A stretch of DNA of 53,244 nt, counting the filler, from Jimgerdemannia flammicorona (lineage: Eukaryota), in assembly GCA_003990765.1 (NCBI GenBank). It is 3 parts of 3 records of this genome, joined end to end, with 100 filler letters (N's around TTAATTAATTAA, not from the genome) between each part and the next. Parts side by side here need not be neighbours in the genome. Positions count along the whole stretch, not along the records: positions 35,565 to 53,244 come from RBNJ01002454.1; 2 more parts are not named here. One strand, 5' to 3'. This document shows positions 1 through 53,244 of the stretch, in pieces. The first letter of the stretch is position 1, and each line of letters opens with the position of its first letter. The translations under genes and the position numbers were made by a program. The notes below the pieces were generated by a model. The model did no database searches and was not told where the DNA came from. It saw only the letters and a list, made by a program, of their open reading frames with translations.

Positions 1-462
1 CCCCTTTGCTGTGTATACTATTTGTTCAACCCTGTACCATATCCTCGTTTCTTGCCAATTGTATCATCGATTTGTTAGTTCTTATTACCTGGCTTAATGA
101 TGTGGAACTTTTCTACTACATATATGGTTTGGGTTTGCGTGGGTTTCACGGCGAGTTAAGTGCAATAAATACTTATAGATTATCAAAGCTTAGTATGGGA
201 GGAGGGAGAGAGGGGGGGGGAAGGCGGAAGTGGGGCGGAGAAGGGGAGGGAGGGGGAAAGATTAATATACGGAAAAGACTGTAAAGGTGAAAAATACAAA
301 AAAAAAAAAAATACCCAAAGAAAAGGGAATTAAGATAAGGCATATAAAGGCTCGGCAAACGGCTATGATACAATCCCGAGTCCTCTCCAAAATCCAACCC
401 ATCTTTATATATCAACCTCCATTGAACCATCTCCAATTTCGACAAGCTGAATTCCACCATAT

Positions 463-2115
463 TCATCTAAACCCACGGTCCCTCCCGCGCTCGGGCTTGG
501 TGCACGAGTTCCGGTTTATAAACTTGGGCATCACGACCTTCTGGCCGACGATGCAGAACCAGTTGACGTGCGACTGCGTCTCGGGGTCGGCGAAGCGCGT
601 CACCAAGTTGGTGATGTATTCGACAAAGACGTTTTCGGGCATGCCCAAAGCGGCACCGACCACGTGGCGCGCCGAGTAGGACGCGCGCTCCCAGTCGTCT
701 AGCATTACGTGGCTGATCGGATCGGAGCCGCCTGGAAGAGGAGGAGGGAGGGGATAACGGTTGCAGGGTGGTTAGCGAGACGGAGGTGGGGGAGAGGGGG
801 GGGGGGTTAAAGTGCGTGTGTGGGACGAGAGAAAAAAAGACGTGGAAAACGAACCGAGCGGAATGCTGCGTTTGTCGTTCCTGAGGAAGGTAAAGCCCGC
901 GCGGGAAATCATTTGGGGGAGCTGGTGGACCACGCAGGGTTCTTGGCCCAGGGTGACCAATGTGCGGCGCACTAGGTTTGACCGAAGGCACAATGGGAAA
1001 TAGGTTTAAATGATAGTTAGGGAACAGCGATCAAAGGCAAATAGTCGATTTCAATTTCCCCGCTCACCCACCTGTACCCAGGTCCCTCTTCGCCTCTTGA
1101 TCCTTGGTGGAGAACCGCAAGTCCAGCTCCATTAGCTGCACAAAACCCCCTTTCTTCGTGACCCGGAACAACTCGTTGAGTACGCGGCTCCACTCGTTTA
1201 AGCGCAACGCCATAACGAAGCCACGCATATGGACGAGATCGAACGTATCGTCCTCAAAAGGGAGCCCGCGCAAGACGTCCACTGTCTGGAACTTCAAATT
1301 ATCGGGGCTGGAGGAATAAGGGAAGGTCGTAACAATGTCGATGGCGTAGCATTCGCTGGTTGGGAAGTCGTTGGCGATTTCCTGGATCGGCAAACACCCA
1401 GGGGAAGGTTAGAAAGACTGATGACTTGTGGAGATCCCCAGGAATAAACTTACCATGATCCAAGAGCCTAGGTGGGGGATTTCGACGCGGGCGGACAAAT
1501 ATAGGTAAGGAGGACGTTAGGGAATTGTGGAAGGTGCACCAGTTTGATTGCCGAAGGACTCTCACGTACCAGGACCGCAGCTATTTTGAGAAAGCAAAAA
1601 GAAATGGTGTCAGAGGCAACTTTCAATCATACTGATCAGATTGAAACCTATGGAAGATAGATAACATACCCAACATCAAGTATCTTTGCGCCGTCTTGAA
1701 TAGTATCTCGAACCACGGGCGACAGGTTGCTGAAAAGAGCGAAGAATGCCGTTGATGGGCCAAAGCCATACCGATGGCGTTGACAATTTAGCAAAAAAAA
1801 AAAAAAAAAAAAAAAAAAAGGAAATCGTACCCACCCATCGAACACCGTTTTCAGCATCAAATGTTGTTTATGGACTCGATCCGTTTCCGAATCGTTGGTG
1901 GGAAAGAAATAGGAGCTCTGTTCGTCAGAGAGAGTGTTCATCCATTCGAAGTCGCCTGGGTCTGATATCCCCTCAGAGTTCACCGACCCAGCAATCGACG
2001 TCAAGTTCGCGTCTCCAACAAAGTTGCCGTGCGATCCATTGTATCCGGTGTGCGCTTTGTTTTGGCTGAGGGTGGATTGCGACCCTTTCTTGACCTTGGA
2101 TACTGCTTGGCCCAT
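463..2115 (-). CDS. Class I SAM-dependent methyltransferase (fungal LaeA-like/Methyltransf_23/25 type), 7 exons, 353 aa
   Basis: Exons 2115-1835, 1729-1670, 1580-1570, 1467-1454, 1381-1072, 971-855 and 731-463 are all GT-AG and sum to 1062 nt in frame. The spliced protein reads MGQAVSK...YFFPTNDSETDRVHKQHLML...KILDVG/CGPG/SWIM/EIANDFP...AIDI...GLPFEDDTFDLVHMR...ELFRVTKKGGFVQLME, covering SAM motifs I, post-I, II and III. Confidence 0.9.
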
Positions 2116-4149
2116 GCAGTGCAATTCGCGGGAGTGAACGTGAAGGGGGAAGGGAGGGGAGGGAGTGGTGGCGAGAGGTGCTGGGAGGACGGACCAAGAA
2201 GTAGAAGGGCCGAGCGGCGCCGGCATATGATGTAATTTTTCTTCCACGGATGAGGTTGTACAATGTCACGACGATCTTTTCGTTTTGGTTTGGCGTTCTA
2301 CAAAATTTACGGAGCGGAGTTAGGCTATGGGCGGAACTCCCACCCACAGGTGCACGAGCCTGTATGGGAAATAAGGCAAGCTTTATTTTTATCTCATTTG
2401 AGTGCGCATTTATAAGAGGCAAAGCAGAATCTTGATTTCTGGCGGCTGCACCCTTGGAAATGACATGAGAAAACCTCGAGACTGCACACATATGAGATGA
2501 AATCCGGCCATCATAGATGGAGTTGGAATCTCCGACAATCAATTGAGCATGCCGGCATGCCGGGCTGTGGGTAGCCAACGGTGGTAGCTCAATATGAACA
2601 CCATATGACCCAACCGATGCAGGCTGAACCCTGGATAATTGATCGGAAGCATACAATCGTATTAGTGAAGAAATCCAATAAGGACTTTTCCAGAAGAAAA
2701 AGGCTGCATCTCGGATACCTATCAAATTCCTTAAGTCACTGGATCGATGAGGTCCATTAGAATCGCCACGTTTCTCCATTCCGCCCCAACTCAAAAAACG
2801 GCTAGGCCCCATGATCGAGTCCTACTACGATCCTCCTCAGTCTCTTCCTGGAGGACGGGTTTTTGTGAGACGTGAACCGCACATAGGTCAATAAGCCCGA
2901 CCACGCGCACCCTCCGTCGATCGGAGGTGTACCCAATCAGTCGGCTGGCATGGGCCGAGCTGGCCGACATTCCGATCGGATCCCACGCGTGATCGAGGGA
3001 TACCCTGGTCTGGTGGTTGGGCATCCCCGGATTATAAGGATCACCAACCAACAGGACTGTGAGCCACTGCAATTGATTTCACGCACCGCTTCCGATTTCA
3101 CGCACCGCTTCCGCGACACTGCTGCAGATACCTGCGATGGACGCCCCACTGCAGTGGTGGTGTCTCCTTGACGAAAACTGTATTCGCAAATACCTTTTCG
3201 CGTGGGCGCCAAGAAAAAAAAAAAAAAAAAAAAAGCGGAGATGATTCGAATTTTTTCAAGTTACGAGCCCAAACCCAGTGGCCCGAAATGTGGTGCAACA
3301 GGTTTCAGTTTGTGCTCAGGTACAAAATTTTTGTGCACGTTCGGGAGATTCTCCGCGACTTTTCGGGGTCCTAAACGGGGGGTCCCCTAAACGGGCAAAT
3401 AGACCCTGCCACATTTCTAAAAAAAAATATACGCTTCGACCAAGAAGCAATTGAGAAGGTTGACTTCAGGGAAAGTTGGAGTTTCAGATGCGCCAGTTGT
3501 ACTGTTGAGGAGCGCGATTTCCTCCCTTGGTCGGTTCCACTCACATAGCCGTTCCGATGTCAGCAACGTGGCTCTACAATATTCCGTCTCTCGCAGAAAC
3601 GTTTAATTTCCCGATGCTGTGGAACGCCGACTCTGTTTGTTTATTTACACAATCTCGATGGCAACATACGGTGGTGCAAGTTGCAATATGCACTAGTGTC
3701 AACAAATCGCGCGAGGGAATTTATCCCTTATGCTGTGCAATTGCCACCCACGTATTATAATACTTTGATAAGAGGGCCTGGCATAGCTGGCGTTATATTG
3801 AATGCTGATTGGCTAGGCTCTAACGTTAGCGGCAATCTTGCTTCAACCCCGCGTGTCCTCAAGTGGTTCCCGTCCGGTCCCGAAAGACCATCTCTCCATA
3901 TGCTCTATGACGGAAGTGTTGGTAGAAGGATGTAGCACCCGCGCGAGGAGAACCGGATGTCAAGCGGAGAATGACGAAACTCCGGAAGCCCGCCACATGG
4001 TGCAGATTAACGGGCGCAGTGTTACTGAAGTTTGGACAGTGGGATGCAGCCAGAGAAGTAAAGCTTAACCATATGATGTGCCTCGCAGGAATTTTATTTT
4101 TTTGTTTTGCCGAGAACGGGGTTCACTAAAGCGTCCACCGTCACACCAG

Positions 4150-4174
4150 AATTATTTTTAGAAATTGTCAATTT
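4150..4174. promoter_or_regulatory. 25-bp element with dyad AAATTG-T-CAATTT, copy 1
   Basis: AATTATTTTTAGAAATTGTCAATTT is identical to 17579-17603. It sits at the edge of CpG-rich DNA just before the AT-rich TE block. The regulatory role is inferred. Confidence 0.35.
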
Positions 4175-4744
4175 ACTGCTTGTCACGATTGGGGGATGGT
4201 TGAGAATTTAATTATGAAATGATTTATAAAAGTAATAAAACTATTCATCTTGAGCTGTAAATAACTAGCTAAAATAGAATACTTAGTATCAAAAAAAGAT
4301 AAAGAAGTTTTAATATATACTAAAGAGAATTTCTAAACATTTAGAAGATATTAGAACATTGTAGAATATTTAAGAAAAGATATAGAAAAACTAGAGAAAA
4401 GATATAAAAATAAACTATAACTAAGATATAACTAAAAAATTCTTATATAGCTAAGGAAATTTACTAATATAAAAGATAAAAACTACTTTTTCTAAATTAC
4501 TATACTTTTTATTATTAACTTTAATTATTTTATAAGTAGCTTCTAATAATATTAAATAATAATAATAATATAAGTAAGTAGTAAATAAATAAGTAAGTAG
4601 TAAAAGAGTAAATAAATAAATAGCAAATGAGTAAATAAATAATAAATGAGTAAGTAAGTAGTAAATAAAAAAAATTAGTAAGTAATAAATAAATAAATAA
4701 ATAGTAAATAAGTAAGTAAGTAAGTAATAAATAAAAAAAAATAG

Positions 4745-5950
4745 ATATTTCTTTCTCTACTATCTTATTAGTTACAAGATTTTATAGACAATCTTCTGAG
4801 TTCCTTTTCTATAACTTATATTTCCTCTATCTTAGATTGGTTTACTATATCTATTATAGAATAGTAGAAGAGAAACAATAATGATAAGTTGCCCCTTTAT
4901 CAGTATCAGATTGATATCTTTTCTACTTTTTTATAGTTTCTAATACCTCTGGCTATATCTGGGATATATCTGTTTTAGTATAGTATTTTCTTCCTTTTGC
5001 TATTATCAATAAGATATCATTGTAGTATATTATAAGCTATATAAGAAGTTGGCTAATCTTAGATATCAAGTATCAGTATAGATTACTTATAGATTATTAG
5101 TACTTGTGATAGAGCTCTCTAAACTTTAGCAAACTTCTTAGTAAGTATAGTTTTAGTATAGGTAACTATTTTTTTTGATAAAATTAGGTTAGGAGGAGAG
5201 ATGACTATTATAGATAGAAGAAAGAATAATAGTGATAAATTAGTTGAGTTTTAGGCTAGAGGTGGTCATCAGAATTGAGATAGATATTATATTAGTAGAG
5301 TCTTTTGATTGACTAGCAGGAGGTAAAACAGTATAGTGATCAGTATTCTAGCTATATCCAACTGGAACTAGAAGCTGACATAGTAATATAATTAAGGTCT
5401 ACAGGCTTAAAAAGTAGAATCTTCTTTATTTAGCAGTACTTAACTAGAACTGAGAGTTGATATAATAATGTAATTAAGGCCCACAGGCTTAGAGAGTAGG
5501 AGTGAGATCTTTTTAGACCTTAGTTTATATATCAGTTCTTTTGAGAAGATCTTATATATATATAAGTTCTTTACTCACTTGCTATGAATCTGTTCTACTT
5601 CTTATTGGTTAATTGGAGGGTTTTTCTTTTACTTCAGACTTTTATTTAAGATCAGAAGAGTTATATTATTCAGTCTCAGTATTATTAAATCTGATATATA
5701 GGTATGCTCTTACAATCTTAGGCTGATGATCTAACTCTGATAAACAGATAAGTCTGGTCTATATATTATTAAATAAAGTATATAGTATTATCTTTATATA
5801 GCTAAGATAGTGAAACTATTAGTTTTCTCTATAGTCTAAGGATAATGAGAGGATAGTACTCAGGAGAGATAATGGGAGAGAGTTTTGGCCTATATATGTA
5901 GTTTAGGGTTTCTTTTAATAAAAATCTATGAAAACTTGATCTTATTAAAT
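4745..5950 (+). mobile_element. Degenerate 3' fragment of an L1/Tx1-like LINE with (TAA/TAAA)n tail
   Basis: 5700-5945 is similar to the reverse complement of 12335-12570, e.g. AAAATCTATGAAAACTTG versus AAAATCTGTGAAACTCTG. It is followed by a TAA-rich tail at ~5946-6070. Confidence 0.6.
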
Positions 5951-6074
5951 AATAATAATAATAATAATATAATAATAATAATAATAAATAAATAAATAAA
6001 AATAAGTAAGTAAAAAATAAGTAAATATATAAGTAATAAATAAATAAGTAAGTAATAAATAAATAAATAAGAAA

Positions 6075-7120
6075 AATCTTCTCAGTCTTACTTTACTATA
6101 TATTAGAAAAATATATTAATAATAGTATAAGCATATAACCTCCAAGCTACTAAAATCACATATCACTCTTAGAATAAATTCAGAAATTTATACAAGATTA
6201 TAAAGCTGAGTTAAACTGAAGTCACAGAGTATAAAGCTGAGTCAACTTGAAGTTATAAAATATAAGATTTATATAAACAGAACCTTATCAATCAGAACTG
6301 AATATATATACTGAGTACTTAGATATATTGAAATAGAGAACTATAACAAACTAAACAAATAATCACAACTCTTGAATATAAATACAAATATAATCACTAA
6401 GATCTATAACCACATCTATACTGATATTTGGAATATCATTATTAACTGAGCTATATCTCTCCTGCTCCTTATGAATATCTATAGTCTAGTACCTCTCTAC
6501 TTCATAGAAGTCTAATAAAATGCCCTAAACATACTTAGCAAAGTCTACTAAATTAGACAAATCTCAAGCTACTATCAGATCAGCTATCTTCTAGAAGATA
6601 TGGTTGAACACTACTATGATATAGATATTACTTAGATGTCTCAATACCAGAAGCTTATCATCTGTAAATACTAAGAACTCTTTTATAAGTATAGCATCTT
6701 TATTCTCTATCTCTGAGTTACTACTACCAAAATGATTACCACTCTGTTCTATGGCCAAATCAATAATATGATATAAGAACTCAATCATAAGTATATTGAG
6801 TATATATATTCAAACTACAGACAGAACCTTTCCATACCCTAATGATTATATTCTGTAAATATCCTAAGTTGGATATACTATAAAGGATATCTATAATATA
6901 ATCTAGTTCAATAATAATAAAGCAGAAGATAATGATCTCTCTGATGCTGATATGACCTTCAGCCAAGGATTCCTGCTAGTCCTGATCACTCCACCAACCT
7001 TGCCAATAAACTTATAATAGTTCATAACTACTATCTTTCTCTGCTAACATTCACATAATACAAATCTTGAAACATACTTTTAAATTATTTATCAGAGAAA
7101 GTTATTAAGGACATAGCAAT
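6075..7120 (-). mobile_element. Heavily mutated TE coding remnant, possibly LINE ORF2 C-terminal region
   Basis: CpG-free, stop-riddled W/G-rich minus-strand translation. No diagnostic motif could be read with confidence. Confidence 0.3.
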
Positions 7121-7343
7121 AAATAAGTAAACTGACATATATATTATAGATAAATAAAAAATTAGTAGTATAATTATCTTACTTTATAGAATCTGACTTA
7201 CTCTTTAATTATAATTTATATTTATACTTCTATTTTCAAATACTCTATTATTAGATATCTTTAATAATAAAATATAGTTTTAAAAATTAAATAATATTAT
7301 AGAGAATATAAAAGAATAATTATAAATTTTAATAAGTATTAAC

Positions 7344-7613
7344 TAGTACTCCCAATAATTTGAATTGAAGGTCTAATTCAATTTAAACTCTATTTTTCAA
7401 AATATAATAACTTAACAAACATATATTCAAATTTAATAATTTTTAGCTTATTAGATTTCTCTATATAAGATAAATATAATAAGCTATAGATAATTAAATT
7501 TGAATATATTTTCATTAAGTTATTATATTTCTAAAAATAAGGTTTAATTTGGACTCTCAATTTAATTTAAATTCAATTTAATTTAAATTAATTCAATTTA
7601 TTTAGAAGCACTA
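7344..7613. mobile_element. hAT-derived MITE (270 bp)
   Basis: Ends TAGTACTCCCAA...TTAGAAGCACTA are a mutated form of the hAT TIR TAGTGCTCCGAA seen at 41326, 47843 and 18029. The 8-bp TSD is GTATTAAC (7336-7343) / ATATTAAC (7614-7621). The interior is a long inverted repeat. Confidence 0.75.
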
Positions 7614-8041
7614 ATATTAACTTTACTTATATATGTATTATATTAAGTAATACTATAATATAACTCAGTTAGTTAAAATAAAAAAGAGAAAAGTAAAAAT
7701 TTATTACTATATATTAAAATATTATTCAGTTAAGTATATTAGAAGAAAAAATATATATTTAAATAAAATAAAGTAAATAAATATTTTTATTTTATTTATT
7801 ATATATATTATATATTATCTTATTTATATTAGTAATATAGCTTTAGAATTAATAAATTATTTTTTAAAAAAAAGTTAAATAAATAATTTAATATTTTTTA
7901 AACTTTAAACTTAATATACTAATACTAATATTATACTATAAGTTATTTGTTTTATATTAAATATATAATTTTATAATAAATCTAAATATATATAATTAAT
8001 AAAATATATAAGCTTTAGTTATTAGTAATATATATAGATAT

Positions 8042-8406
8042 TGTAATATAGTAGATATATTAATAAAAGTATAGTAGATTTTTTTTATCTTAAATACTTA
8101 ATCTTCTTTAATTTCTCAAAGTCCTCAGATATAGGAGTAAGTAAGTTTGAAGTATATCTATCTATAAGCTTACTAGTTTCTTATCTTTTTATTTAAACTA
8201 GGAATATTTATACAAGTTTACTAGCTATATAGTAGCTAAGTTAAGACTTCTTTTCCTATAAGTCATTTTATATAGTTGAGAGATTAGTATATCTATAAAA
8301 TATATATATATAGCTAAGAGATCTGTACATCTGTACTTTTTGTATAATTATATAAATTATATAACTGAGAGATCAAGTAACTACTAAACTATAATACTAT
8401 ACTATA
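8042..8406 (-). repeat. 3' LTR of Gypsy element 8042-15241
   Basis: TGTAATATAGTAGATAT...CTATAATACTATACTATA aligns with 14634-15241. The ends are approximate. Confidence 0.75.
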
Positions 8407-11400
8407 TAATCTCTATATCTTAGCATCTAAGTATTTCTATACTATATCTTTATTAAATAACAGGATTCCTTCAGAACTTTCTTTTCCAAATAGTAATTCT
8501 TAAGAGATAAAATGAGTATTTTGTAATTATATATCTCTAAGAGCAGATAATACTATTGGTAAATAGTAGTCTCAATTTTTGTAGTTATTATAAATCTTGG
8601 TAATAATGTTCTTGAGTATCTTATTGGTTCTTTCAGTCTGTCCATTTCTCTTAGATAATAAGCTATAGTTTGAATATAGTGAATCTTATACTTCTTATAG
8701 AATCTTGAGGAGCTAATTTATAAATTCTGTTTCTCTATCTATTGTTACTTACTTTGGAGTCTTGAATTAGTAGATGATTTTTCTGTAGAAGAAATCAGTA
8801 ATTAACTATGTATTAGCTACTTTGAGAGATCTTACTACTATCTATTTTATAAAAAGATCTATAATAACAATAATATATCTATTGTCAAATTAATGTTAAG
8901 AGTAGTAGACTAATTATATCTATTATAATATGAGCAAATATATAGTACTAGTTTTATATCTGCTAATCTCAGTATCTAGTTTTACTAATTTTGTTTTTAT
9001 TTTTGATATTTGTTATAGATCTTGACAAATTATCTAATATCTTTCTCTATTCTAGATCACTATATTGTTCTTTTTACCTTATTATATATATTTATTCCTT
9101 CTAGATAACTGAGTTTATATATTGATTTTATTGCTTATTCTTTCTTATACTCTGGTATAATTAGTAGTTTTTTTTTCTTTAGTATTTCTCTATTAGTTTT
9201 GAATTATTTCCAGATTCTATTAATAATTATTTATATTCATTCTTTCAGATATGTATTAGGGTATTTTTTACTTTCTCAGATAGATAATAAATCTGTAATA
9301 AAGTTTCTTATTTATTTTGATTTTACTAGTTGTAGATTCTTTGAAATATCTATAAGAGTATATTTATATTAATATTAGTTCTTTTTGGACAATATATGAT
9401 AGTTATATTATAGGCTTATAGTTTTATAATTTATCTAGTAAATATTTCTTTAAATTGACTAGTAGTCAATAACTAAATAAGAGCTAAATAATTAGTTAAG
9501 ATAGTAAAATATCTTCTGATAAGATAGTAGTAGAACTTTTCTATAGTTCAGATAACTGCAAGATACTGTAGCTTGTAGGATTCATATTCTCTTTCTCTTC
9601 TATGAATTTCTTAGCTGAGATATATAATTATATATTCAACCTTATTTTTTTTTATATAAGAATAGCTCTTAGTTCAATTGAGCTTATATCTGTCTGCAGA
9701 ATGAACTCTTGAAATCAGTCAGATCTTCTCAAGATAGATATCTGAGTCAAATAGACCTTGAGATATTTGAATGTTTATTATTGTCTATCAGTCTATTAGA
9801 ACTTAGTATATTTCTTAAACAATTTATAGATAGAATCTGTAATATTGAAGAATTTTTTAATAAATCTCCTATAATAGATAGTGAGTCCTATAAAGACTTA
9901 AGCTTTAGTAACTATGGTAGATCTTGGATAGGCTTCAACTACTTGAATCTTGATAAGATCTGTATAGGTTTTATTTTGATTGATAATATGTCTGAGATAG
10001 GAGATCTCAATTTTGCTAAACTTATAATTCTTTGGCTTTATGAATAGGCTATGATATCTTAGTTTCTGTAGGATTTAGTAAATATGATTTAGATGCTTCT
10101 TAGCTATCTTACTATAAATAACTATATTATATATATAGATCATTATTCATTTTCCTATATCTTCTCAGAAGATCTTATTTATTATTCTTTAGAAACTTAC
10201 TTAGATATTACACATTCTGAATAGTATTTATAAGTAGACATATATTCTATCTAGAGTGATAAAGGCTGACTTTTTACTGACTTTTCTAGTAAGACTAATT
10301 TGATAGAATTCTGAGTATAAATTCAAGATAGTGTATTAATTGTGCTTTATCTCCTAGTATCACTAAAATATCACTAATGAGGGGCAGTAGTTTTCAATCT
10401 TTTTTAGTAACTTTATTTAGTTTTTTATAGTCTATACAGAGCTTTAAAACAAATTCTCCTAGCTTGCTTTCTTTTGTTGAGGCTAGTGTAATTAGTGAGA
10501 ACTAGAGGCCAATAGCTTCTTTAATGATATTAGCTTCTTCTATCTACTTAATTTCCTCTCTGAGTCATTCATGATATACTAGTGAAATTGGTCTTACTCT
10601 TTGATAGATTGGCTCAGTATCTTTTATATTTATATCATAATAGTAATATGATATCTTTATTTTGATATTCTTGAAATTAGTAATAAGAATATTCTCAAAT
10701 TTATATAGTAGCTTCTTGAGTTCCTTTTTGAATAAAAATTTATTTTCAATAATATATATAGCTATACTTGTCTATGATTTTCTCTTTCTTATAGTCTAAT
10801 TTAGTAATCTTGATATTGATAAAAATTCTACTTCCTGTAGATCCAAATTCTCTCCTTTCTCTTTTTATTTTCTCTAGTTTCTTGACTTCTAAAATCTTAA
10901 GTTATAGTACTAGAAAGATTAGAATTTATAAAAGTCAATTCTTCTTTTTGATTATAAATGAAATTATAGAGTTGTAGTTTCTAGTAATGAGTAAGATTTC
11001 TCTAATACATATAATCAGAATTGATGACTCCTCTTTCAATTGAAATTTTACTCTTGACTAGACTGCTTCTTGTCTTAAGTATTCTGATATAGTTCTTAGG
11101 AATAGTTATCTCTAGTCTAGTTATAAATAGAGTTGTTATCTAAGATTTGAGAATTGTCTTCTTAACTGTGGTAATATCTATTCTAGCTATGTATATTTTC
11201 TAACTTATATTCTGGTAGAACTATATTAGAATGAATTCTTCAAATCTTAACTTTGATTTTATTTTATTTTATTTTATTTTATTCTTTTAAGTACTAGGTC
11301 TCTTTATTTATTAATATAATAAGTATATAGTTCTTATATCACATCAGTAGCTTTAACCCAATCTATCCACTACTCTTCTCATATATATATTTCTTCTACC

Positions 11401-12274
11401 AGATATCAATAGTAATCTCTCTGAGGACCCTACTCCCTCTACTAGTTAAACAGAATATCTATTATCAGTCTCTCCCATTTTATCACCTTTTACCCTAATA
11501 TCATCTGTTTTCTATTCTCAAATATATATATATAGCTAGTATTCAGCTAACTCTATCTTAATTTCTTCTTTATATTACTATTCTCTAGAAGAGCTGGTTT
11601 TTTATCCTTCTAATCTTTCTTTTTTTGCTACTTTTGACTTTTTTTCTTCTCTTTATAATAAATCTTATAAATCTTAATAATATATTAGTAACACTCATTT
11701 ATATACTTTTATATAGTATATTTAAATTCTATAAAAATATACTTCTTGTGAAGTATATTCTTCAGTAATTTTCTTGTATTAGTTTTCTTTATTGATCTAT
11801 CTAATCTTCTTCTTCTTCTTTTGAGTAGTTATTATATAGACTTCTTCTTGCTTACTATCTTCTTTCTCTATCTCAGAGAGTACTTTTTTGTTAATATTGA
11901 TAAAAATTCACATCTTTTATTCTCAGTAGACAATCTATATTTTCTGAAAGTTTATATCAATTATAGCCTTAGTCTTATAAAGTCACTGATTACTGATAAT
12001 GATATATATTATAGTTAATAGTATTTATAATAATCATACCTACTAGAATAGTTGCTTCTCTAAACTTAATAGAAATAATCTGAATCTTTCTTAGAAGTAT
12101 AGCTCTTATACTATTTACTATAATAAATACTAATTTCATAGTTTTTTCAATTTCCCAATCTAGACAGTCTATAGCTTTCTTATTAAAGAGATATTCTTCT
12201 ACTTCTATATCAATAATGACTTCAAAGATCCTATCCTTGATCTGATAGATAGTATAGACAGAGATCTTGTAATT

Positions 12275-12280
12275 ATCTTT

Positions 12281-12339
<59 letters not shown>

Positions 12340-13484
12340 CTCAGAGTTTCACAGATTTTATTAGAAGAGAACCTAGACTATATAGACCAAAACCCTCTTC
12401 TACTATCTATCAGATATTACTCTCTCATTAATCTAGGCTACTAAATTGTCCTATAGTTATACTATTCTTACTATATATATGTATTAGATATACTGATCCC
12501 TACTATATAGACTAGATTTGTCTGTTTATCAGAGCTAGATCATCATGACTATATGTGAGAGTACATCTACACATTGGATCTAGTAATACTGGGACTGAAT
12601 AAAGAATAGCCTCTCAAATCCCAAACAAAGATCTGAGGTAAAGAAAAACCCCCCAACCAGCCAATAGAAGACAAAATAGATTCAGAGTAGATGAGTAAAG
12701 GACTAATATGCAGGACCCTCTCAAAAGGACTGATATATGGACTAAGGCTTGAAAAAGCTCTATTTCTACTCTCTGAGCCTATAGACCTCAATCACATTAC
12801 TATATCAGCTCTCAGTTCTAGTCAGATACTACCAAATAAGAGAGGTCCCACTCTCTAAGCCTGCAGGCCTCAATTTTATTACTATGTCAGCTCTCAGTTC
12901 TAGTTAGGTATAGCCAGAATACTGGCCCCTATACTATTCCACCCTGTCAGCTAATCAAAAGGCTCTACTGAGATAATATCTGTCTCAATCTCATTAACTG
13001 CTCTCAGTCTAGTATCCTACTGGTCTACTATTATTGCCCTTTCATCTATCTATAATGGACATCTCCTCTCTCATCCCAACTCTACCTAAAAAACAGTTAT
13101 CTATGCCAGAACTATACTTACCAGGAAGCTTACCAAAGCTCAGAGAGCCCCACTATAGGTACTAAGGACTTACAGATAATCTACACTGGTACATGATACC
13201 TAAGGTCAGCTGACTCTATATATATATAGCCCATGATCTATCAGACAATACCTTATTGATGACAGCAAAAGAAAGAAAGTATTACACCAAAACAAGTATA
13301 CTATAGACATAGCTGAAGGTATTAGAAACAATAAAAAAAATATAGAAGATACTAATCTGATACTGATAAAGAGACAACTCAATATTATTGCCTCTCTTCC
13401 ACTATACTCTTGTAGGTACAGCAAATCAACCCAAGATAGAGAGAGTAATAATAGGAGAAAGAAGACTTGGAAAGTTATCTACCA
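12275..13484 (-). mobile_element. 5'-truncated L1/Tx1-like LINE with 49-nt poly(A) tail, nested in the Gypsy element
   Basis: Pure T run at 12286-12334 and a minus-strand ORF2 C-terminal-like remnant. Probable degraded TSD GATCTTGTAATT (~12263-12274) / AATCTTATAACT (~13485-13496). Confidence 0.7.
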
Positions 13485-14633
13485 AATCTTATAACTGATA
13501 AGATAGTAGAGAAAGGTGTATTCACTTTTTTTATCTAAATTCTCCTATATATTATTAGTTTCAACTATCTTTCATTTTTAGTCTTTGATTATTTCTTTGA
13601 GTCTCAGTCTCATTTATTATCTAAAGGTGGAAATTTCTACCAACTATCTAAAGATTGTATTGACTTTTTGCTGGCTAAGATTATTGAATATATCATATTT
13701 AAAGATCTTGCTCTTTTGTAACTTCTTTTTTTTCTCTCTTTTACTAATAGAGATATTATCTCAGATAGTATCTTTAACTACTTATTTGAGCTCTATATCT
13801 TGATCTATTTTTTTAGCTATAGTTTTGATTTCTGTGAGTACTTCTAACTGTTCTTTTATAGACTATTTTACTGCTTTCTTCTTGAGTCTTCTTAGTGGTC
13901 TTTTATTGAGATATATTTTGATTAATTATAGTTATAGAGATTATACTAATCATCTTAGATACTTCAATTCTAACTTTAGTAACTCTCTCTATTATATAGT
14001 CTTAAGAATATCTGACTATTCAATATTATAGAGCATAAGTTACCTTCTATACTATATAAGTCCAAGACTATTAGTATTAATCAGATTATCATAGCTATCT
14101 CTAGATAAATTCTTTTTATAAAGATTATCTTAGCTACTTGATCTCTAATAGTATCAGTATAATTAGCCAGAATTATCTAATAGCAGATTTGAGTATAGAA
14201 AATATTTGGATCTTTATTCATTCCTTAGTAGTTACTATTGAGTTAGTCCTTCAGAGCTTACTTGATTTTATCTATATAGTAGATAGTTTGCAATCAGACC
14301 TTTTAAGCTATCAGTATTACTATATCATTATTTCTAATATAAGTTATAGTTATAAATATAGCTCTTATTGATTCTTAGAGACTAAATCATATTGGAGCCA
14401 CTTGTTGTTATATATACTGATAGAGTTCTTATAGTAGTATATTATTTGAAATTATCAAGAAAGATGATAATTAATTTATCAGAAATATATCTATAGAATA
14501 CTAATAATTTTATATCTATCTTGTTTAGATATCTTGATTCAATTTGAGTATATATTTAAATAGTAGCAGTTATTTATTATTTAGCTTAAAAGTGAGAAAT
14601 TCATCTTAAATTATCAGCCAATAGATACCAAGT

Positions 14634-15241
14634 TATAATATAGTAGATATATACTAGCAGAAGTATAGTAGATTTCTTTATCTTAAATACTTAATCTTCT
14701 TTGACTCCTCAGAGTTCTTAGATATAGAGATGAGTGAGTTTAAAGTATATCTATTTACAAGCTTACTAGTTTTTTGTCTCTTTACTTAAACTATGTTAAT
14801 CTGAGGTTTATTTACTCTAGATACTAGAGATATTTATATAAGTTTACTAGTTATGTATATAATAGCTAAAGTTAAGACTTCTTTTTTTATAAATCATTGA
14901 GAGATTGATATTTCTTATATTGATTTGCAGGTAAATTTGCCTACAAAAAAAAATTGAATTAAAAAAATTTTTTATTAAAAATTTTATATAATTTTTGAGT
15001 TTTATCAAAAAAAAAATTTAAAAAATTTAAATTAAATATTATATCAAAATTTTTTTTAAAAATATTAAATTTTTTGTAGATAAATTTGCCTATATCTGAT
15101 TACAACATAAGGATCTGTAAAATCTGTATAGCTGAGATATCTATATATCTATATTTTTTATATAATTATACAAATCATATGATTATATAAATTATATAAC
15201 TAAGAGATTAAGTGACTGCTAAACTATAATGCTATATTATA
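14634..15241 (-). repeat. 5' LTR of Gypsy element 8042-15241, interrupted by a MITE
   Basis: Matches 8042-8406 except for a ~200-bp insertion. The PBS and leader are directly adjacent at lower coordinates. Confidence 0.75.
14913..15112. mobile_element. 200-bp MITE-like inverted-repeat insertion
   Basis: TCTTATATTG...CAGGTAAATTTGCCTACAAAAA and TTTTTGTAGATAAATTTGCCTA...CAACATAAGG form imperfect TIRs. The segment is absent from the partner LTR (8042-8406). Confidence 0.65.
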
Positions 15242-16171
15242 TCAGAAATCAGATTCAGATATCATGATCAAATGTCTATCCCCTGATTGTTGTTCTTAAT
15301 TTGAATCAACTATCACAATATATTATTATATAAAAGAAGTTTTAAGAAAATCTTTTAAAATACTTCAGTATAAAAATAGTTCAGTAATTTTTATAATAAA
15401 TATATTATTTAAAAGTATATTTTCAGAGATAAAGACCTAGTTTCTTTAAAGATATATAGATTATATATATTTAAAGTCATAATAGAGAGGGAATTATCTA
15501 TAAAGTGCATGAGGGTTTGGTTTTTCCAGTCTGGCACCTGGCCTTGCTGTCCTCCATGCAAGCAATAATCTCATATGCCCAGGCTCGCCTGGAGCTTGGC
15601 AACGTCTGGATACTGACACAGGAAATAAGTCTGGTGGTGCAGGGGTTTACCATGATTGGTAGGTAATAGTCTCTTTGTAATGTTATATGAAAGCCAGAGC
15701 ATCTATGCCCTCACGGCAACTGGTGGTCTGTTCTACCCTTGGCAATGCAATTGTGGCTTTCCTGACAATGTAATTAGGGGTACAAGGCGAGAGTGATGGC
15801 TTACAGAGCTGCGCGCATAGATCTCAATGCAAAACTGCAGGACCTCCGTTAATCTAGACACCAAAGAATTTTATTTATTTTTATTTTATTTTTTCCGTAA
15901 ACATCTGTGAATGCGACTTGTATTTCTTTACTGCGACCACATCATAATTTTCAGCGCCAAATTGCTGGGTTACAAAGCTATGCAATGTCGACCAAAGAAG
16001 GGGGTTTTTTTTTCTATCTCAATTTCAACTGCTGACCGTAGCTAAAGTTTGGGTACGTGAACAGTGATCTTCAGGAGACAACCATCATCTCCTCCATCCT
16101 TCCAACACACCGGCACCTCGCCTTCTCAACAAGATCAACGCATCCATTACCGAGTGTAACGTTTCGTCATC

Positions 16172-17479
16172 TTACAAGAACGATCCGCCCCTTCCATGCC
16201 CGAACTTCGTCCCAAGCTCACGGCTATTGTCGATGATCTCTTTCTTCTTCTTGCCGTCCATTCGGCGCGAACCAACAACGTCACGCTCGCGGTCGAACCC
16301 ACGCTTCGACGCGTCCTCCTGCTCCCACACGCGCGATTTGATGTATGACGACTTGTGCATGTCCACGAGAGATTTAGCACGATGTTCGGCCTGGTAGGGA
16401 CGAAGGAGATATATATATTGGAATCATCATGGAGACAGCGCATGTAATTTATGTCGGGAAATAACGATAAAATGCGAACTCACATTATGTCTCTCGACCC
16501 TCTCTCTGGTTTCCAGGTCGGCTTTGGAATATTTGATGGGCTCTTCATCGTCCACCTCCTGCTTCCTCTTCTGGGACGATTTGCCCTCGCGCAGCCGCTT
16601 TTCGCGGTCGGCCGGTGTTTCCGTCCATCCGCTGCTATCGATTTTGGCCGGATCCACGTTCTTCTTACTGAACGAACGAGAGTTCATTGGGTCAGCTAAA
16701 GGATGGAGAGCATCGGTTCGTTAGCAACGTTTGGATCCAACATTTGGTGAAAATTCAGGGATAATCGTAAAACGCACTTACCACCGCCCAGGAATTTGGC
16801 CTCAGGAGGAACGAGCATCCACTCCTCGCGCTCGATTATGCCAGATGTCGCGGTGTCTTGGTCTGGCTGGGCGAGACGGGATGAGATTTTTCATGAAATT
16901 TTTGAGGCATAAATTTACGAAAAAAAAATAAAACAAAGTAGCTGCCTTACCCCTTCAAGCTCTTGCCGCGCACGTCTAGCACGTTCCTCAATTTCTGCAA
17001 TCGTGTAGCTCAGGTTATCCTGGATACATGTGGATCGCGTGTTAGTTGGTGTGTATATGTGTGATGAATTTGTCTGAAACCAAAATCACTACCTCTTCAC
17101 TCCCAAAGTTCTTTGGCAGCACTGGCCCAATAACCCAATCCTCCTGCTCCGGTTCCATGCGCATACCCTGCGGTTCCCCAAATCCAGGTGGCAATGTCGG
17201 ACCAACTGGAGCCCTTCGTCTTGGTGCATTCTCCTTGACAACGGATGCCTGTTTCCTAGCTGCGAGCAACTCTGGCGGGAGGGCTGGCGCGTATGCGTCC
17301 GGATCGTCATCTTCCGGCGCTGGTTCTTCCGGTTCGTCGTGCTTCAGCCGGACACCTGCAGGGATCTGCGGTCCCATGACAGTTTCAGACTCCTGTTGAG
17401 AGGAGGCGTCATCGTCTGGTTGCTCAGCTGCTTCTGAGAAGTGTTTCCGGAGGTGTTCTGGGATATCGGGACCGATCAT
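16172..17479 (-). CDS. GPALPP1: GPALPP motifs-containing protein 1 (DUF3752), 5 exons, 323 aa
   Basis: Exons 17479-17093, 17019-16951, 16866-16782, 16695-16484 and 16390-16172 are GT-AG and total 972 nt. Motifs include IGPDIP, MGPQIP, YAPALPP, VGPTLPP, IGPVLP, REEWMLVPP, SGWTETPADR, SLVDMH, FDRERD and C-terminal LGTKFGHG..SFL. Confidence 0.92.
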
Positions 17480-17578
17480 GTTGAAAGGTTCTGTCGACGA
17501 CACCAACGGAAAAGCCACCCATGCCATCAGCGTCATCGTCAATCACGTGTGTCTAGCGTCACAACTCAGCAGTGCCAA

Positions 17579-17603
17579 AATTATTTTTAGAAATTGTCAA
17601 TTT
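17579..17603. promoter_or_regulatory. 25-bp element with dyad AAATTG-T-CAATTT, copy 2, 100 bp upstream of the GPALPP1 ATG
   Basis: Identical to 4150-4174. A CACGTG E-box lies nearby at 17544-17549. Confidence 0.35.
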
Positions 17604-17683
17604 GCTATATATATGGCTTGCTCGTCATGAGGTCTTACAGAATGAGGCTGTAGAGATGCCCCTTTCTTTTTTTTTTTTTTTTT

Positions 17684-17783
17684 NNNNNNNNNNNNNNNNN
17701 NNNNNNNNNNNNNNNNNNNNNNNNNNNTTAATTAATTAANNNNNNNNNNNNNNNNNNNNNNNNNNNNNNNNNNNNNNNNNNNN
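17684..17783. other. Artificial contig spacer (N44-TTAATTAATTAA-N44)
   Basis: Exactly 100 nt with a six-frame-stop linker at 17728-17739. Confidence 0.97.
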
Positions 17784-18029
17784 GATGGGTGATTCGGATG
17801 GGTGATTCGGATGGGGCGATTCGGATGGGGCGATTCGGATTGAGTGATTCGGATTGAGTGATTCGGATTGGGGTGGTTCGGATGGGTGATTCAGATGGGG
17901 CGATTCGGATGGGGCGATTCGGATTAAATCCGAGTTGATCCGGATGGCTTCGGATTTGAGATTCGAATCAAACCGTCATGTGACGAATCGAATCCGGATT
18001 TGATTCGAATTGACTCGTTCGGAGCACTA
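17784..18029 (-). mobile_element. Left end (TIR plus 13-14 bp subterminal repeats) of a third hAT copy, reverse orientation
   Basis: Reverse complement of ~41326-41570: a (GGATGGGTGATTC/GGATGGGGCGATTC)n array ending TTGACTCGTTCGGAGCACTA. It is inserted into the gag region of the adjacent LTR element. Confidence 0.9.
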
Positions 18030-20592
18030 ATCAGTGTCACCAATCTCCTTGATGACTACTGTATTGGTTTGTTCTCTGGTTCTGCTAGCATTGCTTGGTT
18101 GGGCTTTGCATCTTGTTTTGGTCATACAACTCTTTGCATAGTGGCCTTCTTCTCTACATCTGAAGCATATGATATTGCATTCTTCTGTAGTAGCTGCAAA
18201 TCTCTGCACTGGTCTCCTGTTGGCACTTTAGACTTCTCTAACAACATCACCAAGGTGTGCAGTCATCTCAGTGAACTGCTTGGCAAGTTCCTCCACTGGA
18301 TCAGCTTTGGCTGTCTTGGGGGTAGGTGGGGTTGGTTATCTGTTTATGACTGTAGCAGGTAAGATACTAGTTGGCTTTGATGGCTCTATCTTGATGCCAG
18401 TTATTTTCTCCATTGAGTGTTCAGCAGGGTGTCTGGCAGTCCAATATCTCTGTGCAAAGACCACTTTCTGATCAAGGGTCAGTGCAGCTGGGGTAGACCG
18501 GATTGCTAGGGCAATTTCAGGGTAAACTCCTTTGAGGAAGGTTGAATCTGCTATTTGTTCCTTGAGGTAGTCATCATAGCCAGCCAAGACAATCTAGTGG
18601 CAAATTCAGGTATAGAATGAGTTGGTATCTTCACTAAGTCCCTGGCAGATAGTATTGAGTTGATCCTTGAGAGCTTGCTTGATCTCTTCAGTATAATATA
18701 TTGTTCTGAGGAAGACCTTCATGTTGGTAAGTTTGGCTGCACTAGCATCAGCAATGGTGGCTGTATTGAACTTGTCTCTGGCAGGTCCTCTAAGGCTGAC
18801 TGATAGAAGAGCCAATTGAGCATCCATACCAAGAGCTCATATGGTGGCAAATTGTTCAAAGTCTTCAATGAAGGTCAGTATTGACTCTTCAGTAGTATAT
18901 CCATAGAATGTGGGGGGGTACATTTCCATCTAATCTTGAATTCTTACAGAGGTGACTCTTGTAGTCAGGGTAGTTGTTGTGGGGGTTGTTTGTTTTTCAG
19001 CTTGAAAGTGAGGGATTCATCTTGAATCACCAGCCAATGGGCACTAAGTTGTCATGTAGTGGTCGCTGAGTCTTTCAAATATGTCAGATTCTTTTCAAGG
19101 TGTATCTCTTAGACTAACTCAAGTTTGTTATAAGCAAGTTCTTATTGGAGTACCTTCCCAAGGTCTTATAGTCCTCAAACTTCTTATCTTTAACTGTCTT
19201 GTTATCTCTTAGATTGCTTGTAAGGAAGTGTGTATATTGCACTGAGTTGACTGACTTTATTTCAGAGGAAATAAGAGGAGTATTTATACAAAATACAATT
19301 CAATGGTTACTAAGATATAAAGCTAAATATAAATTTCAATAACTAAAACTACTGAGTTCCAGAGTCAGCACTGATGGTTGTACAGGTTCAGGATGCAGTA
19401 TCATATCAAAATGCTGGTGCTGGAACAATTTTGCATCACCTCAGAATACCAGTGCTGGTATTATCCAGTGTTATATGAGAATATCAGTGCTGGCATTATT
19501 CAGTATAACAAGGAACTTAGAGCAGAAAGTTCAGAACCATGGGGGCTTCATCATCATCATCATCATCATCATTACTGAAGGAGATGAGATCTGTGAATTT
19601 ATCATGCAGATTGTGCATTTTGCATACTTCGATGTCACGTGGGATGACGTCATTGCCAATGATGTCATCACATTCGGCTGTGGTAGGGAAATTGGGAACA
19701 AGGAGATCTGGAGCTCTCCAGTCTATGATGTTCTCTTCCACAAAATAGAGAACAAATGTGGGGTCTTGGGGAGGTCTAACCTGGATGCTTGGGCCTTGGA
19801 ATACTGAGATCAATCCTTGTAGGAATTGATCTGGGTTGTCCTGGAGGATAGGATGCCAGAAGTCTTCTACTTCTTCACTGTTGAGGGTGATAGTGGACTG
19901 GGCTTCTGTAGCCACCCTGACTTCTAGTGCATTAATACAGTGAGATGACAGGTCTCTGAAGTCTGAGACTCTAATATACTCCAAGTTGGGGATTGACCAT
20001 AGTGCATATCTGAAGATCTGATAGATCTTCTTAGCTGTCCTCATTTCGCATATATCCATAGGAGTGGCATCTTGTAGCTCTTGAGTGCTGGCCTGTGGGA
20101 ACTCCCAGTAGAGGAGATTTCCTATTTTGTACTCCTACCATATTTGGAGTCATTCGGTAGCAATAGTGATTCTTGTTTCCATTTCGCGGTAGTAGAGAAT
20201 AAAGTGATAAGGGTCTGCAGTACCCAGGTTGACACTAGGAGTCCTTCTTGAGTGAGTCTCCATGGCTCTTCTGATGTCTTGGAACATTCTTTCCTCAACT
20301 GAGATACCTTGGTGATTCCTTGACCTTGAGGTTTGGTGGGCAGCAGGCATTTTGTTTGTGGTAAGTCTTTGAGCTATTTTGAGATTGGTGGTTCTTATTG
20401 GTTGCTGCTACTGCAGTTCCTTGATCCTTCTTTTATATTCTTCAGGATGCTTATACTGTGGTCACAATGACTCACAGTTGGTCATCATTGCTTATCTCGT
20501 ATGCTATATGATCTTCTTATGCTCTGATCTGGTGGCTTGCAAGGAAAGGCTGTCTCCTGTATTGATATCATCATTCTGGGGTTACCATTACA
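18030..20592 (-). mobile_element. 5' part of a Ty3/Gypsy-like LTR element (LTR, PBS, gag), truncated by hAT insertion
   Basis: LTR 20592-19050 has TGTAATG...CATGACA termini. PBS-like T(G>A)GTGCCCATTGGCTG at 19031-19046. Gag starts at ATG 18929 (MEMYPPTFYGYTTEESILTFIEDFEQF) and has a CCHC knuckle ICFRCREEGHYAKSC at ~18130-18175. Confidence 0.85.
19517..20350 (-). pseudogene. Accessory ORF of unknown function inside the LTR (277 codons, 2 in-frame stops)
   Basis: ORFs 20150..20350 and 19517..20059 are in the same frame, bridged by *LQIW*EYKIGNLLYWEFPQASTQELQDATP. Both stops (TGA, TAG) can be explained by single transitions. The C-terminus is acidic (DDDDDDDE). Confidence 0.6.
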
Positions 20593-21720
20593 ATATATTT
20601 ATATAGTATAGTATTGACATCATCTCTTACTTCTTTATGATCTTTAGAACTTTTTTGATTAATTACTCTAGATTGAGAAATATAGTTTTTGTTATAAACT
20701 ATATAAAGTTTATCTTTGGCCTCTTTAATCTAAATATATTTCCAATTATGTGATAAAAAATATTCTAGCTTAAGCTTAGGATTAAGTACTGGTTTTCATT
20801 AAAAAATAAAATAAAATAAAATTTAAAATAAATTAGTAGTGGTCAATAAGTAAATTTCAAAATAGATTTATACTATTTCTGATATCAAGCAAATTTCAAA
20901 ATATATTTTACTATTTCTGATATTAAGAAAATTTTGAAATATTTACTTATCAGTACTAATATAATAAATTGAAGTATTTGTTATTAAATAATATGTCTTC
21001 AACTTAGTAATAGCTATAGTTAGTATTAGGTAAATAATATTCAACTCTTCTGTATGTTTTTAAATTTTTTGATCATTATTCTCCAATATCCATTAGAAAG
21101 TTGTAAATAAGAATAGCAGAATAAATTATTAAATATTTATAATAAGTTATAATATCTGTTACTTATTTAAAGTACTTTAGTATATCAATAATATCTTTTA
21201 GCATCTGTCAAGTATAGTCTTCTATAATATATTTTCACAAATCTTTATCAGCTATAACTATTGAAATTAAAGGTTATTAATAAATTAATTTATTAGATTA
21301 TTTGAAGAAAAAACTAAAAAATAAAAAAATTAAATATAATATAATCAACTTATCTCTAATAATTCTAAGATCTATTTAACTATCAAATATGTTAAATTTT
21401 ATTGAGTTTTAATATCTAAAATAAGTTCTTTTAGATTGCAGACCCTAAAAGCTTTATATTATACAGTAAATCTCTCTCAACATTATAGTAATAACTGGAC
21501 CTTAATAATAATTAATCAGAGTTTTGATATTATTTCTCCAGAACTATCTTCACTCATATATTATCATTAGTTTTTAAATAGACTAAAAGTTCTGAACAAC
21601 TAAATTAATAATATGAGCCAAATAATATATATATTATATTGACTAATAGTTGAAGTTAGTATGATTGAACTCTGTTGAAAAATAGATATATTATCTATTA
21701 TTATAGCTAATATCTAGAGA
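20593..21720 (-). pseudogene. Degenerate hAT transposase fragment (second, divergent family)
   Basis: Minus-strand remnants ILAIIIDNIS (TDNAS-like), YIYYLAHIINLVVQNFL (HxRCxAHxxNL), ILDIKTQ*NLTYLI (TRWNSTY) and VLNPKLKLEYF (LDPR.K). Confidence 0.75.
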
Positions 21721-21749
21721 GAAAAATCAAAAATTCAAATATAAGATAA

Positions 21750-21965
21750 TCTTTTTTCAAAAACCTGACCTCTTTCAAAAATCTGATTTTTTTTCAAAAA
21801 TCTGATCTTTTTTGAATACCTAACTTTTTTTTAAAAACTCAACCTTTTTTAAAAAACCCAACCTTTTTTTTAAAAAACTTAATCTTTTTTGAAAACCCAA
21901 TCTTTTTCAAAAACCTGACCTTTTTTAAAAATTTAATCTTTTTAAAATATAATCTTTTTGAAAGA
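21750..21965. repeat. ~21-bp tandem repeat (AAAACCTGACCTTTTTTCA-like, ~10 units), probably intronic in the hAT remnant
   Basis: Visible periodic AAAA(A)CC(T/C)(G/A)A(C/T)CTTTTTT units. Confidence 0.7.
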
Positions 21966-21969
21966 CTTA

Positions 21970-24900
21970 TTTTTTATATATCTTTGTCTATATACCAAAA
22001 TCTTAAATATAGTTCACAAAGACATTAGTAAGATTTTCACCTGAATGATATCCTGATAGCTTGACAAAATCAATTAATATATAGTATGATACACTAAAAT
22101 AATTATAACTCAGATGATATAAATATATAGTATAGTAACCAGATATAGCAACCATTGCTGTAGAAAACTGTATAAATAGCCAGACTACTATATAAGATAT
22201 ATCTGTGCAGAATCTGTATACCTGTGCTGGATCTGTACACTTATGCTGAACCTATATAACTTACCATAAGTAGCAAATCTATAGTTAGTCACATAGTAAC
22301 CAGATAGTAACTACAATGTATAAAATACCCTAGAGACAAGAGTGAATAAACCTCAGTTTGAAATTCAAAGAGTGTCTATCACACTTTGAGAGAAACTTTA
22401 AAACCACTGCTAGGAGATTGTGAGCTTTACTTTTTCCCACTCTGGTCTACTTTCCAATATAAAGAACAAGTCTGTTTTTGGTTTACTTACCAGATAAGCT
22501 GAGTTTGCTACCTAAGTTCAAGGAAGAACTTTGCCACCTTTTGAAGAGAAATCCACATTCCCAGAGAGCCCACCTTAAGGAATCTTACTATAAGCCAGTC
22601 TCATAACACAACTTTGCAGTGATCTATTCATGTAAACAAAGCCAGTCTTTGATATAACTTTGCCAAAAATCTGAGTTATTGAATTATCTGCCTCCTGAGT
22701 CATCTAAGTTATCTATGATATCTAAGTTATTTAAGCTATCCATGTCATCTAAGTTATTAGTTTATTCCTAGTGAGCCCAATTTAGAGAATTCACTACTAG
22801 TATTATTTCTAGTAAGAAAAATCTGCACCATCCTCTATTCTCAGTAAACCACTGATTCAGGAGAGTCTGTACCAAATCGAGTTATCTGTCAAATTGTCAG
22901 AATATTATACATAAGAAATCCACTGTACTATATAGAGATCATTACATTATATAAGAGATCATCATACAGAAATTATATACTTTTGGAGATTATCATACTA
23001 TACAGAGATCATCATATAGAAATCATATAAGGAGAACTACCAAATTGTCAGACCATTATGCATAAGGAATGCTTGTACTATATATACAAATTACTGCTAC
23101 ACCCAGAGAACTATCTCAATAAGGAAATTGCTTGCAGATATCCAGCTTTGACTATTATACTACTAAATACTAAGAATATTTTATTACTTTTAACAAAGTA
23201 ACTGGGGGCTCAAGCCAAACTACACCAATCTCCAACCTTGTAATTTGTCTCCATTGAGTCAGGTATGTTATATTTGGAGGCTCAACTAGGAAGATTTCAA
23301 AATCAACATGACTTTTTAGCTCACAAGAATCCACAGTCAAACTGGATACATTTGATACAACATCAATCTCTACCACTACAGAAGAACCAGTCATCACTAA
23401 TATTTGAACAGAAAGAGAAGTAATAACTTCAAGACTTACCAACTATATAGTATCAGAAGAATCCCAATCAGAACCAGAAGCTATATAGTTCAAAATCTCC
23501 AATTAGATCAATCAGACAACACAGGTAGTTCTGTTAGAGACTTTAGAGAACTTGTCCAAGAACTAAAAGATCTTATTACATAAGCTCAAAATTATGCAGC
23601 CAGATACCCTATAGCAGTCCCACCAATCTCACCCATAGAATCTTTACCACTAGTTCTTGTAGAACTGGAAGTAGCTCCTATAAGAATATCTAGGCTCATT
23701 CTACTTCATTCAAGGTCCAGAACACCATCCTCAAGATACCCAAGTACCCCCATCTCTAGTAACAGTTCAGAAAGTAAATCTGAATCAGAATTGGGACTAG
23801 AATCAGAATCAGAAGAAAGTGATAACAAAATGGCCACCTTATTGCCAATTTTTGCAGGATATCCAGAGGAAGACCCTAGATAATTCCTTAATGGAATTGA
23901 AGGAATCACAGCTCTGAGAAATCTCTCAGATGAAAGGAAAATCACCATCTATAAGGCCCAGCTCAGAGAACCAGCTAGAGGAATTTTCCACTGAACAGCA
24001 AATGACCCCCACTTAGAACTGGCAGCACAAATATAAGTAGTAGCATCCTATGAGCTGAAGTATGTAGCCATAGTCCACTGACTTATTGAAAAATATACAG
24101 GAAATGAAATCTGCCATAAGGCTCAAAAATCCATCATAGGGATGAAGATAAATCTTGGAGAATCACTCAGAGCCTTCTTCACAAGAATCTAGAAGAGAAT
24201 GTATGCTACTAGGTTCAATGCCACCAACCAAGACATCATAGGTCCAATGATCTTTATAAATGGAATTCCCCTGAATATTGCCTAGTATGTCCATACCTTA
24301 GACATCAGAAGGTCTGAAGAGCAGGTTGATACAGCCCAAGGATTCTTTAATATCAGACAAGGAACTACCTAGAGTGACCATAACAAGAAGGAGGACAAAG
24401 AAGATATCCTGGTCAAAGCCATATAAGGACTCCTTCAAGGACAAGAAAGGTCTGAAGAAAGAAGACCAGCCAAGGAAGGAAAGAAGAACAGGAGTGAAAT
24501 CTAAGACCTCAGCTCTAAATTGGACTAATTGGTTAGGCAGATTGAAAAACTCACTACATGTAAAAATCAGAGCTACCAAGATAACAGAGAATACCCACCT
24601 TAGAGGAACCAAGGTTATCCACTCAGAGATAACAAGAACTATCAGTAAAAAGAAAGAAGATATCCTATCCAGGACAGAGCCCAAGTCCAATGTTTCTACT
24701 GTAGATAATTCAGACACTATGCCACTGAATGTGACAACAAAAGAAGTGACTGAAGGGACTCAGAACTCCCAAATTGAAGGAATGACACTCAGTACAAGAA
24801 GACTGAAGCTCACTCTGTTGAAGATTTCAAAGAAGCAAGTAATAGTGAAGTCTACAGTAACCTAGACTTGTACCCTACTAAGATTACCATCTAGAAAACA

Positions 24901-27900
24901 GTCTATCTAGCAGAAAAAAGGACGAGACCTGTAGGAAGGCCATCCAGAAATATCAGCAGAAGAATTATTCAAGAAGAAGATGAAGAACATGAAGATGAGC
25001 AAGTAGAAACACCTTCCCAAACCCCTTCACCTTTTATCTCTGAGACAAATGAGCTGCTATCAGAAGATGAAGAAATGGAACAAAAGGAATGAGAGCCTAC
25101 TGCTCCAAAGCCTAAGAAGAAGTACACCCCAAAGACCATGCTCAGAAACATCTACAATGAAGCCTGGCAAAAGATTCAAGAAGCTAAGATAGAGGTTCCT
25201 CTTCTGCAGTTCTTAAAACTGATACTAGCTGGGGTCTGAAATAAATTACTGAGGACTACTAGGTCTAGCACTGGCCAAGTTCCAATCCCACAGCAAGAGC
25301 CCACTCCCACATCTATCCAGGCTACAGAGAGATATGTTAGCACCTACTTACATAGAGACATTGGAGGACAAAAAGCGAAAATTCTCATAGATATAGGAGT
25401 AGCTATATGTATTATTGCCAAAAAGTTCCTGGATACCCTCTAATGGTCTATTGATAGACTATCCAACCTCAGTATTATAGTAGCAGATGGAGCCTGAACT
25501 CAACCCCTTGGAGAAGTACAAAACATCACTATTTCTCTTGGATACATTTAGTTCTTCATCCCAAAAGCTATTGTTACTGAGGCCATCACCTATAACATGA
25601 TCCTTAGTACTAACTGGATGAAGGAAATGAATGCAGTTGTTGATATTGGTCAATAAGTACAGAGTTAAGATGACTAGCTATGAGCAATTGAACAAGAAGA
25701 AAAAGGTCACCATCCAGGAAGAATATACCAGTAGTAAAGAGTCTACTACAGAGGAAAAAGAAGAATCTGAAGATAAAAATGATCCCAGACTCAATCCCAG
25801 GATCAACCTAGTGGATGACAGATCAGAAGACAATATATGAGCCAAGAACACTGTCCCCATTACCATCAGAGCCATTACAGGAGAAATCAAAGGATGCCCC
25901 ACCTACCTCAAGAGACACAAGTGCCCCAAGCACTCCTCCAAGATCATTGAGACAAGGAATTTGCCTGGAATAGCCTGCCCAGAGTGCAGAAAGAAGAAGA
26001 AAAAATACAGACATATTCCAGAAACACCTGCAGCTGAAGCTGCAGAAGTATAAGCAATTTGGGGCCAAGAATTATCTGAGGAAGAAGAAGTTTCTAACTA
26101 AGAAGTTTCTGAATCAGAAGCACCTGAAGAAGAAGAGATCTCCAAACTCATTCTCTGAGATGATCCTCACTGAACACTATCTGAAGACAATGACCCTTGG
26201 AATATAGAAGAAGGACCCAGCACAATCCCCATTATTCCCAAGAAAGAAACTCACTAAGAGAGAGTATTTTGGCTAGGAAGATGTCCAAACCAAACAGTCT
26301 TCTACTCTCTCTGAGATTACTGCTATCAGTGCCATCTACTAGACCAATAGAAGAGACAGAGACCCCAGAGACCAGAACCCCTAAATATAGTTGAACAGTC
26401 AACTACCTTTCAAGAAATCACTACTAAGTTGCAAAGCCAATTCAGAGGATAACGTCTCTTTACCTAAACAGAAGTATACCCCTTATCTACTCTTCCCTCA
26501 ACTTATGATTAAGATGGATACTGATTCCTAAGACAATAAGAAATTAACAACTGAGAACATCATTTTCAAGCAATAGAATATTGTAATCATAAAAGATACC
26601 CAGACTGCTGAGACTGTAGACATCAGAAGATTCACCTCAGTCATGATATTGTGATCTATACCTTGAAGAGAGGAGACAACAGAGACCAGATCTGAAAAAG
26701 TCAGACCAAGAAGCCAGAAAGAAGGACCCTCAAGATCTATGATTTAGGAGAAAACATCCTAGTTCTCATTAGATATGTAATCTGCCAAGAATGGGTAGAG
26801 GATGCCACCAACTTCATAGAAGCCCTAGACCCTATAGGAAGAAGAGAAATCAACTATCTTCAAGATCCCTCCACTGGAGCCAGATAGCCTCACCTTAACC
26901 TCAGAGTCTAGAGGCTCTCTACTAGTAGAGCCTTAGCTCAAGGACAGCTCAAACTCAGCATGGATATTGCCCAGTATACCCTGCTACATCCAAAGGCCAA
27001 ACCCCTGATGAAAGCTTACCCAGAAGATATAGGATATGATCTTCACAGTCTGGAGGATGAATCTATAAAACTTGGAAAAATGTTTATAATCAGAACCAGA
27101 CTAGCTATACAGCCACTCTGAGGAGCTTACATCCAACTGACCTCAAGATCTGGACTTGTCAGATAAGGAATAACTATGGAAGGAGAAACTATTGACTCAG
27201 GATATATAGGTAAAATCAAGGTTATTCTATACAACAGTAGTACAGAATGGCACCAAATCATTAGAGGACAGAAGATTGCCCAAGCAGTCTTCATGAAGGT
27301 CAAGACCCCACAATTATAAGAAGTCTCTGAACTTACTGAAGGAACAAGACAAGCCAAAGGATTTGGAAGTTTAGATAAGAAGGAGGTACATCTCCTTCAA
27401 GTCAACCACCTCAAGAGGAATGTTCTCCAGCAAGTATACTACCAATCAGTCAAACTGCACAAGAATCTCATCTTGGAGGCTGGAGAACAAACCATCTTCG
27501 AAATCATTGCACCATCCAACCCCAGAAATCTTTTCTTTGAACCCAATGAAGATATCCTACACCTGGACATAGAAGGACATATTTCCTGATAAGATGAACC
27601 CAGTATATTCCCAAGCAACTAACCAAAGTTGAGAAACTATCATCTTGTCAAAAGGAACCATCATAGGGCATCTGATGCCTTTTCTCAACTGAACTTATAA
27701 AGAAGTTTATGAACTAAACCTATTAGGAAACAGCAAAAGATCTCAGAAGAAAGGAAAGGCCCCTCTGTAATCCAGAAGACAGTAAAGCTTTCCACTAATA
27801 TTGGAGAAGAATTGATATCCCAATAACAGCAACAACTAGTAGAACTTCTTAACAAATATCAAGATATCTTCACTACTAATTATGGCAACCTACCATATAA

Positions 27901-29197
27901 TTCATCATATCACTATAGTATCAATATAGAAAATACAACACCCATCTGGTAGAAACTCTATAGAATACCCTATCACTTAAAACCATTTAAAAAGGAGCAT
28001 ATTCAAGAACTCTTAGACAATGGAGTTATCTGACCCTCTATCAGCCCCTGGGCCAGCCCTATACTTATTGTACCAAAGAAAAGAGGATGGAAACTCTATG
28101 TAAATTACAGGAAACTCAATTCAGTCACCAAAAAGAATATCTATCCTTTGTCCAGAATTGATGACCTTTTGGATCAGTTATAAGATACCAGATACTTCAG
28201 CAGTATGGACCTTTTCATAGGATTCCATGAGATCTTCATGGACCTTAAAGATACTCAAAAGACAGCCTTTCTTACTCTAGGAGAACTGTTTGAATACCTC
28301 TGAATACTCTTTGGACTTTACAATACCCCTCCCACCTTTTAGAGAATGATGAATTCAGTCTATACTTCCCTGATCTACCACTGCCTGATTGTATATATAG
28401 ACAATTCCAATAACTATTTAGCAAATTTTGAAGAACACCTACACTACCTAGAAGAATTCTTCAAGCTCACCTGCAAGAATCACCTGAGACTCAATGCAAA
28501 GAAATACTACTTTGGAAAACAGAAACTTGAATTTCTTGGATTCATAGTTTTGAAAAAAGGAACCCATACAGACCTAAAGAAAACTGAGAAGATCAATAAT
28601 TGGCCAGTACCCAAGATCCTGAAGAAAACACTATCATTCCTGATACTAGTATCCTACTATAGAAGATTTATCAAGGACTTTACCCAAATCGCTGTTCCAA
28701 TCTGAGTCCTTCTCAAGAAAGGAGTACCTTAAAAATGAACAGAATCACAAGAGAAAGTCTTCAAAGAACTCAAGAACTGCATAACCACAGCACCAATCCT
28801 TGTATGCCCCAATTTATGGAAGTTATTCATCTTGTATATAGATGCTTCCAAAGATGGCCTAGGAGTAATTCTAGCCTAAGAAAGATCTGACCAATAACAC
28901 TATGTGATAGCTTATGCAAGCTGAGCTACTAATTAGCAGCAGATGAACTACAGTAGCACCAAACTGGAATACCTTACAGTCATATGGGCAGTTACTCTAT
29001 TTAAGCATTACCTCATTGGAAAAAGGTTCACCCTGATCATAGACCATGCAGCCCTCAAATAACTATTCAACTATAAGAAACCTACCAGAATTCTAGCCTG
29101 CTGAATCCTTATTCTTCAGGATTACAAAATCACCATTATCTACAAAGCAGGAAAAGCTTATAATAATATTGATAAACTTTTCTACCAGTCCCAATGA
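21970..29197 (+). mobile_element. Ty3/Gypsy LTR retrotransposon with dUTPase (LTR-gag-PR-dUTPase-RT-RNaseH); integrase absent from this contig
   Basis: The 5' LTR ends ...ATGTTATA at 23272 (start approximate), followed by PBS TGGAGGCTC (tRNA-Pro-like) at 23275. Gag LPIFAGYPEEDP (~23840), knuckle VQCFYCR*FRHYATEC (~24685-24732), protease ILIDIGVA (~25380), [15 protein letters not shown]...VNYRKLN...[10 protein letters not shown]...VYIDN (27900-28600) and RNase H FILYIDASKDGLGVIL (28825-29150). Confidence 0.9.
26960..27376 (+). pseudogene. dUTPase domain within Gypsy pol
   Basis: One frame with 3 stops carries all five motifs: DIGYDL, SRSGL, GETIDSGYIG, RGQKIAQ and TRQAKGFGS. Confidence 0.92.
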
Positions 29198-29208
29198 ACC
29201 AGATGAAG

Positions 29209-29816
29209 TGTAAGAGAATTACTTGTTAGGGTAACTATTATGTAGTTCTGGAAGAGTTTTCTGGAAGTTCTGGATATTCTAGAAGACTGTTTTCTTAAGA
29301 TCAAAATCAATTTCATATGGAGTATATCCTCTATACTTATTGATTTCAAGTTCAGGTTAATGTCTCAACCAAAGTCCTTTTTCAAACTAGTTCTAGATGT
29401 TCAGGATTTTCTGTATTTCAGGAAGTTCAAGAAACTAAGACCAGCTTAGTTAAATTGGTATATTGCTGCAGACAATACCCAATTAGGAAATTTTGTGACA
29501 GAGTTAGGAGTGAGACCTAATGGAGAGTAGATTTACTTAAGAGTAGTTTGTGGATTATTAAATAGATTTATTCACTATTTATGATATTGCTATACTAAGA
29601 GTAGTTGTGTAAAGGGATATTGTGGAGAAGTGCTCAGGAGCTGTGTTTGGATTGTTCAAGTCTGTTCAAGTCTGAGATTCTGAAGTCTGGGAGAGGGGGT
29701 ATTTATACTAGTGAGGGGCTATCTGGGCTATGCTGAATATAGATATAGCACTTAGTGCCTTGCTGAGTCAGAATGCAGTCATGTAGTACAAGTGTGCAAA
29801 CATCTTTCACTGGTAC
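29209..29816 (-). mobile_element. LTR-like fragment of another element
   Basis: Starts TGTAAG right after RNase H ends, is non-coding and has a reverse TATAAATA at ~29700. It is cut by the LINE at 29817. Confidence 0.4.
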
Positions 29817-32800
29817 CATTCAGGTGACACAAGACTCAGACAACACTTTTCTCAATGTTTTTGATAACTGACAACTATTGACATGGTTAGCAATGATTGA
29901 TCTGGTGAGCATACTAGTTAGGGGGGTGGTGGTATCTTTGGCTGGCAATAGGTGGAGAGGAGGGGAGATGGTTTGGGGATGCCGGGGGCCTCAATGGCTG
30001 GCCAAGGCACTGGTGGTAGAGGGAGGGGTGGCTTGAGGCAGTGAGAAGGGGAGAGGTCAATCTTTGCTGATAAGGTCAAGATGGGGAGAATGGTCTTGAG
30101 TCTGGATAGCTGGCTGGGCCTGGGGAAGGTGCTGATGGCTGCTGCTGGGGGTCAGGGAGGAGTGCCCAGGGGAGCATCTGGTGGTGGGGGAGTAGGAGCT
30201 AGTGATGTGACTGTTGATGAGGCTGTAACTGGAGATCTGGAAAAAAATCCAGATGTGATGGCAGTTGATGGATCAGGACAGAGGGTGGGCATGAGGCCCA
30301 GGGACCTGGTGGATGGGTGATGGGCATAGTGTCAGCACTATTACTCAAGAAATCAAGGTCAGAATTCACTATCATGATGTGCTTCAGGGGCTTGGCAGTG
30401 ACTGCAAGGATAATCTTAGAGCTGGTAGCACAGGAGGTGAAGGGGGCAGCATCAGTGAAGTTTTTGAAGAGGAAAGAAGGGATCGAGGTGGGATTTGAGA
30501 AGGAGGAAGCTTTGTTGGCTACCATGGAGAAGGGGGTGATAGTAGGCAGAGTTGTGGTCCCTATGGCCAGGTGCATGTGCTGGGACCCCTGAGTGGTGCA
30601 GTTGACAGTATTGGATCTTCCTACAGTATTGAGGGAGAGGGCCAGGGAGTTGATTGTAGGGGCAGTCAAGGAGTATGGGGAGATTGTGGACATTAGGTTC
30701 AAGGTCTGGGAAGGAATGGAGCTCCAGACTAGTGATGTTAATGTCTAGGTGAGGTTGGCTGGAAAGGAGAACATGGGAAAGATGAGGGATTAGCCAGCAA
30801 CTCTGAAGTGGAGACCAGTAGAGTGCAAGGTCATGCGAGTGAAGGGGACTCTAGAAGAGGAGAAAGATTTGCTTAAGGCTCTTGAGGACCTGAAGGGGAC
30901 AGTTGAGAGGAGGAGATTGGCTTGATAGGAGTTTGAAGTGAAGACAGTAGTGGAAGTAGTCAAGGAGAAGAGGACCAGGTGACCTGGGAGAAGATGCAAG
31001 AGAGGAGAATCCAGAAGGAGCTGCTGGCGAAGTTGGGGGGCGGTGGGGCTGGCAGTAGTATAGGGGATGGGAGAGCAGGATTACATATAAGTGACTGGGT
31101 GGGGGGAAGTGAGATGACCCAAGGTGGGGCCCAGGATGGACAAAGGAAGGAGGAGCAGAGCAGTGTAGAGGCAGATGCAGAGATGAGTAAAGGAGTTCAA
31201 CCTCAGTATAGTGTCCCAGGGGGGGCAGGGGGTGAGGAGGAGTTACTAGATGTCCTGGATGAGGAGTGAGATGAGTTGGTGAGGAGGAGTGCTCTGGTAG
31301 ACCTGGGGGTGGGGGATGGTCAGGTTGCCCAGGGTATGGCGGAGGCAGTAGAGGAGGAGAAGTAGCTATGGAAGACTTTGGAAGGGGTGGCAGCAGAGGA
31401 GCTAGGAGGAGAGGACTTCCAGGTTATAGAGGAAAGGCATTGGGAGGAAATCCTTTGTGGGGAGGAGGTACCAAGGAAGGTTAGGAATAAGATCCTAGTG
31501 GTACTATTGGAATTAGTTAAATATCAGGTTGATGATCAGAGAGAGGAGGAACTTCAGGAGATTGCAAATGATAGAGCAGCTTACTTGTGGGGATTGAGGA
31601 AGGAATTGGAGAAGTGGAGAGTGGTCTGCATGGACTATCAGGCAGAGATGGAAGTGGTGGATGGGGTGGAATGTCAGGAAATCTTGGAGGCATTGGATGC
31701 TCAGGCTGTAGCAGAGGGGGACTTGGAAGTGGAGCAGTGATGGATCTGACTGGAGATGAGATAAGCATGGAATACTAGGCTGGGTTATCATATTCAAATA
31801 TTATTCATTATAAATAGTACAACTAGAATATTCTCTTTAAATGTGAATGGGTTAAGGGGGGTGGCTTGGCAGAAGTTCATATTTGGTTGGCTCAAGGAAC
31901 TGGATGTGGATCTCTTTTTACTGCAGGATGTACATTACGAGGCAGAAGTGGACTTTCAGGATTGAACTAGAGAGTGGGGGGGAGTAGCAGTGTGGTTTGG
32001 GCAGGTGGATATCTTAGTGCAGAAGGGGATGGGGGACATTGGTGATATAGAACATTGGGGGAGTTAGTTGGTATAGGGAGTGTGGAAGAGACCTGGTTGG
32101 AGCCCTCTGATGGTTGGGTCATGTTATTGCCCAGCAGAGAGGGGGGAGCAGGTGGACTGGATCAGAGATTTGCAAGAGACTGGTGTCATGGTTGAGGCTG
32201 AGATTGAATGCCTGGGGGGAGATTTCAATATGGTAAGGGATAATATAGTGGACCAGACTGACAGTGGGAGAGGGATGAGGGGCTGAAGTGGCAGGTTGGA
32301 TGATTGGATAGTGATGGAGAGGTTGAGCTCTCTGGTGGACTCAGGGAGACAGTTCTGAGAGGATTATTGAATTTATACTCACTGGGTGGCTGGGCTGGGT
32401 TCTAGAATCAACTGGATACTGATGGCAGAATGCTGGAGAGTAGATGTCTGGGCCATGCTAGAGGTGGTGTGGTGCCCATGGTCTGATCACTGGGGTCTGC
32501 TTGAGGAGAGGAGGTTCGGGGGAAGTGGAGATGAGCTTGGACATTGGTGGCTCAATTTCTCTTTATTAGAAGATAGTGATTTATGGGCTACCTGGGAGAC
32601 AGAGGTTGTTGGAAAAATCAAACAATGGCAGGAGCAGGGCCTGACAATAGGAGATTATTGGAGAAGGCTGAAATTGAGTGCTCAGAGATATTAGAGGGAG
32701 GCAGGGAAAGAGAGGAGTGCTCAGCAGTGGCAGAGAGTGTGCTGGGCCTCACAGTGGCTGGGGATGCTCCTAGAGAGATGGACAGGAGCACTAGAAGATA

Positions 32801-35464
32801 GCGAAGTAGTAGACTGGTGCATGGTAAGAATTCAGAAAGAAGTCAGGGAACTTAAGGAGGTGCTATGATTGGAGGAAGAGGCTAAATTGAAGGAGATGGT
32901 GGTAAGGTTGAGGTAGCAAGGGTTGGAGGAAGGGGAGCAGCCCACTTGGTTTTTATCACAGATATTATGAGTGCGGAGAACTAAGCAGCAGTGGGATGGT
33001 GTCTTAGATGAGGATAGAGAGATGGTGGTGGGGACTCCAGCGATTCTAGGATTGCTAAGGTCCCACTGGGAGGACCTATGGAGTGAGGAAGAAGGGATGG
33101 AGATGTCTTGGACATTGAATAGCAGTTGGAGAGTTGGCATCTGAACCCAGTGATGGGTCTAGGGGCTCTGGGGGACCAAGTGAGAGGGGAGGAGGTGTGC
33201 AAGGTCCTGGCTTCAACAAGCAAGGGGATGGCACCAAGAGAGGATGGACTTTCCTGGGATTTTTGGAAAAAGATGACCAGGGTGGAGGCAGTGCTGGAGG
33301 AGTTGATAGAGATGTGTGATGAGGTTCTTCAGTCTGGAACTTAGATTGGGGGCCAGCATCTAGGGCTGGTCTCTTTGCTCTTTAAGGATAAGGGGAGAAG
33401 AGAAGATTAGAAGAACTGATGTCTGATCATGCTCCTTGATATGGACCATAAGCTGGTTATGAAGGTCTTGGTGACTAGGCTGCAGGGGATCACTCAGCAA
33501 GTGCTGGGAGTTGAGCAGAGAGGTTTTGTTGGTGGTCAGTTGATTTGAGATAGGACAGCCTAGGCCCATGGAGTGATTGAAGGGGCTTGGGCTACTGGGA
33601 TTGATGGCCAACTAGTGTTTCTGGATCAGGAGAAGGCTTATGATCGAGTGCAGAGGATCTGGCTAGAGGGGGTACTGAAGCAGGTGGGTGTTTCACCAGG
33701 GTTCAGGAGGTTGTTAATCAGTCTTTTGGAGGACAGTCAGGCAGCCTTGGTGGTTCATGGGGTACTGCAGGGGGATCCTCTGTCATCCATCTTGTATGCC
33801 CTTTCCTTAGAGCCTCTATTGGACAGGATCAGGCATTGAATTGGGGGTTTGGACATTCTAGGGATTAATTGGAAGATAGGGGCCTTTGTGGATGATATGG
33901 TAGTTGGTTTGGATTCATTGGCAGATGTGGAGGAATTACAGTGGACTGTAGAATGGTATGAGAGTGGCTCTAGTACTAGGCTCAATTGGCACAAATATGA
34001 GACTATGGTATTGGGTGGAGGAATAGTTAGTGGCGACATGATTGGGATAGTGGTGCCAGCAGAAGATCTCATTCACTATCTGGGGATCTACTTCTCCATA
34101 TATGGATCTCTCCTTCCTCATATTTGGTGGGAACAGTGACTCCTAATATGGGGGGATGTGCTTTTACAGTGGGGCAGTCAGCATATTTCCTTGGCAGGAA
34201 GAGTGATGGTACTGAATGTGTATTGGCTACTAAAGTTGTGGTATATGGGGTACCATCTGGACTTCCCAGCATGGGTTGTCAGATACTTTCTGAAGATGGC
34301 AAGGACATGGATCTGGACTGGGTGGCAGAGTCAGATAGGATGAGAGGTGCTGACTCTACCTGTGGATAGTGGTGGACTGGGCTTGGTAGACTTCCCCAAA
34401 TGTCTTCATTGCTTGCAAGCATGGTGGCTGAAGAGGGCAAGTGAGTTACAGGGACAGAAGTGGGTACCACTCATGCAAAGGGTGTGGGAGGCCCAGTATT
34501 CCCCCCACAGTACATCTGGTGATCTGCTTGCAATGGTGGCCCTGGATGGGAGCAAGAGGATGCAATATAAGGGCTTTTGGTAGGGGGTAGTAGATGGTGC
34601 CCAGAGAATTGGTCTGCAATGGCAGGGTGATGAAGGTGAGGGAGATTGGGGACTGCAGATGTGGAGATAGGATAGGCTTCTGTTAGGTGCTTCTTTGGTA
34701 GAAGACTTTTGGCTTAACAATGGTATGGAGTGCTTGCGGGGCTTAGGGGGGGACCTGTGGCCTATTGTGTGGCAGAGGGTGGGGATCAGTGAGGGGTGAA
34801 ACTGGAATGGGCTTTTGCCTTGGAGCAAAAAGGTGATGCGGTGGCTCCCCCCCAAGTTCTGGGTGGTGTGGTAGCAGTTTCTAAGGTGGAATGTGATGTT
34901 GAACTTTCAGTCTGAGCACTCAGTGGCAGATGGCTAGTATGAGTGTGAGGAATGTTTGGATGTTGGACAGGAAGGGGGAGTGATTCAAACACCTGAACAT
35001 TGGCTTGGTGAGTGTGACACTCTAGGGGTTTTTTGGAACCACATTGTAGACAGGTTAGGGCTGCGAGCACTGGTAGGAGGGGAAGGGGGGAGATGGGGAG
35101 AGCTTCACTGCAGGTTAGTGGGGGGGGTTGGTGATGAATGGCTGATTCTAGGTTGGGCTCTAGCAATTTGGGTTGGACTAGCTGGACATTGGTTATATGT
35201 ATTCGAGGAGGGTCAGTAGATAGGGATTGGAGATAGGGTAGCATGGTGGAAATGGCTGTTATTGGACATTTTGAATAGCTGGTGGCAGGGGTGGGGATCT
35301 GGAGGGGGTAGATGCCAGGGACTAGTGAAGTGTATGTGCTGGAAAAGTAGAGGATGGGTCCGGGTGGTGGGTGACTGAGTCATCTTCCAACAGAGAGGAG
35401 TAGAGGGGGGTGAGGGGGATCCAAGGGGTATTGGGTGAGGTGATGGGGGTAATATTGTATTATT
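29817..35464 (+). mobile_element. Near full-length L1/Tx1-clade LINE, copy 1 (ORF1 plus APE-RT ORF2, pseudogenised)
   Basis: ORF2 from ~31810: RIFSLNVNGL, DLFLLQD, GGDFN and PWSDH (APE); APREDGLSWDFWK, VFLDQEKAYDRV, GVLQGDPLSSILY and AFVDD (RT); GGLGL; C-terminal EC..C...TPEHWLGEC. Confidence 0.93.
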
Positions 35465-35564
35465 NNNNNNNNNNNNNNNNNNNNNNNNNNNNNNNNNNNN
35501 NNNNNNNNTTAATTAATTAANNNNNNNNNNNNNNNNNNNNNNNNNNNNNNNNNNNNNNNNNNNN
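35465..35564. other. Artificial contig spacer (N44-TTAATTAATTAA-N44)
   Basis: Exactly 100 nt with the linker at 35509-35520. Confidence 0.97.
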
Positions 35565-35688
35565 TTGACTATTATACCGCTAAACACCAAGAACATTTTG
35601 TTGCTTTTAACAAAGTAACTGGGGGCTCAAGCCAAACTACATCAACCCCCAACCTTGTAATTTGCCTCCATTGAGCCGGCACGTTACA
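35565..35688 (+). repeat. 3' end of an LTR of the dUTPase-Gypsy family, inserted in hAT copy A
   Basis: Aligns to 23148-23272 and ends GTTACA. It is immediately followed by hAT transposase sequence matching ~42237 onward. Confidence 0.85.
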
Positions 35689-37975
35689 ATATAAAAGACA
35701 AACACTCTGACAAAATTAAAAAGAACATGGAGACAAATAAAATTGACATCCAAGCTATAGTGGGTACATTTATCTGATTGCCTGACTATTTCTATACCAA
35801 TAACACTGTTTAATCAAAAATATTTAGCTATACTTATTAGTAGAATTTCAAAATCAACTCATTTGCTGGATTGTGTATATAGATCAGCCATTTACAACCA
35901 TCAAGAGTGATCAATTATATAGCATCTTTGGCCTCAAGCATGATTTATATTTGCTAAATACCAATACTATTTGCAAAGATATCCTGGAGGCCTATAGGAA
36001 GGAGTACAACAATCTCTGCCAGATACTTCAGGTAAAATAAGAGCAGCACCATGACCTTTGCAAGCTGAATTATATAAAAGAGCTCACCAATTTAACCTCA
36101 CATTCAATAAGCAGAAATCAGCAGGCAAAATTTTATTTATAATCAACACATAGACATCCCTCAATATAATTTCATTTCTGAGCATTACCAGTCATTGGAT
36201 TGACCTCTTAAATCTCTCACCCTTGACTTCATTAAACTTGCTGGCCCTCATTCTGGAGACAATATTACAGATGCTTTTATTAGTTGTATCCAGGAGCTTG
36301 GAATCACAACTAAGGTAAAAAAGAAGGGCTTGCTGTCAGGTTGGTGTTTTGAGGGAGGTCCTAAAATAAACCAGATTTTATTAGTTATTTATTTTCACAT
36401 AAATTTGCTGACTGAATATTTCAAGTACAGATTTTAGCCATTATGATAGACAATGCTACAAACAACTCAACATTTTTCCAAGTTTTAGCAGCCAGTCTCA
36501 AATAGAAAAATATAGCCTTCAGTATAGAAAGCTACTGTGTATGATATCAGATCCACATACTGAACCTCACTATTCAGGACTATCTTATACATATATGTAA
36601 ACAAAACATCTAAGAGGGAAGGGGCCCTGAGTATAATTTCTAAGCTATACAAACTAATTGTGTTGATCTGATCATTCTCACAATGATAAGACAAATTTAC
36701 TACACAGTGTAGGGCAATCAGTTTAGCCCCAAAAGAGCTTATATTAGATGTCTGTACATGTTGGAACTCAATATTTGCAATGATCCAGTGTATGCTGGAG
36801 TTTGCTGTAGTATGTATTCTTTTTTTCTTCAGTTAGCTGAAGCAACTTGTTTCAGATAATTGAAGATTTATTTTTAAAAAAAACAATAAACAAAAAAAGT
36901 CAATAGATTCAATGGTGACTGCCAACAAGGAAATATGGGCTGAGGCTCTAGGTGAAAGTAAGTGGGATGTACTTAGGAATGTTGTCAGAGTTTTGAAAGT
37001 AAGTGGTGATTGCTCTGACTCTATACTCATTTTGTCTATCTCTACATAATGCAATACCTCACTACATATAACTGCCAGTATTTTGATGATTGTACAAAGA
37101 ATATAGTTAAACAAATGACCCTGACAATAAGCTTGGCAATACTAGTATACAACCTTCTGATTGACTGGCTAGAGGACAAGCTTGAGGACAGGCTAGAGGG
37201 TTGCAGTAATTTATAGTTGAGCTTGAATCAGAGAGACACCATGGAGGTTGCTCTAAGTAAGCTCAGAAAATACTACTCCCAAACAGATACCACCATATAC
37301 TCAATCAGTACAGGTATATTGATGTCAGTATATGGCCATTACCACTTTCAAAACAGAGAAACCCCTGCAAAAACTCACTCTTTCTTTTTTTCAAACAGTG
37401 CTAGACCCATGCTTAAAGCTATAATACTATAAAGATCAGGGCTGGGAGCAACACTTCATTAAGAGAACCAAGTAGGCCATAATCAAAGTGTACCAGAAAA
37501 ACTATGTGCCACCACAAGGTTCCAGCCAAAGTTTAGATGAATATGCCAAAAGATCCCTCCTATCCCACATTTACTTCAGCAGAAAGAGGAAGAGGGAACC
37601 ATCAGTAGAAGAGCTGCCATCAATAGATGAACTTACCATTTACCTTACCAGTGACCACATGATCCTGCTGGAGGGCATGGAGGTACTCAACTGGTAGAAG
37701 GTGGGTTGTCAGATAGGTATTGGGCCAATTTAACCCACCAATCTAACTACTGCTCTACCCACTGCTCTACCCACTGGGGCATGCAGCTGCATCAAACAGA
37801 CTTCCCCAGCCTATGTAGTATGGCTTAAGACTATCTGGCAATTCCTGCCTCCAGTACTCCTGTCGAGCAGGTGTTCTCAGATAGGGTGGACCTCATTGCT
37901 CTAAAGAGGTGTATACTGAATGCTGAGACAATCCAGATATGTATGTATCTGAAGTCTGAGCTGCTAAAATTCAGT
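35689..37975 (+). pseudogene. hAT transposase, copy A
   Basis: IDNATNN, HILNL, TCWNSIFAMI, LDP.LK and DYLAIPASSTPVEQVFS, with the same intron positions as copy B. Confidence 0.9.
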
Positions 37976-38870
37976 AGGTCCTGGGGGTTTGCAGATAAGT
38001 CAGTTGGTCTTATAGAATATTTAATATCTTTCAAAATAATAAAAAGGTAAAAAATCCTGAGGACTCAGCCCAGAGTTTGTGGCCCAAGTAGGGCTGTGAT
38101 CAGCAGAGTTGGTGGCAGTGGCAGAGAGAGTATGCAGTATTTACAGCCCTCCACTAGCAGCAAGGGGCAGCCCCAAGCTATCAGTATCTGGGTTGGTAGG
38201 TGGGTCAGTGGGTGGGCATGGGGTTAGTGGAGGAAGCATACAAAATTTGTGGCCCTCTGCTGGCAGCAAGGGGCAGCCCCAAGCTGCAAGTATTCTGGTT
38301 GGGGGGATTAGTGGAGGGGGGGAGGCAGAGGGGGGGTAGGTGGAGAGAGTGCACAAAATTTGCAGCTCTCTACCAGTAGTGAGGGACAGCCCCAAGCTGT
38401 CAGCATCTGGGTCAGTAGATAGGATCAGTCAGCAGGGTTAGTGGGCACAGGGTCAGTAGAGGAAGTGTATAAAATTTGTGACCCTCTACCAGCAGCAAGG
38501 AGCAGCCCTAAGCCACAAGTATCTAGGATGGGTGGGACAGATAGAGGGAGCATGCAAAATTTGCAGCCCTCCATCAGTAGTATAGAGGCAGCTCTGAGCC
38601 ACCAAGGAGTCCAGGGCAGAGAGTACTTCTGGCAGTTGGAGGGCATTTGGAGGATACTTCCAGCAGTCAAAGTCTATCACAGATTTGGGCCCCATTACCA
38701 GTTTGGGTCCTACAGGCCAAGGGGCTGATAGGGTCCTGTATAACAGCTAAGCTAGTGCTACAGAAGAGATGTCCAGCCCAACTCCCCACATAAGACTGCC
38801 CAATCTATACAAAATAACTGCCTAACCCTTACAAAAGACTGCCTATCCCTTGTAAAAGATTGCCTAATCC

Positions 38871-40865
38871 TTACAAAAACTGCTCCATCTGCTGATCCCA
38901 GGCCTTAATGAGCCTATTATCCATTGTAAGTATGATGACTATTATGTCTGAGTTCTCCTCAAAGGTAATGATACCATAGTAGTTGTATAGTTAGAAGAGG
39001 ATGGCCATATTGGCCACAAACAGGACTCCAAAACCATAGGTGAGATCATACTAGACTCCTCTGCTATTCTCCCAAGTTGGGCCCTTCCTTTTCAGATACT
39101 AGAGTGACATTGTTGTCTGTGTATATGGGTAGAGAAATATTATATCTGATGTATTCTGATGTGACACGAGTGTATAGTTGGGTGAACCCTTGGCCCAGGA
39201 CCTCATACTGCTAGGCTATGCTGATAGATACCTGCTCTTGGTCCAGCTCTGGGAGCCCTGGCTTGGAAACCTGCCAAAATAGATAGCAACCAGTCAGTCC
39301 TTTTTGTATATGAGGGGGCAGAAATCCCCCAGGCTACAGAAACCCCCTGGGCTGCAGAAACCCTCTGAGCTGCAGAAATCTCCCAGGCTGTAGCATCCCA
39401 AAAAAGGGGAGCTCCTCACCTCATATGGTATGCTAAATTGTACTAAGAATATATGTACAGCTATACCAAGATCACCACCAAGCTGATCTGCTATATACTC
39501 TATCAATCTGCTCAAAAAACCCCAGATCATAGCTGCTATCACCATACAGGCCATGTCATGCTCACATGTAGTTTGCTCTTCAACAGTACTTCTAAAGTTC
39601 TGATAGAGGTATAGAATCTTATATATCCCTGAAATTGTATCAAAAAAGAGTATGTTGGCAAAGAGTGTGATTTATCTGGAGAGGAGAAAAAAAAAGAGAG
39701 ATAAGTGTGGAGGATTTCAAAACTCCAGAACCCACCCTTTACCAGTATTGCAGTATACCCAATTCCCATCCAAACCCCCCCTCCTTGCTTTTTTTGCCCC
39801 CTCTTTCCTACCACCTAGTATTTGATACAATTCTTGCAAATCTCATTGATGTAGTGGTGAAGCTCATTGCTATAGAGGTTCCTTACCACCATCATAACCA
39901 CCTCTTTATATGTATTCATTAATAATAATATGGTTCTCTTCATCATTGGTTATTCCTACTGACCAATGGACTCCTTGGTTGAGAACAATTGGCTTTGATT
40001 TGAATATAGACCTCAAGCCTTGATGATGATGCTGATACTACTTATGCTGAATATCTTGCTCTTGAATTTCTCTATTTGATCAGATGCCAGATGTGGTTGA
40101 ACTCAGGTAACTTTGAACTCTCCTTTCTAATGGAACTGAGCCCTAATCTGAGGGACTGAGATAAGTGTGTGGATGGGTTGTATATGGACAGGTTGCATGC
40201 AGATAGGTTGTATGCAGGCAGGTTGCATATAGGTGTGGGTGTTTTTTAGGAGGAGACCATGTAAAAAATGAAATTAAATAAAACATGGAGATGGGTATTT
40301 CAGAAAAAGAGTATAAGTAAGTAAGCTACACACTGACAAGTTGTATATCAATAAGTTGCATGAGTTGCACAAGATTTCTCATGAAGGCTTGCTTCTGTTC
40401 CTTTTGAGACCTCTACCACATAATACATTGACTCAACAGCTCAGCCACCAAAGGCATGCCCCACAATGTCTACTAGTCTTTCTTCATCTTGACCAGATAT
40501 TGTGAATAAAGTCAGCAGATCTTACTGTAGAACTGTAGACCCTAAGAAAAGCACAAGATAAATTGGGTCATGCTGGAGAAATTTAAATAAATATAAGTAA
40601 ACAAGTAGTGGCTGAGTGAGCAACCTACATCTACTATCAGTTGCTCCAAAAAGGCTACCACATATATAGCTGTGAGGTCTGTGAATTCTGAGGTCTGAAG
40701 AGTCACTATGAGTTGTTGCCAGAATTCTCTCTCATCTCTACCATCGCTACCACCATCACCACCACCATTGCCATCATCATCACCACTACCATCGCCACTA
40801 CTGTTACCCCTTTGGCTCTCGATGAGCAGCTTGTGTACTACCCATATGAGAAAGAATCCACCTTT
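38871..40865 (-). pseudogene. TET/JBP-like dioxygenase passenger gene, copy A (decayed)
   Basis: Homologous to 45425-47400. HxD reads YTD at 39115-39123 (CAC>TAC), the distal motif reads YYG, and there are multiple stops and a deletion. Confidence 0.6.
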
Positions 40866-41429
40866 CTCAGCTAACATTCATGTTACACATACTTTACAAC
40901 ACACTCTCAAGTCATTTATTGGAGAAAGGTAATAAGAAAATGGCAAACAACAAGCATTCTAGAGTGCATACTGGGTAGAGCAGCCCTAGCATGTTTGACT
41001 GGCAGCAGGTGAGGAGAGGTCCTGGCCTGGGGGGTGGCATGAGAGGGCTGTTGGCAGGAGGACAAGAAGGAGGTGGAGGCAGCAGTGGAGGACAGGGGTC
41101 TGAGAGGGCAAGCTTTGCAGAGATGGTGAAGGAGAGGTAGCAGATAACAGAGCTGGAAGGTTGGCTAAGGAAAGGCAAGAAGAAGGAGATGATAACAGTT
41201 CGTGGGGGAGTAGCACTTGGGGGTGAGGGCAGTAGAGCTGGGAGAGTAGTGGCTGGGGGGGGTGTGATGGTTGATAGTGACAAGACTGCCAATCTGGAAA
41301 AAAATCCAGATGTGATAGCTGATGGTAGTGCTCCGAACGAGTCAATTCGAATTAAATCCAGATTCAATTTGTCACATGACAGTTTGATTCGAATCTCAAA
41401 TCCAAAGCCATCCAAATCAATTCGGATTT

Positions 41430-41830
41430 AATCCGAATCGCCCCATCTGAATTGCCCCATCTGAATCACCCATCTGAATCACCCTAATCTGAATCACTCA
41501 ATCTGAATCACTCAATCCGAATCACCCCATCCGAATCACCCATCTGAATCACCTCAATCTGAATCACTCAATCTGAATCACTCAATCCAAATTGCCCCAT
41601 CTGAATTGCCCCATCCGAATCACCCATCTGAATCACCCATCCAAACCACCCCAATCCAAATCACTCAATTCGAATTACTCAATCTGAATCACTCAATCTG
41701 AATCACTCAATTCGAATCCTCCAATTCAAATCCTCCAATTCAAATCCTCTAATTCGAATTCTCCAATTCAAATCCTTCAATCTGAATCCCCATTCAAATC
41801 CTTCAACTGAATCCTCCAATCCAAATCCTC
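41430..41830 (+). repeat. hAT left subterminal array of 13-14 bp units (C[C/T]GAATCACCCAT / C[C/T]GAATCACTCAAT)
   Basis: About 25-30 direct units. A related GATCAATC[C/T](G/A)GAT array lies at the right end (~47660-47820). Confidence 0.9.
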
Positions 41831-41889
41831 CACATGACTCATATGCTGGATGTGTTCACAATACAACACACACACACACATATACACAT

Positions 41890-44530
41890 ATGCATACACA
41901 TGTATATGTATACACAAATACGCAAACACATATGTTGACAGATCAGTCTTCAACAGTTCACAGTACCAATGATACTTCAAGTCAAACATCCCTGATAGTT
42001 CCACACCTTCCATGCAATCCTCACTCCGAAATCTGGCAACATTGTGCTAAGATAGGAGATGATGTTGTTTGTAATTATTGCAGGTAAAAAATTAAGACGC
42101 ACCTATTGACACTTTGTTTTGATACACACATGATATTGTTTTGACACACACATGATATTATTTCATCCACCCCCATGAACTGCACCAGCCAGAAGTTCAA
42201 AATGCTTGGGGGTATGACTTCGAACACGAATCAACACATAAAAGACAAGTACTCTGACAAAATCAAAAAGAACATGGAGATAAATAAAATCGACATCCAA
42301 GCTGTAGTGGGTATGTTTATCCGATTGCCTGACCATTTCTGTACCAATAATGCCATTTAATCAAAAATATTTAGCCATACTCTTCGGCAGAATTTCGAAA
42401 TCAGCTCATTCGCTGGATTGTATACACAGACCAGCCATTCACAACCATCAAGAGTGATCAATTGCATAGCATCTTTGGCCTCCTCAAGTATGATTTATAT
42501 TTGCCAAGTGCTGATACTATTCACAAAGATATTCTGGAGGCCTATAGGAAGGAGTATGACAATCTCCACCAGACACTTCAGGTAAAATAAAGGCAGCACC
42601 ATGACCTTTGCAAGCTGAATTATATAAAAGAGCTCACCAATTTAACCTTATATTCAATAAGCAGAATTTGGCAGGCAAAATTTCATTTACGATCGACACA
42701 TGGATATCCCCTAATGCAATTTCATTTCTGGGCATTATCAGTCATTAGATTGACCTCAATTGGCAGCTTAAATCTCTCACCCTTGACTTCATCAAACTTG
42801 CTGGCTCTCATTCTGGAGACAACATCACAGATGCTTTTATTAGTTGTATCTGGGAGCTTGGGATTACAACTAAGATAAAAAAAAAGGGGGGCTTGCCATC
42901 AGGTCAGCATTTTGAGGGAGGTCCTTAAACAGAACAGATTTTGTTAGTTATTTATTTTCACATAATTCACCAACTGAATATTTCAAGTACAGATTTTGAC
43001 CATTACAACAGACAATGCCACAAATAACTCAACATTTTTCCAAGCTTTAGTGACTAGCCTCAAACAGGAAAACATGGCCTTTAGTACAAAAAGCTGCCAT
43101 GTGCGATGCCAGGCCCATATACTGAATCTCGCTGTTCAGGACTATCTTACGCACATAGACAAAACATCCGAGAGAGGAGGGGCCCTGAGTATAATTTCCA
43201 AGCTATGCAAACTGGTTGTGTCAGTCTGATCATTCCTACAATGATGAGACAAATTCACTGCATAGTGTAGGGCAATCAGTTTAGCCCCAAAAGAGCTTAT
43301 GTTGGATGTCTGTATACATTGGAACTCAACATTTGCAATGATCCAGCACGTGCTGGAGTTTGCTGTAGTATGCATCCTTTTTTTCTTTGGTCAGCTGAAG
43401 CAACTGTTTTGGATGATGGAAGATTTATTTTTAAAAAAAAAAAAAAGCCAATAGATTCAACGATGGCTACTGATAAGGAAATATGGGCTGAGGCTCTAGG
43501 TGAAAGTGAGTGAGATGTACTTAGGAATGTTGTCAGAGTTTTGGAAGTAAGTAGTGGTTGCTCTAGCTCTACACTCATTTTGTCTATCTCTACACAATAC
43601 AACATCTCACCACATATAACTGCCAGTGTTTCGACAATTGTATGAAGGATATAGTCAAACAAATGACCCTGACAATAAGCTCTGTGATACCAGTATACAA
43701 CCTTCTGATTGACCAGCTAGAGGACAAGCTCGAGGACAGGCTGGAGAGTTGCAGTGATTTACAGTTAAGTCTGGATCAGAGAGATGCCATGGAGATTACT
43801 CTAAGCAAGCTCAGAAAATACTACTCCTAAACAGATACTGCCATATACTCAATTAGTACAGGTATGTCAATATCAGTGTATGGCTGTTGCCCCTTCCAAA
43901 ACAGAGGAAACCTCGCAAAAACTCACTCTCCTTTTCTTCAAACAGTGCTGGACCCACGCTTAAAGCTACAATACCATAAAGATTAGGGCTGGGAGCAACA
44001 CTTCATTGAGAGAATCAAGCAGGCCATAATCGAAGTATACTAGAAAAACTATACACCACCACAAGGTTCTGGCCAAAGTCCAGATAAATATGCCAAGAGT
44101 TTCCTCCTGTCCCACATTTAATTCAGCAGCAGAAAGAGGAAGAGGGAGCCATCAGTGAAAGAGCTGCTGTCAATAGACGAACTCACCATTTACCTCACCA
44201 GTAACTACATGATCCTGCTGGAGGGCACAGAGGTGCTCAATTGGTGGAAGGTGGGTTGTCAGGTGGGTATTATCAGGCAGGTATTGGGCCAATTTAACCC
44301 ACCAACCTAACCACTGCTCTACCCACCAGGGCATGCAGCTGTGTCAAATGGACTTCTCCAGCCTGTGTGGTATAGCTCAGGACTACCTGGTAATTTCTGC
44401 CTCCAGCACTCCTGTCGAGTGGGTGTTCTCAGGTAGGGTGGACCTTGTTGCCCCAAAGAGGTGTGTGCTGAATGCTAAGACAATCTGGGTGTGTATGTGT
44501 CTGAAGTCTTAGTGGGGCTTGGGCCGCTAA
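41890..44530 (+). pseudogene. hAT transposase (BED finger, DDE core, C-terminal dimerisation domain), at least 8 introns
   Basis: SEIWQHC..VVCNYC/..TSN..HI (BED), ISFTIDTWISP, ITTDNATNN, HVRCQAHILNLAVQD, WNSTFAMI, VLDPRLK, VLNWWK and AQDYLVISASSTPVEWVFS. Introns at ~42084-42188, 42311-42390, 42582-42664, 42875-42992, ~43368-43455, 43547-43626, 43862-43945 and 44251-44337. There are scattered stops and the start is uncertain. Confidence 0.93.
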
Positions 44531-44639
44531 AATTTGGCAGGTCTACGGATAAGTTGGTTGGCCTTGTGGAATATTTAATACCTTTCAAAATAATAAAAAA
44601 GGAAAAAAAAACCTGAGGACTCAGCCTGGAGTTTGTGGC

Positions 44640-45150
44640 CAAAGTGGGGCAGGGTTGGCAGTGGCAGCAGAGGGAGCATGCAATATTTGTGGCCCTCAGC
44701 CAGTAGCAAGGGGCAGCCCCAAGCTACCAGTGCCTGGGTCAGTGGGTGGGTCAGTGGGTGGGTCGGTAGGTTGGTGGGTCAGTGGGCAGTGGGCGGGTCA
44801 GTGGAGGGAGCATGCAAAATTTGCGGCCCTCTGCCAGTAGTAAGGGGCAGTCCCAAGCTGCAAGTGTCCAGATCAGGGGGGTAGGCAGAGAGAGCACACA
44901 AAATTTGCAGCCCTCCACCAGCAGTGAGGGGCAGCTCCAAGCTGTCAGTGCTCAGGTCAGTGGGCAGGGTCAGTTGGCAGACATGGGGTTGGCAGAGGGA
45001 GCATGCAAAAATTTGCAGCCCTCCGCCGGCAGCAAGGGGCTGCCCCAAGCCACAAGTGTCTGGGATGGGCAGGGCAGGCAGAGGGAGCATGCAAAATTTG
45101 TGGCCCTCCACCAGCAGCATAGGGGCAGCCCCAAGCCACCAAGGAGTCTG
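44640..45150 (+). repeat. ~80-130-bp GC-rich tandem repeats between the two convergent hAT genes
   Basis: About 5 units with core GGGAGCATGCAAAATTTG(C/T)GGCCCTC..CAG(C/T)AG(C/T)AAGGGGCAGCCCCAAGC. The same array is present in copy A (~38110-38620). Confidence 0.85.
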
Positions 45151-45424
45151 GGACAGAGGGTGCTTCTGGTAGTCGGAGGGTGCTTCTGGTGGTCAGAGGG
45201 TATTTCTGGTGGTCGAAGTCACCAGTTCAGGTCCCACAGGCACCCTGGCCCTGCACCGCAGTACTGCACTGGTGGTACTACAGAGTAGGGCCAAGGGGCT
45301 GGTAGGGCCCTGCATAATGGCTAAGCTAGTGCTACATAAGAGGTGTCCAGCCCAACCCCCCCACATAAGACTGCTCAATCTGTACAAAATGGCTGTCTAA
45401 CTCTCATGAAAGATTGCCTAACTC

Positions 45425-47458
45425 TCACAAAAACTGCTCCATCTGCCGGTCCCAGGCCTTGATGAGCCTGTCATCCATTGTGAGTATGATGACTGTTGTG
45501 TCCGAGCTCTCCTCGAAGGCAATGGTACTGTGGTAGTCATGTGGTTGAAATAGGATAGCTGTGTTGACTGCAAATGGGACCCCGAAACTGTAGGTGAGGT
45601 CATACCAGACTCCACCACTATCCTCCCAGGTTGGGCCCTTCCTTTCTGAGATATAAAACATTACTGGGGTGATATTTTTGTCTGTGTGTATGGGCAGAGA
45701 AAGGTTGTACCCAACATATCCTGATATGATGTGAGCATATAGTTGGGTGAACCCTTGGCCCAGGACTTCATACTGCCAGGCTGTACTGGTGGATGCCTGC
45801 TCTTGGTCCAGCCCTGGGAGCCCCAGCTTGGAAATCTGCCAAAATGGATGGTAACCAGTCAGTCCTTTTTGCGTTCAGGGGGGCAGAAACCCCCTGGGCC
45901 GCAGAAACCCCCTGGGCTGCAGCACCCCAAAAAGCAGAGCTCCTCACCTCATACGGCATGCTAAATTGTACCAAGAATATACATACAACTGTGCCGAGAT
46001 CACCACCAAGCTGGCCTGCCATATGCTCTACCAATCTGCTCAAAGAACCCCAGATCATAGCTGCCATTACCGCACAGGCCATATCATGCTCACGTGCAGT
46101 TTGCTCTTTGATGGCACTTCTAAAGTTCCGGTAGGAGTACAGAATCTTGTGTATCTCTGGAATTGTATCAAAAAGAGTATGTTGGCAAAGAGTATGATTT
46201 ATCTGAGGAGGGGTTAAAAAAAAAGGGAGACAAGTGTGGGGAATTTCAGAACTCTGGAACCCACTCTTTACCAGTGTTGCAGTATACCCAATTCCTGTCC
46301 AAACCCCCCCTCCTTGCTTTTTTTGCCCCCTCTTTCCTACCACCTAGTATTTGACACAATCCTTGCAAATCTTGTTGATGTAGTGGCAGAGCTCATCACT
46401 GTAGAGGTTCCTTACCACTATCACAACTACCTCTCTGCATTCATTAATAAAGATATAGTTCTCTTCATCATTGGTTACTCCTGCTGGCCAATAGACCCCT
46501 TGGTCGAGTATGATTGGCTCTGATTTGAATGTAGACCCCCAAGTCTTGATGACGATGCTAGTACTGCTCATGCTGAACATCTTGCCCTTGAATTTCTCTA
46601 TTTGATCAGACACCAGATGTGGTTGAATTCGGGTAACTTTGAACTCTTCTTTTTAGTAGAACTGAGCCCTGATCTGAGAGACTGAGATAAGTATGTGGAT
46701 GGGTTGCATGTGGGTGGGTTGCATGTGGGCGGGTTGTGAGCGGGTTGTATGTGGGCAGGTTGCGTGCAGGTGGGTTGCATGCAGATGGGTTGCATGTGGG
46801 TTACATGCAGGTGTGGGTGTTTTTTAGGGAGAGACCACGTAAAAATGAAATTAAATAAAACATGGAGATGGGTATTTCAGAAAAAGAGCATGAGTGAGTG
46901 AGCTGCATACCAACGAGTTGCACACTGATGAGTTACATAAGTTGCACAAGAATTGCTCACAAAGGCTTACTTTTGTTCCTTTTGAGACCTCTGCCATGTG
47001 ATGCATTGACTCAACAGCTCAGCTACCAAAGGCATGCCCCACAACGTCCGCCAGCCTTTCTTCATCTTGACCAGATGTTGTGAATAAAGTCAGCAGATCT
47101 CGCTGTAGAGCTGTGGACCCTAAGAAAAGCATGAGGTGAATTGGGTTGTGCTGGGGAAGTTTAAATAAATACAAGTAAACAAGTAGCAGCTGAGTGAGCA
47201 ACCTATATCTACTATCGGCTGCTCCAAAAAGGCTGCCGTGTACATAGCTGTGAGGTCTGTGAATTCCGAGGTCCAAAGGGCTGCCATGAGTTGTTGCCAG
47301 AATTCTCCCTCATCTCCACCATCGCCATCGCCACTGCCACCACCATCACCCCTTTGGCTCTCGATGAGCAGCTTGTGTGCTGTCCATATGAGAAAGAATC
47401 TAACATTGTCAGCAGAGAGTGTGTTTCCACCTCAAATACTCTCTCTTTTGACAATCAT
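45425..47458 (-). pseudogene. Spliced passenger gene encoding a TET/JBP-like Fe(II) dioxygenase (2OG-FeII double-stranded beta-helix fold)
   Basis: The 3' exons ~46680-46272, 46202-45948 and 45772-45425 join in phase 0 via GT-AG introns. Translation includes YIFINECREVVVIVVRNLYSDE, GVWTGIGY and GYVGYNLSLPIHTDKN...DSGGVWYDLTYSFGVPFAVNTAILFQPHDYHSTIAF...DTTVIILT. HxD is at 45680-45688 and the distal His at 45530-45532. There is one stop (TAG, 46344-46346) in the 46613-45425 core. The 5' exons and ATG 47458 are tentative. Confidence 0.7.
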
Positions 47459-50400
47459 TGCAGAGTGAAAAATGAGTAGACTGGACCAATGTATGAATTA
47501 AGGGCTGCTGTTTTGTTTGCTCATGATGCAGCAGGAAAGAATAAAGAAAAAGAACAAAGAAAAGAGAGGGAACAAAGGAAAGGGTGATATCACCAAAGTG
47601 TGGTAGAAAAAAAAAAACAAGAGCAAAATGAACAAAAGAAAGAGTGATGTCACCAAAGATTTCAATCTGGATGAATCAATCTGGATAGGTCAATCCAGAT
47701 GGATCAATCTGGATGGATCAATCTGGATCAATCCAGATCAATCCAGATCAGATCACGAGACCAATCTGAGTTAATTCAAATCTATCACATAATGAATCTG
47801 AATCGAATCTCATCTGGATCAACTCCATTTGTTCGGAGCACTAGCTAATGGTATGGCTGAGCAACTGAGGCTTAGAAGGTAGAGAGATTTGACAGATGAT
47901 GTGATGGGCCTGGTAGTGGTACTGTTACTTAAGAAATTGATCTTAACATTTATAGTGACATTGTGCTTCTAAGGCCTGGTGGTGATGGTGAAAATTGTGC
48001 TGGGGCTTATTACTAAGCAGGTGACTAGAGCAGCATCCATGAAGTTTCTGAAGGGATTGGAGGGAATAGAGGTAGGTTTTAAGGAGGCTGAGCCCCTGGA
48101 GGAAGCGCTGAAGGTTGGATTGATTGTTGGAGAGGTATGTATCCCAATGACATGCTGTCTGAAATGGAACCCCAGGGTGGTCCAACTGCTGGTGAAAAGA
48201 GTGTCCACAGTGACAGCAATGGAGATAAGAAGGAGAGTTGAGGAGGTTATGGTAGAGTATAGTGAGATAGTGGATATCAGGTTCAGGGTCTGGGAAGGGA
48301 CCTCACTCAGGACTGGGGATGTGGATGTGCAGATTTGGCTGGCAGAGAAAGAAGCTACAAGGAAGACAAGAAACTGGCCTTCAGTGATAGTCTGGGGGGT
48401 GATCTTATGCAAGGTGACAAGGGTGAAGGGGAGTGAAGAGGAGAAAGAAGACTTGCTGGAGATACTGAAAGAGATGAGTGGAGTGGTGGAGTAGTGGGCA
48501 AAGGCTTAGAGGTCCTTTGTGGAGTTGGCACACTTAGAGGTGGTGGATGGGAAGAGGATCAGAGTGGACAAGGAGTAATAAAAAAAAGCTCAGGGCCATA
48601 AATGTCAGAAGAAGTTACTGGCTAAGATGGAGAGTTAACTGCTGAAGGAGGCAGGTGGAATGGTGGAACCAGGGGGTACTAAGGTGAGTGTCTGGGCTGG
48701 TAAGAAGGGTGAGAATACAGGGAAAAGAACAGAGGAGGACAGGAAAGCAGCTGGTGGCAACCTGTATGCTGATGGTATACTTGAGATCTGGGAGGAGAAC
48801 TGGAAGGGATTGCCTACCCCTACCCCTCACATCAGACAAGGACTAGCTTACTGGAGCAGGGCAGAAGAGAATATGCCAATAAAGGGGGTCCAGAGAGTAC
48901 AATTTAGTATGCCTGAGATAGCAAATGGGAGACAGGTGGTGGCAGTTAGAGAGGAGAAATTGGTGGATGTCCCAGAGGTGTGAGATGAGACTGTGAGTAC
49001 CAGGGCTGATACCACAATATTGGATGATAAAAGACTAGTGACCCCAAGAGGGAAGGAGGTGGGAAATCTACTTTGGATGTGCAGAATAATGAATAACCTA
49101 GTGGTTGAAGAGCTCAGGGAGGTAGACTTGAGGGTGATGAGTGATGAGCATTGAGTGTGGGTATTGCAGGGAGATGATGTGGAGTTGGTATTGAAGGCAG
49201 AGATCCTTGTGGTGTATCTGGAGGAGAAAGGATATGAAATGGATAAGAAGCAAGAGGCTGAACTAGCAGGGGTTGCTGGTGAGAGGGCCAAGTACTGTTG
49301 GGTCAAGAGATATGGGTTGCAGCTCTAGCAGGAGGCCTGCCTGAAATACTGAGAGGAGTTTGAGGAGAAGGTAGATAGAGAGATGAATAAGCTATTGGCT
49401 AGATTGGAGGCTCAGAGAGCTGAAGAGGAGACAGTGACTGCAGAACATAATCTAGACATGGTACAGAAAGAGATGAACTTGGAGCAGTAGAGATGGACTG
49501 AATAAAAACAATATACTTCAATATGAATAGTACAACCAACATTTTTTCAATAAATGTAAATGGGTTATGGGGTGCTTTTTGATGAAAGAACATTTTTACT
49601 TGGCTGAAGGGATTGGAGGCTGATCTCTTCCTCTTGCAGGATATCAGGTGTAAAGATAATCTGGATAAACTGGAATAGATGAAGGAATGGAGAGGTGAGG
49701 TAGTTTGGATAGGCAAGGTTGGGATTCTGATATGGAAAGGCAGAGAGGAGATAAGGGATATACAGAGCTGGGAGAATAGACTGGTCTGGGGCAAGTGGAT
49801 ATGTACTGGATGAGAGCCAATTACAGTGGGATCTTATTACTGTCCTGCTATATGGAGTGAGCATGTGGACTGGGTGAAGGGTTTTCAAGAGAGTGAGATA
49901 CTCACAGAAGCTGGGGTGGATATACTGAGTAGAGACTTTAATATGGTTTGAGAGGTATTGTTAGACAGAATAGATAGAGAACAAGGAGTTGAGGGTCAGA
50001 GTGGAGGGCTGGCAGCATGGGAGGAAGTAAAAAGACTGAGTACTCTGGTGGATATAGGTAGGAAGTACTGAGGGGATAGGAGGGTATATATATATTGGGC
50101 AGGAGGCTTGGGGATGAGAATTAATTGGATTCTGATAGCCAGCTGCTAGGGTTTGAATATTTGGAGATTACTAGTGAAATGGTGTCCTTGATCAGATCAT
50201 TGGGGAATTCTTGGACAGGGTCAGTTTGGGGAGAGTGGGGATGGGCCTGGACATTGGCACCTCAATTCCTCCTTATTAGATAATAGGATCTGGTGGAATG
50301 GGTGGGCTGCAGACATTCAGCTACAGGTAGAGTGTTGAAGGCAGGAAGGTACTCCAGTGGGTATTTGATAGATAAGGATGAAGGAGATGGCCAAGACATA

Positions 50401-53244
50401 CTGGAGTGAGGCTAGCAAGGAGGCTGGGAAACAGAGGAGATAAAGGTGAGATGGGCTTCTAGTAGACTGTCTAGGCTCTTAGGAGATTGGGTGAAACTGG
50501 TAACATTGGAGGGGGAGGAGAATTGGAGATCCATAAGGGTGAAAAAGGAGGTTGGTGAACTACAACAGGTGCTGCGGAAGGAGGAGGAAGCGAGGGTGAA
50601 GGGCTTGGCAGCTAGGCTATATTGGCAGAGTTTAGAAGAAGGAGAGAGGTCCTCTAAGTTTCTCACAAGAGCCCTTTGGACAAAGAGAGTGCAACAAAGA
50701 TAGGAAGGGGTGCTTGACTTTGATAGTATCCTGGTCTATAGTATTCAAAACATTCTTGGATCTTTAAAGGAGCACTAGAGTGGATTGTGGAGTGAGGAGG
50801 AGGGTGGGGTAGATGCCAATGTGATTGGCTATGCATTAGAAGATTGACAACCCCCACAAGTAGATGGAATAGATGACTTGGTGTTGCCAGTCCAAGAGAA
50901 GGAGATCCACTAGGCTCTCACCATGACAATGCCAAGTATGGTATCTGGAGAAGATGGTTTGCCCTGGGATTTCTGGAAGAAGATGGTCAGGATTCCAGGA
51001 GTACTGGGTAAGATGATAGTATTGTATAATCTTATTCTACAGACAGAGAGATGGGTGGGGAAACAGGATCTGGGGTTGGTGATATTGCTCTACAAGAACA
51101 AAGGAAGGCAAGAGGACTAGAAGAACTAGAGGCCAATTATACTCTTGGACATGGACAGAAAGTTGGTTACTAAGGTAGTGGTTGCAAGACTACAAATAGT
51201 AGCATAGCAAATCTTGAACATTAAGTAGAGGGGCTTTGTAGGGGGATGGCTCATTAGGGATAGTATGGCCTGGGTACATAGAGTTATTGAAGGGGCATGA
51301 GCTTATGGTTTGGATGGGTACCTGGTCTTCTTGGACCAGGAGAAGGCTTACAACTGGGTGAGGTGAGTCTGGCTGGTGAAAGTTTTGGATAGGGCTGGAG
51401 TTCCACACCAGTTCCAGTTAGTGATGGTCAGTCTACTGGAAAGGAGTAAAACAGTACTTATGTATAATGAATATCAAGAAGTGGCTTTTCCTCTAGGTAG
51501 GGGGGTGCCCCAGGGGGACCCATTGTCTCCCATTTTGTATACCCTTTCCCTGGAACTACTACTGGATAGAATCAGGTGGAAGATAGTGGGACTCTCCATC
51601 TTTGGTATTGGGTGGAAGATAGGGATCTTTGCAGATAACATGGTGGTCAGACTGGGATCAATTGCTGATATCGAGGAGCTTAAGAAGACAGTGGAGTAGT
51701 ATGAGGAGAACTCTGGAGTAAGACTTAATTGGCATAAGTATAAAACAATGGTGTTAGGCAATAGTCTGATAGGCAGGGAGGTTATTGGAACAATCATCTC
51801 TGCTGGTGAGACAGTATAGTACTTGGGTATCTATCTATTGGTATATGGGTCAGTACTACCCAGGCTTTGGTGGGAGCAGTGGGTTGGTATCTAAAGGGAG
51901 GCCCTGCAGAGTTGGGGGGGCCATCAATTGTCCCTGGCAGGGTATATTACAATTTTGAACATCTACTGGCTGCCAAAGTTGTGGTATCTGGTATATCATC
52001 TAGACTTCCCATTCTGGGTGATGAAGTAGTTAATAAAGCTTACCAAGAGATAGATCTGAGCTGGAAGAAGGAGTCAGATAAGCTGGGAGGTCTTGTCCTT
52101 ACCAGTGGTGAGGGGTAGACTGGGACTGGTTGACTTTCTGAAGAGGCTATACTGCTTGAGGATTTGGTGGTTGAAGAGAGCCATGAAATTGAGAGGAGGT
52201 AGTTGGGTTCCCCTATTGTAGAAGGTTTGGGAGAAGCAGTCCTTGCCAAGAGGCTCAACTGACAATCTCTTATCTTTGGTTGGACTTCAGAATGCTAATT
52301 AATTGTGATATAAAGGCTTCTGGTGGGGGATAGCAGAGAGGGTACACTGTATCAAGATCCATTGGCAGGGGAATGAAGAAGAGGAGGATTGGGACCCAGT
52401 GATATGGAGATAGAACTAGGTGCTACTGGGTGGTATCCCATTACTTGAGTTTGACATTAGCTATGGAATAGACTATCAGAGGAGACTGGGCCAGAATCTG
52501 TGGCCCAGTGATTGGCAAGGTGTAGGAATTGACAAAGAGTGGAACTAGTATAGCATTTGGGCATGGAGTGCTGAGATGAGAAGATGGATGCTGCTGAAGT
52601 ACTAGGTGACTTGGTGGCACATGCTGAGGAGAAATGTCATGCTCAATTACTGCTCAGATCATCTTATTGAGGGGGGTTGTTTTGACTGCAAGGAGTGCTA
52701 TAATGTAGGACAGAAAGGGGGTTATATACAGATATCTGAACATTGGCTAGGGGAGTGTGAGATACTTAGTGACTTTTGGCAGACTGTTGGGGATCATTTG
52801 AGAGTAAGAGGCAGGGGAACTGGTATGTGGGGGCAGTAGGAGAATTTGAGAGACAGACTAGTGGGGGGGGGGTGAGAAAGGAATGGCTTATACTAGGCTA
52901 GTCTCTGGCCATTTGGGTTGGATTGGCCAGCTACTGATTATTTGTTATCAAGAATGGGAGGAGACTGAGCTTAGAGGTCTGACTGTGGTAATGGTATAGC
53001 CTTATGGAGGACACCTTGATGGACTGGTGGCTCAGTTGGGGGATACAGGGGGGCCAGAGGCATCATCTGGTGGAGAAATTTGTAGGCAGAGTAGGGGAAG
53101 AGTAGGAGTGGTGGGGGAGAAGGTAGTCTTTGCTTAGATTGGGGTAGAAAGAGGTCCTTCTATAGGAATTGAGTAGTGGGAGGAAGACTGTATATTTAAC
53201 AATAGACTAATAATAAATAGCAGAGTCTAAGTAACTATAAAAAA

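Follow-up and report, generated by a model that had tools for sequence, protein, structure and literature searches.

Enzymes of the DNA-demethylation type that are carried by transposons are among the few proposed cases in which eukaryotic mobile elements directly fight epigenetic silencing. CMD1, the vitamin-C-dependent 5-glyceryl-methylcytosine synthase of Chlamydomonas, is an enzyme with the TET fold. TET-type cargo in transposons, hAT carriers included, was described in December 2025, and section 3.1.2 of that paper covers twenty TET-carrying hAT7 families in Puccinia (Kojima 2025, PMC12730594). The preliminary description of the DNA analysed here held that there was no report of such genes from hAT elements; because of these Puccinia elements that statement is out of date, and the headline claim built on it is no longer new. 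The same paper describes PE-type TET/JBP-like dioxygenases, which are carried by fungal DNA transposons in Pezizomycetes and Agaricales and have HxE instead of HxD as their hallmark. In that paper, models of PE-type proteins match the structures of CMD1, NgTET and CcTET at e < 1e-5, with CMD1 as the nearest solved structure; by HHpred the e-value to CMD1 is 1.4, beyond ordinary profile searches, and 'another activity' is left open for both the PU and the PE types (Kojima 2025, PMC12730594). In TET2 and NgTET1, 2-oxoglutarate is anchored by two arginines, one for each of its C1 and C5 carboxylates (R1261 and R1896 in human TET2), and CMD1 shows that the TET fold can switch co-substrate when the arginine for the C5 carboxylate is unavailable (PMC7854593).

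So how does the present locus compare with these systems? The window, that is, the whole stretch of 53,244 nucleotides from Jimgerdemannia flammicorona that was analysed, contains a structurally complete hAT-type DNA transposon, element B (41326..47843, plus strand, 6518 bp). The element is bounded by exact 13-bp terminal inverted repeats (TIRs), TAGTGCTCCGAAC at 41326..41338 on the plus strand and at 47831..47843 on the minus strand, with 0 mismatches in either, and by the 8-bp target-site duplication (TSD) GCTGATGG (41318..41325) and GCTAATGG (47844..47851), the two sides of which are alike at 7 of 8 bases and differ solely by a G/A transition. The flanks of this one complete insertion match in a register of 8 bp and not of 7 bp. 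Exact TAGTGCTCCGAAC is present at three sites in the window (41326 plus, 47831 minus and 18017 minus), all of which are edges of copy homology, among 12 matches found when up to 3 mismatches are allowed. Inside the ends lie subterminal 14-nt tandem repeats similar to aatctgaatcac (41417..41830, with similar repeats at 47660-47800), the remnant of a hAT transposase (41950..44512, plus strand) and, between the transposase and the cargo gene, families of G+C-rich repeats of ~110 nt (44550..45250). The C-terminal dimerisation domain of the transposase (~44354-44506) is detected on the plus strand as PF05699 with an E-value of 2.2e-4 and 21.4 bits, exactly the curated cut-off of Pfam, and at ~43080 the transposase reads RCQAHILNL, which we take to be a hAT block. 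The transposase region is broken, with 37-43 stops per frame and a longest open stretch of 99 codons, and a word-index protein search with an 83-residue piece of it gave no match among longer proteins. The short TIRs, the 8-bp TSD and the hATC domain are those of the hAT superfamily, and the view that the cargo gene sits within a complete hAT element with both TIRs and TSD is thereby upheld.

The cargo gene of element B (copy B) runs on the minus strand from 47389 to 45425, convergent to the transposase and wholly between the TIRs, and consists of five exons separated by introns that are all GT..AG, with a coding frame of 1353 nt. The 374-residue homologue P0003 matches this gene by tblastn at E 2.4e-23 over P0003 residues 92-343, which, together with the five-exon model, substantiates the second spliced gene that had been proposed opposite the transposase. 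Exon 1 (47203..47389) shows ATA (47389-47387) at the expected start (MWTAHKLL vs MPAKLL of P0003), probably a former ATG; exon 2 (46971..47119) has an in-frame TGA (47021-47019) that aligns by eye with a conserved Trp of P0003 and of the metagenomic homologue L001; exon 3 (46265..46661) holds NYIFINECREVVVIVVRN and GGGVWTGIGYTAT as well as an in-frame TAA (46655-46653) and TAG (46343-46341). Exon 4 (45948..46156) follows from the P0003 tblastn match and the gene model, and exon 5 (45425..45835) contains the HTD motif (His 45688-45686, Asp 45682-45680), the GG turn, the distal His (45532-45530) and the stop codon TGA (45427-45425). Intron 3 (46157..46264, minus strand, 108 nt, GTGGGT..CAG) interrupts a Gly codon in phase 1, and in both position and phase coincides with the intron that L001 has behind ..ASG, likewise in the Gly codon after GYTxx, although the L001 protein is only ~27-34% identical. 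The motifs singled out in the preliminary description, INECREVVVIVVRN, GxGY and HTD-x49-H, are all found within exons of copy B. Two alternatives, a splice donor GTAAGG within VVVIVVRN and an intron that would enclose the TAG, were rejected because the homologues read on through that stretch.

The encoded protein belongs to a family that, on the available sequences, is very rare and without annotation. A phmmer search over 1.84 billion representatives gave five matches, four of them genuine (P0001, with 75% identity, P0002, P0003 and P0004); the fifth, P0005, is a bacterial Ig-repeat protein and was rejected. Beyond phmmer, the family gained P0006 and two metagenome loci (L001 and L002). With P0003 as query, the word-index protein search returned P0003 itself and P0006 only, and with the 235-codon exon of the window, X standing at the stop, it returned no match. 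The two histidines H283 and H335 are invariant in 6/6 family sequences, across three deep branches, and the Asp of the triad is present in 5/6 and in L001, P0004 having Asn at this place though the near-identical L001 has Asp. The motif reads HTD in the window, P0001 and P0002 and HVD in P0003, P0006 and L001, and in 4/6 members an Arg stands 8 residues before the HxD His (GRCAS.PTH). Thus, the conservation of H/D/H that had been claimed holds among the homologues and fails in the older copy of the window, copy A, which reads IYTDNN and LYNYYGI and so has Tyr at both candidate iron-binding His positions. The two-copy consensus on which the motif had originally been based is correct for copy B, with its HTD-x49-H, and conceals these replacements in copy A.

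No search with profiles or structures gave a usable match. With P0001-P0004 and P0006, and with exons of the window and of L001, no Pfam family, Tet_JBP (PF12851) included, was matched beyond chance-level rows at E up to 1 or up to 10, so that the Tet_JBP match through which the proposed enzyme identity was to be checked did not materialise. PHROGs gave chance-level rows only at E up to 10, neither phmmer with P0003 nor a search with a profile of the family found any PDB chain at E up to 10, and a pattern search of viral contigs for related loci yielded 11 pattern matches, 0 of them confirmed. As to the double-stranded beta-helix expected of 2OG-Fe(II) dioxygenases, AlphaFold2 models of P0003 from alignments of 6 and 10 rows reached mean pLDDT values of 35.8 and 40.4, respectively, and are unusable, and Foldseek with the latter model against the PDB found nothing at E <= 0.001; the best match, to herpesvirus gB (TM ~0.1, E 0.011), was discarded as noise.

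The closest likeness that we find is to the PE-type proteins, as judged by eye against the printed Table S1 rows of Kojima (2025) with no computed alignment. In both cases, a single extra gene resides inside a DNA transposon. Over the full length of the protein, the blocks follow, by eye, in the same order: NYIF/ES.I..D, [IV]V..V.RN, SAG, LPR[LM]D and H-x-acid, continuing with GG.F[FY], G[IV].[VI], N[ST] and H[GA][TS]. The family sequence NYIF..REVVVIVVRN can be set by eye against Morchella QNYIFVDSNTKEIVGLVARN, YVSAGYTVS against PE GxSAGSRS (the Arg of SAGSRS being absent in the family) and LPRLDGG against PE LPRMD. The C-terminal part shares with these rows, again by eye, a gapless block of 32 residues that spans the distal His, GG-x-[FW]-[FY]-x3-[YH]-G-x-[RG]-[VIF]-x4-N-[ST]-x2-[IVA]-[FW]-x5-H-[GA]-[ST]; for two blocks shared with the PE-type rows, hand BLOSUM62 scores are ~46 and ~44. 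The hallmark HxE of the PE type is not found in the cargo family, which has HTD or HVD instead. Six strings taken from the family and from the TIR of element B, namely four peptide motifs and the TIR in either orientation, are all absent from the supplementary file of Kojima (2025), in which DNA cells end at 400 characters. In our reading, the cargo family is a putative, divergent sister group to these PE-type dioxygenases. Of the TET/JBP likeness put forward in the preliminary description, the retained H..D..H and the collinear PE-type blocks, seen by eye, speak in its favour, and the lack of a Pfam or PDB sequence match speaks against it.

With the hAT7 elements of Puccinia, element B has in common that it is a hAT-superfamily transposon with TET/JBP-type cargo, putatively so in the present case, and the family GGGVWTGIGYTAT recalls GGKMWGIGWRKS of PU-type proteins. 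The carriers differ: hAT7 elements have 7-bp TSDs and start with CAACGGTGGGC or CAGCGATGGGC, whereas element B, in its one complete insertion, lacks a 7-bp TSD, having one of 8 bp, and starts with TAGTGCTCCGAAC. The hAT7 cargo is of the PU type, with a C-terminal pattern of its own, Y.HCT ... R.G.S.Q, unlike that of the cargo family, and the mutation spectrum in the window centres mainly on CpA and CpG, in contrast to the TCG sites of the rusts (Kojima 2025, PMC12730594). CcTET and the other AG-type proteins, Fe(II) dioxygenases which are linked to Kyakuja and Zisupton transposons in Coprinopsis and other Agaricomycetes, share HxD...H with the cargo family and have a proposed counter-silencing role like that suggested for the window cargo. 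The AG-type rows considered, however, show by eye no block-wise likeness to the family, and NR.TP.HRD as well as WYD.L directly after HxD are features of the AG type; the activity and structure of CcTET are established, whereas the window family is known from sequence alone. CMD1 has HxD...H in common with the cargo family, and the canonical arrangement for 2-oxoglutarate binding goes unused in it (PMC7854593); it is an algal host gene and not transposon cargo, and the PDB searches brought up no sequence match between it and the cargo family. At the positions of the two 2-oxoglutarate-binding arginines, the family has T/Y and H/N/T/V, according to an alignment made by eye without a structure: AGYT stands against AGSR in the PE and GWRK in the PU rows, and H, N, T or V against R-x-G-x-S in the PU rows.

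The reading that we favour, with a probability of about 0.62, is that of a cut-and-paste hAT transposon carrying a TET-like Fe(II) dioxygenase, sister to the PE type, as an anti-silencing device in a fungus with RIP-like mutation. Element B is, on this reading, a hAT-superfamily cut-and-paste transposon, in a fungus with RIP-like hypermutation, that carries a transposase and one spliced cargo gene of ~450 codons. In the active element, the cargo protein would hold Fe(II) by the His-x-Asp motif together with the distal His, 49 residues further on, and would modify a DNA base, most likely by oxidising 5-methylcytosine; the modification would remove or block both the methylation-based silencing and the methylation-linked C-to-T mutation that the host directs at repeats. 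The ends of the element, the position of the cargo within them, the gene model, the intron shared with L001, the presence of several copies and the loss of both cargo genes by mutation are observed, and fold, chemistry and anti-silencing role are inferred. Conceivably, the cargo could instead be a helper that this hAT lineage employs for some other purpose and with a different fold, such as a protein that binds DNA or regulates the transposase as its partner, the PE likeness and HxD..H being superficial. We consider this unlikely, though by no means negligible: the absence of Pfam, PHROG and PDB sequence matches, the low pLDDT values, with no predicted fold and noise only from Foldseek, the lack of conservation, by eye, of the 2-oxoglutarate-binding arginines, and the fact that a hand comparison with the Table S1 rows is the sole tie to TET/JBP enzymes are all compatible with it, whereas it leaves unexplained at least six motif blocks in the PE-type order in those rows, one of them the gapless 32-residue block with the distal His, the invariance of H283 and H335 in three deep branches, and the genomic setting, in which a fungal DNA transposon has one gene besides its transposase, as in the known TET-carrying elements. 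It is distinctly improbable, in our opinion, that the cargo, though a TET-like Fe(II) enzyme, works without 2-oxoglutarate or on a target other than 5-methylcytosine; with another co-substrate, like the vitamin C of CMD1, or another base, it might write a different DNA mark and not erase methylation. The presence of Thr or Tyr where the PE and PU rows have the Arg of G-x-x-G-[SW]-R, the lack of a conserved Arg after the distal His, the precedent of co-substrate switching in CMD1 (PMC7854593) and the 'another activity' left open for PU and PE (Kojima 2025, PMC12730594) would fit such an enzyme; against it, the residues were matched up by eye, with no structure as a guide, and the Arg 8 residues before the HxD His, present in 4/6 members, could substitute.

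Far less probable still is that an ordinary host gene was recently caught between hAT ends or segmentally duplicated with them. Copy A (35691..40900, plus strand, truncated at both ends), the cargo gene of which lies at ~38830-40880 on the minus strand, stands in tandem with copy B, 6.55 kb apart, as such a duplication would have it; the older copy that had been reported is thus real, at 84% identity to B, and its cargo gene is broken. Nesting of B in the right end of A was considered and dropped, the A tail (40850-41325) and the B tail (47400-48300) being without convincing homology. Compatible with the host-gene explanation, too, is that purifying selection among recent copies is not visible, because all 8 exon differences between L001 and L002 are non-synonymous. 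However, the gene of B is enclosed by TIRs and a TSD that belong to B itself, and the cargo stretch is covered by 616 contigs of one soil run at graded likeness of 80-100%, which marks the gene as a repeat. In another, A+T-rich organism, moreover, the relatives are multi-copy, L001, L002 and P0004 being near-identical copies, and adjoin a similar terminus: the reverse complement of the L001 3' end gives TGAGCTTCCAACGAGTC, next to repeats of the gattt type, to be compared with TAGTGCTCCGAACGAGTC at the left end in the window. Finally, there is no single-copy orthologue series among the 1.84 billion representatives. The multi-copy state is what would be expected of transposon cargo. The layout of L001 differs in that another gene, of no known family, separates cargo from terminus, and the 3.7-kb L001 contig carries no transposase.

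If the favoured reading of a TET-like dioxygenase is correct, what is added here to the published systems would be a further, very rare protein branch with HxD on a PE-like scaffold, lacking a Pfam model and with a handful of relatives, as well as a different hAT lineage as carrier, with 8-bp TSD and TAGTGCTCC ends. A bolder version, which we regard as rather doubtful and well below that reading in likelihood, is that the family adds a fourth type to the TET-like enzymes carried by transposons, with HxD..H on the PE-like scaffold and both 2-oxoglutarate arginines lost. Such an enzyme may depend on a different co-substrate, much as CMD1 depends on vitamin C, and may write a new base mark that, in a RIP-active fungus, shields the cytosines of the element from methylation-linked C-to-T mutation; the hAT elements of ascomycete-like genomes and those of rusts would in that case have acquired genes of this kind independently of each other. 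Should intact copies exist, they would offer a compact test case for the action on 5-methylcytosine and the need for 2-oxoglutarate.

The genome itself is a further addition to the known cases, with clear CpA/CpG-directed hypermutation from which the cargo has visibly failed to protect the window copies. No intact copy of the cargo gene was seen within the window (copies A and B): in copy B the gene is dead, with no ATG (ATA at the start) and the three in-frame stops, and in copy A it has 8 in-frame stops and 3 frameshifts from indels of 1, 4 and 11 nt. The system in the window is a relic, in which both cargo copies and the transposase have been inactivated by transitions. Between copies A and B there are 738 transitions and 44 transversions, with most of the changes at CpG and CpA; C in B is T in A at 60/116 CpG sites (52%) and 299/895 CpA sites (33%), against 90/660 CpC (14%) and 49/751 CpT sites (6.5%). 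These near-exclusive C>T and G>A changes between copies, with their dinucleotide preference, have the character of RIP. The window has three copies or copy ends in total, the third (17789..18029, minus strand) being a left end only, with TIR and subterminal repeats, 89.5% identical to 41312-41567; this end is broken off at a contig joint. In soil run X1, 192/197 places that differ from the cargo stretch are transitions, and among the 40/197 differing places listed, which include neither TAG 46343-46341 nor TGA 47021-47019, the run reads C at 46653 and 46654, giving the codon TGG in place of the exon 3 TAA (2 contigs, depth 51.4 of 53.4).

The last contig of the window holds one element in two direct copies about 6.55 kb apart. 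Copy B (41326-47843) is structurally complete: the 13-mer TAGTGCTCCGAAC has three exact matches in the window, at 41326 (+), 47831 (-) and 18017 (-), all of which are borders of homology between copies, and the TIR pair 41326/47843 has GCTGATGG on one side and GCTAATGG on the other, which form an 8-bp target duplication differing by a single G/A (the flanks do not fit a 7-bp register). Internal to both ends lie 14-nt subterminal tandem repeats and, inward of these, a plus-strand transposase remnant, the final ORF of which matches the hAT C-terminal dimerisation domain (PF05699) at E 2.2e-4, right at the curated cut-off; this region is heavily disrupted: each frame contains 37-43 stops, and no open stretch exceeds 99 codons. 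Copy A (35691-40900; 84% identity to B) lacks either end, and the left end of a third copy (17789-18029) is interrupted at a contig joint. In both copies, the space separating the transposase from the cargo gene contains degenerate, G+C-rich repeats roughly 110 nt long (44550-45250 and 38100-38650).

The cargo gene, a minus-strand gene that converges with the transposase, has five exons (47389-47203, 47119-46971, 46661-46265, 46156-45948 and 45835-45425; 1353 nt in total) separated by four GT..AG introns of 83, 309, 108 and 112 nt. This model is supported by homologues. A tblastn comparison of the database relative P0003 (374 aa) with the window covers residues 92-343 in the correct order (E 2.4e-23), and what looks like a 36-codon 'insertion' behind GIGYTATLVK proves to be a phase-1 intron inside a Gly codon; an intron is found in the identical place and phase (..NFASG|MHSC..) in the metagenome locus L001, the protein of which is only ~27-34% identical to the window's cargo. 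Thus, INECREVVVIVVRN, GxGY and HTD-x49-H, the motifs singled out in the preliminary description, all fall within real exons. Intron 2 includes a microsatellite-like array of CCCACATGCAAC-type units (46676-46830), which is 11 and 41 nt shorter in copy A and shows additional or repeated units in soil-run contigs ('goes back 70/107').

Both copies of the gene are dead. In copy B, the expected start position reads ATA (MWTAHKLL vs MPAKLL of P0003), presumably a former ATG, and there are three in-frame stops (TGA 47021-47019, TAA 46655-46653 and TAG 46343-46341), for each of which G-to-A changes in TGG suffice; contigs of the soil run X1 have TGG in place of TAA 46655-46653 (both bases, 2 contigs, depth 51.4/53.4). 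In the register of B, copy A has eight stops and indels of 1, 4 and 11 nt, and reads IYTDNN and LYNYYGI, that is, Tyr for both His of the candidate metal site, which the previously offered two-copy consensus masked. The original observation was largely right, but the cargo gene is a relic. Comparison of the copies shows 738 transitions and 44 transversions, and C in B is T in A at 60/116 CpG, 299/895 CpA, 90/660 CpC and 49/751 CpT sites, a RIP-like spectrum. The low-G+C blocks (13-31%) at 4-16 kb of the window are compatible with the same process. The blocks at 4000-16000 and 20000-23000 (13-31% G+C; TpA/ApT 1.17; (CpA+TpG)/(ApC+GpT) 0.90) look like heavily RIP-mutated repeats, with internal inverted homology (4751-6023 vs 13515-12270, 74% identity).

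So what is the protein? No Pfam model, Tet_JBP included, matches the cargo family at E up to 10; PHROGs yielded nothing of note, and PDB chains produced no matches by phmmer or with the family profile. Two AlphaFold2 runs on P0003 reached pLDDT of 35.8 and 40.4, and Foldseek with the higher-pLDDT model returned noise only. The sole positive tool-derived sequence fact on the identity of the cargo is the conservation of H283 and H335, invariant in all six family sequences, and of the Asp, present in five of the six and in L001.

The decisive clue comes from the TET/JBP-type genes carried by eleven lineages of fungal DNA transposons, which have been divided into the PU, AG and PE types (Kojima 2025, PMC12730594). 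Compared by eye, not by computed alignment, with the printed PE-type rows of Table S1 (PMC12730594), the cargo family shows corresponding blocks in matching order: QNYIFVDSNTKEIVGLVARN of a Morchella Helitron corresponds to EENYIFINECREVVVIVVRN of the window, G.SAGSRS to YVSAGYTVS, F.LFWN..R to SLLFATTSR, LPRMD to LPRLDGG and H-x-E to H-x-D, and a gapless 32-residue block (GGHFFLATHGIRVRAAANTVIAWKPMDWHATS-like vs GGLFYNLAYGVGVPLASNTMVIFHSNQPHGST) contains, again by eye, 9 identities and about 9 conservative pairs. BLOSUM62 scores for two blocks, from hand arithmetic and not from a tool, are about 46 and 44. In the Kojima supplement, HGTS occurs 10 times, with PE rows in all nine places among the matches listed, and all seven occurrences of SAGSRS are in PE rows. 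The PE-type proteins themselves reach CMD1 at an HHpred e-value of 1.4 only, whereas structural matches to CMD1, NgTET and CcTET at e < 1e-5 are reported for their AlphaFold-DB models (PMC12730594). Given these collinear blocks and the structural matches of the PE models, the window's cargo is probably a divergent relative of the PE type and hence a TET/JBP-like Fe(II) dioxygenase; we put this at roughly 60% because the PE link was drawn by eye and the fold test of P0003 failed. The TET/JBP identity proposed at the outset is plausible, though unproven.

The cargo and its carrier differ from known systems in several respects. The hallmark HxE of the PE type is HxD in the cargo family, and, in the by-eye alignment, Thr occupies the place of the Arg found in the PE (SAGSRS) and PU (GWRKS) types; nor does that alignment show a conserved Arg after the distal His. 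2-Oxoglutarate is held by two Arg in TET2 and NgTET1; one of these goes unused in CMD1, where vitamin C is used instead (PMC7854593). Which co-substrate and activity a PE-like enzyme apparently lacking both canonical arginines would have is a question worth following. The carrier is distinct as well: the hAT described here has an 8-bp TSD and TAGTGCTCC ends, whereas the Puccinia TET+ hAT7 families have 7-bp TSDs, start with CAACGG.. or CAGCGA.., and carry PU-type genes (PMC12730594). These published families render the earlier statement that no such gene had been reported from hAT elements out of date; hAT is not among the PE-type carriers given in Kojima 2025 (PMC12730594). The supplementary file contains none of six typed strings, namely four cargo-family peptide motifs and the TIR as read from each strand; its DNA cells end at 400 characters, so that for internal DNA this check is incomplete.

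In an active element, the transposase and the cargo enzyme would both be expressed; with Fe(II) bound by the exon-5 residues H50, D52 and H102, the enzyme would act on the DNA of its own element, where it would flip 5-methylcytosine out and oxidise it, or else modify a different base, and would thereby counter the repeat-directed methylation silencing of the host and the linked C-to-T mutation. Kojima proposes the same counter-silencing role for the published types (PMC12730594). The copies in the window show only the victory of the host defence.

The cargo protein family is very rare. Among 1.84 billion representative proteins, phmmer with exon 5 found five matches at E <= 0.001, four of them real (P0001, 136 aa and 75% identity; P0002; P0003; P0004); the fifth, a bacterial Ig-repeat protein, was rejected. 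One additional relative, P0006, was found with P0003 as the query, and of 63 candidate stretches from a pattern scan of JGI metagenome contigs, two, L001 and L002, were confirmed. Despite this rarity, the cargo is a repeat within genomes: in one soil run, 616 contigs fall on the cargo stretch (70 at 99+% likeness, 162 at 95-99%, 259 at 90-95% and 125 below 90%), with transitions at 192 of the 197 differing places, and L001, L002 and P0004 are near-identical copies. All eight exon differences between L001 and L002 (~99% identity) are non-synonymous transitions, two of which create stops in L002, suggesting that repeats undergo C-to-T hypermutation in the A+T-rich organism that carries them as well. 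Read in reverse complement, the L001 3' end has TGAGCTTCCAACGAGTC and then caaatc-type repeats, and resembles the left end of the window's element, where TAGTGCTCCGAACGAGTC precedes similar repeats, which suggests that this distant homologue likewise resides in a related element. The L001 contig has no transposase; a second spliced gene (2100-3370, +) separates its cargo homologue from the hAT-like terminus, matches no Pfam model and is not represented in the window's element.

As for the rest of the window, two identical artificial spacers (44 N, TTAATTAATTAA, 44 N; 17684-17783 and 35465-35564) mark the joints of three separate contigs, so the window is not contiguous and neighbourhood across the joints is meaningless. 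Non-LTR retrotransposon-like sequence occupies 48000-53244, 30000-35400 and 28343-28702, with RVT_1 matches at 51367-51696 (E 3.6e-7) and 28343-28702 (E 6.9e-5) and a strong plus-strand G-over-C skew (0.35-0.56). The sole non-repeat-looking gene piece found in the window is an ORF fragment at 1067-1408 (-) encoding a class-I SAM methyltransferase domain (Methyltransf_11, E 2.2e-9).
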